Source of the DNA: Cytophagales bacterium
GTDB lineage: Bacteria; Bacteroidota; Bacteroidia; Cytophagales; JAHDFW01
Length of the DNA: 64,000 bases
Reading direction: 5' to 3'
Assembly (NCBI GenBank): GCA_965277185.1
Contig: CBDICC010000044.1
Span: 175,360-239,359 of the forward strand
Below, in pieces: positions 1 to 64,000 of this stretch. Under the pieces are notes generated by a model. It did not search any database. It saw nothing but the letters and a program-made list of their open reading frames with translations, and was not told where the DNA came from. Within the stretch, counting starts at the first letter, position 1; each line of letters opens with the position of its first letter. Position numbers and translations under genes: made by a program.

Positions 1-1
1 G

Positions 2-295
2 GATGTTGGTGCTGGTGCGGAAAACGCAGATAACTTTTCTGTGAGATTCAAAGACTATGGTTTTTTTGTTCCAAAGGACGCTATGGGGAAAGAAACTATC
101 TTTGAAGGTGTTGCATTTTTAGATACGATTTCGGTGGAAGAATTAAAGCATTATGCGGAGGATGCAGGCTTGAGTCAGGATTCAATTGATTTAATTACAG
201 AAGAGGAAATTAATATTGGTTTTACGGCCAAAGGAGTTTTAATTGAAGAGTATGCCATGGAAACTGGAGACGATTCAAATAAGGATTCACAATAG
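2..295 (+). CDS. DUF4920-family protein, 5'-partial
   Basis: Frame is open from position 2 (DVGAGAENADNFSVRFKDYGFFVPKD...). The VRFKDYGFFVP and ISVEELKHYAEDAG motifs are typical of DUF4920. Confidence 0.8.
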   Translation, partial: DVGAGAENADNFSVRFKDYGFFVPKDAMGKETIFEGVAFLDTISVEELKHYAEDAGLSQDSIDLITEEEINIGFTAKGVLIEEYAMETGDDSNKDSQ

Positions 296-439
296 ATTTA
301 GGTTCATCACTTACCGGTGCTGGTTTCACTATGGAGGTGAACCTTGAGATAAAACAATATAAATGCCCGGTGTTATAAAAGACACTGGGCTATAATGCGT
401 ATTAAGGATTCAACTATTAATTAAGTTAATTTCATTTCA

Positions 440-952
440 ATGGTGAAGAGCTTACTCAATAAATTTATTTGTAAAACAAGAATTGGATTGTTGGCACTTT
501 TCTGTTCGGTGATTATTGTTTTGACAGCTTGTGATTCTGGAGAAACAAATGAAGGAAAAGGCAAAAAACCACCCAATATTACGATCATTTCATCCAATCC
601 AAATGGCAGTAGTGAGTTGGCTTTACTGATGAAAGAATTATATATGGACATGAGATCCATGCGGAATGATGTTTTAGCAGGGCAATTGGTTATGAATCCA
701 GATATTTTGGGTAAAATCAAGAAACTTCCAACTGCGACTCCAACAGAAGAAGACATGAAACCACCCGCATTTGATGCGTTTTCAAATGTTTTATTGGATG
801 CGGCCAGTAAATTGGAAAAGGCGGAATCTTCTGATCAAATTGCGGCGTACAATTTAACCTTGGATCGTTGTTTGGCTTGCCATGATCAATCATGTCCTGG
901 ACCAATTGGGAAGATTGAGAAACTTAAAATATTGTTGAAAGAAGAAGAATAA
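440..952 (+). CDS. Putative lipoprotein with a single C-terminal CxxCH heme c motif (class II cytochrome c-like)
   Basis: Lipobox VLTA|C, helical-looking body, CLACH near the C-terminus. Confidence 0.6.
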   Translation: MVKSLLNKFICKTRIGLLALFCSVIIVLTACDSGETNEGKGKKPPNITIISSNPNGSSELALLMKELYMDMRSMRNDVLAGQLVMNPDILGKIKKLPTATPTEEDMKPPAFDAFSNVLLDAASKLEKAESSDQIAAYNLTLDRCLACHDQSCPGPIGKIEKLKILLKEEE

Positions 953-997
953 TAGAAAGAAAAATAGACTTCGACTTTTAGTCTACGATTGCTTCTT

Positions 998-2779
998 CTA
1001 CTCTTCCATTGCCGTTAGTTGTTTTGCGTATAGTTCAGCATAGGAACCATTGCTTTTAAGTAAATCTTCATGCGTTCCCTGTTCAATTATTTGCCCTTCA
1101 TCCATTACATAGATTTTGTCTGTCCATTGTACGGTAGAAACTCGATGTGCGACAATGATGGATGTTTTACCCGCCATTATTCTTCTGAGATTACCAAGGA
1201 TCTTTTCTTCTGTTTTAGTGTCTACTGCGGATAAGCAATCATCAAAAATCAGTATTTTAGGATTTTTGATGATTGCTCGTGCAATCGAAATCCGTTGTTT
1301 TTGACCTCCTGACAAGGTAATTCCACGTTCACCAACCATTGTTTCAAATTGATCAGGGAAACCTATGATGTTTTGATGCACATCCGCATCTTTTGCTGCC
1401 TGAATAATTTCCTCGTCGCTGGCTTTTTCTTTTCCAAATCCAATATTTTGACGAATGGTATCTGAAAATAGGAAAACATCCTGAGGAACATAACCCATGT
1501 TGTCTCTTACATAGTTTACATCATATGCTTTCAAATTGATGTCATCCAATAGGATTTCCCCTTTTGTTGGATCAAACATGCGTGCTAAGGCACTATTGAA
1601 TGTAGATTTTCCGCTGCCAGTGGTGCCAATAATTCCAACGGACTGTCCTGCTTCGATGGTTAAATTAATTTCATTTAGAGCGGTAATGTTTGATTCTGGG
1701 TAGGTAACAGAAACATTTTTAAACTCGATTTTTCCAGCAATGGGCTCGGTGATTTTTTCTTCTGAGGTAATATCTGTTTTAGTATTTAGAAACTCATTGA
1801 TTCGTGTTTGTGACGCCGCTGCACGTTGAATAATACTTGTGATCCAACCTAGTGACGCAACAGGCCAGGTTAACATGTTAATGTAAATTACAAATTCAGC
1901 AATGTTTCCAATAGTTACTTGTCCTCGCACTACTTGCATACCACCTATATATACTGTGAAAGCAGTAGATAGTCCAATCAACATAAATATGAGTGGAACG
2001 AATAAAGAATTGATTCGAACTAATTTGACGGATTCGTTTTTATACTGTTCACTTTCTGCAACGAAATTTTCATACGAATCTTTCTCTCTGACAAAGGATT
2101 TAATCACTCGAATTCCGGAAAAGGCTTCTTGGACAAAGTTGGATAATCCAGATAGGTTTTTTTGAATAATAGTAGATTGCTTGTTCATTTTGTCGCTTAC
2201 AAAATATATAGCAATAGACAAAAAGGGCAATGGAAGCAGTGTAAATAGCGAAAGTTGCACATTCACATTAAACATAAATGTGATTGTTATAGAAAAGAGG
2301 GCAACCATGTTTATACCATACATAATTCCAGGTCCCAAATACATCCGAACCATGCTTACATCTTCAGAAATACGGGCCATTAAGTCCCCTGTTCGATTTT
2401 TTCTGTAAAAGCTAAGAGGAAGCGTTTGATAATGCCCGTAAATTTCGTTTTTCAAATCGTTTTCGATCCTTCGAGACATTACAATGATCGTTTGACGAGT
2501 TAAAAAGAGGAAAAACGAGGCAATTAATTTAACCGCAAAATAAACGACAATATACACCACTATTACATTTCGAAACGAGGCTCCGTAAGCTTCCATCGTA
2601 TCCATGCCATTCATAAGATTGGCGTAGTCTAACCCATCATCAATCAGGTTAAATGAATAGCGAACTGCTACAACGGAAATCACATTAAATAAATTGGATA
2701 TTACAATACATGAAGCACCGACAAGCAAGTGATTCTTGTATTTCCAGAGATATTTATTAAGGTATTTAAGTGATTTCAA
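998..2779 (-). CDS. ABC exporter, fused permease/ATPase (MdlA/YheI-like)
   Basis: N-terminal transmembrane domain, Walker A GTTGSGKS, signature LSGGQ, Walker B LIFDD, H-loop AHR. Confidence 0.93.
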   Translation of the reverse strand: MKSLKYLNKYLWKYKNHLLVGASCIVISNLFNVISVVAVRYSFNLIDDGLDYANLMNGMDTMEAYGASFRNVIVVYIVVYFAVKLIASFFLFLTRQTIIVMSRRIENDLKNEIYGHYQTLPLSFYRKNRTGDLMARISEDVSMVRMYLGPGIMYGINMVALFSITITFMFNVNVQLSLFTLLPLPFLSIAIYFVSDKMNKQSTIIQKNLSGLSNFVQEAFSGIRVIKSFVREKDSYENFVAESEQYKNESVKLVRINSLFVPLIFMLIGLSTAFTVYIGGMQVVRGQVTIGNIAEFVIYINMLTWPVASLGWITSIIQRAAASQTRINEFLNTKTDITSEEKITEPIAGKIEFKNVSVTYPESNITALNEINLTIEAGQSVGIIGTTGSGKSTFNSALARMFDPTKGEILLDDINLKAYDVNYVRDNMGYVPQDVFLFSDTIRQNIGFGKEKASDEEIIQAAKDADVHQNIIGFPDQFETMVGERGITLSGGQKQRISIARAIIKNPKILIFDDCLSAVDTKTEEKILGNLRRIMAGKTSIIVAHRVSTVQWTDKIYVMDEGQIIEQGTHEDLLKSNGSYAELYAKQLTAMEE

Positions 2780-2986
2780 GGAGAGAATTTATCTTAATTA
2801 AATTTAATAATAAACCAACACGATTTAAGGTGGGGGTGTTATTCGTTCAAACGAAAGTAGCTGTTTTTAAGTTCAGGGGAAAGTGGGATTCCAAAAATAA
2901 TAACATTTGAATAGTGATTTATATATTCTTAAGAAATTTCGCCTGCAAAAAGGGAGAATATCGTTCAACGCATTTAATTCGACGAA

Positions 2987-4252
2987 TTACAATTTGTGGA
3001 TTTTAAATGATTCCATTTGTTGTGATTCTTCGGATTTAAGTAATACGATATAGGTCCCGGCTGGTAGAACGTCAAGATTTTGTTGGAACGTTCTTTGGTC
3101 AATGTTTAATATGCACACGGTCTTACCTGTTGCAGTTATGATCTTACCAGAGAGTGGCTTTAAAGAGTTATGTTTGATGGTGATTTTTGAATGAAATGGA
3201 TTGGGGAATACAGTCCATTCGAATCGATTTGATTCTTCTGTTTTTAGCAACGTTGAATCTCCCATTTCCAGAATTCCTATGGAATCAATACCTATTAATT
3301 TGTTAGGCTGAATTTCTACGAAATAATTTCCGCGGGCATTATTCATCCCCTTATTGAAGCCCTCTAAAGTTTCTTGTTTATTATTTTCAATGATCTGGCA
3401 AAGCTTGTCTAAGGTGTCAAAATGTGAGAAAGACGAAAAGGATTCTTTAAGTTCTGAATGATTTAGTTGCGCTAAAGCTAAAGGAAAGTCATATATGGAA
3501 TCTCCTTGAATTCTAAAGGAGAATATGTTCCAACTTTGAGTAAGGGAATCATATTGATTAAAATAATAATCTCCTTTCTTACGAATGATATCTCTGAGAT
3601 ACGATTGATTGTCGTAACTAAACGTAATTCGAAATTGTCGTTTTTTAATTCGTTCGAAAGTAACGGTGTCGTTGATGATTGTTTCAGTTGTGTCAATAGT
3701 GACTGTTCTTTTCATTAGATATGTTCCTTCAAGCGCATAAGGGACATGTCCTTTAACCGGATTTCTAAATCGAAGTTCTTCTGATTCACATGCAATGACT
3801 AAGTACGCTGTGCAAAGGATAACGAGACTTCGAAATACAATGTTTTTGTGGATGTTTGTGTTATTAAGTAACAGCTTGTCGTTCTTTAAGTGGTAATATG
3901 CCAAAGGCAGTATAATTAGAGCAGCTAGATCAGAATAATCGACTACACGTCCAATATTGAAAGGGGCGAGGCTATTGAAAAACTGAATAAACTCCTCAGA
4001 TAATGGAGACTTCCACCAAACAAACAAAACTCCGACAGTCCATAGAATCGATGTCTTCCATTTACCAAGTAAGCCATAAAGGAAAAATACGACAACCAAT
4101 ATTCCCGAGAAGTCACTTAATTTTCCTGTGATGAGGCCTGGATAGCTATATTTAAGGAAGAAATCGTTTGCAAAAAGTATAAGAAGCGCGCTTAAGAACA
4201 AAGGCGATTGGAAAAGATAATACTTGTTGTTTCTCGAAACGAGTGAATTCAT
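2987..4252 (-). CDS. Hypothetical protein: N-terminal multi-pass membrane domain, soluble domain, T9SS type A CTD
   Basis: Hydrophobic helices with NDFFLK/GKLSDF/WKS/RVVDYSDL motifs. C-terminus VFPNPF...LPAGTYIVLL...FKIHKL matches a type A CTD pattern. Confidence 0.7.
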   Translation of the reverse strand: MNSLVSRNNKYYLFQSPLFLSALLILFANDFFLKYSYPGLITGKLSDFSGILVVVFFLYGLLGKWKTSILWTVGVLFVWWKSPLSEEFIQFFNSLAPFNIGRVVDYSDLAALIILPLAYYHLKNDKLLLNNTNIHKNIVFRSLVILCTAYLVIACESEELRFRNPVKGHVPYALEGTYLMKRTVTIDTTETIINDTVTFERIKKRQFRITFSYDNQSYLRDIIRKKGDYYFNQYDSLTQSWNIFSFRIQGDSIYDFPLALAQLNHSELKESFSSFSHFDTLDKLCQIIENNKQETLEGFNKGMNNARGNYFVEIQPNKLIGIDSIGILEMGDSTLLKTEESNRFEWTVFPNPFHSKITIKHNSLKPLSGKIITATGKTVCILNIDQRTFQQNLDVLPAGTYIVLLKSEESQQMESFKIHKL

Positions 4253-4303
4253 TCTTTTTAATTAGCGTTCTTTTTGGATAGAAGTAGATCAAACTATCTT
4301 ATA

Positions 4304-4675
4304 CTAAATGTGCTGATCAATTAGGATAGGGTTTCCATCTGGATCAATTAAGGTAATATGAGCCGGCCCCGCAGTTGATTCATCCGCTTCTTGGGTAAGT
4401 TCAACACCTTGCTCTTTCAATGACTTCTGTATGGAACGGACATCGGTAAATTCGTCCAGTTTTTGTGCCTTTGCATCCCATCCGGGGTTGAATGTCATTA
4501 AATTTTTATCGAACATTCCTTGAAAGAGCCCTATGCTAGTACTATCATTGCGCATGATTAGCCATTTTTGAGCAAGATCTCCTCCGACCGGAGTGAATCC
4601 TAGTTTTTCATAAAATGCTTTTGACGCATTGATGTCTTTTACTGAAAGGCTAACAGAGAATGTGCCTAATTTCAT
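4304..4675 (-). CDS. VOC/glyoxalase family protein
   Basis: SLSVKDINASKAFYEKLGF and DPDGNPILIDQH motifs. Confidence 0.9.
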   Translation of the reverse strand: MKLGTFSVSLSVKDINASKAFYEKLGFTPVGGDLAQKWLIMRNDSTSIGLFQGMFDKNLMTFNPGWDAKAQKLDEFTDVRSIQKSLKEQGVELTQEADESTAGPAHITLIDPDGNPILIDQHI

Positions 4676-4804
4676 AATGAAAGGTTAAGTAAACGAAATA
4701 GAAATAAAACGGAATAGTATAATTAGAAAACTAAGTAAATATAGTCAAATTGAATGAATTGATAAATTCATAGAATAGGCTAAGAAAAGGAGTTTTAATG
4801 TTCC

Positions 4805-5329
4805 TTATGAAGGAATGGATTTTTGGGATCTGGCTGCGAATTCCGAAACGATAATATTTGCAAATAGGATGAATACTCCTACAAGTACAGATACATCGGC
4901 CATGTTAAAAATGCCTGTGTGCATTCCGCCCCAACTTAAATACATGAAATCGGTAACTGATTGATAGAGAATTCGATCGTAGATGTTACCAATTCCTCCT
5001 CCTATTATGCAGGAAATAGCCAAAACATTGAGTTTCGAGATCTTTTTATTTCGAACAATATAAACAAATGCTAAAATTAGAATGGTAATGGGCAGAATTT
5101 GAAATGCAATTACCTTTAATACAGGAGGGAAATCTTGACCTAAACTCATAGCAGCACCGGTATTCTCTACTTTTGTTAGTACAAAATTATCACCAATTAT
5201 GTTGATGACCTCGTGATCTAATATTTCTGAACGCGCTTTAACCTTGGTTATTTGATCACAGCTGACGTTAATCAATATGACCAACACGACTAGAGTTAAT
5301 TTAATAACATTAAGGTTGCTTAGCTTCAT
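4805..5329 (-). CDS. lspA: Lipoprotein signal peptidase (SPase II)
   Basis: DQITK, NTGAAMS, GGIGNIYDR, VTDF and FNMAD motifs, including both catalytic Asp residues. Confidence 0.93.
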   Translation of the reverse strand: MKLSNLNVIKLTLVVLVILINVSCDQITKVKARSEILDHEVINIIGDNFVLTKVENTGAAMSLGQDFPPVLKVIAFQILPITILILAFVYIVRNKKISKLNVLAISCIIGGGIGNIYDRILYQSVTDFMYLSWGGMHTGIFNMADVSVLVGVFILFANIIVSEFAARSQKSIPS

Positions 5330-5360
5330 AGAATCTAAAGTTATTGGACTATCTTTTAAT

Positions 5361-5390
5361 TCATGGTGCTTTTGAAAATAAGCACCATGA
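5361..5390. other. Perfect 11-bp inverted repeat between typA and lspA
   Basis: tcatggtgctt-N8-aagcaccatga. There is no clear U-tract, so a terminator role is uncertain. Confidence 0.5.
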
Positions 5391-5492
5391 TTGATAAGAG
5401 GCCTTTTTAATTTAATCTAACTACCAAACGCGCGAAAGATTACTTTCGTCTTTTTCAAACACGTTAATATGCTACTGATGGTATGCGGAAGA

Positions 5493-7253
5493 TTATATTT
5501 TCCGCATACGAAGTGACTCAGGAGTTACCTCTAAATATTCGTCATCTTTAATATATTCCATACATTCTTCCAACGAAAAATCTATTTTTGGAAAAATCTT
5601 AGCACCTTCATCTGTTCCTGACTTTCTCATGTTTGTCAGTTTTTTCCCTTTAATAACGTTTACATCTAAATCGTTTTCTCTGGTGTGTTCACCAATGATT
5701 TGACCTTTATAAATGATGTCTCCCGGAGAAATGAAGAACCTTCCTCTATCTTGTAATTTATCGATTGCAAAAATGGTAGAAGGACCTTGTTCCATAGAAA
5801 TAAGGGAACCTTTCATTCGAGTTGGAATATCACCTTTGAAAGGAGCATATTCTCTAAATCTATGTGTCATTATTGCTTGACCGGATGTGGCGGTAAGCAT
5901 GTTGTTTCTTAGACCAATTAACCCTCTTGAAGGAATGTCAAATTCTAAATGTTGAAGATCGCCTTTTGGTTCCATTACCATCATGTCACCTTTCTTCTGG
6001 GTAACCATTTCAATTGCTTTACCTGAAAATTCTTCTGGCACATCAATAACTAAGGTTTCATAAGGCTCACATTTTGCGCCATCAACTTCTTTAATTATTA
6101 CCTGAGGCTTCCCAACTTGTAGTTCATATCCCTCTCTCCTCATTGTTTCTATTAACACTGACAAGTGAAGAATTCCACGTCCATACACGTTAAATTTATC
6201 CTCGGTATCTGTATCTTCAACTCTAAGAGCTAAGTTCTTTTCTGTTTCTTTATATAAACGATCTCGTAAGTGTCGAGAAGTTACGAATTTCCCTTCTTTT
6301 CCAAAGAATGGCGAGTTGTTGATCGTAAACAACATACTCATAGTAGGCTCATCAATTGCAATTCTTCGAAGTGACTCAGGGTTTTCTCTGTCCGCAACGG
6401 TATCTCCAATTTCGAAATCATCTAATCCAACGATTGCACAAATGTCTCCACTTCGAACCTCTGAAACTTTTCTTTTCCCTAATCCTTCAAATATGTGCAG
6501 TTCTTTAATTCGTACTTTTTTAAGTACATCATCTTTTTTGCACAACATTACATCCATCCCTTCTTTTAAATCACCACGGAATACTCGTCCAATAGCAATT
6601 CTTCCTACGAAAGCAGAATAATCCAATGAAGTAATTTGCATTTGAGGAGTTCCTTCATGATATGGAGCCTCAGGAATTACTTTGATTACTGTATCTAAAA
6701 GAGCAGTGATGTTGTCCGTTGGTTCTTTCCAATCATATCCCATCCATCCATTTTTGGACGAACCATATAATGTTTCGAAATCTAATTGCTCTTCAGTAGC
6801 CTCTAAGTTAAACATCAAATCAAAAACAGCCTCATGTACTTCATCAGGACGGCAATTTTCTTTGTCAACTTTATTTACTACCACAATTGGTTTTAAGCCT
6901 AATTCAATGGCTTTGCCTAACACAAATCGTGTTTGTGGCATTGGACCTTCAAATGCATCTACTAAAAGAATTACACCATCAGCCATTTTCAAGACCCGTT
7001 CTACTTCACCGCCGAAATCTGCGTGACCTGGAGTATCAATAATATTGATTTTTACTCCTTTATAATTAACGGATACATTCTTGGATAGAATAGTGATTCC
7101 TCGTTCGCGCTCTAGATCGTTGTTGTCTAGAATCAAATCTCCTGATTCTTTTCGGTCGTCAAGAACTTGACACTCGTGAATGATTTTGTCAACTAAAGTG
7201 GTCTTACCGTGGTCAACGTGGGCAATTATTGCAATATTTCTAATCGATTCCAT
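5493..7253 (-). CDS. typA: Translational GTPase TypA/BipA
   Basis: IRNIAIIAHVDHGKTTLVD, ERGITILSK, DTPGHADFGGEVER, NKVD and C-terminal EVTPESLRMRK. Confidence 0.98.
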   Translation of the reverse strand: MESIRNIAIIAHVDHGKTTLVDKIIHECQVLDDRKESGDLILDNNDLERERGITILSKNVSVNYKGVKINIIDTPGHADFGGEVERVLKMADGVILLVDAFEGPMPQTRFVLGKAIELGLKPIVVVNKVDKENCRPDEVHEAVFDLMFNLEATEEQLDFETLYGSSKNGWMGYDWKEPTDNITALLDTVIKVIPEAPYHEGTPQMQITSLDYSAFVGRIAIGRVFRGDLKEGMDVMLCKKDDVLKKVRIKELHIFEGLGKRKVSEVRSGDICAIVGLDDFEIGDTVADRENPESLRRIAIDEPTMSMLFTINNSPFFGKEGKFVTSRHLRDRLYKETEKNLALRVEDTDTEDKFNVYGRGILHLSVLIETMRREGYELQVGKPQVIIKEVDGAKCEPYETLVIDVPEEFSGKAIEMVTQKKGDMMVMEPKGDLQHLEFDIPSRGLIGLRNNMLTATSGQAIMTHRFREYAPFKGDIPTRMKGSLISMEQGPSTIFAIDKLQDRGRFFISPGDIIYKGQIIGEHTRENDLDVNVIKGKKLTNMRKSGTDEGAKIFPKIDFSLEECMEYIKDDEYLEVTPESLRMRKI

Positions 7254-7276
7254 ATCTCAAAATGGGTTTGGAAGCG

Positions 7277-7284
7277 CAAAAGTA
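7277..7284 (-). promoter_or_regulatory. Bacteroidota -7 promoter element of typA
   Basis: TACTTTTG on the minus strand (TAnnTTTG), 23 nt upstream of the ATG. Confidence 0.6.
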
Positions 7285-7502
7285 GATAATTCACCGAGAT
7301 AAACGTTGAATAATTTAATTAACTTAATTTATACTAGAATATTGATCCTTAGATATAAAGGTGATTTCGCTAGATTATCACGCATACAGTCGTATCAAGC
7401 ACGAGTATTGTCGTTTGCTTGGCATCCTGAAAATCGCAAGTTTATTTTGAATTGCATTCGATTGAATAAATAAATTCAATCATTTATCTTTCATGCTACT
7501 TA

Positions 7503-9731
7503 TTATCGAATGATCATGAATGACCCTTTGTGAGGGCTTAGCGGATCTCCTTCTACGGTAAGATGATAGAAATAAGTACCATCTGGTAGTCCATCTCCAC
7601 TCCATCCATTCGTATTGTCGTAATTCATGGTTCGATAGAGTTCATTACCCCATCGATTGAAAATCACCAATTCGTTTTCACCGAAAAAGTCTAATCGATC
7701 AATAAAAAGAGCTTGATTTTTGTCATCTCCGTTTGGAGTGATCACGTTAAAGACATAAGCAGAGTTTCGATCTACAACTTGAAAAGGAAGCGGGTAGTCA
7801 ATCACACATGCATTTTGCTCAGCAATTAAACGCAACGTCATTACGTAAGAACCAGAATCTTCCATTAAAGTGTCAAGATCTTCGTGGTAGGATACAATTC
7901 CAGCATCACTTAAAATCCATTGTAGGGTGTCATACTTATTTGCATTACTTTTAAAATTTAAAATTGTACCATTAGGATCCAATCCATTTACACTCTTATT
8001 ACTAAATATAAGGTTTCCTTCATGGGTCAATTCAGGGTTTCCACTAGGCTTTTCCACTCCGGAAAGCGACATGCTCTCAGGACCTGATTTACAATTGAAA
8101 TTGTCCGTTACGGTTACCCGAACATCATTTGGAATCGTACCGTCTGTTTTGACAAAGTAAGCAGTGTCTGAAGAACCAGAAATAAGTTCATCAATACCTG
8201 AAAATGTTTTGGTCCAAGCAAAAGTGTATCCAGTACCTGTTCCTCCAGATGCCGTAGCAATTAACTGAATAGTGTCGTTTAGGCAAATTGTACTATCGTC
8301 AGGCATATTTGGTAAGAATGCAAAAGGTAATGAAACGACTTCAAGGAAGAATGCTTGATCAAGAAAACATCCTTTGGAGTCGCTCAGTCGAGCGTTGTAG
8401 CTAACACTGGAAGTTGCGGAACTGATCGTACATGAGTCAGTTAAACTAGAAAGGCTATCCGTTGGAGTCCAATTGTAGCTGTATGGAGGATTTCCTCCTG
8501 TACCAGAAATGCAAAGGGTCGTTGTTTGTCCTTGACAAATTCCTACCGTGTCATTGCCGGTATTGTTGACCAATGCTAAATCGGTAGGTGCTACGGTGAC
8601 GGTATCTGAAACAGCTGTACAGCCAAGCGAGTCCGTTATTTCAAGTAAAAACTGAGCAAAAGTAAAGGTTTGTATTTTAGGATTGGCAATACTTGAAATT
8701 TGTGTTTTTGGATTGAGTTCATACCAAGCTAATTGATAATTTGGTGTTCCTCCAGAAGTATTTGAAAGTAGGTTGATTGAATCTGAGGCGCAAATGGCGC
8801 TATCGCTAAACGCAAGATTGGCATCCAATGTTGGAGTCATTTCTACTTGGAAAGTAGCAGAGTCAGAACAAGCTGCAGCGGTTGTGTCAGTTACTACAAT
8901 GGTGTAAGTACGGATACCCGCAGTAGTAATATTTGCAATAGGATTGATTGAGTTAATTACATTAAGATCGCCTGTATCTCCTTTCCAAACAAAGTTATAG
9001 CTCGGATCGGTATTAGTGACACTAGAACTAATTTGTAAACTAGATCCTGGACACAGTAGCGTATCACTATTGGAGGTAACTATTGGGCTTTGGTTAATCA
9101 CAACTTCTACACAATCTCTTGCGCAGCACGCATATGCTCCACCAAATAGAATAAGTCCTGAACGACATGCATGCAATTCGTAAATTCCAGAGGTGCCTAC
9201 AGTAATCGTATCTTGTAATATTTCACCAGGAAGCCATTTAATATTTAAAGAGGTTGAGACAGCACTAAATAGTTTAACACTATCACCTCCACAACTAAAT
9301 CGATCCATTCCCGCATCCGCAGATGCAGCTCCTCCCAAATTCATGTCCTCATATTGAACCCCTATAGGAATCGTAATGTCTACTCCGGAAGAGTCAATTA
9401 CTAGAAAAAGAGAACGAGCCAAAATTGGACTTCCAGATATACGCAATGAATCATTAGTTCCACCCCCTGACATTGGATTAAGGACTGCTACCGTTACTCC
9501 TCCATAATTTGCGCTAGGATTGATCAATCCAGAAGGAGGTGGATCACCATACCATCTAGGATTCATGTAACCGTTTGGAGCGACGATTAGTATGTCTTCA
9601 TTTGTACATATTTGGATGGTTAATGTATCAGAAGAGGTAAGCCCCGTCATATTATACACCAAAGTAGCGTTGGCTTTCAGTGAAATCAACAATACCACTA
9701 CTGTCGCAAGAATGAGTTTTATATGCTTCAT
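7503..9731 (-). CDS. Secreted Ig/SprB-like repeat protein with T9SS type B (gliding motility-associated) CTD
   Basis: Signal peptide from the ATG at 9731 (MKHIKLILATVVVLLISLKANA). Repeats of GGTPNYxxxW type. C-terminal NVITPNGDDKN...IFNRWGNELY...LPDGTYFYHL...HKGSFMIIR. Confidence 0.88.
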   Translation of the reverse strand: MKHIKLILATVVVLLISLKANATLVYNMTGLTSSDTLTIQICTNEDILIVAPNGYMNPRWYGDPPPSGLINPSANYGGVTVAVLNPMSGGGTNDSLRISGSPILARSLFLVIDSSGVDITIPIGVQYEDMNLGGAASADAGMDRFSCGGDSVKLFSAVSTSLNIKWLPGEILQDTITVGTSGIYELHACRSGLILFGGAYACCARDCVEVVINQSPIVTSNSDTLLCPGSSLQISSSVTNTDPSYNFVWKGDTGDLNVINSINPIANITTAGIRTYTIVVTDTTAAACSDSATFQVEMTPTLDANLAFSDSAICASDSINLLSNTSGGTPNYQLAWYELNPKTQISSIANPKIQTFTFAQFLLEITDSLGCTAVSDTVTVAPTDLALVNNTGNDTVGICQGQTTTLCISGTGGNPPYSYNWTPTDSLSSLTDSCTISSATSSVSYNARLSDSKGCFLDQAFFLEVVSLPFAFLPNMPDDSTICLNDTIQLIATASGGTGTGYTFAWTKTFSGIDELISGSSDTAYFVKTDGTIPNDVRVTVTDNFNCKSGPESMSLSGVEKPSGNPELTHEGNLIFSNKSVNGLDPNGTILNFKSNANKYDTLQWILSDAGIVSYHEDLDTLMEDSGSYVMTLRLIAEQNACVIDYPLPFQVVDRNSAYVFNVITPNGDDKNQALFIDRLDFFGENELVIFNRWGNELYRTMNYDNTNGWSGDGLPDGTYFYHLTVEGDPLSPHKGSFMIIR

Positions 9732-9980
9732 AAATCTATTAGAAATACTGCGCAATATACGCAAAAAAACTGTTAATGAATTCAATTTGTTTGTGTTCTG
9801 CAAAATGGAAGTCCACTTTTTTTATCAATAAAATTAGTTAAGTGCTATTTTTCAGGTTTTTATACTTTTGAATTTAAAGTCATAAGAAATTTGGTAAAAG
9901 ACCAAGTGCTTCGGTAAAAGATAAATCAAAAAACATCTTTAAAGTCAAATAGTACGCACTTTTTCTTCGATGTATTTATG

Positions 9981-12221
9981 TTATCGAATAACCATAAAAG
10001 AACCTTTATGTGGACTAAGAGGATCTCCATCTACGATTAAATGGTAAAAATAGGTGCCTTCCGGAACTGTTTCAGCATTCCAACCATTCGTGTTTTGGTA
10101 GTTTTCAGTTCGGTATAGTTCTGAGCCCCATCGATTAAAAATGATTAATTCATTGTTACCAAATAAATGGAGTCGATCAATCATTAATGTTGGATTTTGA
10201 TCGTCGTTATTCGCAGTAATCACATCGTATACATGGGGAGAAATTCGATCGATTACATTAAAAGGGATCGAATAATTTACGGCACATGCATTTTGTTCTG
10301 CAACGAGACGTAATGTCATAATATAACTACCTGAGTCTTCTATTAGGGTGTCTAGTTTGTCAAATTCGGATACAATCTCATTGCTGTTTAAAATCCACTG
10401 AATTGATTGGGAATTGATTGCGTTGCTTGTAAACTGAAGCGTCGTTCCTTCTTGATAAATACCATTAATGGTTTTGTCGCTGAAAATATGATCTCCTTCA
10501 AAATTTAATTCTGGTGAAGCGGATGGTTTCTTAAATCCAATTATGTCCATTACGTCAGGACCTGATTCACATCCATGTTCATCGGTAACTCGTACTAATA
10601 CGCTATTGGGCAAGATATCATTTTGTTTTACAAAATATGCTACTGAGGATGAGTTCGAATCTAAACTATCCAGATTAGCGAGGGTTAACCACCAAGTATA
10701 GGTGAAATTTGAATCTGTTCCTCCCATGGCTTCAGCCATAATATTCAGTGTATCATTTAAGCAAATTATAGTGTCTTCCGGCAATGATACAATCGGAAGT
10801 GGTCTGATTTTTACGTGCAGAGGAAGCTCTAGATAACATCCGGAAGAATCGGTGACTCTACCTAAATAATCAGTGGAAGAAATGGGGCTTGCGCTAGTAC
10901 ATGAAGTGTTTAGGCTGGTCAAACTATCTGAAGGAACCCAAGAATAACTGTAAGGAATATTGCCTCCAGTACCCTCGATGCATAGGGTGGATGATTGGCC
11001 CATACATAAACTTACGGTGTCGTTTTGACTGTTGGGACTCTGATTTACAATTCCTAAATCAGTAGGAATGATTTGAATAGTGTCGGATGATAGAAAACAT
11101 GAAATCGAGTCCGAGATTTCCAAGATGAATTTAGTGTCTATATTTACTTGTACTTTTGGATTAGAGACATTTGAAACCAAAGTTTTAGGGCTAAGTTGAT
11201 ACCATGATAATTGGTAATTTGGAGTTCCTCCTGAAACAGAGGATATAAGATTGATCGAATCGGAAGCGCAAATAGTACTGTCTGTAAAAGATAAGTTGGC
11301 ATTTATGGGCGCCGTCATTTCGACTTGAAAGCTGATGGAATCAGAACAAGCTGCTGCTGTGGTGTCGGAAACGGTGAGTTTATAATTTCGGATACCGACG
11401 TTATTGATAATTGCAATGGGATTGATTGAGTTTGTTGTGTTAAAATCACTAATATCTCCGGACCAAACATGATTGTAAATGGAGTTAGTATTAGAAACGA
11501 TCGAATTAATTTGAAGAGAGTCACCGGCACATAGCGTTGTATCGGCATTAGAAGTAAGGATGGGATTGGGTTGAATAAATACGTTCACACTATCTCTAGT
11601 GCAACAGCCATCAGAAACCCCGGTAAAAATCCAATCTCCTGCCCGACATCCATGTACTTCATATGTGCCTGAAATAGCAACTGTTAGTGTATCGCTCACT
11701 ACATTACTAGGTAGCCATTTCATGCTGAAGGAACCAATTGTATTTAAACTAAATAATTGAATGCTATCCCCAGTACAACCATGACGATCTGAACCCAAAT
11801 CTACGGATGCAGGATTGGTGAAGATCATATTTTCGTATCGGCCTTTAATCGGAAACGTAATGTCCGTTCCAGCAGAATCACAGATTAAAAATAGCGAGCG
11901 TAAAAGAAAAAGACCTCCAGAGATTTGAAGCGTATCTCCGTTCCCTCCGCCTGAAGCTGGGTTTGTCACAGATAAGATTGTTCCGCCTATGTTTAGGATG
12001 GGATTAATTAAACCTGCTGGAGGCGGGTCCGAATGCCATCTAAAGTTTGAATAGTCGGATGGTGCAATAATTTGAAGATCTTCATCGGTGCAAATCGTTA
12101 CATCTAGCGTATCTGAAGAGGATAGCCCGGACATGTTATAATAGATCGTGGCACTTGCATTACGCGAAATGAACGCGATTGCAACCAAGATCAGAATACG
12201 TTTGTAAAAATGAATATTCAT
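9981..12221 (-). CDS. Paralogous secreted protein with T9SS type B CTD
   Basis: Colinear with 7503-9731 (shared YNMxGLxSSDTL, DPPPxGLINP, DTTAAACSDS, GDPLSPHKGSFM). Has a signal peptide. Confidence 0.88.
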   Translation of the reverse strand: MNIHFYKRILILVAIAFISRNASATIYYNMSGLSSSDTLDVTICTDEDLQIIAPSDYSNFRWHSDPPPAGLINPILNIGGTILSVTNPASGGGNGDTLQISGGLFLLRSLFLICDSAGTDITFPIKGRYENMIFTNPASVDLGSDRHGCTGDSIQLFSLNTIGSFSMKWLPSNVVSDTLTVAISGTYEVHGCRAGDWIFTGVSDGCCTRDSVNVFIQPNPILTSNADTTLCAGDSLQINSIVSNTNSIYNHVWSGDISDFNTTNSINPIAIINNVGIRNYKLTVSDTTAAACSDSISFQVEMTAPINANLSFTDSTICASDSINLISSVSGGTPNYQLSWYQLSPKTLVSNVSNPKVQVNIDTKFILEISDSISCFLSSDTIQIIPTDLGIVNQSPNSQNDTVSLCMGQSSTLCIEGTGGNIPYSYSWVPSDSLTSLNTSCTSASPISSTDYLGRVTDSSGCYLELPLHVKIRPLPIVSLPEDTIICLNDTLNIMAEAMGGTDSNFTYTWWLTLANLDSLDSNSSSVAYFVKQNDILPNSVLVRVTDEHGCESGPDVMDIIGFKKPSASPELNFEGDHIFSDKTINGIYQEGTTLQFTSNAINSQSIQWILNSNEIVSEFDKLDTLIEDSGSYIMTLRLVAEQNACAVNYSIPFNVIDRISPHVYDVITANNDDQNPTLMIDRLHLFGNNELIIFNRWGSELYRTENYQNTNGWNAETVPEGTYFYHLIVDGDPLSPHKGSFMVIR

Positions 12222-12260
12222 ACGGTCCTGTTGAGCATTTACAACAGTATACGTAGGTCA

Positions 12261-13700
12261 TTACATTTTGATACAAATATTTTTCGGTTCGGTGAAAAAC
12301 TCGAGTGCTTCAAATCCACCTTCTCGACCCACACCTGATTGCTTAACCCCTCCAAATGGAGTTCGTAAATCACGTAGCAGCCAGCAGTTAATCCATACAA
12401 TTCCGCTTTTTAAATCATGCCCAATGCGGTGTGCTTTTTTTAGGTTGGAGGTCCAAACAGTAGCCGCCAATCCGTACGCTGTAGAGTTAGCCATCATTAA
12501 AACTTCTTCTTCTGTTTCAAAAGGCATTATGGTTACGACAGGACCAAAGATTTCTTCCTGATTGGTCCGACAATCAAAAGCAAGTCCTTCTATTATTGTA
12601 GGTTGAATAAAGTATCCATTAGCGCATCTCCCTTCTGGCTGAACCATTTCTCCTCCTGCCAAAACGGTTCCTCCTTCTTCTCTTCCTAATTGAATGTAGG
12701 ACAATACTTTGTCGCGATGATCTTTGGAAACCACGGCACCTAGATTTACATCAGTTAATGGGTCTCCTACTTTAAGTTTCTTTACTTTTTCCACAAAAGC
12801 ATCACGGAATTTTTCATAAATACCTCGCTGCACAAAAATACGAGAACCGCATAAGCAAATTTGTCCTTGATTGGTAAAAGAAGAACGTACAGTTGTATCC
12901 AGTGCGTCCTCAAAATCGCAATCATCAAAGACGATGTTTGGATTTTTTCCTCCTAATTCCAATGAAAGTTTTTTAAACATTGGCGCAGCTGTGGCAGCTA
13001 AATGTTTTCCAGTTGCCGTTCCACCTGTAAAGGAGATAATAGGTACATCTTCATGTTCCACAATTGCTTGTCCTACTTTCGGTCCTAAGCCATGTACTAT
13101 GTTTAAAACGCCTGGGGGAAGTCCGGCTTCAATGCAAATTTCAGAAAGTAAAAATGCCGTCATCGGTGTTACTTCTGATGGTTTAGCAACTACGCAATTT
13201 CCAGCCGCTAAAGCCGGCGCTATTTTCCAACTAAACAAATATAGAGGAAGATTCCATGGAGAAATACATCCGGCTACCCCGACCGGTTCACGTAAAGTAT
13301 AATTGATGGCAGTATCTTCCATATAATGCGCATTAGACGCAAAATGCAGGATTCCGGTGCCATAAAATCTAAAATTTGCAGACGCCCTGGGAATATCCAC
13401 TTTTGTGGCTAATTTTAAAGGCTTTCCATTATCAGTAGACTCGGCAAGAGCCAAACGATCCAAGTTTTCTTCAATTAAATCGGCGATTCGACAAAGAATC
13501 CGGGAACGTTTTTCAGCCAACATTCCGCTCCATCCTTTAAATGCCTTTTTAGCTGCTTCAACTGCAAGTTGTACATCTTCTTGATCTGAATCAGGAATCT
13601 GAGCGTATACTTCTCCAATAGCAGGATTGAAATTATCAAGATACTTTTTAGAAGTAGGTTCGATTAACTTTCCGTCAATGTAATTGTGAATGATTTGCAT
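12261..13700 (-). CDS. Aldehyde dehydrogenase, 2-aminomuconic/2-hydroxymuconic semialdehyde dehydrogenase (ALDH8-like)
   Basis: ISPWNLPLYL, LELGGKNP, catalytic NQGQICLCGSR, EEIFGPV and WLLRDLRTPFGG motifs. Confidence 0.88.
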   Translation of the reverse strand: MQIIHNYIDGKLIEPTSKKYLDNFNPAIGEVYAQIPDSDQEDVQLAVEAAKKAFKGWSGMLAEKRSRILCRIADLIEENLDRLALAESTDNGKPLKLATKVDIPRASANFRFYGTGILHFASNAHYMEDTAINYTLREPVGVAGCISPWNLPLYLFSWKIAPALAAGNCVVAKPSEVTPMTAFLLSEICIEAGLPPGVLNIVHGLGPKVGQAIVEHEDVPIISFTGGTATGKHLAATAAPMFKKLSLELGGKNPNIVFDDCDFEDALDTTVRSSFTNQGQICLCGSRIFVQRGIYEKFRDAFVEKVKKLKVGDPLTDVNLGAVVSKDHRDKVLSYIQLGREEGGTVLAGGEMVQPEGRCANGYFIQPTIIEGLAFDCRTNQEEIFGPVVTIMPFETEEEVLMMANSTAYGLAATVWTSNLKKAHRIGHDLKSGIVWINCWLLRDLRTPFGGVKQSGVGREGGFEALEFFTEPKNICIKM

Positions 13701-13704
13701 GGTA

Positions 13705-13712
13705 CAAAACTA
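13705..13712 (-). promoter_or_regulatory. -7 promoter element directly upstream of the ALDH start codon
   Basis: TAGTTTTG-TACC-ATG on the minus strand. Confidence 0.5.
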
Positions 13713-13820
13713 AAAAGTATTCTCGATTTTTTATCCCAAAAGAGGTGTATAAATTAAATTATTGATTCGTTGCTATATGAGCTGTTAAGAAAATTTAAAT
13801 TTAGTTGATTGATCGGGTTA

Positions 13821-13853
13821 ATACGAATAATCTAAAACTATATACGAATAATC
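13821..13853. repeat. Perfect 12-bp direct repeat with 21-bp period in a divergent promoter region
   Basis: atacgaataatc at 13821 and 13842. Confidence 0.7.
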
Positions 13854-14035
13854 GACCTAATAGTACATTTAATAAATAGGAAGGTCTGTTCTGATTTTTA
13901 GACTTAATTTCACCACTGCAAAAGATGGCAGAACATGACTTTTGAAACATTTAATTGGATAAATTTTCTTTTTCATCAGATGTTCTTACATTTAAATGCT
14001 TAATTTTTAATTACGTAAACCAAACCTCGCTCATT

Positions 14036-17000
14036 ATGTCTGATCCGGCAATCAAAAAAACGACAAAAGTATTAATTCTTCTGGCTGCACTGGCAATTGC
14101 CACTGTAGTCGTATCCATTTTCGTAATGAAAAGTGATAAAAGGACGGATGGACCTGTAGAAATTAATCCCGCTTTTGGGAATTATGTATCTGCGTTTACC
14201 TCTGGAATTATTTCTTCTGAATCGAAAGTTAGAATTCGATTAACCGAAGACGTAAAGACGGATTTTAATCCGGATGAGGCAATAGATTTGGATTTATTTG
14301 ATTTCGAACCTTCCCTTAAAGGAGAAGCATATTGGATTGATGCAAAAACGATTGAATTTAGACCAGAAGAGAATATGAAATCTGGAGAAATTTATAATGT
14401 TGAGTTTGGATTAGGGAAGGTCACAGAGGTTTCGAAGGAATTAAGAAAATTCCCATTTCAATTTCAAATTATCAGACAGTCTTTTGAAGTTAATTTTTCC
14501 GGGGTAAAAACGTATGAGAAAAAGGATCTTTCTAGACAAAAAATTCTTGGAAATGTTGTGTCCGCAGATGTGATTGGAGAAGAAATTGAGAAAGTACTTT
14601 CTGCGAAACAAGATGGGAAGGATTTAACCTTAAACTGGAGTCATAGTTCGGATCGGAAAAACCACGATTTTACAGTAGAAGAAGTTGCAAGAGGTGGAGA
14701 ATCGAGTGAGGTTTTACTAAAATGGAATGGAGAACCGCTTGGAATTGATCTAAGTGGAGCCGATACGGTAGAGATTCCGTCTTTAAGTGATTTTAAAGTA
14801 ATTCAAACCAAAGTAATTCAACAACCAGATCAGTATATATCTATTGTTTTTTCAGATCCTTTACAAGAAAAACAAAACCTAAATGGATTGATTCGAATAG
14901 GAGGTGGTTCTTCACTGAAGTTTACGGTAGAAGGAAATGAAGTGAAAGCTTATCCATCTTCAAGGCAAGGAGGAACCCGAACATTGTATGTGGATCAGGG
15001 TGTTCGAAATGTACTTGGGTATAAAATGAAGGAAGGTTTAGAAACTCAGCTCGTTTTTGAAAACATTAAGCCTAAAATTGAATTGCTTGGTACTGGTGTA
15101 ATTTTACCAAATACGGAAGATGGATTATTGATGCCGTTTAAAGCCGTAAACATTCGTGCAGTACGAGTTAAAATTGTAAAAATATTTGAAAGTAATGTAG
15201 CCCAGTTTCTTCAGGTAAACCGGTTGGGTGGTGAGCAAGAAATAAAGCGTGTTGGACGAGTGGTGTTTAACCAGAAAATAGCATTGACTAGCACAAAGAC
15301 AATTGATTATGGAAGATGGAATAATTTTTCGCTCGATTTGTCTGAATACATAAATGCGGAACCGGGAGCGATTTATAAAGTGTTTTTATCCTTCAAAAAA
15401 TCAGAATCTATTTATCCGTGTGCAGAGGATGAGGGTGGTGACGGCAATATGGAAGAGGTAGAAGAGGATTGGGATGAGTCGGAATCTCAAGATGAAAGTT
15501 ATTGGGGAAGCTATGAAGATTATTATTACTACGATGATTATAGTTGGAGCGAACGCGAAAACCCTTGTCATAATACTTATTATTATGGGAAGAATACCAC
15601 TGTTTCACGAAACGTACTTGCATCGGATATAGGTATCATTGCTAAAAGAGGGAACAACAAAGAAATGTGGTTTGCCGTAAGTGATTTGCGCACAACTCTA
15701 CCAATGGCAAATGTAGAATTGGAAGTATTGAACTATCAGCAACAAGTGATCAATTCCGTAAAAACAGATGCAAGTGGGATTGCAAAAATACCGGTTAAAA
15801 GTAAGCCGTATTTATTAGTTGCTAAAAGTGGAAAACAGCGTGGATATTTGAAATTAGATGATGGTTCGTCGCTGTCACTAAGTAAGTTTGATGTTTCAGG
15901 AAAGGTAGTGCAGAAAGGAATTAAAGGCTTTTTATACGGAGAAAGAGGTGTGTGGCGTCCAGGAGATTCGTTGTATTTAGCATTTATTTTAGAAGATAAG
16001 GCAGGAGCTTTACCAACGAATCACCCAGTGAATTTTGAACTTAAAAATCCACAAGGACAGGTGATTGAACAAAAGACCCTTACCAAAGGAGTAGGAGGAT
16101 TTTACAACTTTAGCACGGCAACTTCTTCTGACGCACCAACAGGAAATTGGAATGCTTCTATTAAAGTAGGAGGAGCCACATTCAGTAAGATAATCAAGAT
16201 TGAAACAGTAAAACCAAACCGATTAAAAATCAAGTTGGATTTTGGGGTGGAGAAACTTTCTGTAGAGAAGAAGGATGTAAAAGGAGTGATGGAAGTGAAG
16301 TGGTTGCATGGAGCCATAGCGAAAAACTTAAGATCGACCATTTATGCCACATTAAGTCCAATGTCTACCAGCTTTAAGCGCTATAAGGATTACACGTTTG
16401 ATGATCCATCAAGAAGTTTCTATCCAGAGGATATTGACGTATTTGATGGAAGTGTGGATGAAGCTGGAAAAGCGGATATTTATGCAGACTTGGAAGTATC
16501 GAATCAATCGCCGGGAATGTTAAGAGCGAAGTTTGATGTGAAAGTGTTTGAAGAAAGTGGTGATTTTAGTATTGATCAGTTCTCAATTCCTTATGCACCA
16601 TACGAATCTTTTGTAGGGATTAAATTGCCAAAAGGAGATAAAACAAGGAACATGCTGCTTACCGATAAGGATCATGCGGTCGAAGTTGTTACAGTGGATC
16701 CAGAGGGGAATCCGGTAGCACGAAAGAACTTGAAAGCGTTCTTATATAAAGTACGTTGGAGATGGTGGTGGGAAACTTCCGCAAACAACGATTTGTCTAA
16801 TTACAATGGGAGTTCTTATAATGAATTACTTCAGGAGAGCACTTTTTCTACAAATAGCAAAGGAGAAGGAACCTTTAATATTAAAGTAGAGTATCCAGAT
16901 TGGGGGAGATATCTTGTGAAAGTAGAAGATCCAAATAGTGGTCATGCTACAGGTAGGACATGTTATATCGATTGGCCAGGATGGGCAGGAAGACCAGTAA

Positions 17001-19639
17001 AAGATAATCCGGGCGGAGCATCGATGTTGAATTTTGAGCCGGACAAGAAATCTTATACCGTAGGTGAAAAGGCGACTATTGAAATTCCTTCAGGATCAGA
17101 AGGGAGAGCATTGGTGAGTATCGAATCAGGATCAAAAGTGATTCAAGCAGAATGGGTAGAAATTACACAGGGTAAGAAATTGCACACATTTGAGATTACC
17201 AAAGACATGGCGCCGAACTGCTATGTAAATATCACATTGGTTCAGCCGCACAACCAGACTAAGAATGATCATCCGATTCGATTGTATGGGGTTCGACCAA
17301 TTAAAGTAGAAGATCCTGAAACACACATCACACCGGTTTTAGAAATGCCGAATGTATTGGCACCAGAGAAATCAGTGACAATTAAAGTCAGTGAGAAAGA
17401 TGGAAAACCTATGACTTACACGATCGCAATGGTGGACGAAGGGTTATTGGATTTGACTCGATTTAGAACACCTCAACCTTGGAATACTTTTTATGCACGT
17501 GAAGCATTGGGAGTAAAGACGTGGGATATGTATGATGATGTGATGGGTGCTTTCAGTGGAGAAATGGCTGCATTGCTTAAAGTAGGTGGTGATGGAGAAT
17601 ATGGAGATAAAGATAAAGGCAGCAAAGCGAATCGATTCAAACCGATGGTAAAATTCTTTGGTCCGTATGAGTTGGGTGTAGGCGATTCAAAAACAATAAC
17701 GTTCAATATGCCAAAATACATTGGTTCTGTTCGAACGATGGTAATCGCAGGAAGCAAGGGCGCATATGGTTCCGCAGAAAAAACAACAGCTGTTAAACAA
17801 CCGTTAATGGTGTTAGCAACACTGCCTAGAGTAGTTGGTCCGGGGGAGCAAGTCAAATTGCCAGTTACCGTATTTGCAATGGATGATAAGGTGAAGAATG
17901 TGACCGTTACGGTTAAGCCAAATGAATTTTTGAACCTTGTTGGAGGCAAGTCTAAAACACTTACTTTTTCCGAGCAAGGAGATGAAACGATCAACTTTGA
18001 TATTTCGGTTGCGGAGAAATTGGGAGTAGGAAAGGTGACCATTATTGCTAAAAGTGGTAAACACACCGCAAGCTATGACATCGAATTGGATGTTCGTAAT
18101 CCAAATCCACCGATCGTAACTGTTGTAGATACGATTATTGAATCGGGTCAAACTTGGAATGGAAACTATGCGTTAGCGGGAATGAAAGGAACCAATGAAG
18201 TAAAACTAGAGGTATCCGCTATTCCGTCTATTAACCTAGATAGTAGATTAAAGTACTTGGTGCAATATCCACATGGGTGTATTGAGCAAACAACTTCTTC
18301 TGTTTTTCCTCAGTTGTATATGCCAGATTTATTGGATGTAAATGCAAAAATGACGGGCAGAATTAAGACGAATATTAAGGCTGGAATTAATCGATTGAAA
18401 CTCTTCCAAACAAATGAAGGAGGATTTGGATATTGGCCAGGAGATAACTCAGCGAGTGAATGGGGAAGCAATTATGCTGGACATTTTATGCTAGAAGCGA
18501 AAGGAAGAGGATATTCCGTGCCAAGTGGTATGTTGAAAAACTGGAAAAAATATCAGAAGAAGCGTGCCAAGAATTGGAGAAGAAATAGTTCAGGCTACAA
18601 TAGAGATGACTTTATGCAGGCATATCGATTGTACACACTTGCGTTGGCAAATAGTCCAGATTTAGCATCAATGAACCGATTGAGAGAGCAAAGGAGTCTT
18701 TCCGAAGCCGCAAAATGGAGGTTGGCAGCAGCATATCAATTGGCCGGACAAAAAGAAGTAGCCGAAGAATTGATGAATAAGTCGAGCAAAACAGTGAAAA
18801 AGTATCAGGAGTTATCCTATACATATGGTTCTACAGAGCGTGACATGGCAATGATTTTGGAAACGTTAACCTTAATGAATCGCAGGGCAGATGGAAAGGA
18901 TGTGTTAGTTAATATTTCTAAAGCATTGAGTTCTAAACAATGGATGAGTACACAAACTACTGCATATTGTTTATTGGCAGTTGGTAAATACGTTGGAAGT
19001 GATAATAAGGATAAAACAATTCAATTCAACTATTCCGTAAACGGTGGCGGTTCGACGAAAGTAAATACACAAGTGCCAATATCACAAAGTGATTTGCCGA
19101 TTAAGAACAAAAACAACGCAATCAAAATGAAGAACACCAGTGGAGGGCCTTTATTTGTCAAAGTGGTAAGTTCTGGGATTCCGTTAAAAGGAGAGGAAGA
19201 CAGCTATGAAAACGATCTTCGAATGATTGTGCGCTACAAGGATTTAAAAGGAAATACAATTGATCCAGCGCGCATCCAGCAAGGAACAGATTTCAAAGTA
19301 GAAGTTGAAATTAAAAACCCAGGGTACCGTGGAGAATATAAGGAAATGGCCCTTACACAGATTTTTCCTTCCGGTTGGGAAATAAGAAACATGCGATTAA
19401 ATGGAGGTGGATCATCACCTCATTTTAGAGATATCCCAACTTATCAAGATATTCGGGACGATCGTGTGATGAGTTATTTCAATTTGCGGAATGGATATAC
19501 TAAAACGTATGTAATTCTCTTGAACGCGACCTATGAAGGGAAGTACTATTTGCCTGCGGTAAGTTGTGAAGCTATGTACGATAATACAATTACCGCTCGT
19601 AAACAAGGAATGTGGGTGGAAGTAGTTCCACAGGAGTAA
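14036..19639 (+). CDS. Bacterial alpha-2-macroglobulin (MG2 domain protein)
   Basis: ERGVWRPGD MG2 motif, VDEGLLDLT, thioester motif YPHGCIEQ and C-terminal receptor-binding-type domain. Start moved to the ATG at 14036, just before the hydrophobic anchor. Confidence 0.95.
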   Translation: MSDPAIKKTTKVLILLAALAIATVVVSIFVMKSDKRTDGPVEINPAFGNYVSAFTSGIISSESKVRIRLTEDVKTDFNPDEAIDLDLFDFEPSLKGEAYWIDAKTIEFRPEENMKSGEIYNVEFGLGKVTEVSKELRKFPFQFQIIRQSFEVNFSGVKTYEKKDLSRQKILGNVVSADVIGEEIEKVLSAKQDGKDLTLNWSHSSDRKNHDFTVEEVARGGESSEVLLKWNGEPLGIDLSGADTVEIPSLSDFKVIQTKVIQQPDQYISIVFSDPLQEKQNLNGLIRIGGGSSLKFTVEGNEVKAYPSSRQGGTRTLYVDQGVRNVLGYKMKEGLETQLVFENIKPKIELLGTGVILPNTEDGLLMPFKAVNIRAVRVKIVKIFESNVAQFLQVNRLGGEQEIKRVGRVVFNQKIALTSTKTIDYGRWNNFSLDLSEYINAEPGAIYKVFLSFKKSESIYPCAEDEGGDGNMEEVEEDWDESESQDESYWGSYEDYYYYDDYSWSERENPCHNTYYYGKNTTVSRNVLASDIGIIAKRGNNKEMWFAVSDLRTTLPMANVELEVLNYQQQVINSVKTDASGIAKIPVKSKPYLLVAKSGKQRGYLKLDDGSSLSLSKFDVSGKVVQKGIKGFLYGERGVWRPGDSLYLAFILEDKAGALPTNHPVNFELKNPQGQVIEQKTLTKGVGGFYNFSTATSSDAPTGNWNASIKVGGATFSKIIKIETVKPNRLKIKLDFGVEKLSVEKKDVKGVMEVKWLHGAIAKNLRSTIYATLSPMSTSFKRYKDYTFDDPSRSFYPEDIDVFDGSVDEAGKADIYADLEVSNQSPGMLRAKFDVKVFEESGDFSIDQFSIPYAPYESFVGIKLPKGDKTRNMLLTDKDHAVEVVTVDPEGNPVARKNLKAFLYKVRWRWWWETSANNDLSNYNGSSYNELLQESTFSTNSKGEGTFNIKVEYPDWGRYLVKVEDPNSGHATGRTCYIDWPGWAGRPVKDNPGGASMLNFEPDKKSYTVGEKATIEIPSGSEGRALVSIESGSKVIQAEWVEITQGKKLHTFEITKDMAPNCYVNITLVQPHNQTKNDHPIRLYGVRPIKVEDPETHITPVLEMPNVLAPEKSVTIKVSEKDGKPMTYTIAMVDEGLLDLTRFRTPQPWNTFYAREALGVKTWDMYDDVMGAFSGEMAALLKVGGDGEYGDKDKGSKANRFKPMVKFFGPYELGVGDSKTITFNMPKYIGSVRTMVIAGSKGAYGSAEKTTAVKQPLMVLATLPRVVGPGEQVKLPVTVFAMDDKVKNVTVTVKPNEFLNLVGGKSKTLTFSEQGDETINFDISVAEKLGVGKVTIIAKSGKHTASYDIELDVRNPNPPIVTVVDTIIESGQTWNGNYALAGMKGTNEVKLEVSAIPSINLDSRLKYLVQYPHGCIEQTTSSVFPQLYMPDLLDVNAKMTGRIKTNIKAGINRLKLFQTNEGGFGYWPGDNSASEWGSNYAGHFMLEAKGRGYSVPSGMLKNWKKYQKKRAKNWRRNSSGYNRDDFMQAYRLYTLALANSPDLASMNRLREQRSLSEAAKWRLAAAYQLAGQKEVAEELMNKSSKTVKKYQELSYTYGSTERDMAMILETLTLMNRRADGKDVLVNISKALSSKQWMSTQTTAYCLLAVGKYVGSDNKDKTIQFNYSVNGGGSTKVNTQVPISQSDLPIKNKNNAIKMKNTSGGPLFVKVVSSGIPLKGEEDSYENDLRMIVRYKDLKGNTIDPARIQQGTDFKVEVEIKNPGYRGEYKEMALTQIFPSGWEIRNMRLNGGGSSPHFRDIPTYQDIRDDRVMSYFNLRNGYTKTYVILLNATYEGKYYLPAVSCEAMYDNTITARKQGMWVEVVPQE

Positions 19640-19691
19640 ATACCAATGAAATATGAGATTAATGAGTAAATCTTAAAATTATGAAATGAAG

Positions 19692-19739
19692 AAACCACGG
19701 CATTGAAGGTTCAAAATGAATCGGGATGCCGTGGTTTTT
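19692..19739 (+). terminator. Intrinsic terminator after A2M
   Basis: aaaccacggcat...atgccgtggttttt, with a long loop. Confidence 0.65.
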
Positions 19740-19895
19740 ACAAAGATCCAATTCAATAAAATCCCTTTTATATCCAACACATCTTTCCTAAATTTACCAG
19801 TAGTTGATGTGATATTTTGAATTTAGATAAACGAAACGAAACAAATTCAATTAACTCAACTCAATCTAGCGAAAAGTTAATAAAACTCATATTCT

Positions 19896-21752
19896 TTGGA
19901 AAACGAACAACTTGTAGATAACGATCTGGCAGCATTGCTTAAGGAAGGTGAGTCCATTTCAACGGTTGACAAGTTAAACCATTTTGCATGGGAATCGAGG
20001 AGATCAGACCTTAATAAATCTTATAACGCAGCGCACTTCTCGGAGGAAATAGCTGTTCGTTTGGAGTATGAAAAAGGAATTGGTCAAGCATTGAAAACGC
20101 AAGGATATTGTCTTTGGAGATATTCTGACTACCATAATTCTATGGAAAAGTCATCTGCCGCGCTAGAAATAGCACAGAAGTTAAAAGATCCAAAAGAAGA
20201 AGCAGACATTTTGAATAGCATAGGTGCGGTATACATGTTTCTTAATGATAATGAGAATCGCCTTAAATGCAATTTGGAATGCTTGGAATTAAGAACCCAA
20301 ATCAAACATCATGAAGGCATAGCGGGCTCTCTAAATAATATTGGAGAAACCTATATGGAAATGGGTGATTTTGAAAAGGCTCAGGATTATCTGAATCAAT
20401 GCTTAAATTACCCGGAATCAACCAAATTGGTTGTTGGATGGGTTTACCATAATCTCGGTGTAATTGAATCTCGAAGGAAAAATTACGTTGCAGCGGCAGC
20501 GGAATTTTCTGAAAGTATCCAAGTGAGTACTGCAGCGGGTGACCAAAGTTTGACATTGGAAACACTGTATTTTAAGGCGTTGAACGAGGGAGACCTGGGG
20601 AATAATGAAAAAATGATGGAGGTTTTGTTCAAAGCAATGGAATTGGCGAATACCATCAATGCGAAAGATGAATTACAAAAAATTCATTTGGCCATATCTA
20701 AATTATATGAATCACAAGATGACATTGTAAAAGCATTTAAACACTTTAGTCAGCACAGTGAGATACATAATCAGGTATATAATGAGCGGAATGCAAGTTT
20801 AATTCATAATTTAAAGAGCAAGTATGAATTGAATGCAGTTCGCAAAGAGGCAGAGATCGAACGTTTGAAAAACGTGGAATTGAAGAAAGCTTTTGAGGAA
20901 ATTGAGCAGCAGAAAAATGTCATCGAAATAAAAAACAATTCGATCCGGGATAGTATTCAATACGCACGTAAGATTCAAACGGCTGTACTTTCTTTTGATG
21001 ATCAATGGGATGCGATCAGTAAACAACGCTTCGTATTGTTTTATCCCAAAGATGTAGTTAGTGGTGATTTTTATTGGGCCTATTATGCGCCAGAAATAAA
21101 TACGGCCATTTGGGTGGTAGCAGATTGTACAGGTCATGGAGTACCGGGCGCATTTATGAGTATGCTAGGTGTCGGGTTGTTAAATGAAATAGTAGTAGAA
21201 GGGAAAGTGCATCAGCCGGATGAGATATTAAATAGGCTACGGGATAAAATAAAAAAGGCCTTAGAAGAAAAAGGAGCACAGAGTCAACGACAAGATGGAA
21301 TGGACATAAGTCTTTGTGTTTGGAATAAAGACACGAACTTGTTGAAGTACTCAGGTGCTTATAATCCACTTTATATTGTGTCAAAAAGAGATTTGAATAC
21401 ATCTGCATCTTTTACAAATGAAGATGAATCACTGTATTTGAATATTGTAAAAGCCGATAAGCAGCCAGTTGGAGCCTATGTGAATCTAGAAAAACCGTTT
21501 ACGACAAATGAAATTCAACTTGAAAAAGGAGATCGAATTTATTCTTTTTCAGATGGCTATGTGGATCAATTTGGGGGGAAAGAAGGGAAGAAATTTATGA
21601 AAAAAAGTTGGATTCAACTCTTGTTACAAGTACAGCCGAAATCAATTGTTGATCAAAGGAAAGAGTTGGAAGAAGTGCTTAATAAATGGATGAAAGAGGG
21701 AAATAGTGCTCAACTAGATGACATTTGTGTAGTAGGAATTGAAATAAATTAA
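19896..21752 (+). CDS. TPR-containing SpoIIE/PP2C-type Ser/Thr phosphatase
   Basis: N-terminal TPRs (LNSIGAVY, LNNIGETY, YHNLGVI), a coiled coil, then VSGDFYW, ADCTGHGVPGAFMS, SDGYVDQFGG and DDICVVG. Confidence 0.9.
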   Translation: MENEQLVDNDLAALLKEGESISTVDKLNHFAWESRRSDLNKSYNAAHFSEEIAVRLEYEKGIGQALKTQGYCLWRYSDYHNSMEKSSAALEIAQKLKDPKEEADILNSIGAVYMFLNDNENRLKCNLECLELRTQIKHHEGIAGSLNNIGETYMEMGDFEKAQDYLNQCLNYPESTKLVVGWVYHNLGVIESRRKNYVAAAAEFSESIQVSTAAGDQSLTLETLYFKALNEGDLGNNEKMMEVLFKAMELANTINAKDELQKIHLAISKLYESQDDIVKAFKHFSQHSEIHNQVYNERNASLIHNLKSKYELNAVRKEAEIERLKNVELKKAFEEIEQQKNVIEIKNNSIRDSIQYARKIQTAVLSFDDQWDAISKQRFVLFYPKDVVSGDFYWAYYAPEINTAIWVVADCTGHGVPGAFMSMLGVGLLNEIVVEGKVHQPDEILNRLRDKIKKALEEKGAQSQRQDGMDISLCVWNKDTNLLKYSGAYNPLYIVSKRDLNTSASFTNEDESLYLNIVKADKQPVGAYVNLEKPFTTNEIQLEKGDRIYSFSDGYVDQFGGKEGKKFMKKSWIQLLLQVQPKSIVDQRKELEEVLNKWMKEGNSAQLDDICVVGIEIN

Positions 21753-21832
21753 TTATTCAAGTGCAGGAAATGGGAAACGAAAAAGAGACGGATCGTTTAC
21801 TTAAGAACTGATTGAACTGAATTGGATAGAAA

Positions 21833-22450
21833 ATGGAATCAACGGAGTTTATAGATAGAATTAAATCAAGCATTACCGATTTACCCGGTAAAGAAGCGCA
21901 CCACAAGATGTCTATGGTTCGTGTGAAAGATGAACCAAAGCAAGTAATCGAAAATGCGAAGAAAAGTGCGGTGATGTTGCTTTTATATCCAAAAAAGGAT
22001 GTTTGGTACTCCGTATTGATTCAGCGCCCCGCATATGATGGAGTACACAGCAGACAAATGGCGCTGCCCGGTGGGCAATATGAACAAGAGGATGAATCTT
22101 TTGAAATGACAGCACATCGAGAGACGTGGGAAGAGGTAGGAGTGAAAGGTGTAGAAATACTAGGTGCGTTGACGTTTGTATATATCAAACCAAGCAACTT
22201 TGTAGTGTATCCATATGTGGGATACTTGATGAGTGAACCTAAATTTAAATTACAGGAAGACGAAGTGGATTCAGTTGTGGAGTTTCCCATTGATCTATTA
22301 TTGGATGAAACTTTGGTGAAAACATCAAATGTGGAAACTAAACTTTATGGAACCTTAAAAGTACCATCCTTTGTAATTGAGGAAAAAGTGGTGTGGGGAG
22401 CTACGGCCGCTATGCTAAGTGAATTTAAAGAAATTTTAAAGAAAATGTAA
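21833..22450 (+). CDS. Nudix hydrolase, CoA pyrophosphatase (NudL/PCD1-like)
   Basis: HSRQMALPGG followed by the Nudix box TAHRETWEEVG, and VWGATA. Confidence 0.88.
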   Translation: MESTEFIDRIKSSITDLPGKEAHHKMSMVRVKDEPKQVIENAKKSAVMLLLYPKKDVWYSVLIQRPAYDGVHSRQMALPGGQYEQEDESFEMTAHRETWEEVGVKGVEILGALTFVYIKPSNFVVYPYVGYLMSEPKFKLQEDEVDSVVEFPIDLLLDETLVKTSNVETKLYGTLKVPSFVIEEKVVWGATAAMLSEFKEILKKM

Positions 22451-22605
22451 CGTCGGGCAAAGAAGGTAAAGACCCTTCAAATTTTGTTATATGACTAAAA
22501 ACCCGTTTTTTCGCATTAAAGATGGATTTGAATGAGTGTTAAGCTCGGCAGATCAGATTGAAAATAGAATACCATACAATACAATAGAATACAATAAACG
22601 AAGAA

Positions 22606-23610
22606 ATGAATATTATCGTCCCAATGGCCGGTATGGGGAAAAGAATGCGCCCACATACCTTAACTATACCGAAACCTCTTGTTCCAATAGCAGGAAAACC
22701 AATCGTAAATCGATTGGTTCTTGACATAGCAAGTGTTGCAGACGAACCTATAAATGAAGTGGCTTTTATTATTAGTCCCGCGTTTGGAGAAGAAGTAGAA
22801 AAATCACTTTTGGAAATTGCAAAATCCATTGGTGCACAAGGGAAAATTTGTTATCAAGAAGAAGCATTGGGGACGGCTCATGCGATTCTTTGCGCAGAGG
22901 ATCAACTAACCGGTAAAACGATAGTAGCTTTTGCCGATACATTGTTTAAAGCTGATTTCAAATTGGATTCAGAAAAGGACGGTGTCATTTGGGTACAACA
23001 AATTGAAGATCCTTCCGCATTTGGAGTTGTAAAATTAAATGAAGCCAATGAAATCACGGATTTTGTAGAAAAACCTAAAACGTTTGTTTCAGATTTAGCG
23101 ATTGTTGGAATTTACTATTTTAAGGATGGAGCATACTTAAAAGAAGAACTACAATACTTAGTTGACAATGCAATTATGGACAAAGGGGAGTATCAGTTAA
23201 CGAACGCTCTAGAGAACATGAAAAATAAGGGTACGGTTTTTGTCCCTGGTAAGTTAACTGAATGGTTGGATTGTGGGAACAAAAATGCTACAGTATACAC
23301 CAATCAGCGTTATTTGGAATTTTTGAAAGATCAAAAAACGATTTCAGATACGGCGGTTTGCAAAGATTCTGTAATCATTCCACCTGTGTATTTAGGGGAG
23401 AATGTTGAGATTAAGAATTCCGTAATTGGACCACATGTTTCAATAGGAGATGGAACGAAAATTGAAGATTCGATCATACGAAACACCATCGTTCAAACAG
23501 AAACAGAAATAAAAAATGCAAATTTTATAAACTCTATGGTCGGAAACTTCGTTAAATATGAAGGAAAGGCTCAAGATCTGAGTATTGGAGATTTCAATTC
23601 GATCACATAA
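22606..23610 (+). CDS. Sugar-phosphate nucleotidyltransferase with C-terminal hexapeptide repeats
   Basis: IIVPMAGMGKRMRPHT, PKPL, QEEALGTAHA, VEKP and GEYQLT motifs. Confidence 0.9.
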   Translation: MNIIVPMAGMGKRMRPHTLTIPKPLVPIAGKPIVNRLVLDIASVADEPINEVAFIISPAFGEEVEKSLLEIAKSIGAQGKICYQEEALGTAHAILCAEDQLTGKTIVAFADTLFKADFKLDSEKDGVIWVQQIEDPSAFGVVKLNEANEITDFVEKPKTFVSDLAIVGIYYFKDGAYLKEELQYLVDNAIMDKGEYQLTNALENMKNKGTVFVPGKLTEWLDCGNKNATVYTNQRYLEFLKDQKTISDTAVCKDSVIIPPVYLGENVEIKNSVIGPHVSIGDGTKIEDSIIRNTIVQTETEIKNANFINSMVGNFVKYEGKAQDLSIGDFNSIT

Positions 23611-23618
23611 AAAATGTA

Positions 23619-25385
23619 ATGAATAGCAACGCAGCTTATTTTAAATTTATATATAAATCAACGATTCTTGCTTTATGCATCGTTGTATTTGCTTCCATTC
23701 AAGCTTTTGGACAACAAAAGTTGAAAAAACGCAAATATGATCTGACCTATAAACAAGATCAACTTACTCAGGAGTATTTTATCGATGGAGTAAAATTTGT
23801 CATGCTCGAAGATAATAGCAGAGCATTGAAGATGTTTCGTAAGGCACTTCAATTAGATTATAATAATCCTGCGATACATCATCAAATAGCAAAAATATAT
23901 CAGGAGGATCTAAAGTTTGATTTGGCGCTCCCACATGCACGCTTTGCATACGATCAAGATGGGAAAAATGAATATCATTATTTATCGTTGGCAGATATTT
24001 ACAAATCGCTTAACAAGAAGAAAGAGTCAACCAAAATTTTTGAAAAACTAGTTAAAAATTTCAAAAACCAGGATTACGTATTTGAATTGGCTGAATCTTA
24101 TTATGGTCAAAAGGAATATGATAAGTGCCTTGATCTTTTAGACGATTTTATAGAGCAATACGGTGCGTTTCCAGAAGTAATAGGCTATAAGCAAAACATA
24201 TATCGAGAACAAAATAAACTGGACAAAGCGATTGAAGAAGGTGAAGCGTTGATGAAGACGAACCCAGCCAATGCACAGTTTGTGATGATGCAATTGGATT
24301 TGTATAAATCGGCAAAGATGCCAAACGAGGCAGTAAGTTTAGCTAAGAAATTTTTAAAGGAGCAAGGAGATAATGCTTCAGTCCTACTGAGATTGTCTGG
24401 ATTGCAACGGGACTTGGGTAAAAAAGAAGAGTCAGATCAAAACTTCTATAAGGCTTTTAACAGTCCTGGGATAAGTTACAATAAGAAGATCGATATGATT
24501 GCCTTACAAACACGTGAAATTTACGTAGCGGAGATGAAAGGAAGAAAAGCACCAGAAGCATTAGCACTTTGCGAGAAAATGTGTGCAGAAATTATTAAGA
24601 GACATCCTGATAAAGCAAAATCATATGCGGTAAATGGAGATTTGTCCGGGCTTAAGAAGGAAAAAAAGAATGCGCGTGATTACTATTTAAAAGCAGTATT
24701 AATTGATGACTCTGATTATAAAATCTGGGAGCAACTTATTTTGATTGATGCAGAGTTGGAGCAATACGATTCACTTGTGAAGCATTCAGAAAATGCATTG
24801 GAGATTTTTCCCAATCAAGGCGTAATCTGGTATTTTAACGGATCGGCGCATTTTGTAAAAAAGGATTATAAGAAATCGATCAAAGGATTTGAGCAAGCAC
24901 GAAAATTATCACGTTCTAATAAGCAATTACTGGCAGACATCAACGCGCAACTAGGGGATGCATATCACAGCAATAATCAATTTGAAAAGTCCTATGAGGC
25001 GTATGACAATGTGTTGAGCTTGAATCCTGAGAACGAGCATGTATTAAATAATTACAGCTATCATCTTTCTTTGGCGAATGAACGATTGGAAGATGCTTAT
25101 ACTATGAGTAAAAAGACACTGGACAAACATCCTGATAACCCAATTTATATCGATACGCATGCCTGGGTTTTATATAAACTTAAGAAATACGACGAGGCTA
25201 AAAAGTTATTGGTAAAAATTCAAGCGAAGGCTACAAATGGAGAAGTTGTAGAGCATTTGGGAGACGTTCTGTTTCAGTTAGGAGAGAAAGAAAAGGCAAA
25301 GGAACGCTGGGGAAAGGCAATGGAACTTGGCGGTGGATCTGAGTTTTTGAAAAGTAAAATAGAGAAAGGAGAACTGTATGAATAA
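23619..25385 (+). CDS. Periplasmic TPR protein
   Basis: Signal peptide ending AFG|QQ. Many TPRs. LNNYSYHL, YIDTHAWVLYK and EHLGDVL C-terminal motifs. Sits in the conserved cluster with DUF4292 and EnvC. Confidence 0.85.
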   Translation: MNSNAAYFKFIYKSTILALCIVVFASIQAFGQQKLKKRKYDLTYKQDQLTQEYFIDGVKFVMLEDNSRALKMFRKALQLDYNNPAIHHQIAKIYQEDLKFDLALPHARFAYDQDGKNEYHYLSLADIYKSLNKKKESTKIFEKLVKNFKNQDYVFELAESYYGQKEYDKCLDLLDDFIEQYGAFPEVIGYKQNIYREQNKLDKAIEEGEALMKTNPANAQFVMMQLDLYKSAKMPNEAVSLAKKFLKEQGDNASVLLRLSGLQRDLGKKEESDQNFYKAFNSPGISYNKKIDMIALQTREIYVAEMKGRKAPEALALCEKMCAEIIKRHPDKAKSYAVNGDLSGLKKEKKNARDYYLKAVLIDDSDYKIWEQLILIDAELEQYDSLVKHSENALEIFPNQGVIWYFNGSAHFVKKDYKKSIKGFEQARKLSRSNKQLLADINAQLGDAYHSNNQFEKSYEAYDNVLSLNPENEHVLNNYSYHLSLANERLEDAYTMSKKTLDKHPDNPIYIDTHAWVLYKLKKYDEAKKLLVKIQAKATNGEVVEHLGDVLFQLGEKEKAKERWGKAMELGGGSEFLKSKIEKGELYE

Positions 25386-26211
25386 ATCTAATTCCGTAGC
25401 AGGACTTCGTTTAAATAAAAGAAGAATGACTGGAAATACTTCTTTAAACGTTATGTTAAAGGCAATAATGTGCGTTGCACTGATCAGTTTTACGCTGGGA
25501 AGTTGTAAGAAGCGAAATACCAGTTCTTCTCAAGATTTGAAGGTTTTAAATGACATATTGAAGAACGATATCAAGTTCAAGTTTATTTCGATTAAAGGAA
25601 AGGTGAAATACAACATGAATGGATCAGGTATGACCGTTGCTTCAAATTTACGGATTAAAAAAGAAGATAAATTGTGGTCTCGGGTTTCTGTTATGGGAAT
25701 AGAAGGGATGCGCACACTTATTACTACTGATTCTGTAAAGAATATTAACAGGTTAAGCAGTAGCTATGTTGAGGAGTCGATCGAATATCTAAATCAAGCA
25801 TTTGGAGTTAAAGTGAATTACAACATGGTAGAGGCATTGGTTTTAGGAGATGTTCCTTTAGCTGATTTATCAAAAGTGAAGGTGCTTACCACGGATGGCT
25901 TTTACATTCTTACCGAAGAGCAAAATGGATTTGAAGTTACCTACAAAATAGACACAGCCACGCTACGTATGACAGAGTTGATTGTGGATGATAAAAAAGG
26001 TACAAAGTTAATGGCCATTTACAAGGAATTTAAAGATTTGGATGGACAGCAGTTTGCCAATGTTGTAGAAATTGAAATTAAACAAAAAGATCAAGAGAAC
26101 CCGATAACGGTTACGTTGACGCATAAGAAAATAAAGAAGAGTATTACACCATTGGAGTTTCCGTTTAAAATACCAAAAAGCTTTCAAAAAGCAGGTTATG
26201 ATAAGAAATAG
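25378..26211 (+). CDS. DUF4292 family lipoprotein
   Basis: Lipobox LGS|C. LRIKKEDKLW, GIEGMR and FPFKIP motifs. The gene context fits, and the true start is probably a downstream Met. Confidence 0.8.
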   Translation: MNKSNSVAGLRLNKRRMTGNTSLNVMLKAIMCVALISFTLGSCKKRNTSSSQDLKVLNDILKNDIKFKFISIKGKVKYNMNGSGMTVASNLRIKKEDKLWSRVSVMGIEGMRTLITTDSVKNINRLSSSYVEESIEYLNQAFGVKVNYNMVEALVLGDVPLADLSKVKVLTTDGFYILTEEQNGFEVTYKIDTATLRMTELIVDDKKGTKLMAIYKEFKDLDGQQFANVVEIEIKQKDQENPITVTLTHKKIKKSITPLEFPFKIPKSFQKAGYDKK

Positions 26212-27454
26212 AATTCATACCGATAAAAAAAGGATGGTAATAAATCAGCAGTGGAGATCAATAGCTTCAGTGCTTTTATTATTGATTTGTTGTTTGGTAG
26301 TGGTTCCATCCCATGCTCAAAAGCGCAAGACGCGAGAGCAATTAGAGGAAGAAAAGCGTAAAAATATCGCGAAACTGGAAAAAACAGCTAAAATTCTTCA
26401 AGACACAAAATCCGAGAGAAAAGCAAGTTTGGGTCAATTAAATGCCATCAAGCAAAAAGAGAAACTTCAAAAGTCGCTTATTCGGAATATTACGGAAGAA
26501 GTTTCATTGATTGAAACTGAAATGAGTGAGGATGATTTGCTTTTAGGATTATTAAAAGGGGACTTGATTAATCTTAAAAAGGAATATGCAGAAATGGTAT
26601 ATGAAGCTTCTAAGGCAAGCAATACCTATAGCAAGCTCATGTTTATTTTTACTTCTTCGAACTTTTATAATCTGCAAATGCGACTAAATTATTTAGCGCA
26701 ATATAACACTGCACGAAAGAATCAGGTGGAGCAAATCACGAAGGTGACCGAAACGATTAATGAACACATTGTTCAGTTAGATACTAAAAAAGAAGAAAAG
26801 AAGTCACTTCTGCAATCCAAGCAAATAGAGCAGAAGAATTTGAGTGCATTAGAAACTCAGAAAGAAAAAGTAGTTAAAGAGTTATCGGTACAAGAAGATA
26901 AATTAAAAAAGAAGATTGAAAAGCAGCGGGAGGATATTTCCCGATTGAATAAGATCATTGAGACCTTTATTAAAAAGGAAATTGAAAATACGCCCGGAAC
27001 GAAAGATTTGATTCTAACAAAAGAAGAGAAGTTGTTAGCGGCGAACTTTGAAGGAAACAAAGGGCATCATTTATGGCCAGTTCAATATGGGTTTATATCG
27101 TCTAAATTTGGCGAACATTGGCATCCGACGGTTGCAGGAGTGAAAGTGATTAATATTGGAATTGATATTCAAACTAAGAAAGGTACAGAGGTTCGTTGTA
27201 TTTATGACGGAAAAGTCTTAGCTGTTGCGAGCGTACCTGGGATGAATAAGATGGTAATGGTTCAGCATGGGGATTATTTCACCGTATATACCAAAATCAT
27301 CAATGTGGCTGTGAAAACAGGTCAAATGATTACTCGTAAAGACCCTGTAGGGATTGCGTATACCAATGGAGATGGAGTAGCAGAAATGCAATTCCAAGTT
27401 TGGAAAAATGCAGTTAAACTAGATCCTGAAAAGTGGTTGTCTCCGCTTAAATAA
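26198..27454 (+). CDS. envC: Murein hydrolase activator EnvC-like (coiled coil plus degenerate M23 domain)
   Basis: Signal peptide, long coiled coil and C-terminal WPV...GIDI...QHGDYFTVY...LDPEKWL. The zinc ligands are degenerate. Confidence 0.78.
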   Translation: MIRNRIHTDKKRMVINQQWRSIASVLLLLICCLVVVPSHAQKRKTREQLEEEKRKNIAKLEKTAKILQDTKSERKASLGQLNAIKQKEKLQKSLIRNITEEVSLIETEMSEDDLLLGLLKGDLINLKKEYAEMVYEASKASNTYSKLMFIFTSSNFYNLQMRLNYLAQYNTARKNQVEQITKVTETINEHIVQLDTKKEEKKSLLQSKQIEQKNLSALETQKEKVVKELSVQEDKLKKKIEKQREDISRLNKIIETFIKKEIENTPGTKDLILTKEEKLLAANFEGNKGHHLWPVQYGFISSKFGEHWHPTVAGVKVINIGIDIQTKKGTEVRCIYDGKVLAVASVPGMNKMVMVQHGDYFTVYTKIINVAVKTGQMITRKDPVGIAYTNGDGVAEMQFQVWKNAVKLDPEKWLSPLK

Positions 27455-27542
27455 GTTAGTAATTTGGAACGGTTGGTTTTGGTTCTATTAAATTGAGGAG
27501 ATTCTTATTGCGAATCAATCCTCTCATTCTCCGTTGAAACTT

Positions 27543-28154
27543 TTAAATCCATTCCTCTTTAATAATTCGAACCGTTACTAAAGCACAGATCGAACCAAGG
27601 ATGGCTCCCGCAGCGACATCAATCATGAAATGTTGGAGCAAGTACACTCTTGACAATCCAGCCAATATAGCTACGCCTAAAAGGATGTATCGAATCTTAT
27701 CTGATTTAGAAAGAAGGGCAAAAAATACCAGCATAGCAAAAGCAGAGGTGGTATGTCCAGACGGGAAGCTGTTGTGCGACCCAAAGTTCACCCACATAGG
27801 ATGCGCTAACGTCTCAAACTGATCCCCAAAGAACTTCTTAGGTCGAGGAGAATTAAATGTTCTTTTGAATAATTGAGCAAGCAAACCAGAAATAGCATAT
27901 AGAAGCACATTCGTCAATGGAATTTTCCATTGAAATTTGCGAACAAATAACCAAATAATGGAAACGGCAATTATAAAATAGCCGTTTCCAAATAAAGTGA
28001 AAAATTGGAAAAATAAATCCAATGCCATGCATTGAAATTGATTCATCCAACGAAGGGATGCCTCCTTATCAAAAATGAATCCCAACAATAGTAATATGGA
28101 TACACTTGCTGCTAGTGCAATCAGAAAACGTTTGTGTGATGAATTGATTTTCAA
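27543..28154 (-). CDS. PAP2-family membrane phosphatase
   Basis: KxxxxxxRP, SFPSGH and SRVYLLQH motifs. Confidence 0.9.
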   Translation of the reverse strand: MKINSSHKRFLIALAASVSILLLLGFIFDKEASLRWMNQFQCMALDLFFQFFTLFGNGYFIIAVSIIWLFVRKFQWKIPLTNVLLYAISGLLAQLFKRTFNSPRPKKFFGDQFETLAHPMWVNFGSHNSFPSGHTTSAFAMLVFFALLSKSDKIRYILLGVAILAGLSRVYLLQHFMIDVAAGAILGSICALVTVRIIKEEWI

Positions 28155-28220
28155 AGGATATAGAAAGTGAAGTGCTTTTGCTATTTAAATTCAGACAAAA
28201 GTAAGATTTAACTTAACTTC

Positions 28221-29147
28221 CTAAACATCTGTCCCCCAATTTTTTATTTCATCTTCGCTCCATAAGAAGGGAAAGAAAATTCGTCGTTGAAATTTTGGAT
28301 GCATGTATTTTCGCCAACTACTACCACCAGTTGCTTCCAAATCTTTCGCACCGCCTCCTAGGTATTTACCCGCTGCGTTGTAATGCGCCATTACCCATTT
28401 GACATTGACCGTATAATCGTAATGTCGCATGGATTTGATTAATTCAGGGTCTTTTTGAACATCCTCAGGAAGTTGTTGGAACTTCTTAGCAAGGTTGCAT
28501 TCGTTATAGTCCTCCATGAAGTCAATAAAGTCGCCCATATACTTTTCATCAAATAAGCGAAGTAATATGGAACGCTTACCCGTTTCATGGTTTTTACCAG
28601 CTGCTTGCCAATACAAATGATCGTAAGCATGTTTGAATGGCGTGTTTCGATCTATTGTAGCTCGAAAACGATTATCGATTAGGTTAATTAATTCAGTAGA
28701 GGCAAATTCAATCTTTCGATACTGTGCACTTTGAAATCCACTAGCAGGGGTAAGTGTATTCCGAAATTTCAAGTATTGTTCAACATCCATCCCTTCTCCC
28801 ATAACATCGAATGAACTGCAAAGCATATCAAAATAGCGGCTAATGCGCCTTAAATGCTTCGAGAATTTATCTGCGGCTATTTCTTCTACTTGAGCTACTT
28901 GATCTATTTCCCATAGAATCATCTTAAACAATATTTCGTTTACTTGATGATACATGATAAAGACCATTTCGTCTTTTTCTGTTGTACGTGGAATTTGCAA
29001 GCCTAATAAGGCATCTGTTTGGATATAGTCCCAATAAGTAATAGGAGTACTCCATAAAAGACCTTCCAACATGGCGTCTAACGGAACACCTAAAGTTTTA
29101 TATTTTTCTTCAATTGCAGAGAGCAATTGTTCTCTTTTTTCTGACAT
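28221..29147 (-). CDS. kynA: Tryptophan 2,3-dioxygenase
   Basis: YWDYI, FIMYHQVNE, FRNTLTPASGFQSAQYR and ATGGS motifs. Confidence 0.92.
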   Translation of the reverse strand: MSEKREQLLSAIEEKYKTLGVPLDAMLEGLLWSTPITYWDYIQTDALLGLQIPRTTEKDEMVFIMYHQVNEILFKMILWEIDQVAQVEEIAADKFSKHLRRISRYFDMLCSSFDVMGEGMDVEQYLKFRNTLTPASGFQSAQYRKIEFASTELINLIDNRFRATIDRNTPFKHAYDHLYWQAAGKNHETGKRSILLRLFDEKYMGDFIDFMEDYNECNLAKKFQQLPEDVQKDPELIKSMRHYDYTVNVKWVMAHYNAAGKYLGGGAKDLEATGGSSWRKYMHPKFQRRIFFPFLWSEDEIKNWGTDV

Positions 29148-29385
29148 GTGTAGTCAATTTAATGATGTGCTTAAATAAATTATTTTATCTCCTTGTGAGT
29201 CCAAATTACCATCTCATTGATCAATGCATGAAATGAAATGAATTAAACTGAGCTGAAACGGCCGCGGTTTTTGAGGCGTAGTTAAAAGGACCTATCTCAA
29301 ATGGTTAATGAATTTGAGATAACCACGTTTGAATTGCTCCGTTTAGGAAAATGGAGATTTAATAAGGAGATATTTATTGTTGCGA

Positions 29386-30750
29386 TTAAGCATGTGTATG
29401 AGTAATCGGAAAAATAGAGTGAATCAAATCATCAACGGTATTGGCACTAAACAATGCTTCTATGTCATGTTTGGCCATTACTTCTTTAATAAATTTATCC
29501 TGTTCCATTCCTTTGCTCCAAGCTTCTGAATATCGAATATGACTAAATGTTACCTGTGAATAAAGTGGTAAATAGTCATCAGGATATAATTCGGAAATTC
29601 GGGCTTCGAATCGTTTTTGCAGTAAAAATTGGGGGTCGGCTACATAATCTCTCATTACATGGTAGTTATGTAAAGATAAATCTTGAATAGCATCACCATC
29701 CGGTTTTCGCTGCTCTTGAAACGCTTCGAAAACGGCAGGCCAATCTTCATTGTGTTGTTGCATTAACTCCCACATTACGGTACAATCTTCAAATCCGGAA
29801 TTCATTCCCTGACCATAAAATGGCACGGTTGCATGTGCTGCATCCCCCATTAAAGAAACCTTTCCGTAACTCCATGGATAACAGCGAATAATTGCCATTG
29901 AAGATAGTGGGTGATCTCCCCATTGATCCGCAATATTTGGCATCATTTTATAAAAATCAGGGAACGTTTCTTTGAAAAACGTATCCACTTTTTCTTTGGA
30001 ATTAAGCTGTTCAAATGAGTTGTTTTCACCTTTATGTGGCATAAAGAGCGTACAGGTAAAACTTCCATCTTCATTGGCTAAAGCAATCAGCATAAATCGG
30101 CCACGTGGCCATATATGCAGTGAATTGATCTCCATCGGGTAGGTTCCATCTGGTTTAGCTGGAAGCAATATTTCCCGATATCCATCCTCAACATAAAGTT
30201 GACTGTAATTAAATCCAGCCATTTTTTGCATGGAATTGTATCGAACCGCAGAAAAAGCCCCATCGGTGGCAAAAACAACGTCCGATTGAACGCTGCTTTT
30301 TTCACCTGTTTGAGTATCTTCAAGATGTACTATTCCGTTTTCAAGATCAGCGTCATAACAACGACGATTGTAAAAAATGTCCGCATTCCCATGTTTTTCG
30401 GCAATGTCCATCATTTTACAATTGATTCCTGCTCTGGAAACAGAATAAATCGCCTGACCTTCTTTTCCGTAAGGTTGGAAAGTTAAGTTACCTTCTAAAT
30501 CATGCATGCACCTACTGTACATCGGAATGGCAATTTCTTCAATTTCCTTTTCAACACCAACCGCTTCAAATGCTTTCCATCCTCGTACAGATAGAGCTAA
30601 GTTGATCGACTTACCAGCCGAAATATCGGCCTTACGTAAATCTGATCGTGCTTCAAAAATAGTAACCTTATATCCTGCTTTAGAAAGATAAACGGCCCAA
30701 AGCGAACCTACCAGTCCTGCTCCTACAATTGTTGCTGTCTTTTGCCCCAT
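29386..30750 (-). CDS. kmo: Kynurenine 3-monooxygenase
   Basis: GAGLVG, GKSINLALS, LHIWPRG and GDAAHATVPFYGQGMNSGFED motifs. Confidence 0.92.
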   Translation of the reverse strand: MGQKTATIVGAGLVGSLWAVYLSKAGYKVTIFEARSDLRKADISAGKSINLALSVRGWKAFEAVGVEKEIEEIAIPMYSRCMHDLEGNLTFQPYGKEGQAIYSVSRAGINCKMMDIAEKHGNADIFYNRRCYDADLENGIVHLEDTQTGEKSSVQSDVVFATDGAFSAVRYNSMQKMAGFNYSQLYVEDGYREILLPAKPDGTYPMEINSLHIWPRGRFMLIALANEDGSFTCTLFMPHKGENNSFEQLNSKEKVDTFFKETFPDFYKMMPNIADQWGDHPLSSMAIIRCYPWSYGKVSLMGDAAHATVPFYGQGMNSGFEDCTVMWELMQQHNEDWPAVFEAFQEQRKPDGDAIQDLSLHNYHVMRDYVADPQFLLQKRFEARISELYPDDYLPLYSQVTFSHIRYSEAWSKGMEQDKFIKEVMAKHDIEALFSANTVDDLIHSIFPITHTHA

Positions 30751-30805
30751 AAGTTAAGTTGATGCGATTAAATAGAATGGATTTATAATATATATATTAT
30801 ACGAT

Positions 30806-31969
30806 TTATAAAGTACCTCTGTTTTCCTGCTCTCGTTCGATTGCTTCAAATAAAGCACGGAAGTTTCCTTTTCCAAAAGACTGAGCTCCTTTTCGTTGAA
30901 TAACTTCAAAAAACATAGTAGGTCGATCTACGACAGGTTTTGTGAAAAGTTGTAGCAAATACCCTTCATCGTCTCGATCGATAAGAATTCCATGTTTTTT
31001 CAAAACTTCGATGTCCTCATCAATGTCTCCAACTCGGTCTAACAAATCATCGTAATAATTGTCAGGAACATATAAAAATTCTACCCCTCTGTCTCGCATA
31101 GCAGAAACTGTTTTCACGATGTCATCCGTAGCAACGGCAACATGTTGAACTCCAGATCCATTATAGAAGTCAATATATTCCTCGATTTGAGATTTTTTCT
31201 TTCCTTCAGCAGGCTCGTTGATTGGAAATTTAATACGTCCATTTCCATTACTCATCACTTTGGACATCAATGCAGTAAATTCGGTTGAAATATCATTGTC
31301 GTCAAATGAAATGATTTGAGCGAATCCCATTACCTTGGCATAAAATTGACACCATTTGTCCATTTCATTCCAATCTACATTTCCTACCATGTGGTCAATG
31401 AATTTAAGACCTACTGGCTCTGGATTGTAATGAGATTCCCATTTTTTATATCCCGGAAGAAAAACACCATTGTAATTTTTTCGCTCTACGAAAATGTGTA
31501 CTGTATCGCCGTATGTATGAATTCCGGAACGAATAACGTGTCCATGTTCATCTTCCTCCTTCGTTGGCTCCATAAAAGGTTCAGCACCTCTTTTGGTAGT
31601 TTCTTCGAAGGCTTTGGTTGCATCTTCTACCCATAAAGCAACGACTTTAACTCCGTCACCATGTTTGTTAATATGCTCATTGATTACTCCGTCCTTCTCC
31701 AAAGAAGTAGTAAGTACTAAACGAATTTTATCTTGCTTCAATACATACGAAACGCGATCCTTCATTCCAGTTTCCAATCCGGCATATGCCTCTGATTGAA
31801 ACCCAAATGCAGTTTTATAGAAAAGAGCGGATTGCTTCGCATTTCCAACATATAATTCTACATAATCCGTACCCAGCAAAGGAAGAAAATCCTCAGCCTC
31901 ATCGAATAGCTTTTTTAAGCTGTACTCGGTGTTTTGTAGGTTTTTTAAATCTTTAATTTCAGCTGCCAT
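30806..31969 (-). CDS. hppD: 4-hydroxyphenylpyruvate dioxygenase
   Basis: IDHMVGNV, KFPINEP, SQIEEY, GVQHVA and FGKGNFRALFEAIE motifs. Confidence 0.97.
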   Translation of the reverse strand: MAAEIKDLKNLQNTEYSLKKLFDEAEDFLPLLGTDYVELYVGNAKQSALFYKTAFGFQSEAYAGLETGMKDRVSYVLKQDKIRLVLTTSLEKDGVINEHINKHGDGVKVVALWVEDATKAFEETTKRGAEPFMEPTKEEDEHGHVIRSGIHTYGDTVHIFVERKNYNGVFLPGYKKWESHYNPEPVGLKFIDHMVGNVDWNEMDKWCQFYAKVMGFAQIISFDDNDISTEFTALMSKVMSNGNGRIKFPINEPAEGKKKSQIEEYIDFYNGSGVQHVAVATDDIVKTVSAMRDRGVEFLYVPDNYYDDLLDRVGDIDEDIEVLKKHGILIDRDDEGYLLQLFTKPVVDRPTMFFEVIQRKGAQSFGKGNFRALFEAIEREQENRGTL

Positions 31970-32036
31970 ATCACTTTATTTTTTAACTATACTAGTAGTA
32001 AATCTAATCTATCTTTCTGTTATTAATATAATATTC

Positions 32037-33194
32037 TTAATGAACCCAGGATTTATAATAATCCTCTTGCTCCATGTCTATTGCTTCTTGAGTAAGTTTT
32101 AATGGTTTAAACGTATCTACCATTACAGCTAATTCTGCCGTTTCAGTTTTCCCAATACTTCGTTCATATGCACCCGGATGTGGTCCGTGTGGAATTCCAG
32201 ACGGATGTAAGGTGATTTGTCCTTTTTCAATATTGTTTCTGCTCATGAAATCTCCATCTACATAATATAATACCTCGTCGGAATCAATATTGCTGTGATT
32301 ATATGGAGCAGGAATTGATTCTGGATGATAATCATACAGTCGTGGACAAAAGGAGCATATCACAAAAGCATCCGTTTCGAATGTTTGATGAACGGGCGGC
32401 GGTTGATGCACTCGCCCAGTTATTGGTTCAAAATCATGTATTGAAAAGGCATAAGGAAAATTATAGCCGTCCCAACCCGTTACGTCAAATGGATGCGAGG
32501 CGTACACATATTCATACAACATCCCTTCTTTTTTCACCTTAACGATAAAGTCTCCTTGCTCATCATGGGTTTCTAACTCACTTGGTGGACGTAAATCACG
32601 TTCGCAAAAAGGAGAATGCTCCAAATGCTGACCAAACCAGTTTCTATATCTTTTAGGAGTATAAACAGGTCGAAAAGACTCTACAATAAATAAGCGATTA
32701 TCCTCCGTGTCAAAATCAACTTGATAAATGATTCCTCTCGGTACGACCAAGTAGTCTCCATATTCAAATTTAATATTCCCAAGTTGAGTACGTAATGTTC
32801 CTGTCCCTTTGTGAATGAAAATTACTTCGTCCGCTTGTGCGTTTTTATAAAAGTATTCTCGCAAACTCTTCTTTGGAGCTGCTAAAATGATATGACAATC
32901 GCTGTTCACCAAAACCGGAACGCGACTATCTAAATAATCGTCTTTTGGAGCGACCTTATAGCCCATTAAGCTCCGCATTTTCATGTTTTTGTCAACTACA
33001 ACCGTAGGGTTCATGTCGGTTGCGCCCTTGTAATCCTTTACAATAGTTGGTGGATGTAAGTGATAGAGTAAAGAGGACATTCCATCAAACCCTATCGTAC
33101 CAAATAATTGCTCATGATGAATGGATCCATCTGGTTTTTTAAACACCGTATGGCGTTTATGTGGGATTTTTCCAAGTTTCTGATAAAAGGGCAT
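32037..33194 (-). CDS. hmgA: Homogentisate 1,2-dioxygenase (Bacteroidota/Bacillus type)
   Basis: HPFDVTGWDG, HQPPPVHQTF, PYNHSNIDSDE and IPHGPHPG motifs. Adjacent to hppD. Confidence 0.93.
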   Translation of the reverse strand: MPFYQKLGKIPHKRHTVFKKPDGSIHHEQLFGTIGFDGMSSLLYHLHPPTIVKDYKGATDMNPTVVVDKNMKMRSLMGYKVAPKDDYLDSRVPVLVNSDCHIILAAPKKSLREYFYKNAQADEVIFIHKGTGTLRTQLGNIKFEYGDYLVVPRGIIYQVDFDTEDNRLFIVESFRPVYTPKRYRNWFGQHLEHSPFCERDLRPPSELETHDEQGDFIVKVKKEGMLYEYVYASHPFDVTGWDGYNFPYAFSIHDFEPITGRVHQPPPVHQTFETDAFVICSFCPRLYDYHPESIPAPYNHSNIDSDEVLYYVDGDFMSRNNIEKGQITLHPSGIPHGPHPGAYERSIGKTETAELAVMVDTFKPLKLTQEAIDMEQEDYYKSWVH

Positions 33195-33238
33195 ACCTAA
33201 TTGATTTAGTTAAATAGTTCTTTTTATTTTAACAATTA

Positions 33239-33246
33239 CAAATTTA
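33239..33246 (-). promoter_or_regulatory. -7 promoter element of the hmgA operon
   Basis: TAAATTTG on the minus strand, about 45 nt upstream of the ATG. Confidence 0.55.
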
Positions 33247-33318
33247 TACTTCACTCGTCCTTGAAAAAATGATCGTTATCATATTTTATCTGAAATCGTT
33301 GAGGCGGGGACCAACCAT

Positions 33319-34350
33319 TTACTTCTTAAATTTTAAAACTTCAGATCTCCCTTTCTTGAAGATTTTATTGCTTACAGGGTTTCCGCTTCGCAATGCTTTT
33401 TGCTCTTCAAACGGAAGCTGAATGATCTCATTACAGTGGTCAGAACAACAATCTTCCATTTTTTCTCTGCATGAAGGACATTGTATGAAAAGTAAATGAC
33501 ATGCCTCGTTCGCACAATTTACATGGGTGTCACAGGGTTCACCACATTGATGACAATTGGAAATGACATCGTCACTAACACGTTCTCCTCTTCGGTGATC
33601 AAAAACGAAGTTTTTTCCAATGAATTTATTTTCCAAACCTTCAGAGTTTGCTTGTCGAACATATTCAATTATTCCGCCTTCCAGTTGATACACATTTTCA
33701 AACCCTTTATGCTTAAAGTAGGCACTAGCTTTTTCACAACGGATACCGCCTGTGCAATACATAACCAGATTCTTATCTGTCTTGTTTTCTTTTAAATCAT
33801 CTTCTATGATTGGGAGCGATTCTCTGAATGTATCTACATCTGGAGTGATAGCGCCTTTGAAATGACCAATTTCACTTTCGTAGTGATTTCGCATATCAAC
33901 CAACACGGTATTTTCATCTTCAATAATCTTATTGAATTCAGAAGCATTTAAGTGTTTTCCGATATCACTTGGATTAAAACTGTCATCGTCTAGACCGTCG
34001 GCTACAATTTTATCCCGAACTTTTATCTTTAATTTCAAGAATGATTTATTGTCTTGTTCAATGGCGACATTAAGACGAATGCCATTCAAAAATGAAATGC
34101 CGTCCAAATTTGTTTTTAAATCATTGAAATTTTTAGCTGGAACAGAGATTTGAGCGTTAATCCCTTCTAAGGCAATATAAGTTCTGCCAAGGACGTCTAA
34201 CTTGTCCCAGTTGAGGTATAAATGATCTCTGAAAAGTGGTGGATTTGGAATGTTGTGGTACTGATAGAAAGAGATGGTCAGTCGGTCTTCACCTGCCTTG
34301 TCGATTAATTCGGCTCTTTCTTTAGCACTTAATTTATTATACAGTTGCAT
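33319..34350 (-). CDS. trhO: Oxygen-dependent tRNA uridine(34) hydroxylase (rhodanese, YceA)
   Basis: GRTYIALEGINAQ, DMRNHYESEIGHF and YCTGGIRCEKAS motifs. Start at MQLYNKL (34350), with a TAATTTTG -7 box at 34384-34391. Confidence 0.93.
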   Translation of the reverse strand: MQLYNKLSAKERAELIDKAGEDRLTISFYQYHNIPNPPLFRDHLYLNWDKLDVLGRTYIALEGINAQISVPAKNFNDLKTNLDGISFLNGIRLNVAIEQDNKSFLKLKIKVRDKIVADGLDDDSFNPSDIGKHLNASEFNKIIEDENTVLVDMRNHYESEIGHFKGAITPDVDTFRESLPIIEDDLKENKTDKNLVMYCTGGIRCEKASAYFKHKGFENVYQLEGGIIEYVRQANSEGLENKFIGKNFVFDHRRGERVSDDVISNCHQCGEPCDTHVNCANEACHLLFIQCPSCREKMEDCCSDHCNEIIQLPFEEQKALRSGNPVSNKIFKKGRSEVLKFKK

Positions 34351-34537
34351 GCTATACGTTTGATTAAGACTTAAAAATGGATACAAAATTAATCAATTCG
34401 TGTTGAAAATAGGAGAGAATGAAAGGAAAATTGGTGTGGACCGATCTTTTTCATTTAATCAATTGGCATTGTGCGCAACAAAAAATACCTTTACAAGAAC
34501 TGTTTTATCTATTGTCTAACCTACTTTAATAACTGTC

Positions 34538-35662
34538 GTGCACAACAACTTTACGAAACGTTCTTCCATTCATTTGATTCTTTTTAGTGTTGTTTTTCTA
34601 ATTCCAATACTATTTAGCTGTAGTGATACTGAGAAAGGCAATACTGGTGAGATAGGGGAGGAAATAGAAGCAAATGTCGATGCGAATGTAGAACTAGATC
34701 GCCCGGTGACATATTATCATTGGAAATCAGAGCTTGATTTGTCAGACCTTGAACAAAAACAACTCCAGAGTCTAGGTTGCCAGAAAATCTATTTGCGCTT
34801 ATTTGATTTAAAATGGGTGGCTTCTCAAAATCAAGTTTTTCCTTTTGCTGCATTGAAAATCTCTAATGAATCTAACCTTTCAGGATTAAAATATATAGTA
34901 CCTACGGTATATATTACCAATGAAAGTTTAATTAATACACCCTTAAAGGACTTAGAGTCCCTAGCGTCACAGGTTAAATATAAAATGGACAACGCAACCT
35001 ATCCGCTAACCAATAAAGGAATGGAGATTGTTGAATATCATTTCGATTGCGACTGGTCGGATCAAACAAAGGATAAGTACTTTGCGTTTCTTGAATTGAT
35101 CAAAGAGAAGTTCAACAATGAAAAAAATATAACATGCACGATTCGATTGCATCAAGTGAAATACTTTGAGAAGACAGGTGTTCCGCCAGTTTCGAAGGGA
35201 GTATTGATGTTTTATAATATGGGTAATATCAGAGATTTAAACGAGAAAAACTCTATTCTAAATCTTGAAACCGCTAAGAAGTATCTAGAGAATTTTGATA
35301 AATATCCGTTGAAATTGGATATCGCGCTGCCCTTATTTAGTTGGGGAGTACAGTATCGAGAGGAGAAAATAGTTCAAATTTTAAACAATGTGCATAAAAC
35401 GGATATGGAGGTGCATGATCAGATGAAAGTAATGGGAGAAGGGAAATTCAGAGTACAGGAAAGTACATATATAGAAGGGAACTTTGTCTACAAAGACGAT
35501 GTGATTAAACTAGAAGGTCCGTCGTTGGAAGATTTGAAAGAATCTTTGAGACTTTTGGATGATCAAATATCTGGAGACCCGGAGATTATCTTTTATCATT
35601 TAAATCAGCAAAGCACGCGAAATTATCCACCAGAAGTGATTGCAGACATTGTTAAAAAGTAA
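34538..35662 (+). CDS. Hypothetical lipoprotein, probable TIM barrel (DUF3142/GH18-like)
   Basis: Lipobox LFS|C. YYHWK, YLRLFD, HFDCDW, TIRLHQVKY, LMFYNMG and DIALPLFSW motifs. Confidence 0.6.
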   Translation: MHNNFTKRSSIHLILFSVVFLIPILFSCSDTEKGNTGEIGEEIEANVDANVELDRPVTYYHWKSELDLSDLEQKQLQSLGCQKIYLRLFDLKWVASQNQVFPFAALKISNESNLSGLKYIVPTVYITNESLINTPLKDLESLASQVKYKMDNATYPLTNKGMEIVEYHFDCDWSDQTKDKYFAFLELIKEKFNNEKNITCTIRLHQVKYFEKTGVPPVSKGVLMFYNMGNIRDLNEKNSILNLETAKKYLENFDKYPLKLDIALPLFSWGVQYREEKIVQILNNVHKTDMEVHDQMKVMGEGKFRVQESTYIEGNFVYKDDVIKLEGPSLEDLKESLRLLDDQISGDPEIIFYHLNQQSTRNYPPEVIADIVKK

Positions 35663-35668
35663 ACGAAC

Positions 35669-37906
35669 ATGGTTAATTTAAAAAATAGATTTCATATGAA
35701 AATGTTCCACAAAATCTACCTGCATCTGTTGGTTTTTTCTTGCCTAGGATTGAGTTCCGTCCAATTAACCTTTGGTTGTGGAGGAGGATGGGATTTAGAG
35801 GGAGAATATTATAGCTTTTTTCATCAAACGGTGATTTCAGACCAGACGCTTTATCCATTTCTTCATTCACCGGAGCAACGTTATTTTTGGGGAGAAGGGG
35901 ACAAAGAAATGAAGGATCCAAATATCGCAGAATGGGAGAAGTATTTTGGGATAGGAGATGCAGGAGCACCTTTCACAGAATTAATTTATGGCGTTTCTCT
36001 AAATCGAATGAATGAAGTGCATGCCGCGTTGCATGGAGTAGATAACAGTTCGTTAACCGAGTGGGGGTTGGATTTGCGAAAGAAAAGGAATCGGGTACTT
36101 GTTAATTACCTAATTTTTGCAAAAAAGTGTGAGAAACACGCAAGAACACAGGAATACAGTTGGTATTATGCACAAAATGTGGATGTAGATGAAATAGATC
36201 AACTGATGAAAGAAGGGTTGGAATTGTATAAAAGTGCAGGGGATAAATTCATGAAATTGCGATATGGATTTCAATTGGTACGACTCGCACATTATTCCGG
36301 GAAAACTGACTTAGCTATAAAACTCTTTGATGAAAAGGTGAAGATGATAGGCGTAAAGAATTACATTTATTATCGTGCATTGGAGCAAAAGGCAGGAGCG
36401 TTGAACAAAACAAATTCAGCAGAAGCAGCATACATTTTTAGCCGTATTTTTGAATTGCTACCAGATCGAAGAGTGCAGTGTATGAATAGTTTTGGTTTCA
36501 CGGACGCGTCCAGTTGGAATGAGTCACTTTCATACTGTAAAACACATCAAGAAAGATCTGTTTTTTATGTAATGAGAGGATTTAAGGAATATGGAGATGA
36601 AATGGTAGAGATGGAAAAAGTGGCTGAAATTGATCCGAAATCCTCCTTTTTGGAATTAATGATGGCGCGACAGATTAATAAGGCAGAGCGGAATGCATTT
36701 CCTACTTATATGAATCATCAGGATCGAACTAAGTTGGGATTTCCAGTAAGAGGATCAGGCGCAAGACAAATTAAGGTTATAGAGCAAGTTTTATCAAGTT
36801 CCAAGGTGAAGAACAGAGATTTCTGGATGTATGCGAAAGGATTTTTCAAGTTGATAGACTATGATTTTGATGGAGCCAGAAAATCATTGAAGAAAATAAA
36901 GAAAGGTTCTGATTTATATGAAGATGCGTTTGCGCTGCAATTCGCCTTAAAACTAATTGAATTAAAAGAGTTAAGAGGAGAACAAGAAACACAAATGTGG
37001 GATGAATTTAAGAAAGACGGAGTGGGACCTAAATGTACAGATTTAGGTGAATTCATGATGGATGTATTTAATAAAAAATATGCCCAACAAGGTGACGATG
37101 TGAAAGCATATTTATGTTTGTCTCCAACCATTGCAATGCGAGAGAATCTTGAATTGACGTTTTTAGAGAAACTGGAAAGATATTATTCAAGAAAAGATTT
37201 GAATGCATTTGAAGAGCACTTAGCCATAAAATCAACAGGAGGATTGCAAGATGTTATAGAAATGAAAGGTACTTGGTATCTTAAAAATGCAGATTATGCA
37301 AACGCGATTGGAGAATTTAAAAAACTAAGTGCGGCTGTAACTTCTGATATCCCGGGCTATGAAAGTATGGAATATTATCAACCTCATCTGTTTGGAGGAG
37401 ACTTTCGACATTGGTATAGCACCCCATTTGAAGAGCAATGTGATAATGTGTATAAAAAATATGATTTCTTAGGTGATGCAAAAGATAAATTGACGTTGGC
37501 TCAAACATTGTTGAAATTGGAAGATATGGCGAAAAAAGGAGGAAATGAAAGTGCCAATTATTACTATTTACTAGGAAATGCCTATTACAATATGAGCCCT
37601 GCAGGATGGCACCGTCCAATATTGCATTATCGAGAAGGGAATTATAGTCATAACTTGGGGGATGGGTATTCATATAATGTAGCTGAAGACTACTATGAAA
37701 AGGCAAGGATGGCCTCTACTGATAAAGAATTTAAAGCGAAAATGACCTATATGATGGCCAAAGTAGAGCAAGCCTTTGGTTATAATGGATTGCGAAAAAA
37801 TGAATCAGGATCATATTTTGAGGAGCTGGTAGAGCAGTATGCGAATACAAATTACTATCAGGAAGTGTTAGATGAATGTGGGTATTTTAGGGATTATGTG
37901 AATTAA
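35669..37906 (+). CDS. Large exported helical/TPR-like hypothetical protein
   Basis: Signal peptide followed by CGGGWD. TPR-like segments (YANAIGEFKK, YYYLLGNAYYN). Starts 6 bp after the previous gene. Confidence 0.7.
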   Translation: MVNLKNRFHMKMFHKIYLHLLVFSCLGLSSVQLTFGCGGGWDLEGEYYSFFHQTVISDQTLYPFLHSPEQRYFWGEGDKEMKDPNIAEWEKYFGIGDAGAPFTELIYGVSLNRMNEVHAALHGVDNSSLTEWGLDLRKKRNRVLVNYLIFAKKCEKHARTQEYSWYYAQNVDVDEIDQLMKEGLELYKSAGDKFMKLRYGFQLVRLAHYSGKTDLAIKLFDEKVKMIGVKNYIYYRALEQKAGALNKTNSAEAAYIFSRIFELLPDRRVQCMNSFGFTDASSWNESLSYCKTHQERSVFYVMRGFKEYGDEMVEMEKVAEIDPKSSFLELMMARQINKAERNAFPTYMNHQDRTKLGFPVRGSGARQIKVIEQVLSSSKVKNRDFWMYAKGFFKLIDYDFDGARKSLKKIKKGSDLYEDAFALQFALKLIELKELRGEQETQMWDEFKKDGVGPKCTDLGEFMMDVFNKKYAQQGDDVKAYLCLSPTIAMRENLELTFLEKLERYYSRKDLNAFEEHLAIKSTGGLQDVIEMKGTWYLKNADYANAIGEFKKLSAAVTSDIPGYESMEYYQPHLFGGDFRHWYSTPFEEQCDNVYKKYDFLGDAKDKLTLAQTLLKLEDMAKKGGNESANYYYLLGNAYYNMSPAGWHRPILHYREGNYSHNLGDGYSYNVAEDYYEKARMASTDKEFKAKMTYMMAKVEQAFGYNGLRKNESGSYFEELVEQYANTNYYQEVLDECGYFRDYVN

Positions 37907-37919
37907 TCCGAGCTTATTT

Positions 37920-38753
37920 TTATTTCATTTGCCAATGAATATGATCGTCGTGTCGAACTGCGCGACATCCTTGAAAACGGATTTTCGATTCATTAGAAAG
38001 CCCCAATCGTTGCTTTAAGTGTGGTTCGATAAAAATTTTACTAGTTTCAGGTAGCTTTAAAAGTTCGGTTATTACAAAACTGGTAGGTTGTTCTGAAAGT
38101 TTTAATGTGGTATCGGGAAATGGAGAAAGATACTTCGGGTAATCATATTGGAAATATCCAGCTTTCTTGCAGCGTTGATTGGTATGTTCTTCGTGGGGAT
38201 AAGGATTTGAATAAACCCCGTATCCCATCCAGGATGGGGAACTTTTAGATGGACCTTCATCATTTTCATAAATAAAGTCTAAATCTACTTTTTTACCATC
38301 CTTATGGCTTAAATGTGGAAATAAAGGGAAACCGTCGATAAAAGGGAAGTTGGCGTCCAAATAATACAGGGTCAGACCATAATTCGTCCTTGATTTCTTA
38401 GCGGCTAAAACTAAAGCGGACCGAACCTCAGGTTTTACATAGTGTCGATTTGCCAAAACTGTAAAATAGGACCGCGGTTTTAAATTGGAATCACTAAAAA
38501 AAGGTAACGGAACTCTGCCGGTAAGCGCTGCCACTAATGGTACAAAAAGGAGTGATGTTAATAAATAAACAAAAGCGAAAATCAATGTTTTGGAATACCA
38601 AGAGAGATTATATCCGTATTCCCATTTCCTTAATGATATAGCATACGCTAAAAGAAGAAGCCCACCAACTTGAGAAATAATCGTTAAAAATACAACACCA
38701 ATAAGGAGGGCGCCCGTTTTAAGGAATTTCTGTAGCACTCGGTTGGACTTCAC
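37920..38753 (-). CDS. Membrane-anchored MepA/M74-like (LAS) peptidase
   Basis: Two N-terminal transmembrane helices. HLSHKDGKKVD resembles MepA HASHQTGLDVD, and the C-terminus has RHDDHIH. Confidence 0.6.
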   Translation of the reverse strand: MKSNRVLQKFLKTGALLIGVVFLTIISQVGGLLLLAYAISLRKWEYGYNLSWYSKTLIFAFVYLLTSLLFVPLVAALTGRVPLPFFSDSNLKPRSYFTVLANRHYVKPEVRSALVLAAKKSRTNYGLTLYYLDANFPFIDGFPLFPHLSHKDGKKVDLDFIYENDEGPSKSSPSWMGYGVYSNPYPHEEHTNQRCKKAGYFQYDYPKYLSPFPDTTLKLSEQPTSFVITELLKLPETSKIFIEPHLKQRLGLSNESKIRFQGCRAVRHDDHIHWQMK

Positions 38754-39202
38754 TTTTTGTCAATCTTAATTGCCATTACATAATGTGGTCCAATGTTTTC
38801 AATTAGAAACTCATCTCCGATTTGTTCAAAACCTAGTTTGGCGTAAAAAGTGCTTGCGCTGGTTCGGGCATTACACCATAATACAGCCTCTTGACCAAGA
38901 GCCTTATCCTTGATGATTTCAATAGATTTCATAACCACTTTTGATCCTAATCCTTTTCCTTGCTCCGATTCCTTTGTGGCCATTCCACGTAAGCGGATTG
39001 AAAAGGCAGATGAAATTTGAGGATGGTGTTCCAGGTAAAAAGAGGCAATGCATATTGGCTTTTTAGCATCATCATGAATGCCTAAGTGAAAGGTGCCTTC
39101 CCTACTATCTTCTTCATAATAGCATGATTCAATGGGTTGATTTTTACGTAAGATTTCATGTCGGAGAGGAATCACTTCGTCACGAGACAACAGTTGAGCC
39201 AT
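38750..39202 (-). CDS. GNAT family acetyltransferase
   Basis: LRHEILR, RLRGMAT...QGKGLG and WCNAR...FYAKLGF motifs. Start placed at MAQLL (39202). Confidence 0.9.
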   Translation of the reverse strand: MAQLLSRDEVIPLRHEILRKNQPIESCYYEEDSREGTFHLGIHDDAKKPICIASFYLEHHPQISSAFSIRLRGMATKESEQGKGLGSKVVMKSIEIIKDKALGQEAVLWCNARTSASTFYAKLGFEQIGDEFLIENIGPHYVMAIKIDKK

Positions 39203-39403
39203 TTTTATGAGTTTTACAGAGTTATAGGATAAATTAATTAACGGCTGAATATCGAAAATTGAATACAAATTATCAAAATAATTATATAATTTTACATTCG
39301 TTAAGGTAGGTGGTAGAATATAGTCCATCTTATTTTAATTGAGAATGATTATAAAAAAGCCTGTTTTTTCGCTATCTTTAAGATTGCATAAATTTCTAGT
39401 TAA

Positions 39404-42400
39404 ATGAGAATACGATTACCTTTTGCGTTGGCTTGTCTGATGACAACCATAAGCTTTTCGATGTTTGCGGGGTCTTGGAATACAAATAGTAGATGGAATG
39501 AACATCGAAACTTTGGAGCTAAATCTGTGATTTCCTGCGGAGATGGTCATGCATTAATGATTGTTCGTGGTAAGGTTTGGGGAACAGGATTAAATACTTC
39601 GGGTCAATTAGGAGCAAATAATGCGATTGTATCACAAACAAATTTTGTGGTCAACATGCGTGCGCTATCCAATGCTACTCAGGTAGCCGCTGGAAACATC
39701 CATTCATACATATTGTTGGCGGATGGAGAAATTTATGCATCAGGCTCAAATCAATATGGTCAATTAGGAACAAGCAGCATCGTGCCTTCAAATTATGATC
39801 CTAATAGAGTTACAGGGTTAGATTCAATGGTTGCTGTTGCGGCAGGTGGAAATCACGGATTAGCAATTTCGGTTAATGGTGAAGTATATTCATGGGGTAG
39901 AAACAATAAAGGTCAATTGGGTCTTGGAACCCTGATAGATATAAACAGTCCTCAAAAGATCCCTGGTCTTCAAAATATTGTAGCGATATCAGCAGGCGAG
40001 AACTTTAGCATGGCTTTAAGAGCAGATGGTACTGTTTGGGCTTGGGGAGAAAATGATAATGGACAACTTGGAAATAATTCAGTAACATCAAGTTCTACTC
40101 CCGTTCAGGTAAATGGACTTATAAATGTGGCGACCATTGCTGCCGGAGATAGTTCAGGTTATGCAGTGCTGTCTAACGGTTCGGCTTATTCCTGGGGGAA
40201 TAATGCGAATGGACAGTTAGGGAACAATTCTGTTGCTCAAACTACGGTCCCTGTACAAATAACTGGCCTTTCAAAAGTAGATTATATTCAAGGAGGAGGA
40301 GCCTATGCGATGGCTCGTCTTGCAGATGGAACATTGTGGAGTTGGGGAAACAATGCAAACGGGAGATTAGGTGTAGGAAGTACCACTCAAAGTTTAGTAC
40401 CAATTCAGGTGTCAGGAGTGTCGTCTATATTTTCAATGGCAGCAGGAAAAAGTCATGGAATTCTGTTGCGTTCTAACGGAGATTATATGGGCTGGGGAGA
40501 TAATTTTTACGGACAAGTGGGTGATTCCTCAAATCTGCAAAGATTAGCTCCGGTTAAAGTCTTAAGAGAAGAAGTGGTGTTGTCTGGTGTCGTTCAGGCA
40601 GAAGCAAGTTCTGGAGGTCATACTATTGTATTACGACCAAATGGAGAAGTGTATGGTTGGGGAGCTAATTTTTTCGGTCAGATGGGGCATAACCTAGGAC
40701 AAGATAGTGCAACCAGCGCAGATATTGTGGCTGGAATAAGCGAAGTGGCTAAAGTTAGTGTTGGAGAAGATTTCACGCTGGCTTTGAGGTCCAATGGTAC
40801 AGTTTGGATTTGGGGTAGGAATAATAGAGGGCAGTATGCCAATGGTACCATTTCTACCAGTGCCAACATAACTCCAACACAAGTTGCCGGATTAACAAAC
40901 ATTATAGACATACAAGCAGGTCCTGATTATGGAATGGCATTAGAAGCAGATGGAACCGTTTGGATTTGGGGAAATAATGAATTCGGTATCCGGGCAGATG
41001 GAATTATATCCACTACTGAGACGTCTGTTTTTCATGTTACCGCAATGAGCGAAGTTATAGGAATCGCAGCCGGTCATTATCATATTTCAGTGTTAAAGTC
41101 GGATGGAACAATTTGGTCTTGGGGAAAAAATTCATCTTATGGGACCAACTTTGCCAACGGAATGTTGGGGAATGGTTCGATTGTGGATTCACCTGTTCCC
41201 GTTCAAGTAAGTGGACTTTCGAATCAAATGGATGTGTCTGCAGGACTTTACTTCTCAATGGCTTTAAGCGCGGACGGACAACCTACAGGTTGGGGAAGTA
41301 GTTGGTTTGGAGAGTTTGGAGATGGAACATCTACCACATCGGCATTGTTGCCTAGTAATTCCAATATTTCAGGTGTACGACACTTAGATGGGGGAGATCG
41401 GTTTTCGAAATTTTTAACTGGGGTAGGAAGCCTTTATGCATCTGGATTAAATCCATCAGGCGTTTTAGCAGATAGTACAACCACGAATTATCTATCTCCG
41501 ATCTTAAATCGAATTGGAGAAGCGCTGGCTCCTATGGAAGGAATATTATCCACATCTAATGGAAGTCAACATTCAACTACAATAAGATATGATTGGAATG
41601 TGTGTGTCGCAGGAGAAAATTCTCAAGGACAACTAGGAAATGGAAGTACAGTTGCATCGTGGTATTACGTTTGTAATTCAGATATAAATTGTGAGCCAGG
41701 TACTGAGCCTAATCAAGCCTTAATTACTCCGATTGATACGGTTAAATGTGCCGAACTGGAAGACGCTACGTTATTGGCAAATGTTGGAAGTCCGGGAACA
41801 GGTAAATGGTCTGTTCTGGCTGGAGATGCGTGGTTAGCAGCTGGTCCTACCGCTGCTTCCAACAGTGCGATGGATTTATCAACAGGTTTAAATCGCTTTG
41901 AATGGGCTATTTCTACCGAATCTTGTCCGGCTACCAGAGACACGATCGATATTGTGGTATATGATGTTACTGGAGTGGATAGTGCAAGTGCTGGTATTGA
42001 TTTAGAGCTTTGTTGCACAGATAGTACACAACTTGGAGGCGCAAGTTCTACGGTGAGCCCTGAAGGTACGGGTGTTTGGACAGTTCTTGGACCAAGTGCT
42101 GTAGTAGCAGATGTCAATGATCCAAATTCAGCCATCTATCCTACCAAAGTTCCGGGAACGACATTTTTCATTTGGGCTGTAAGAGAAGGACCGGGGCAGG
42201 TTTGTTTTAGTAGTGATACGAAAGAAGTTGAAGTGTTTGCTTTGCCTTCTCAATCGGTAGTTAATACGATGAATGATTCACTATGTGCAGAAGGAACAGC
42301 CTCCTTAGATGCAGATGTGCCAGGAATAGGAATAGGTAAATGGATATCGCATCCACCGTTTGGAAGTGACTCAAAATTTGATGATCAAAATTCCAATTTC

Positions 42401-43819
42401 ACAGATTACGTCGGGTTGATTGAGGGAAGTAATAAGTTTAGCTGGATTGTTTGCAATGGTCCATGTCCTGCTTCAGAAGATTCCGTTGTGTTTGATGTGA
42501 AGAATAACCCAATTGATGCAGAAGCAAATGGCCCCTTTCAATTATGTCAAACAGGAACGATTCTTACCGAAGCGGATACACAATTTCATTATATGGCCAG
42601 ATGGACAGTTCCAAATTGTCCGGGAGCAATAATTGATAATGATACTTTACCAAAGACTCAAATTTCCGGATTGTGTGTAGGAGTTAACTATGTAGTTTGG
42701 ACTGTGTCAAATGGATTTTGTACAAAAGCAGATACCGCATTAGCTACTGTTTTTGAATTGCCAACTCCCGCAAATGCCAATGACTGCAATTTAGATACAA
42801 TATGTTTGGACTCTCAATTTGTACTCTGCGGAAATACGCCACTAGTTGGAACAGGACAATGGTCCTTGACCAATCAAGGGTTGGGGTCATTTTGCGATGA
42901 TACAGATCCCAACTCTTGTTTTATTCCTACAGTTCTTAACGTAGATATAGAATTCCATTGGGTAATTTCCAATGGTAATTGTGGAGTAGATTCAAGTACA
43001 ACCATACTTCATCCAGAAGCGGAACCGAATCAGGCGGAAGCTGGTTTGCCTTTTACAATGAGTTGCTATGACCTTGGAAATTGTCTGAATGGCAATACTC
43101 CAGGAACCAATGGTCAAACTGGATTGTGGACGCATAAACAAGGTACGGCTGTGTTTGATCTTGTTAAAAATGAAACGAAATCAGATGCATGTATTATTGA
43201 TGGTTTGGTAGAAGGAATAAATACGTTTTATTGGCAAACAAGTTCTGCCCATGGTACATGTACTAGTATAGATTCAATTGATGTAAACTTCTCTGTACCT
43301 GATAACATGACGCTTACTTTGTCATCTGATTGCTTCTTTTTAACGGGAGGAACACCAGATGTTTCAACAATACAATGGGTCTTTGATAATGGGACAACTA
43401 TAGATACTATAATTGCTCCAAATGGTTATTGCCCACCAAAAAATGCTTCTTCGTGTGGGTGGTATCATGCCATAGCTAAAGATGACCTTACCAGATGTCC
43501 AATTGTATCTGATACCTTAAGTTGGTTCCTTAGAGATAATGGAGATTGTTATTATGGATTTGAAGAAGCGCTGCTTCAAAGAACATCCATTGTTCCAAAT
43601 CCAACGAAAGGAGAGGTTTTCGTGACTATACCAGATGAACTTAGCGGACAAGTACAAATTAGCGTGATGAATGCCGTAGGACAATTGGTGATCTCTGAAA
43701 AATTGGTTGGCTATCAAAAAAGATTAGATCTTCAATCATATGAAAGTGGAATTTATTATTTAAGAATCTCTACAGAGCAAGGAACGCAGATCTCTAGAAA
43801 ATTGGTAAAGCTTAAATAG
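39404..43819 (+). CDS. RCC1-repeat beta-propeller protein with Ig/PKD-like stalk and T9SS type A CTD
   Basis: More than ten DGTVWxWGxNxxGQLG repeats. Stalk repeats AxAGxD..C..GxW. C-terminal VPNPTKG...ESGIYYLRI...RKLVKLK. Confidence 0.9.
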   Translation: MRIRLPFALACLMTTISFSMFAGSWNTNSRWNEHRNFGAKSVISCGDGHALMIVRGKVWGTGLNTSGQLGANNAIVSQTNFVVNMRALSNATQVAAGNIHSYILLADGEIYASGSNQYGQLGTSSIVPSNYDPNRVTGLDSMVAVAAGGNHGLAISVNGEVYSWGRNNKGQLGLGTLIDINSPQKIPGLQNIVAISAGENFSMALRADGTVWAWGENDNGQLGNNSVTSSSTPVQVNGLINVATIAAGDSSGYAVLSNGSAYSWGNNANGQLGNNSVAQTTVPVQITGLSKVDYIQGGGAYAMARLADGTLWSWGNNANGRLGVGSTTQSLVPIQVSGVSSIFSMAAGKSHGILLRSNGDYMGWGDNFYGQVGDSSNLQRLAPVKVLREEVVLSGVVQAEASSGGHTIVLRPNGEVYGWGANFFGQMGHNLGQDSATSADIVAGISEVAKVSVGEDFTLALRSNGTVWIWGRNNRGQYANGTISTSANITPTQVAGLTNIIDIQAGPDYGMALEADGTVWIWGNNEFGIRADGIISTTETSVFHVTAMSEVIGIAAGHYHISVLKSDGTIWSWGKNSSYGTNFANGMLGNGSIVDSPVPVQVSGLSNQMDVSAGLYFSMALSADGQPTGWGSSWFGEFGDGTSTTSALLPSNSNISGVRHLDGGDRFSKFLTGVGSLYASGLNPSGVLADSTTTNYLSPILNRIGEALAPMEGILSTSNGSQHSTTIRYDWNVCVAGENSQGQLGNGSTVASWYYVCNSDINCEPGTEPNQALITPIDTVKCAELEDATLLANVGSPGTGKWSVLAGDAWLAAGPTAASNSAMDLSTGLNRFEWAISTESCPATRDTIDIVVYDVTGVDSASAGIDLELCCTDSTQLGGASSTVSPEGTGVWTVLGPSAVVADVNDPNSAIYPTKVPGTTFFIWAVREGPGQVCFSSDTKEVEVFALPSQSVVNTMNDSLCAEGTASLDADVPGIGIGKWISHPPFGSDSKFDDQNSNFTDYVGLIEGSNKFSWIVCNGPCPASEDSVVFDVKNNPIDAEANGPFQLCQTGTILTEADTQFHYMARWTVPNCPGAIIDNDTLPKTQISGLCVGVNYVVWTVSNGFCTKADTALATVFELPTPANANDCNLDTICLDSQFVLCGNTPLVGTGQWSLTNQGLGSFCDDTDPNSCFIPTVLNVDIEFHWVISNGNCGVDSSTTILHPEAEPNQAEAGLPFTMSCYDLGNCLNGNTPGTNGQTGLWTHKQGTAVFDLVKNETKSDACIIDGLVEGINTFYWQTSSAHGTCTSIDSIDVNFSVPDNMTLTLSSDCFFLTGGTPDVSTIQWVFDNGTTIDTIIAPNGYCPPKNASSCGWYHAIAKDDLTRCPIVSDTLSWFLRDNGDCYYGFEEALLQRTSIVPNPTKGEVFVTIPDELSGQVQISVMNAVGQLVISEKLVGYQKRLDLQSYESGIYYLRISTEQGTQISRKLVKLK

Positions 43820-43857
43820 TTTTGCAGAATTAGAATACATACTTCCGATATATAAGT

Positions 43858-43897
43858 AAACCCAAAGTGAATCAACCCACTTTGGGTTTTTCTTTTT
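43858..43897 (+). terminator. Intrinsic terminator after the RCC1 gene
   Basis: aaacccaaagtg-N8-cactttgggttt followed by a T-rich tract. Confidence 0.8.
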
Positions 43898-43960
43898 ATA
43901 AAAATGCTGTTTTCGTCGTGTAAAGTGAGTAGACTTTTTTTACGATAAAAACAAAACAAC

Positions 43961-43968
43961 TATATTTG
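43961..43968 (+). promoter_or_regulatory. -7 promoter element of fbaA
   Basis: TATATTTG followed by CA, upstream of fbaA. Confidence 0.6.
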
Positions 43969-44102
43969 CAGCAGGTATAGAGAGTTAGCCGGATACAACT
44001 TCTTCAATACCAAATTAAATCTTTTATTCATTAATTATTTACATTAAAAGTAAGCCAGCAGAAAGCAATTGCTTCTTACTATTTTATTCAAAAATCTGAT
44101 CT

Positions 44103-45179
44103 ATGGAAAAATTAAAGTTAAAACCTGGAGTTGTAACCGGTAATCAAGTACAAGAAGTATTCAAACATGCCAAGGAAAATGGATACGCACTTCCTGCCGC
44201 AAATGTAATAGGAACAAATTCGGTCAATGCCGTAATAGAAACCGGAGCGAATTTGAAGTCGCCGATGATTGTTCAATTTTCTAATGGTGGAGCACAATTC
44301 TTTGCAGGAAAAGGCTTGAATAATGACGGTCATCGAGCAGCTATTGCCGGAGCAGTATCTGGAGCAATGCATGTGCATCAATTGGCTGAGTTATATGGAG
44401 CATCAATTATCTTGCATACAGATCATGCAGCCCGTAAATTACTTCCTTGGATTGATGGATTGTTGGACGCAGGAGAGGAGTTTTATAAAGTGCATGGTAA
44501 GCCATTATACAGTTCTCATATGATTGACCTTTCAGAGGAGTCATTGGAAGAAAATATAGCTACTTGTAAAGAGTATCTAAAGAGAATGGATAAATTGGAT
44601 ATGACATTGGAAATTGAACTCGGTATTACTGGAGGAGAAGAAGACGGAGTAGACAATACAGATGTGGATAGTTCTAAATTGTATACGCAGCCAGAAGAAG
44701 TAGCATATGCATATGAGCAGTTAAAAGAAGTAAGCGATCGATTTACAATTGCAGCTTCATTTGGAAATGTACACGGAGTGTATAAGCCAGGAAATGTAGT
44801 GTTGACTCCAAAAATCCTAGATAACTCACAAAAATACATTCAGGAGAAGTTTAATACCGCTGATTCAAGACCAGTGGACTTTGTATTCCATGGTGGTTCA
44901 GGATCAACAGTAGATGAAATTAGAGAAGGAATTTCATACGGTGTAGTTAAAATGAACATCGATACTGATTTGCAATGGGCATTTTGGGATGGAGTAAAAG
45001 ATAACTACAAAGAGAAAGAAGCATATTTGCAAGCGCAAATTGGAAACCCAGATGGATCAGATCAACCTAATAAGAAGCACTATGATCCACGTGCATGGTT
45101 GAGAAAAGGAGAAGGAACATTCTCTGATCGTTTGAAATCCGCATGTGAAGACTTAAATAATATTAATGTAATGGCTTAA
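44103..45179 (+). CDS. fbaA: Class II fructose-bisphosphate aldolase
   Basis: LHTDHA, SSHMIDLS, GGEEDGVDN, FGNVHGVYKPGNV and FHGGSGS motifs. Confidence 0.98.
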   Translation: MEKLKLKPGVVTGNQVQEVFKHAKENGYALPAANVIGTNSVNAVIETGANLKSPMIVQFSNGGAQFFAGKGLNNDGHRAAIAGAVSGAMHVHQLAELYGASIILHTDHAARKLLPWIDGLLDAGEEFYKVHGKPLYSSHMIDLSEESLEENIATCKEYLKRMDKLDMTLEIELGITGGEEDGVDNTDVDSSKLYTQPEEVAYAYEQLKEVSDRFTIAASFGNVHGVYKPGNVVLTPKILDNSQKYIQEKFNTADSRPVDFVFHGGSGSTVDEIREGISYGVVKMNIDTDLQWAFWDGVKDNYKEKEAYLQAQIGNPDGSDQPNKKHYDPRAWLRKGEGTFSDRLKSACEDLNNINVMA

Positions 45180-45275
45180 TTAAGTTTATAGAGCTTGAAC
45201 TTCTAAAATAGGGGTTTTATGCTGTGATAAACCATAAGTGACTATGGAATAAGAATACGATCATGTATTTTTAGT

Positions 45276-45310
45276 AAAAGGTCAGAACTTATTTCGTTCT
45301 GACCTTTTTT
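45276..45310 (+). terminator. Intrinsic terminator after fbaA
   Basis: aaaaggtcagaac-N7-gttctgacctttttt. Confidence 0.85.
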
Positions 45311-45415
45311 GTGTTTAAAATCTTGAGCATTGATAGGTTAAATTTGATAGAGCGGGCAGAACTTGTGATAAGAAGCATCTTTTGGATACGTGGTTGAGCC
45401 ATTCCATTATGAACG

Positions 45416-45451
45416 AAAAAGGCCTTGTTGAATTCAATCAACAAGGCCTTT
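45416..45451 (-). terminator. Intrinsic terminator after lpdA
   Basis: aaaaaggccttgttga-N6-tcaacaaggccttt, with the U-tract on the minus strand. Confidence 0.85.
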
Positions 45452-45498
45452 CGTATTTAGTAAGAACTATACTTTATATACATACTCGAAGGAGATTC

Positions 45499-46893
45499 CT
45501 AGATGTGGATCACCTCATCGTATGCTGCAGCTGCAGCTTCCATTATTGCTTCACTCATTGTTGGGTGTGGGTGTACTGATTTGATGATCTCATGACCTGT
45601 AGTTTCTAGTTTACGAGCCACTACTGCCTCAGCAATCAATTCAGTTACATTTGATCCAATCATATGACATCCAAGCCATTCTCCGTATTTTGCATCAAAG
45701 ATCACTTTGATGAAACCTTCTTTATGTCCTGCTGCACTTGCTTTTCCAGAAGCAGAAAATGGAAATTTTCCAACTTTCACTTCGTATCCAGCTTCTTTAG
45801 CCGCTTTTTCAGTCATTCCAACTGAAGCAACCTCAGGAGTACAATAAGTACAACCAGGAATATTACCGTAATCCAATGGTTCAGGATTCTGTCCAGCCAT
45901 TTTTTCTACACAAATAATACCTTCAGCACTCGCAACGTGGGCCAATGCAGGACCATGAACAATATCACCAATTGCATAAACTCCAGGTACATTCGTTCCA
46001 TAAAAATCATCTACAGTGATTTTTCCTTTATCGCTTGCAACACCGGATTCCTCAAGACCAATCCCTTCAAGGTTTGTTGCAATTCCGACAGCAGATAATA
46101 CTACGTCAGCTTCAAGAATTTCTTCTCCTTTTTTAGTTTTAACGGTAACCTTGCATTTTTTACCTTTCGTATCAACGCTTTCTACGGATGAACCAGTCAT
46201 TACATTGATTCCTTGCTTTTTGAATGAACGACCAAGTTGTTTTGAAACATCTTCATCTTCCACAGGAACAATTGTTGGCATGTATTCAACAATTGTAACT
46301 TTAGTTCCAAGAGCGTTGTAGAAATAAGCGAACTCAACTCCAATTGCTCCAGATCCAACCACAACCATAGATTCTGGTTGTTTTGGTAATACCATAGCCT
46401 CTCTATAGCCAATTATCTTTTTACCATCAATTGGTAAATTAGGAAGTTCTCTAGATCGAGCACCCGTTGCAATAATAATATTGTTAGGAGTATAAGTAGT
46501 TTTGTTTCCTTTGTCGTCCGTTACTTCTAATTTTTTACTTCCCAACACTTTTCCAAAACCTGCAACTACATCAATTTTGTTTTTCTTAAACAAAAACTGA
46601 ATTCCGTTACTCATTCCACCCGCTACATCTCTACTTCGCTGAACTACCTTTTTGAAATCTACTTTTGGGTTGCTAAGTGAAATTCCAAAGTCCTCTGCAT
46701 GATTTACGTAGTCAAATACCTGAGCGCTTTTCAACAATGCTTTTGTAGGGATACATCCCCAATTCAAACAAATTCCACCTAATTCAGCTTTTTCTACTAC
46801 GGCAACTTTCATACCTAGTTGAGAAGCTCTAATAGCGGCAACGTAACCACCTGGGCCACTTCCGATAACCATTAAATCGTATTGTGCAGACAT
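45499..46893 (-). CDS. lpdA: Dihydrolipoamide dehydrogenase
   Basis: GSGPGGYVAA, redox pair GGICLNWGCIPTK and C-terminal HPHPTMSE. Confidence 0.98.
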   Translation of the reverse strand: MSAQYDLMVIGSGPGGYVAAIRASQLGMKVAVVEKAELGGICLNWGCIPTKALLKSAQVFDYVNHAEDFGISLSNPKVDFKKVVQRSRDVAGGMSNGIQFLFKKNKIDVVAGFGKVLGSKKLEVTDDKGNKTTYTPNNIIIATGARSRELPNLPIDGKKIIGYREAMVLPKQPESMVVVGSGAIGVEFAYFYNALGTKVTIVEYMPTIVPVEDEDVSKQLGRSFKKQGINVMTGSSVESVDTKGKKCKVTVKTKKGEEILEADVVLSAVGIATNLEGIGLEESGVASDKGKITVDDFYGTNVPGVYAIGDIVHGPALAHVASAEGIICVEKMAGQNPEPLDYGNIPGCTYCTPEVASVGMTEKAAKEAGYEVKVGKFPFSASGKASAAGHKEGFIKVIFDAKYGEWLGCHMIGSNVTELIAEAVVARKLETTGHEIIKSVHPHPTMSEAIMEAAAAAYDEVIHI

Positions 46894-46958
46894 AATTTTG
46901 ATATATTATATATTGAGTTCAGTTAAATTTATAACAAAGTAAATTGTTTTGTTATCTG

Positions 46959-46988
46959 CAAATTTAAACTCTTTTGTAAGATAACAAA
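46959..46988 (-). promoter_or_regulatory. Bacteroidota promoter of lpdA (-33 and -7 elements)
   Basis: TTTG-N18-TAAATTTG on the minus strand. Confidence 0.65.
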
Positions 46989-47022
46989 AGATTCCCTTCA
47001 AGAATGAAATGAACAATAGATC

Positions 47023-47688
47023 TTATACAGATATATTAATTGGGTTTCCTAGATATTTTGGTTGACAAAAAAGAACATAAGTATCTAGCACCGCTTTAAA
47101 TTTGGCCAGATATTCACGCACATGCTGCTTTTTACTATACTTAGAAGGAACATCTTGAGCATTGTATCCAATAGCTTGAATTCCGTGCGTCTTAGCTAAG
47201 AAAACAGCACGCTCATTGTGTGCATTTTGCGAAATAATGGTGATCCTTTTTTGCCCAAACACTTTTTTAGCTCGAACTACAGAATCCAATGTGCGAAATC
47301 CTGCATAATCACAAGTAATAGCACGCGACGGAACGCCTAATTGGATTAAATAATCTCGCATATCCGTTGCCTCATCATATTGAGTAGCATGATTGTCCCC
47401 ACTTACTAAGAGATGTTTTACTTTTCCTGATTTATATAAGTTTGCGGCAGCCTGCATTCTATATTTAAAGTATAAATTGATCGTTCCACGTCGTGTTTTC
47501 TTACCAGAGCCCAATACAAGTGCAACATCATTACTTGGGATTTCTTTAATAGTGTTGTAAACGTGTTGTTTACTTGTTGTAATCACCCATAGATTGCTTC
47601 CCAAAATCATTAAAGCAGTACCTCCAAATAGAATAGATAAAATATAAATCAGGTTTTTGAATTTAATATTTCTTAAAATTTTTAACAT
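47023..47688 (-). CDS. sanA: SanA/ElyC (DUF218) family protein
   Basis: N-terminal transmembrane helix. VALVLG, LLVSGDN, DYAGFRTLDSVVRA and REYLA motifs. Confidence 0.88.
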   Translation of the reverse strand: MLKILRNIKFKNLIYILSILFGGTALMILGSNLWVITTSKQHVYNTIKEIPSNDVALVLGSGKKTRRGTINLYFKYRMQAAANLYKSGKVKHLLVSGDNHATQYDEATDMRDYLIQLGVPSRAITCDYAGFRTLDSVVRAKKVFGQKRITIISQNAHNERAVFLAKTHGIQAIGYNAQDVPSKYSKKQHVREYLAKFKAVLDTYVLFCQPKYLGNPINISV

Positions 47689-47740
47689 AGTAGGAGCATA
47701 TTGTTAAGCTGATTAATCAAGTGATATTGATTGAAGTTGA

Positions 47741-48640
47741 TTAAAAGGACTTTAAATCTGTTGAATAAAACGTCCAGGAAGGAGTTTGAATTGGAATGTC
47801 GCTGTTGCCTGCTTCCAAAGTGTACCATGGACTTCTCAACGGTTCTTCAGGATTGGTTAGTATGTGAAATTCTTGAGCGGGCATATAGCTTTGAGCCAAC
47901 ATGTATAATTTTTGTCCGGATTTTTCATCTACTGCCATATCAATGATTAACATGGCGTGACCTGGACTTCCGCCTTGTATTAATACATCTCCAATTTGCA
48001 TTGCTTCCAAAGGCTTTGATTTTAGTTCTTTCGATAGAGAAAGTGTACCCGCATACATGAAAATTTGTTCTAAGTATTTCCATAGAATGTCAGGAGTGTT
48101 TGCTGGGGATGCGCGAAGTTTCCATGTAGTTTTATTACCAGAAACACTGATTCGTTTACCTTTCATCCATTCGGAATAGTCCACACGCATTCCATTCGTG
48201 AAATTGAAGTGGATTTCATCATATCTTTTTTGGGAATACAGGTAATCCGCACGCACACGCATTACGGCATCGGCACATTGATGTAAATCCTTAGTACCAA
48301 TAGGGAGGTCAAACACTCCTAGGTGGTAACCTCCATCAATTTCGTCTCCATCATATGTACGAATGGGAGCACCATATTTTTTAAGTGGAATTGAAGCAAG
48401 ATAAGTTGAAAACGAATTAGCAGGCTTAGCTACTCTAGTAAATCCAGCAGGCGTTCTAAAACGTTCTGTAAGTGTGTTACCATCTGGGAACAAGATGCTT
48501 TTAGCTTTAACAGTGTCTTGTGCTGCAATCACCGGTTCATCAGGTTTGGTGACTTGGGCTTTGGTACATGAAAATTGGAAAAGAATTAAACCCGATATTA
48601 TTAATCCTGATAATCGACGTGATGAAAATGGAATAGACAT
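47741..48640 (-). CDS. DUF4846 family protein
   Basis: DLHQCADAVMRVRADY, YAGTLSL, GGSPGHA and LAQSYMPAQ motifs. Signal peptide with possible lipobox QFS|C. Confidence 0.82.
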   Translation of the reverse strand: MSIPFSSRRLSGLIISGLILFQFSCTKAQVTKPDEPVIAAQDTVKAKSILFPDGNTLTERFRTPAGFTRVAKPANSFSTYLASIPLKKYGAPIRTYDGDEIDGGYHLGVFDLPIGTKDLHQCADAVMRVRADYLYSQKRYDEIHFNFTNGMRVDYSEWMKGKRISVSGNKTTWKLRASPANTPDILWKYLEQIFMYAGTLSLSKELKSKPLEAMQIGDVLIQGGSPGHAMLIIDMAVDEKSGQKLYMLAQSYMPAQEFHILTNPEEPLRSPWYTLEAGNSDIPIQTPSWTFYSTDLKSF

Positions 48641-48829
48641 ATATTGATTTTTCTGAAGTTTGTACTTATATAATGAGGCAGAATCTATTTGTTACACAAA
48701 TAACCTATTACAAATGAGCATATATTATTCCAAAGTTGAAGATGCTATTTATTATTTGGCAAGAATGAATTAATAAACGCTTACGAATCAGAACTATTCG
48801 TAAATCACTAAACCTGAAATCTGGTAAAC

Positions 48830-48866
48830 AAAAAAGGCGATCAACATGGATTGTTGATCGCCTTTT
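48830..48866 (-). terminator. Intrinsic terminator after the antiporter gene
   Basis: aaaaaaggcgatcaaca-N5-tgttgatcgcctttt. Confidence 0.85.
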
Positions 48867-48888
48867 AGCTAAATAAACTAGCTATGGA

Positions 48889-50547
48889 TTATTTTAATAC
48901 AACGAAGAATAAAACCCAAACAATAAGTAAGACAGGAAGTAAAATCGGAATAGAGTATTTCACAACATAAGTCATAAACGCAGGCATTTTAACTCCTGTT
49001 TGTTCCGCAATAGATTTCACCATGAAGTTAGGTGCATTTCCAATATAAGTCATAGCACCAAAGAATACTGCAGAAACAGATATCGCCATTAATTCCCAAT
49101 GGGTATCGGCTCCTTCCACGTATTTCATTACGTTCGTAGGGGTCATTTCAGTCATACCTGCTTTACCCATACCTGCAGATAAGAAGTTCATGTAAGTAGG
49201 AGCATTATCCAATACTCCAGATAACGAACCTGTAAACCAGTAAAGAGAATTAACACCAATCATTTCACTACCTTCTGGTGTTCGAGCAAACGAACCTACC
49301 AATTGCAATGCAGGCATCATGGTGGCAAAGATTCCAATAAAGATAAATGCGACCTCCTTGACGGGTTCAAAATCAAATTCATTTCCTTTGAGACATTCCT
49401 TGTCCGCTGTTTTATATGCTAATATGGCGACGGTAAACATGATAAGCTCTCTTATAACACTAAATTTGGTAGCGGTTAAATTTTGTGCTGCAGTTAAGTT
49501 GTCTGTGATACCAAGTAAAACTTCTCCATTTTCTAACTGAATTATACCAGGTAGCCATCCCATTTTGTTTGGATCAAGAAAAACGGCTGCAATTACAACT
49601 GCCAACCAAATAATGTTTCGAGCTCCTTTTAGAGAAATTTTGCCGCTATATTTAATTTGCTCATCTGGTCCATCATAATCTGCTTTATTACGACGATCTA
49701 TGAAGTAGAAGATTGCTGCTAATAAACCAATTCCTACTATCCACTCAAGCCATACATGCGTTAACGTCCAGAAGAATGGAACACCCTTCAAAAAACCAAG
49801 AAATAAAGGTGGATCACCAATAGGAGTTAAACAACCACCTACGTTACTCACCATAAAGATGAAGAAAACAATATGATAAGGCTTAACGCGATTTTCATTA
49901 AGTCGAATGAAAGGACGAATCAAAAGCATGGAAGCTCCAGTGGTACCAATAACATTTGCAATTAATGCACCCACTACCAATAATGCTACATTTAAAAGTG
50001 GCTTACCTTCTCTGTCAATTTTAATTAAGATTCCTCCTGATGCAATAAATAAGGAAGCAATCAACGCTATAAAGGAGACATACTCCGCTAATGCATGCAC
50101 AGGATGATGAGCATCACCTAAAACAAACACATAGTACACAACTACTATTGAACCAAGAACAATAGCTACTAATGGATAGAATTTGTGCCAAAAATGCTCA
50201 AAAAACAAAGGACCAGTAGCTATCATCAATAATAATAGTACAAAAGGAATAATGGACCATAAAGCAGGATCATGATGTGCATCATCGTGCCCACCTCCAT
50301 GTTCTGTTCCGGCCTCAGCAGATGTCGCTGTATGACCTTCTGATTCTTCGCCACTATCTGTATTACCTACAGCGTCGGATTCAGACGGATTTTCGTCTCC
50401 ATTGTCAACCACATTGGAATCACTTTCATCCGCTGCTAACTCAATTCCATCTTCATTTGAATCTTCTTCTTGCGAAAATGCCGGGCTAAAGGCAAACATT
50501 GCTAACCCTAAAAAGATTAATAGATATTTCCTCATCATAGTACTCAT
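48889..50547 (-). CDS. Ion transporter (IT) superfamily sodium:proton antiporter-like protein
   Basis: GTTGASMLLIRP, SNVGGCLTPIGDPPLFLG, LDNAPTY and GAMTYIGNAPNFMVK motifs, with many transmembrane helices. Confidence 0.85.
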   Translation of the reverse strand: MSTMMRKYLLIFLGLAMFAFSPAFSQEEDSNEDGIELAADESDSNVVDNGDENPSESDAVGNTDSGEESEGHTATSAEAGTEHGGGHDDAHHDPALWSIIPFVLLLLMIATGPLFFEHFWHKFYPLVAIVLGSIVVVYYVFVLGDAHHPVHALAEYVSFIALIASLFIASGGILIKIDREGKPLLNVALLVVGALIANVIGTTGASMLLIRPFIRLNENRVKPYHIVFFIFMVSNVGGCLTPIGDPPLFLGFLKGVPFFWTLTHVWLEWIVGIGLLAAIFYFIDRRNKADYDGPDEQIKYSGKISLKGARNIIWLAVVIAAVFLDPNKMGWLPGIIQLENGEVLLGITDNLTAAQNLTATKFSVIRELIMFTVAILAYKTADKECLKGNEFDFEPVKEVAFIFIGIFATMMPALQLVGSFARTPEGSEMIGVNSLYWFTGSLSGVLDNAPTYMNFLSAGMGKAGMTEMTPTNVMKYVEGADTHWELMAISVSAVFFGAMTYIGNAPNFMVKSIAEQTGVKMPAFMTYVVKYSIPILLPVLLIVWVLFFVVLK

Positions 50548-50649
50548 TCTTAATGATAATTTACACTAAACAACATTTATAAAAATAAACTTAAAGAAAC
50601 CACACTTTGCCAACCTTAATGAAGAGGGGCGTAATTCTTCAAGTTCTGA

Positions 50650-50657
50650 CAAATGTA
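50650..50657 (-). promoter_or_regulatory. -7 promoter element of the antiporter gene
   Basis: TACATTTG on the minus strand, about 100 nt upstream of the start. Confidence 0.5.
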
Positions 50658-51289
50658 ATAGTTTTTAGAAAAGTAGGAAGACAAACGTGATATATTTTGG
50701 ATATAAATGGACTTATATAGACTTCTTAAGTTTGACTAGTAGCAATCTTTCAGACGGCAAACCGTATTGGATAAATTAGATTATTTTGGTTGAATTAATG
50801 AGGATTTACGTGTTAAAAATGGGATGGATGGATTAGGCTAGGGCAGATGGTTGTTCAATTGTGGAAGTAATAAAATGAAAAATACGAAAGATATGGTATT
50901 GTATGGGAGAAATGAACAATGTTTAATAAGGAATGTTTCATTAGAATCTTTATAGGGGATATTTCAAGTACTGATTTGGGTACTAAAATATGGAAAAAGG
51001 GAATTCTTCTTCACATACAAGAACAATATAATGTCCTTTTTACCTTAGGTCGTAAATCGGGAATAGACTAGTTGGAAAAGTAGTGGGTTACCTTTTAACC
51101 ACAATCAGTATGTATAATACATTTTGTATGGGATTTGTATAAGTTAACTTTTAAGTTCTGATTAAGGGAATCTTGAAAAATCATTAGAAAAATGCTAAAA
51201 AATATTGAAAAAAGCATATTTTTAGAAAAAAGGACTTGAAATCTTTGTTAATACTTTATAATTCATATTTATTGCGAAACACTTTTAAA

Positions 51290-51631
51290 ATGAAAAAAAT
51301 GGACCTGGCAAGAAAATTATCAATCGGATTTGTATTGTTATTGTGTGGCTTCTTCGCGAAAGCACAATCTTCTACAACACAATTAAGCTCCGAAGAATCC
51401 AATAATTCAGAGGTAGGTATGACTGAAACCACAACCAATGCATCTAACAGTGTTAGTGAATTGGGATTGGGGCAGGATGTTGATGTCTATACGGATTCAC
51501 CTACTAAGTTAGGTAAAGTATTTATTAATACAAATACCCTACGAAGTCAGAGAAATACTTACATGCCTCCGGTAGAAGCGCCTGTGAGCTCCAAGTCCAA
51601 AAAAGTTTTAACCAAAACTTCCGGAAACTAA
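51290..51631 (+). CDS. Small secreted Ser/Thr-rich hypothetical protein (cassette copy 1)
   Basis: 113 aa from the ATG at 51290. Signal peptide ending AKA|QS. Homologous to 62055-62438. Confidence 0.8.
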   Translation: MKKMDLARKLSIGFVLLLCGFFAKAQSSTTQLSSEESNNSEVGMTETTTNASNSVSELGLGQDVDVYTDSPTKLGKVFINTNTLRSQRNTYMPPVEAPVSSKSKKVLTKTSGN

Positions 51632-51646
51632 AATTAAACTTTTGAC

Positions 51647-51721
51647 AGCATCAATTTAAGATGCTTCTGTTTGAACCAATGTAGCTAAGCACTATGTGCA
51701 TAGTTTAGTTATTGGTTTCAA
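51647..51721 (+). other. Two intergenic stem-loops between the small gene and the protease gene
   Basis: agcatc-N7-gatgct (51647-51665), then a long imperfect hairpin ttgaaccaat...ctat-gtgc-atag...attggtttcaa (51671-51721). Confidence 0.6.
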
Positions 51722-51743
51722 TAATAAAGAACTTTAAAAAGAT

Positions 51744-54700
51744 ATGAATCATAAATACGTAAGTACCATGAGGTTATTAAAATTTTTATTGATGGGGTTT
51801 GTTTTCCTGTCCGCATCTATAGTCACGCAAGCTCAAAGTTGTATGATGACACCTCTTTCTTTAAATGAAAGGGTTAATAGCTCTGATCTTATAGTGGAGG
51901 GTAAGATATTAGGTCAAAAAGCATTTTGGAATCATGATAACAGCAAGATTTATACTGTTAACAAGATTGAAGTGTATAAGGTGTTTAAAGGAACTTTGAT
52001 GCAAAACGTGGTAAGTGTTTTGACTGAGGGTGGAATTGTAGGAAACAAAATGATGACGGCAAGACCTTCATTAGGTTTGGTTACTGGAGAAGTGGGAATG
52101 TTCACGTTGAAAATGAGCGGTACTACACTGACTAATTACGATCCTAACTTTATCGACGCAAACAGCAATTTGATTGGAACGAATGGTAACAGAGCAAACG
52201 TAGCGGCTAATTCAGTAAATGAGACTTTGTTTCTGCCTGTTGGAGCAGCACAAGGTTACATCAACTACGATCGTTATAAGCAAAAAGCTGTTGGTGTATT
52301 TGATAGTTATACAGATGTTGTAAATGATCTTTATATTGGAGTCAATAATATTACAAATAGAGGTTTCCTTGAAATTAAGCCTTTCGTTGCGAATGATTTT
52401 ATTAAACAAACAAATAACGGTTCTAGAGCAACAGTAGTTGTTACTAGTATTACAAACCCAGCAACGGCTACCAATTCAGCTTCTGCGGGTACTTATACTG
52501 AAATTGAAATTGTAGGTTCTGGATTTGGTACGTCCGTTGGACAACTTCGTTTTCCGAATGCGGATGATGGAGGAGCAACTACTATTAATTGTCCTGTTGG
52601 TTTGATCCTTTCTTGGACAGATACTCAAATTGACGTTTTGGTTCCAAGTGGGGCTTCTACTGGAAGTGTTGAAGTTCGAAATGCGACAACGGGATCTGGT
52701 ACAGGAACACTGATTGTACCTTACAATGTTTCAAACCTTGGAAGTAGTGGTGTTGAAAATGCGGCAGATATGATTAATACCAACGCTGTAGGAGGATATA
52801 CTTGGACATATAGTACTAATTTTTATTCTAATCCGGATGCTGTGGCTCGATTTGGAGAGTCGCTTTGTGAATGGACTGGTGCTACAGGGATTAATTGGGA
52901 TACAGCATCTACAACTTCAACGGTAGCTTGTGAAGCTTCTGGAGATGGTGTAAATATTGTTGCTTTTGATAACAGTTGTGGACTTAGTAGTGGGGTTTTA
53001 GGAACATGTTATTCTTACTATTCCGGATGTTATGGAGCGAGCGGTTTATCATGGTATGTAAGTGAATTAGATATTAAGTTTGATGCAAGTCAAAATTGGA
53101 ACTTTACCGCTGGAGCTCCAGCGTTTGCTGAATACGATTTTAAAAGTGTAGCAATGCACGAAGTGGGACATGGTCATCAGCTAGGTCACTTTGCACTTAG
53201 TTCAGATATCATGTACTGGTCTTTGACTAATGGTGCTCAAAATACAACGATTGATGCAAACGCTGCAAATGGTGGATTGTTCGTAATGGATCGTAATGGA
53301 ACTACAGCGGGGAATGCAGCATTTGATGCTGAAATTGCACATGTTGGTCATTCTGGAGGTAGCTTTGCAGCAAACGAGTGTGGTCCAGGAAGAATGATCC
53401 CTTATACTTGTACAGTAGGACCTAGCTGTTTTGATGGAATTCAAAATCAGGATGAGACGGCAATTGATTGTGGTGGGGCTAGTTGTCAAACTTGTGCAAC
53501 TAAATGTTCAAATGGAATTCAAGATGGATCTGAAACAGGAATTGATTGTGGAGGACCATGTACAGCTTGTTGTACTCCTCCTGCAAATGATTCAATTCAA
53601 TTTGCAGTAGTTGGAGCAGTATGCGGTGTAACAGTAAATAATGTAGATAACTCATGTTCTACAAATGATCCTGATTATGCAATTGGTTGCGTAAGTGGGG
53701 AAAACATGATGTGGTATTCAATTGATTTAGGTGCATTAGAAGATGGATTTGACTTAACAGTTAGTAACTCATCTACGGGAGCAAATTTTGAAATTGTAAT
53801 AATTGGTAATTATCCGAATGCACCTGCAGCATATGGTGTAGATTGTGGAGCAGTAGGGACGTATTCTTATTCTGGATTGCCACAAGATTCAGTGTATTAC
53901 ATTGGAATTGGAACTACCAATTCTGAAGTAGGTACGTTTGATTTATGTGTAACTGCAACGGGAAGTGCGTGTGTAGGTGGTGCACCAGCAAACGATGAAA
54001 TTTGTAACGCAGTTGCTTTGACAATGAATGCATGTCAAACAATTTTACAAACTGATTCTTGTGCTACGGCAGATTATACGGATGGAGCTTGTATTGAAGC
54101 TGGTTCTATGTCAGTATGGTATTCATTTAGATTAAGCAACCCTAACAATCAGGTAGAAATTTATTTTGATACAAATACGTTCCTTGGAGGATCAGTAGGA
54201 ATGATGGTGTTGGATAGTGCATGTTTAAGTCCATTGTTTGAGTGGTCTGATTGTGGAAATGCAAATTCAGATACATTCAGATTAACAAACTTAGAATATG
54301 ATTCTACTTATTATTTAATGGTTTCAAACCCTCAAGGTTCTCAGGGTGACTTTAAATTATGTATTAATGAGTCATTTGATCCTTGTGTTGCAGCACCTGC
54401 TGCGAATGATAGTATTTGTAATGCTTCTTTCGTTGCATTTGGTGTAGGAGGACAAACGTGTTTGACAAATCAAACAAACAATTGTTCATTCCCTGATTAC
54501 AGTATTGGATGTATTGATGCAAATACAAATACGGTTTGGTATGAATTTGATTTGGATAGTACAAATTCTGAAATAGAAATTACGTTTGATAATATCACAA
54601 CTACGGATGATACCTTGAGAGTAGGAATTATTGAAGCAATTGATTGTGATACATTATCTGCATGGGTTTATAACAGTTGTATAAGAGCAACAACAGATAC

Positions 54701-57086
54701 TATTACGCTTTCTCAATTAGACAGTACTGCAAGATATTTTATTCTAATTGGAACAGATATTGGAAGTGAAGGTAATTGGGATATGTGTCTTACACAGTCG
54801 ATTGATCCTTGCTTTAGTGCAGGAGCGCCGGCGAATGACTCTATTTGTGCTGCAACAATTATCCCAGTTGATAGTACTTGTTTAACAGGTCAATCAAATG
54901 AATGTGCAAATCGATCAGAAGTGTTTGGAGGATGTTTCAGTGCAGCAAATAGTACGATTTGGTATCGATTTACAATGTCAAATGCAACTGCAAATCAAAT
55001 GGATGTTTTTATTAACAACCATACGTTTGATGGCGATGTGAGCGCTATTGTAATGGGAGTGCCTGCTGGTACACCTTGTGCCCAGGTTAGTACAATTGGA
55101 CTAAATTATGGAACGGTTTGTCAGCATCCTGATAGTGGAGCCTTTACGTTTGATCAGTTATCTGATACGATTGACTATTATCTAGGTATTGGATCTCCAT
55201 CTACCGATGAAGGTACATTTGAAATTTGTTTACAAGAAGGTACTAAGCCTCCTGGAACAATTGTAGGTCCAGAACAGGATTGTTCTGGTGCGATTTCGCT
55301 TTGTTCAAGTAGTTGGACACAAACTGAATCATATATTGGAGCTGGAATCCAAGAATTGGTTGATGGAACGACTTGTATTGGAACAGAAGAAACAAATTCA
55401 TTATGGTTCGTATTCACGGTTCAATCCACAGATTCATTCGGATTTAATATTGTTACGGCAAATGATTATGATTTTGCGCTTTATAATATCTCTATTGACG
55501 GATGTGCAGGAATTCCTGGTCAAGTTCCAGATCGATGTAACTGGTGTTACGAACCAGGGAATACTGGATTAGATGAAACTACTTGGGATCCAACATTTGG
55601 ATTAAGTGAGCCAGGATCGAATCCATGTAATAAAATCATGGATGGTTTATGGGTAAATGCAGGTGAGACTTATGCATTGATGATTGATAACTATACAGCG
55701 GATAACGAAGGATTCACAATTGACTTTGAAGGAGCTTCGATTTACGATACAATTCCTCCACAACTTTGGAGTGCAGGACCTGATTGTGGAAACAACGCAT
55801 TTATCATAACAACTGATGAGCCAATCCAATGTGCATCAATTGATTTGAGTGATTTTAATATCTTTAATCAGGATGATGGATTAGATTGGACAGCTCAGTT
55901 TGATACTGCCTATGGTATAGGTTGTACAGGAGCAACGGGGCAAACTACAAATACTATTATTTTGCAGCACAATGGAACAATTCCTTCTGGTAACTATCGA
56001 GTTTCGATTGCACCGGTTCCAGGACCAAATGCATTGTTAGCAGATAAATGTGATAATCTTATTACAGTAGGTGGTTATGTAGATTTGGAGTATGTAATAG
56101 CAAATTTGGCTGCAACAGCAGATAAGTATATTACATGTACAGCTGGAGATGCTGTGGTTATTACGGCGACTGGTCTTCCGATAGGAGAAGTTTACTTATT
56201 GAATCCAGTAGGAGCAGCAAATTCTTCAGGGGTATTTACAGTAAATCCAACAACAACAACAACTTATACAATTAGCTCAACATATGCAGGTTGTTTAATT
56301 ACTACGAACATTACAATTCAGGTAATTTCAGAATTCACCACAATTGTAGATCCTACCTATTCAAAGATTTGTAACGGTACTATTGATATCATTGCAACGT
56401 CTACTATAAATGGTAATCCATGTAAAAATTGTGTATTCAGTTGGGGAGCACCAATTGGAAGAACGTCTGGATATACTCAATATGATACTGCCAATGTAGG
56501 AGATGGAACATATACGGTTCAAGCATCTTCCCCACTTGGTTGCGATGCAACATTAGAAAATTTTGAAGTTGATTTAGCTACGGCTGGATCAGGTGGAGTT
56601 TGTGAAGTAATGTATGTAGCTGGAGACGGTGTAGGTGTAGGAGCAAATAGTGGTCTTACCAAAGACTCTCCAACAACTTTAGATTCAGCACTTGCAAGAG
56701 CAATTTGTACAAACACAGTAATCAAATGTGCGGTAGGTACATATAGCTACGATGAGTATTTGTCGGTTAATAGTTACATAACAATTGAAGGAGGGTTTGA
56801 TGCAAATTACCTTACCAAATCATCTAACATGACCGGAACGAATGGTACTCGATTTATCCGTTCTGCCACAACTGCGGATGACGGAACTGGAGCTGGAACT
56901 GAATACAGTATGTTTAAAGTGGTAAGTGGATCTGAAGCATTCAGATTCCAGGACATTCGAATTGTAATGCCTGATCATGTAGCTGGAGCAGAGAAAACAA
57001 ACAAAGCAATTAATATGGCTACCAATTGTGTCAACTATTTCATAGTAAGATGTGATATCGACGCAGGAAGTGGTTCTGACGAATAA
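51744..57086 (+). CDS. Large secreted multidomain metzincin (M10/matrixin-like) protease/adhesin with no T9SS CTD
   Basis: Signal peptide TQA|Q, prodomain, IPT/TIG domain, HEVGHGHQLGH with Met-turn DIMY, two CxxGIQxxxETxIDCGG repeats, four PAND repeats, Ig-like domains, then a beta-helix-like start. Ends RCDIDAGSGSDE. Confidence 0.88.
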   Translation: MNHKYVSTMRLLKFLLMGFVFLSASIVTQAQSCMMTPLSLNERVNSSDLIVEGKILGQKAFWNHDNSKIYTVNKIEVYKVFKGTLMQNVVSVLTEGGIVGNKMMTARPSLGLVTGEVGMFTLKMSGTTLTNYDPNFIDANSNLIGTNGNRANVAANSVNETLFLPVGAAQGYINYDRYKQKAVGVFDSYTDVVNDLYIGVNNITNRGFLEIKPFVANDFIKQTNNGSRATVVVTSITNPATATNSASAGTYTEIEIVGSGFGTSVGQLRFPNADDGGATTINCPVGLILSWTDTQIDVLVPSGASTGSVEVRNATTGSGTGTLIVPYNVSNLGSSGVENAADMINTNAVGGYTWTYSTNFYSNPDAVARFGESLCEWTGATGINWDTASTTSTVACEASGDGVNIVAFDNSCGLSSGVLGTCYSYYSGCYGASGLSWYVSELDIKFDASQNWNFTAGAPAFAEYDFKSVAMHEVGHGHQLGHFALSSDIMYWSLTNGAQNTTIDANAANGGLFVMDRNGTTAGNAAFDAEIAHVGHSGGSFAANECGPGRMIPYTCTVGPSCFDGIQNQDETAIDCGGASCQTCATKCSNGIQDGSETGIDCGGPCTACCTPPANDSIQFAVVGAVCGVTVNNVDNSCSTNDPDYAIGCVSGENMMWYSIDLGALEDGFDLTVSNSSTGANFEIVIIGNYPNAPAAYGVDCGAVGTYSYSGLPQDSVYYIGIGTTNSEVGTFDLCVTATGSACVGGAPANDEICNAVALTMNACQTILQTDSCATADYTDGACIEAGSMSVWYSFRLSNPNNQVEIYFDTNTFLGGSVGMMVLDSACLSPLFEWSDCGNANSDTFRLTNLEYDSTYYLMVSNPQGSQGDFKLCINESFDPCVAAPAANDSICNASFVAFGVGGQTCLTNQTNNCSFPDYSIGCIDANTNTVWYEFDLDSTNSEIEITFDNITTTDDTLRVGIIEAIDCDTLSAWVYNSCIRATTDTITLSQLDSTARYFILIGTDIGSEGNWDMCLTQSIDPCFSAGAPANDSICAATIIPVDSTCLTGQSNECANRSEVFGGCFSAANSTIWYRFTMSNATANQMDVFINNHTFDGDVSAIVMGVPAGTPCAQVSTIGLNYGTVCQHPDSGAFTFDQLSDTIDYYLGIGSPSTDEGTFEICLQEGTKPPGTIVGPEQDCSGAISLCSSSWTQTESYIGAGIQELVDGTTCIGTEETNSLWFVFTVQSTDSFGFNIVTANDYDFALYNISIDGCAGIPGQVPDRCNWCYEPGNTGLDETTWDPTFGLSEPGSNPCNKIMDGLWVNAGETYALMIDNYTADNEGFTIDFEGASIYDTIPPQLWSAGPDCGNNAFIITTDEPIQCASIDLSDFNIFNQDDGLDWTAQFDTAYGIGCTGATGQTTNTIILQHNGTIPSGNYRVSIAPVPGPNALLADKCDNLITVGGYVDLEYVIANLAATADKYITCTAGDAVVITATGLPIGEVYLLNPVGAANSSGVFTVNPTTTTTYTISSTYAGCLITTNITIQVISEFTTIVDPTYSKICNGTIDIIATSTINGNPCKNCVFSWGAPIGRTSGYTQYDTANVGDGTYTVQASSPLGCDATLENFEVDLATAGSGGVCEVMYVAGDGVGVGANSGLTKDSPTTLDSALARAICTNTVIKCAVGTYSYDEYLSVNSYITIEGGFDANYLTKSSNMTGTNGTRFIRSATTADDGTGAGTEYSMFKVVSGSEAFRFQDIRIVMPDHVAGAEKTNKAINMATNCVNYFIVRCDIDAGSGSDE

Positions 57087-57154
57087 TTATTAAATACAAG
57101 TTAGAACCAAAAAGACACAATTAAATTAAGTTTAAGAGAATTTAGATAGAAATT

Positions 57155-60100
57155 ATGAAGATGATAAGAACCTTTACCGCAATTTTTGTCAGTATCATTT
57201 TGATTGGTACGTTGAGTGCCCAAACGCAAATTTACTATACTGGGTTTGAAGTAGCTGAACCTACTTGGAGCGAAGTTGGTGCAGATAATGGGAGTAGCGT
57301 TGGTTCCGACTTTTGCGTAGGTGGAAATGCCTTCCAAACTCGAAGTACGGACTCAAGAGATATTAATTATCATATCGTTTCAGATGATGCTATTGCCTTT
57401 ACTGCTGGATTAGCTTATAAGGTAACTTTTAAATCACGAGATAATAATTTAGGTAGTAATGGAGGTATTGATAGAGTTGTAATGACTGGAACACCAACAT
57501 CAGCCGCAATGAATGCAGTTGCGGGAGGAGAACTACTTGCGAGCGGAGTACAAGTTACCCCAAGTGCATGTACGGATTACACCTTTATTTATCAGCCGAC
57601 TGTTTCAGCGTCCTATCACTTTGGTCTCTCTTGCTATATTAATTATTCTGGGCCAACAGGGGCTAGCCGTGGTATAATTATTGATGAGGTTGAAATTTTA
57701 GAGTATTCATGTGATTACGGTGGACCATTGGATAATGTGGTATCTTGTGATGCGGCTTTGTTGGATTTAACATCAAGATTTGGTACTCCATTTTATGAGT
57801 ATAACATTTCAACAGCGGTAACTGGTTTAGGAAATAATGTATGTAACGCTACGACGGATCCATATACCAAATTTACGGTGGTACCAACAGGTACAGATCT
57901 GTTTTTAACATTTGCTAATCCTGGTTCTGAACTTACTGGAGATTTGGAAATTCAATTATGGGATTTTGTTTATAGTCCAATGGGTGGAGGAACTTGTGGC
58001 CACGGTTATCCTTTGGGAGGTGGAGTAACACCGGTTATAGGTACAGATGCGTTTTGTGTATCTAATGCCTTGATGTCAGTAGCAGGAGGTACAACTATTC
58101 AGTTTACAGGCCTAACGCCGGGTACTACCAATTATGTAATAACGGTGAGTTCATCGGCAGGGGAGTTATCCGTAAATACTTCATTTGATATGTGTATAGG
58201 AGATGGAGCACCTTGTGCCGTTGGAGTCTGTGCTTCCGCGGTTGGAGATGCTTATGCTGTTTATGCGCCAGATGATGGATCACCTGATGTTTCTTGTAGT
58301 GAGCTTGCCGCAACTGGAGGAGCTTCAAGTGGAGTCGGTATGTTAGTTACGATGGATGCAGGAGCAACAGATGTAGGAGCCTCGGTAGCAATTACAGGAT
58401 ACGATGTAATTACATCAGATAACTTTTCTTGTACCACTACAGATATTGATTTAGTTGATTTTGGAGGAAATACTTGGGTAAATAATGGATTTACAACTGG
58501 AAATGCATTAACTAACAATACTATTACAATAGAATATGCTGCTGGTAATCTTGGCAGAAAGGACATCGTTACTTCAGGTAATGCATTTACGTATTGCGAT
58601 TTCTTGAATATGCAAGTAGATGCGGCTGCGGCAGGTCCGATATTAGGGTCAACGGACATTTGTCCAGATACAGCACAGTTTACAAGTTCGGATAACGGAA
58701 CACCTGGATATCAATTTCAATGGGTGGTAGCGAATCCTGTAGGAGGAACTTCATCTATTATTGATGATACCTTGGGAACTACGGGTATTGTATTTACAAA
58801 CAGTACTGTCAATACACTTCGATTCGTAGTTAAATTAGTAATTACATCTGAATGCTGTGGTCCTCTGGATACGGTATACTATAACACGGATGTGTTCGCA
58901 TTACCACCTGCACCAACAACTATTTCACCAGATACGAATTGTGTTGGTGGAGAAGATACAGTATACGTAAGTCCTTCTACGGCTGGATTTGGATATAATT
59001 GGTATAATGCAGCTTCAGCTGGAACATTGTATGAAGCAGGAGATAGTTCGTACATCGTTGATAGTACCCTTTTTGGTGATACGTGGTATTATGTAGAAGC
59101 AGTAGATGCAAATGGATGTGTAAGTGCAGATAGAGATTCAGTTTTACTTCATGGACTTTATTATACACCTATAATTCCAACTGTGGATACATGTATTACA
59201 GGATATGTGCCGGTTTGTGTAGATCCTGCAGTAGTAGGAGCTACTTACTGTTGGTATAAAAATGGAGCTCCAGATACATTGTTGCAAGCAGGTTTTTCAA
59301 CATGTTATGATGTTTTTGTGGATTCCGTGGGTACAAGTGTGACAGTTTATGCGACTGTAAAAGAAGGTACCTGTGATGAGTCAAATGTGGCAACAGGAAT
59401 TGTGAATGTTACTTCACCTGCTACATCACTGTACTTCAAAGATTTTACAGGAGATCATGATTGGTTTAACGGAGATAACTGGACGGATGCATCTGGAAGT
59501 GTAGTTTCTGTAGGTTGTATCCCAAGTTGCGCAACAAACGCATTTATCTGGGATGGTTCAATGTGTGAAATTCTTTTCTCTGGTAGCAATGTTCCCGCTT
59601 CTTGTAAGAATATTACAATTAGAGCCGGAGCAACCTTAAAATTTATGGAAACCAAATCGGAGTTAAACGTATGTGGAAACTGGGTAAACTTGGGAGCATT
59701 GGAAATGTTTGATGCAGCAGCAAATGATAGAGGGATTGTGAATTTTATTGGTTCGTTGACCGCGCAAAGAGTTCGTTTTAGATCAACAGGTACAGGTTCT
59801 TTCTTTAATATGAGAGTAGCAAATACATCTCCTGATCCACGTGTATATGTGCAAGGGGGAACTACAGATGACAATATTGTGGTTAGAGGTGAACTATGGT
59901 TAGATAATGGGTTATTGGATATGGATAATCAGCAGATCAATACAAAATATTGTGATATTCAAAACTCTGATCCAAATGCAATTCGATCTTACAGTGCTAA
60001 TAGTTATGTAGTAGGTAACTTGAGAAGAGATGTAAGTGATAATGTAACGGAATATGTATTCCCAGTTGGGAACTTCCCAGGAGGAACATATTACAATTCT

Positions 60101-61132
60101 TTCCAATTGCTGCAATTCCAGAACCCTACAGGAATGACAGCTAGTGGCATGACGGATTTGACAGTGAGATTTGACGCTGGTACAGCCGATGACACTCTTG
60201 GTATAACTGCCTTAGGAGTAGGCCTAGAAAATGTGTTAGGTAATGGATCTAATACAGGTACGCCTGGAGTATATAATTCAAGTACAGAAGATGGTATTTG
60301 GACAATGGAGCCAGATGCAGGTACGGCAAGCTATGATTTGGCATTGCAAGGAACTTATTATCAGGAACCTGATACGAACTTTATATCAATAGTGAAAAGA
60401 GATAAGAATCCATATGTAATTGGTACAGCAGTAAGTCCTCTTCCAACGGCTGGGATTCTGTGGGGATTCTTTGGTAGTATTGATGCACCTAGTGGATTAG
60501 GAATTCAAGGATCTTTAGCGGTGGCAGCAAGAACTGGATATAATGGGTTCTCCCAGGTTGCGATTGCTAACGGACCAATTTTACCTTTGGCTGTTGATTT
60601 GTTTGAATTTGATGTAATGGCAAGAAACCACATGGTCTATCTTGATTGGCAGACTAAAAGTGAGGATAATAACGATTACTTTATTGTTCAAAAAAGAAAG
60701 GATAATACAGAATGGGAAGATGTTGCTATTATAGAAGGAAAAGGAACTGTTTCTACGTTAAGCTATTACGACTATGTAGACAGCAAACCTTATAGCGGGG
60801 TGTCTTACTATAGATTGATGGTTGTAAACAAAAAAGGAGAAGGTTATCCTTCAAAAGTGAAAACAGTCATGATTGATAAAGACTTCGATGTGAGCTTGTT
60901 CCCAAATCCTGCAAAAGAGAATATTGCGATAAATATTGAATCTAAAAGTGAAAGTAACATCCGAATTAACGTTTATAACTCTCTTGGAAAAATGGTTTAT
61001 AGTGATTATGTAACTATGAAAGAAGGTGCGAACAAGTATGATATGCAGTTAAATAATTTTGCTACCGGTGTGTATCATTTACAATTGAAGAATGATAACA
61101 TTACACATAACGTGAGCTTCATTAAACAATAA
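57155..61132 (+). CDS. Large secreted multidomain protein with T9SS type A CTD
   Basis: Signal peptide LSA|Q. Jelly-roll-like N-terminus, Ig-like and G8-like (DWFNGDNW) domains, an LPLAVDLFEF...WQTKSE module and FPNPAK...ATGVYHL...FIKQ. Confidence 0.88.
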   Translation: MKMIRTFTAIFVSIILIGTLSAQTQIYYTGFEVAEPTWSEVGADNGSSVGSDFCVGGNAFQTRSTDSRDINYHIVSDDAIAFTAGLAYKVTFKSRDNNLGSNGGIDRVVMTGTPTSAAMNAVAGGELLASGVQVTPSACTDYTFIYQPTVSASYHFGLSCYINYSGPTGASRGIIIDEVEILEYSCDYGGPLDNVVSCDAALLDLTSRFGTPFYEYNISTAVTGLGNNVCNATTDPYTKFTVVPTGTDLFLTFANPGSELTGDLEIQLWDFVYSPMGGGTCGHGYPLGGGVTPVIGTDAFCVSNALMSVAGGTTIQFTGLTPGTTNYVITVSSSAGELSVNTSFDMCIGDGAPCAVGVCASAVGDAYAVYAPDDGSPDVSCSELAATGGASSGVGMLVTMDAGATDVGASVAITGYDVITSDNFSCTTTDIDLVDFGGNTWVNNGFTTGNALTNNTITIEYAAGNLGRKDIVTSGNAFTYCDFLNMQVDAAAAGPILGSTDICPDTAQFTSSDNGTPGYQFQWVVANPVGGTSSIIDDTLGTTGIVFTNSTVNTLRFVVKLVITSECCGPLDTVYYNTDVFALPPAPTTISPDTNCVGGEDTVYVSPSTAGFGYNWYNAASAGTLYEAGDSSYIVDSTLFGDTWYYVEAVDANGCVSADRDSVLLHGLYYTPIIPTVDTCITGYVPVCVDPAVVGATYCWYKNGAPDTLLQAGFSTCYDVFVDSVGTSVTVYATVKEGTCDESNVATGIVNVTSPATSLYFKDFTGDHDWFNGDNWTDASGSVVSVGCIPSCATNAFIWDGSMCEILFSGSNVPASCKNITIRAGATLKFMETKSELNVCGNWVNLGALEMFDAAANDRGIVNFIGSLTAQRVRFRSTGTGSFFNMRVANTSPDPRVYVQGGTTDDNIVVRGELWLDNGLLDMDNQQINTKYCDIQNSDPNAIRSYSANSYVVGNLRRDVSDNVTEYVFPVGNFPGGTYYNSFQLLQFQNPTGMTASGMTDLTVRFDAGTADDTLGITALGVGLENVLGNGSNTGTPGVYNSSTEDGIWTMEPDAGTASYDLALQGTYYQEPDTNFISIVKRDKNPYVIGTAVSPLPTAGILWGFFGSIDAPSGLGIQGSLAVAARTGYNGFSQVAIANGPILPLAVDLFEFDVMARNHMVYLDWQTKSEDNNDYFIVQKRKDNTEWEDVAIIEGKGTVSTLSYYDYVDSKPYSGVSYYRLMVVNKKGEGYPSKVKTVMIDKDFDVSLFPNPAKENIAINIESKSESNIRINVYNSLGKMVYSDYVTMKEGANKYDMQLNNFATGVYHLQLKNDNITHNVSFIKQ

Positions 61133-61198
61133 GTAAGAGACTTGTTAGAGTTGGGTTGATTTCTAAACGTCAATTCAAAAGTATAACGGTATAGATAT

Positions 61199-61236
61199 AA
61201 AAGAGGGTCTGCAATTATTGCAGACCCTCTTTTTTT
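61199..61236 (+). terminator. Intrinsic terminator closing cassette copy 1
   Basis: aaaagagggtctgcaa-tta-ttgcagaccctcttttttt. Confidence 0.9.
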
Positions 61237-61790
61237 GTTTAAGGCACATATCATATTGGATTAATAAGTCTAACATAGGACGTATAGTGTTGATAAAGCG
61301 AACCGGCGTTTTTTATCTAGAAGAAGGCCAGATGAAGTTCGTGAGTTCAATCCAATAGCATTCGTATAGTTGCCTATTTAAGGATTAAATTGTCATTTCT
61401 TAATTCCGTTGTAGATCAATTTTTAAAATAGAATAAAGAAACACTTAGAAATATTGTGAGCTCTATATTAAGGAGGAATACGATGTAATATCGTAATTAG
61501 TTTTTTTTAAAGAAGTTTACATGGTTCTTGAGATTAAGTTATATAAACGATACAAATGTGATGAAGGTTGTACTATGAAATAGGACAAGAGTTTACTTTT
61601 CTATTTAATAAATTAGGTGGGGAACGAGGCTGTCCTTATTAATATCTTATTTATTACGAACATATACTCTTTATCATTTTTTGTGGAAGGTTCATTCATG
61701 TCACGACATTTCATCATGCCAATGACATAGTTGGAATAAAGAATTCGACGAAAGTATAGGGTGTTTTATAAAATTAATGGAAAAATGATT

Positions 61791-61814
61791 CATAACTGTT
61801 ATGGTACTGTTATG
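61791..61814. promoter_or_regulatory. Putative regulator site: 9-bp direct repeat with 11-bp period, overlapping a palindrome
   Basis: actgttatg-gt-actgttatg (61795-61814) and cataac-t-gttatg (61791-61803). Confidence 0.4.
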
Positions 61815-62054
61815 TTTTTTTCGGTTGAATGAAAAAAATACTTAAGGTGCTTGGCACATTAACTGTGGCTATTTTGGGTAATGAGAGGGTGTTTTGGTTA
61901 TTGTATGGCTAAAGTATGGTGTGCTAGATTAGGGGTTTTTATTGTTTTTTGTAACATTGTAAATACGATTGCCGTTTAATCTGATTAGTTTAAATGGTAA
62001 GGGTATGATTTGATTTTGCACAGGTTGTGCATTTCTATAAATGAAAAGGGAAAT

Positions 62055-62438
62055 ATGTTTGGGATTTATAAATACACATTGTTGGCAATTACGCTTGCAA
62101 TTTTCTCCTCAGTGAGCTACGCTCAATCTGATGAAACAACAAATAGTTCGTTACGAACTCAAAAAGTAGAGAGTAATGAAAATGCTTCCTACGCTAATTC
62201 AGAAAATGATAATAAAGAAACAACTGCTCAATCAAAAGAAGTTGTATCGAATACTGTAACTGCAATAGAGATTGGAGATCAAGTGCAGGTTACGGCAAAC
62301 TCTTCTCAAAAAGGAATTCCAGCTCAAAATAATATAGAAGCCCAGAAAGGTAGAAAGGTATTATATGTAGCACCAGTTGGAGAACTCTATAAAGATGAAA
62401 CCAGAAATGGGACGCTGGAAAAATCAACTGGATATTAA
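62055..62438 (+). CDS. Small secreted Ser/Thr-rich hypothetical protein (cassette copy 2)
   Basis: 127 aa from the ATG at 62055. Signal peptide ending SYA|QS. Shares motifs with 51290-51631. Confidence 0.8.
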   Translation: MFGIYKYTLLAITLAIFSSVSYAQSDETTNSSLRTQKVESNENASYANSENDNKETTAQSKEVVSNTVTAIEIGDQVQVTANSSQKGIPAQNNIEAQKGRKVLYVAPVGELYKDETRNGTLEKSTGY

Positions 62439-62501
62439 AACTAAATAGAGCAGGAAAACGACACTCAGTTGTTATTTTAACTTTACTATACTTACGTTAA
62501 G

Positions 62502-64000
62502 ATGAAAAGATATTGTACTTGGGCAATAAGAAGGATGAATATTGCAGTATTAACTATAATACTGTTAAATGGGGTTTTGGTGGAAAGTGTTTCTGCTCAA
62601 AATTGCATGATGGTGCCTCAATCATTAAATAAGAGGGTGACAGAATCGGATTTGGTGGTAGAAGGAAAAATACTTGGCCAAAAAGCATTTTGGAATCATG
62701 ATGAAAGTAAAATTTATACCGTGAACAAGGTAGAGGTTTATAAGGTGTTCAAAGGAACATTGCTTCAAAATGTGATCAGTGTAGTAACCGAAGGTGGTGT
62801 GGTTGGAATGAAGATGATGAAGGTTAGCCCTTCATTGAGTTTAGTTCCAGGAGAAGTGGGAATGTTTTCATTGAATATGAGTGGGGTTTCGTTGAAACAA
62901 TATAATCCGAACTTTTTAAACAATGTTGGAAATTCAAACAACAAAATTCAAGTTGCTTCACCTAATGAAACACTATATACCAGTTATGGGTCTGCTCAAG
63001 GTTATATTAATTATGACAGATATTCGCAAAAAGCAGTTGGTGTATTTGATCAGTATGTAGATGTGGTAAATGATTTGTATATACAAATTAATAATATTAC
63101 CAATCGTGGATATGCTGATATCGTTGCATTTGATGCAACAGGTTTTATTAAACAAACGAATAACGGTTCTAGAGCGGTAGTAACTATTACAAGTATTACA
63201 AATCCAGTAACTGGAAACAATACGGCTTCCGCAGGAACATATACAGAAATTCAAATTGTAGGATCTGGATTTGGAACTGCAGTGGGGCAATTGAGATTTG
63301 CGAACGCTGATGATGGTGGAGCGACTACAATAAACTGTCCAGCAGGATTGATTCTTTCTTGGACGGATACTCAAATTGATGTTTTGGTTCCAAACGGAGC
63401 CACTACAGGAAATGTGGAAGTAAGAAATGCAACTACAGGTTCTAATACAGGAAGTTTAATTGTACCTTATAACGTTACGAATTTAGGTAGTAGTGGTGTT
63501 GAAAATGCTGCAGATATGGTAAATACTAATGCCGTTGGAGGATATACTTGGACATACAGTACTAACTTCTATTCCAATCCTCAAGCAGTTGCACGATTTG
63601 GAGAATCACTTTGTGAATGGACCAATGCAACCGGTATAAATTGGGATACAGCGTCTACGACTTCAACTGTTGCTTGTGAAGGGGGCGGTGATGGAGTAAA
63701 TATTGTAGCTTTCGATAATAGCTGTGGACTTCCAGGTGGAGTATTAGGAACTTGTTATTCATACTACTCAGGATGTTATTCTGGTGGAATTCTATCTTGG
63801 TATGTAAGCGATTTAGATATTAAATTTGATGCAGGGCAGAATTGGAATTTTTTGGCTGGTCCTCCTGCTTTTTCCGAATACGATTTCAAAAGTGTTGCAA
63901 TGCATGAGGTTGGACACGGACATCAATTAGGACATTTTGCTTTAAGCTCTGATATTATGTATTGGTCCCTTACAAATGGATTTCAAAATGTAACGATTGA
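62502..64000 (+). CDS. Paralogous metzincin protease, 3'-partial (not in the ORF track)
   Basis: Hand translation from the ATG at 62502 gives MKRYCTWAIRR...VSA|QNCMMVPQSLNKRVTESDLVVEGKILGQKAFWNHD. The motif AMHEVGHGHQLGHFALSSDIMYW (His codon 63903) is in the same frame. Colinear with 51744. Confidence 0.92.
   Translation, partial: MKRYCTWAIRRMNIAVLTIILLNGVLVESVSAQNCMMVPQSLNKRVTESDLVVEGKILGQKAFWNHDESKIYTVNKVEVYKVFKGTLLQNVISVVTEGGVVGMKMMKVSPSLSLVPGEVGMFSLNMSGVSLKQYNPNFLNNVGNSNNKIQVASPNETLYTSYGSAQGYINYDRYSQKAVGVFDQYVDVVNDLYIQINNITNRGYADIVAFDATGFIKQTNNGSRAVVTITSITNPVTGNNTASAGTYTEIQIVGSGFGTAVGQLRFANADDGGATTINCPAGLILSWTDTQIDVLVPNGATTGNVEVRNATTGSNTGSLIVPYNVTNLGSSGVENAADMVNTNAVGGYTWTYSTNFYSNPQAVARFGESLCEWTNATGINWDTASTTSTVACEGGGDGVNIVAFDNSCGLPGGVLGTCYSYYSGCYSGGILSWYVSDLDIKFDAGQNWNFLAGPPAFSEYDFKSVAMHEVGHGHQLGHFALSSDIMYWSLTNGFQNVTI

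Follow-up and report, generated by a model that had tools for sequence, protein, structure and literature searches.

The window, a 64,000-nucleotide stretch of the genome of a soil or water bacterium of the order Cytophagales, contains two tandem copies of a three-gene unit that we call S-A-B, for a small secreted protein (S), a metzincin protease (A) and a partner protein (B) (Table 1). Copy 1 is complete in the window and ends in a terminator with a 16-bp stem. Copy 2 runs past the window end and was completed from the genome sequence, which places the A2 stop at the point that matches the A1 stop. ORF calls and Pfam and NCBIfam scans recover every part that a preliminary description had listed for copy 1 (leader, S1, A1 without a T9SS C-terminal sorting domain (CTD), B1 with one, terminator), and its leader, 127-aa protein and second metzincin from 62502 are present in copy 2. 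Reading on into the genome showed A2 to be likewise CTD-less, with a CTD-bearing B2 after it.

In copy 1, S and A are separated by 112 nt and A and B by 68 nt. No strong terminator was found between S, A and B, the sole strong one being at 61199-61233; a weak 6-pair hairpin lies between S1 and A1 at 51647-51665. The short intergenic gaps together with the one strong terminator suggest that S-A-B is an operon. An Rfam scan of 50400-64000 gave no match at E<=0.1. The last ~250 bp of leader 1 has conserved blocks in common with the leader of a congener (G001), and leader 2 has diverged from leader 1. Signal-peptide cleavage sites, predicted by eye, all leave Gln at +1, as previously remarked for every protein of the unit and as expected under the Bacteroidetes Q-rule, on the accessible text of its sources (PMC5837995, PMC10653852).

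Table 1. Features of the two S-A-B copies. Positions are those of the window, except where a contig (C44) is named.
Feature	Position	Strand	Basis or remarks
Leader 1, AT-rich intergenic, 5' of S1	50548-51289 (742 bp)	.	GC 0.30-0.32
S1, small secreted polar protein, 113 aa from ATG	51290-51631	+	signal-peptide-like N-terminus
A1, CTD-less M10 metzincin, 1780 aa	51744-57086	+	ORF, Pfam/NCBIfam
A1 aa 31-235, N-terminal NTR/TIMP-fold domain (predicted)	51834-52448	+	AF2 model, pLDDT 87.6, pTM 0.90
A1 aa 236-335, IPT/TIG domain	52449-52748	+	Pfam TIG E 0.003 (under cut-off); IPT fold matches Z 8-11.5
A1 aa 336-560, MMP-like catalytic domain (H472, E473, H476, H482, M490)	52749-53423	+	PF00413, fold
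A1 aa 555-1170, two Cys-rich ~30-aa motifs, then four ~115-aa repeats	53406-55253	+	read from sequence; internal and paralogous matches
A1 aa 1171-1618, A module, first part (Cys-containing jelly-roll-like and Ig-like domains)	55254-56597	+	conservation profile; Ig-like Z 7-8
A1 aa 1619-1780, terminal half-beta-helix domain, ending ...IVRCDIDAGSGSDE	56598-57083	+	AF2, VIA-align
B1, partner, own signal peptide and type-A CTD, 1325 aa	57155-61132	+	ORF, Pfam/NCBIfam
B1 aa 1248-1317, T9SS type-A C-terminal sorting domain	60896-61105	+	PF18962 46.5 bits; TIGR04183 38.4 bits
Intrinsic-terminator-like hairpin closing copy 1	61199-61233	+	16 pairs (7 G-C), then TTTGTTT
Leader 2	61234-62054 (821 bp)	.	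GC 0.30-0.31
S2, small secreted polar protein, 127 aa	62055-62438	+	ORF
A2, 5' part	62502-64000	+	continues past window end
A2, complete gene, 1770 aa, ending ...VIDAGIGADE	C44:237861-243173		genome sequence
B2, 1661 aa, own signal peptide	C44:243253-248238		genome sequence; Por_Secre_tail 46.8 bits

A1 and A2 are 86% identical in amino acids over the IPT part and 85% over the M10 part, at 77-78% DNA identity, in line with the earlier observation that these regions are nearly alike as protein and differ by synonymous DNA changes; both peptides quoted in support of it occur in A1 and A2. Between the two genes dN is 0.09-0.10 and dS, which is saturated, about 1.4-1.6; dN/dS is about 0.06-0.2 in A and 0.14-0.28 in B, subject to the same saturation. 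The congener has S-A-B once, between the same flanking genes as in the host, and A1 and A2 are sisters in the tree (support 100/99) with the G001 protein outside. Judged from these comparisons, the tandem duplication is old and under purifying selection. The amplification by duplication put forward in the preliminary description is upheld, the unit being tandem, intact in both copies and single in the congener.

A is an M10 (matrixin/MMP-like) metzincin by motif, profile and fold. Peptidase_M10 (PF00413) matches A1 at 29.6 bits and A2 at 26.4 bits (cut-off 24), and the zinc motif reads HEVGHGHQLGH, with Gln at motif position 8 where the canonical HExxHxxGxxH has Gly. The three zinc-motif histidines, E473 and the Met-turn methionine M490 are invariant across 77 aligned sequences. 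The top Foldseek match of the catalytic domain is karilysin (4in9_A), with karilysin and MMPs at prob 1.00, and 156 residues align with proMMP-2 (Z 12.8, rmsd 3.3). MMP-like proteases with an N-terminal TIMP-fold domain are widespread in Bacteroidota, with 187 confirmed relatives in the genome collection. Single-domain scans of Pfam and NCBIfam assigned neither the repeats nor the A module nor the B core to a family. A lipoprotein reading of A was rejected, because A has no lipobox and the Cys that follows its signal peptide is not conserved.

As modelled, the N-terminal domain of A has an OB-type NTR fold. VIA-align matched it to N-TIMP-3 (3cki_B; Z 10.0, rmsd 2.9, 117 of 121 residues), agrin NtA (1jb3_A; Z 9.9), PCOLCE NTR (1uap; Z 8.8) and TIMP-1 (1uea_B; Z 8.5), and the superposition of aa 33-207 covers 110-117 of the about 121-131 residues in TIMP/NTR structures; Pfam NtA matches are weak and below threshold. 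Cys33 of A aligns with residue 1 of TIMP-3. The predicted mature ends are Q-S-C in A1 and Q-N-C in A2, not the TIMP-type Cys1 with a free amino group, and no Cys is conserved at the Cys33 place among the 77 sequences. Under the Q-rule, as far as its accessible sources set it out, Gln +1 of A would probably be cyclised. The OB fold in common with TIMP proves neither homology nor inhibition. A literature search, with subscription journals and supplements outside its coverage, found no report of a bacterial TIMP/NTR-like prodomain.

A protein counts as T9SS cargo by definition when the exported chain itself carries a C-terminal sorting domain. B fits the definition of type-A cargo, with Por_Secre_tail scores of 46-54 bits for B1, B2 and the congener's B, and A does not: Pfam and NCBIfam scans of A1, A2 and the congener's A gave no PF18962 or TIGR04183 match, the C-terminal 100 residues of both A1 and A2 had no Pfam match, and a search for a type-B CTD (CHU_C/TIGR04131) gave no PF13585 or NCBIfam match at E<=0.01. 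By AF2 and VIA-align, the A tail is the first half of a right-handed beta-helix, matching residues 1-154 of the 317 in pectin methylesterase (1xg2_A; Z 11.7) and Pel9A (Z 10.4). Because of this fold and the lack of a Pfam or NCBIfam CTD match, the tail is probably not a hidden CTD. Among protease-head homologues, Por_Secre_tail matches 68 of 70 complete C-termini; 80 loci were considered, of which L074, L089, L097 and L104 were dropped (no single frame spanning the match) and 6 of the remaining 76 left out (five run off the contig and one contains X). Two paralogues in the same genome also end in a CTD-like tail inside one ORF (tails read by eye). Since these relatives keep a CTD or CTD-like tail, the loss of the CTD in A is, on this comparison, derived.

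The two genes have counterparts that form a single chain. In P0009 (1956 aa), residues 79-669 match A1 1175-1779 (44% identity, 3e-124), and residues 844-974 and 1151-1956 match B1 358-481 and 479-1325 (32%, 4e-111), a colinear order of the last third of A and then all of B. A profile search with the A terminal domain gave 367 matches at E<=1e-3 and 37 at E<=1e-30, counted as cluster representatives. In 22 of these 37 closest representatives the domain is the protein end, exactly at the profile end; in the other 15 it is internal, at about aa 370-810 in proteins that are 1289-2624 aa long. All six internal representatives that were read by eye continue with a Gly-rich or other domain, then the B core, then a CTD-like tail. 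This ~850-aa core (B1 aa ~478-1325) is common to all partners and is also present in fused proteins, and the N-terminal domains of B vary between loci. A search for fused giants, as homologues of B1 aa 1-560 among 2320-5000-aa proteins, found none, which is weak evidence.

The split form recurs with the same end point. The ORF stops at ...RCYIDAGxGxxP in 8/8 metagenome loci, leaving a CTD-less protein that ends with the A terminal domain, and the last 20 residues of A are among its best conserved. A same-strand gene with its own signal peptide lies 3' of A in all eight loci with at least 1 kb of downstream DNA (two in the host genome, G000, and one each in G001, L123, L124, L125, L126 and L129), and the partner matches Por_Secre_tail in seven of the eight (L124B, at 25.4 bits, falls short of the cut-off of 27; L126B is truncated at the contig end). 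At L124, A is separated from B by two DUF5618 genes. The A half need not carry a protease head: in L125, L126 and L129 it is 667-672 aa long and has none. The A-end domain is rare in species genomes: 3 of 401 genomes of the order have it, as do 3 of 401 in a sample of the phylum. G000 is counted among these, and the other two of the phylum sample have the domain inside ORFs of 1869-3888 aa. We rejected a joining of A and B by read-through or frameshift, because B has its own signal peptide and the frames and gaps vary.

Taken together, these comparisons mark A and B as the split (fission) form of a single-chain protein family. The preliminary description had proposed a novel multi-component unit, and of this proposal the three-gene unit with its CTD partner stands. 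Given the 22/15 division between split and internal forms, and fused relatives that end in the B core and a CTD-like tail, the layout is better read as a split form of a large single-chain T9SS cargo than as a stand-alone new system. The functional link that it drew between A and B is backed by the natural fusion protein and by the CTD-less A end in 8/8 metagenome loci.

We read A and B as the halves of one large modular T9SS protein, surface-bound or secreted, which is a single chain in many relatives and here is split at a domain boundary. A carries the head (TIMP-fold N-domain, IPT, MMP-like zinc protease and four repeats) and the conserved A module with its terminal half beta-helix, and has a Sec signal peptide and no T9SS sorting domain; B has its own signal peptide, a variable N part, the conserved ~850-aa core and the type-A CTD. 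We propose that both halves would fold in the periplasm, where A would dock non-covalently on B; the CTD of B would then take the pair through the SprA translocon and anchor it on the surface, with A hitch-hiking. The TIMP-fold domain would keep the protease latent, and S, which evolves fast and is probably disordered, may serve the split A half as an accessory in the periplasm or outside the cell. SprA is encoded in the genome, in a 2445-aa ORF on contig C39 that matches SprA_N at 504 bits.

These claims differ in strength. We hold with high confidence that A and B are a split gene and that this relation is conserved, that the tandem duplication is old and under purifying selection, and that the genome has a T9SS translocon gene. 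As a whole, a split T9SS protein pair with A hitch-hiking on B is the best explanation, and our confidence in it is evenly balanced. Its central step, in which halves folded in the periplasm dock non-covalently and are exported and anchored through SprA by the CTD of B, is tentative and falls somewhat short of that. Still more tentative is the general form, in which T9SS would export a hetero-complex, with A (up to 1780 aa, with an active protease head) docked on a CTD partner, passed through SprA and held at the surface, and two-chain cargo would be family-wide; such cargo may be accompanied by a small disordered protein and, in this lineage, by a TIMP-fold latency domain.

Several observations weigh against hitch-hiking. 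B varies from locus to locus in its N-terminal domains, which leaves no conserved interface adjoining the break. The domains are also strung out like beads, an arrangement in which the halves may have had no contact before they were split. Complex prediction for the A tail (aa 1460-1780, 11-row alignment) with the B core (aa 478-1130, 7 rows) scored 0.00 and 0.00, which we count neither for nor against docking. No report of hetero-oligomer export, piggyback or hitch-hiking via T9SS was found in the literature, again with subscription journals and supplements outside coverage. The halves might instead work independently, A as a periplasmic, vesicle-lumen or lysis-released protease and B as an ordinary T9SS adhesin, with their adjacency a relic; a modular protein can be divided even where its domains were never in contact, and both the varying N parts of B and the intervening genes at L124 agree with this. 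We consider it rather unlikely, given the order of A module, B core and CTD-like tail in the six fused relatives read, the IPT and repeat domains, which we read as typical of surface proteins, and the conservation of the last 20 residues of A. The pair is also adjacent in 8/8 loci with enough downstream DNA, across three diverged genus copies.

The small protein is of a different character. S1 is 75% polar after residue 25 (S proteins, 66-78%) and has no match in Pfam or NCBIfam; an ESM Atlas search gave hypothetical clusters with a best score of 0.89 and no lead, and only five relatives occur in 5.8 billion clusters, including the four profile-building sequences. S1 and S2 are about 22-29% identical, in agreement with the earlier remark that the small proteins keep only short motifs, and give no tblastn match at 1e-5; no motif common to all S members was found. 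A small polar secreted ORF lies 5' of A in 7 of 10 split-type loci. By its distribution, the small gene is associated with the split A half and not with proteases, 0 of 75 other protease loci having a small ORF upstream. In a lipobox test, S2, G001S and L126S had no Cys near the cleavage site, S1 had LLLC, which does not fit [LVI][ASTVI][GAS]C, and only L124S had LGGC.

A small gene upstream of a T9SS MMP-like protease has already been described in the potempin/KLIKK operons, on the accessible text of PMC9890683. There, potempins are 118-152-residue precursors, divergent from each other (4-14% identity), that are encoded directly upstream of, and co-transcribed with, the Tannerella forsythia KLIKK peptidases, which include MMP-like karilysin. 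The 'accessory peptide' of the preliminary description might accordingly be a potempin-like inhibitor of the downstream protease, and its position, size and divergence fit those reported in that text (PMC9890683). We regard this as improbable. S2 has no Cys at all and S1 only LLLC, which is no lipobox; S is highly polar without a common motif; and the S-A gaps are 112 nt in copy 1 and 63 nt in copy 2, against <=5 bp in potempins. S-like ORFs also precede the protease-less A halves of L124, L126 and L129 and none of the 75 other protease loci, and the protease already has a TIMP-fold domain in cis.

A might also be exported by another route, through an unrecognised sorting signal of its own or a T2SS-like or type IV pilus-like secretin system. 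A secretin (136.8 bits) with ATPase-like and prepilin-like ORFs (neighbours read by eye) is present at C31:15-30 kb, and T9SS sorting domains beyond types A and B exist, such as type C in ChiA (PMC10202324, accessible text). We think this less probable still than a potempin-like S, as the C-terminal domain of A is internal in 15 of the 37 closest representatives and is a beta-helix, not a beta-sandwich, and nothing links the secretin cluster to the S-A-B locus. We found no point in favour of an artefact, be it one gene broken by a frameshift or misassembly or a repeat that was collapsed or expanded, and consider it very improbable: B1, B2 and the B protein of the congener are all preceded by 40-79 nt of non-coding DNA and begin with a signal peptide of their own, the stop position recurs in independent assemblies, and the copies differ at 30% of DNA positions and so would not be confused in assembly.

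If A does ride out of the cell on B, T9SS cargo could consist of two chains, and surveys of genomes by CTD counts would overlook some of the T9SS secretome. If A never leaves the periplasm, the locus is simply a surface protein that was split and has decayed. The fused relatives provide a natural control that makes the export question for A directly testable. A TIMP-fold domain on an MMP-like protease bears on the latency of bacterial MMP-like enzymes and on the history of the MMP/TIMP pairing.

Among known systems, the single-chain T9SS cargo family (P0009, P0027, P0028, P0031, P0036, P0038 and P0039; 1811-2217 aa) has the same A module, B core and CTD-like tail in the same order. Its members are one polypeptide, with no protease head in those read, whereas at the locus the chain breaks off after the half beta-helix and resumes in B with a newly gained signal peptide, and A has a protease head fused to it. 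The karilysin/KLIKK-potempin operons are alike in the MMP-like M10 domain, the Bacteroidota T9SS setting and a small signal-peptide ORF (about 100-130 aa) directly upstream on the same strand, as far as the accessible text describes them (PMC9890683). Karilysin, however, has its own CTD, which A lacks. Potempins, in the same text, are lipobox lipoproteins with beta-barrel folds, whose stop codon overlaps or lies <=5 bp from the protease start (PMC9890683); S is a highly polar protein without a lipobox, is encoded 63-112 nt upstream and goes with the split A half, not with the protease. The TIMP/NTR module (N-TIMP-3, TIMP-1, agrin NtA, PCOLCE NTR and complement C345C) resembles the A N-domain in fold, and the A N-domain stands beside an MMP-like catalytic domain. 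Unlike TIMP, the domain is in cis at the protease N-terminus, or encoded by a separate 192-aa upstream gene in G004 and L123; in TIMP the free amino group of Cys1 binds zinc, where A has a predicted mature end of Gln-x-Cys. In Tat hitchhiker export, a signal-less subunit is exported bound to a signal-bearing one, as in PaoABC of Escherichia coli (PMC4273604, accessible text), which would work in a manner like the proposed A-B export with a different machine and different partners. Finally, type-B CTD cargo depends on an adjacent PorP-like partner, on the accessible text of PMC9143113; the dependence of a cargo on its neighbour is alike, but B is itself cargo and not a PorP-like outer-membrane protein.

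We show that a small secreted protein (S), a protease without a T9SS C-terminal sorting domain (CTD) (A) and a CTD-bearing partner (B) form a conserved unit, in which A and B are halves of one T9SS cargo protein found elsewhere as a single chain, with the T9SS tag on B and none on A. The layout of the window (G000:C44:175360–239359) agrees with the preliminary description, as shown by the open reading frames (ORFs), the Pfam and NCBIfam matches and the hairpin; the leaders of 742 and 821 bp (GC 0.30–0.32) gave no match in Rfam. A1 and A2 match Peptidase_M10 (Pfam) above cut-off, a search of both for a sorting domain (Pfam, NCBIfam) found none, and B1 matches both Por_Secre_tail and TIGR04183. 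Reading onward in the source genome, G000, bore out the prediction for copy 2: A2 (full length 1770 aa) has no CTD and ends at the same point as A1 (...VIDAGIGADE versus ...DIDAGSGSDE), and 79 nt later begins B2 (1661 aa), which has both a signal peptide of its own and a CTD. Relative to B1, B2 carries an insertion of ~380 residues (about 1058–1437) that separates the conserved core from the final ~220 aa. All predicted signal peptides of the cassette are followed by Gln at +1, as is general in Bacteroidota (PMC5837995, PMC10653852), and this is no special feature of the locus.

Features of the two cassette copies within the window
Feature	Position	Strand	Description
S1	51290–51631	+	113 aa; ORF list and translation
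A1	51744–57086	+	1780 aa; ORF list and translation
B1	57155–61132	+	1325 aa; ORF list and translation
Hairpin	61199–61233	+	16 pairs and T run; after B1
S2	62055–62438	+	127 aa; ORF list and translation
A2	62502 to window end	+	ORF list and translation; continues outside window

The evidence that A and B are halves of one protein comes from their relatives. Searching a genome collection with an alignment of the first 620 aa of A gave 187 confirmed relatives of the protease head, from which 80 loci were kept; 76 were placed in one frame by script, and Por_Secre_tail matched 68 of the 70 complete C-termini counted. Going by the tails, the two that did not match are the A protein of the congener G001 and one dockerin-ended protein. 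CTD loss in A is derived, because these 68 homologues and two G000 paralogues (1514 and 2828 aa, each a single ORF) carry CTD or CTD-like tails. A word search with A1 aa 1300–1780 found P0009, a protein of 1956 aa whose residues 79–669 align to A1 1175–1779 (44% identity, 3e-124) and whose residues 844–974 and 1151–1956 align to B1 358–481 and 479–1325. Because both halves match this single protein, the closing third of A and the whole of B are joined there in a natural fusion.

The split form recurs in metagenomes, where a scan with the A terminal domain gave eight loci, all with the ORF ending at an identical motif (...RCYIDAGxGxxP). Where at least 1 kb lies downstream (five of these loci, both G000 copies and G001), A is followed by a large gene on the same strand that encodes a separate signal peptide; this partner matches Por_Secre_tail in seven of eight cases, L124B falling just below cut-off; the L126B partner is cut by the contig end. 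B1 aa ~478–1325 (the B core) is common to all partners, and their N-terminal parts differ. When the terminal-domain profile was scored against 1.84 billion representatives, the domain ended the protein exactly at the profile end in 22 of 37 matches at E ≤ 1e-30 and lay at about aa 370–810 of proteins of 1289–2624 aa in the other 15; in the six internal cases read, IDAGxG is followed by Gly-rich or other domains, the B core and a CTD-like tail. Both placements are common. The protease head is optional, an addition that the A half has received in this lineage, because the split A halves of L125, L126 and L129 are only 667–672 aa long and have no protease. In one metagenome group (L124:2976–4198; L127:98–1301, 3692–4516; L128; L130:1672–2082), small genes without signal peptides lie around or between A and B; these are DUF5618 genes (1.5e-29) and two paired retropepsin-like ORFs with a weak match to DUF1758.

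The whole unit was duplicated in tandem, long ago, in the G000 line, with both copies still intact, because G001 has a single S–A–B unit flanked by homologues of the same neighbour genes, A1 and A2 are sisters in a maximum-likelihood tree (support 100/99, G001A outside) and the copies have diverged strongly. Amino-acid identity is 70% for A1/A2, 51–54% for B1/B2 and about 22–29% for S1/S2; the IPT and catalytic parts of A1 and A2 are 85–86% identical as protein and only 77–78% as DNA (dN 0.09–0.10; dS ~1.4–1.6, saturated). Leader 1 (51040–51289) and the congener's leader (L036:9300–9566) share conserved blocks such as GGGTTACCTTTT and AAAAAAGGACTT just 5′ of the S gene; these are candidate promoter or operator sites and have been lost from leader 2. 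A weak terminator-like hairpin of 6 pairs at 51647–51665, 16 nt past the S1 stop codon, could attenuate read-through into A1. Upstream of the cassette (47741–50547, − strand), and with no relation to it, lie genes for a CitMHS_2 transporter (488 bits) and for a DUF4846 protein (318 bits); a homologue of the transporter flanks the congener's cassette too.

The AF2 model of A1 aa 31–560 (77 sequences; pLDDT 87.6, pTM 0.90) places a catalytic part that matches karilysin and MMPs, with H472, E473, H476, H482 and M490 invariant in the 77 aligned sequences, behind an IPT domain (aa 228–327). The N-terminal domain (51834–52448, A1 aa 31–235) of this protease family, which is widespread in Bacteroidota, is predicted to have a TIMP/NTR (OB) fold (Z 8.5–10): aa 33–207 superpose on N-TIMP-3 (Z 10.0, 117/121 residues), agrin NtA (9.9), PCOLCE NTR (8.8), TIMP-1 (8.5) and complement C345C domains, and two sub-threshold Pfam NtA matches agree. 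Our literature search found no report of such a domain on such bacterial proteases. In another genome, G004 (L034:7453–8031), and in L123 (58–636), the domain stands alone as a 192-aa gene, with a signal peptide of its own, directly 5′ of the IPT-protease gene, so that this family is split at a second place as well; this arrangement fits an inhibitor or pro-domain role. Two ~30-aa Cys-rich motifs (C.DG..N.DET.IDCGG.C..C) lie 3′ of the catalytic domain (53406–53603, A1 aa 555–620), and at least nine such units, spaced by 150 nt, lie inside a 1272-aa frame at G000:C23:3596–4966.

At the other end of A, an AF2 model of A1 aa 1460–1780 (pLDDT 73.8; ~80–90 in the last domain) matches, over aa 1619–1780, the first half of right-handed β-helix enzymes (pectin methylesterase residues 1–154 of 317, Z 11.7; Pel9A, Z 10.4), as well as phage tail fibres. 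We rejected this tail as a CTD, since CTDs are Ig-like sandwiches and the tail is modelled as half a β-helix. Many more distant relatives (P0082, P0091, P0121, P0127 and others; 850–1840 aa) carry the half-β-helix domain directly after the signal peptide (aa ~20–170); this family has therefore been broken and re-fused at several borders between domains.

The value of the locus lies in two ideas that can be tested: that an untagged half is exported on its tagged partner, and that bacterial MMP-like proteases carry a TIMP-fold domain. G000 encodes SprA, and the simplest route, which we infer with somewhat less than even confidence, is that A would dock on B in the periplasm and that the CTD of B would then export and anchor it; a literature search for such hitch-hiking through the T9SS found no report. 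Alternatively, A could leave by another route, for which the presence of a secretin cluster in G000 speaks. At G000:C31:15000–30000 a secretin (657-aa ORF) lies beside an ATPase-like ORF, prepilin-like ORFs and a possible prepilin peptidase (neighbours read by eye), in what looks like a T2SS-like or type IV pilus-like cluster of a T9SS-bearing Cytophagales genome. The remaining rival, that A is retained in the periplasm or vesicles, stands against the argument that A most likely still must leave the cell, because the A module (its conserved last third) shares a chain with a CTD-like tail in the fused relatives read and the split form, still intact, is common.

An S-like ORF (99–139 aa, signal peptide, same strand, ending <400 nt upstream) precedes seven of the ten split-type loci for which sequence upstream is present (both G000 copies, G001, G004, L124, L126, L129) and was absent by the same criterion from L125, L127 and L128; in 75 other protease loci the script flagged two, both internal pieces of longer ORFs. 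Beyond the signal peptide, 66–78% of the residues of S proteins are polar; no motif common to all was found, Y-x-x-P being common to members from g1 and G004. A profile built from four of the sequences finds a family of five in 5.8 billion clusters, these four included, none of them named.

The preliminary description proposed a multi-component unit with a layout known from no described system. This is partly supported: the conserved, duplicated multi-gene unit is real, but it is best described as the two-chain, split version of a protein type already known, a T9SS cargo with an MMP-like head, and no new kind of system. The protease family of A does not keep the hallmark of TIMPs, a Cys at the N-terminus whose amino group is free. 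The nearest described thing to S is the potempins, whose genes likewise sit upstream of protease genes, those of the KLIKK peptidases (PMC9890683); compared with potempins as described there, S has no lipobox, lies farther from the protease gene and also occurs 5′ of protease-less A halves.
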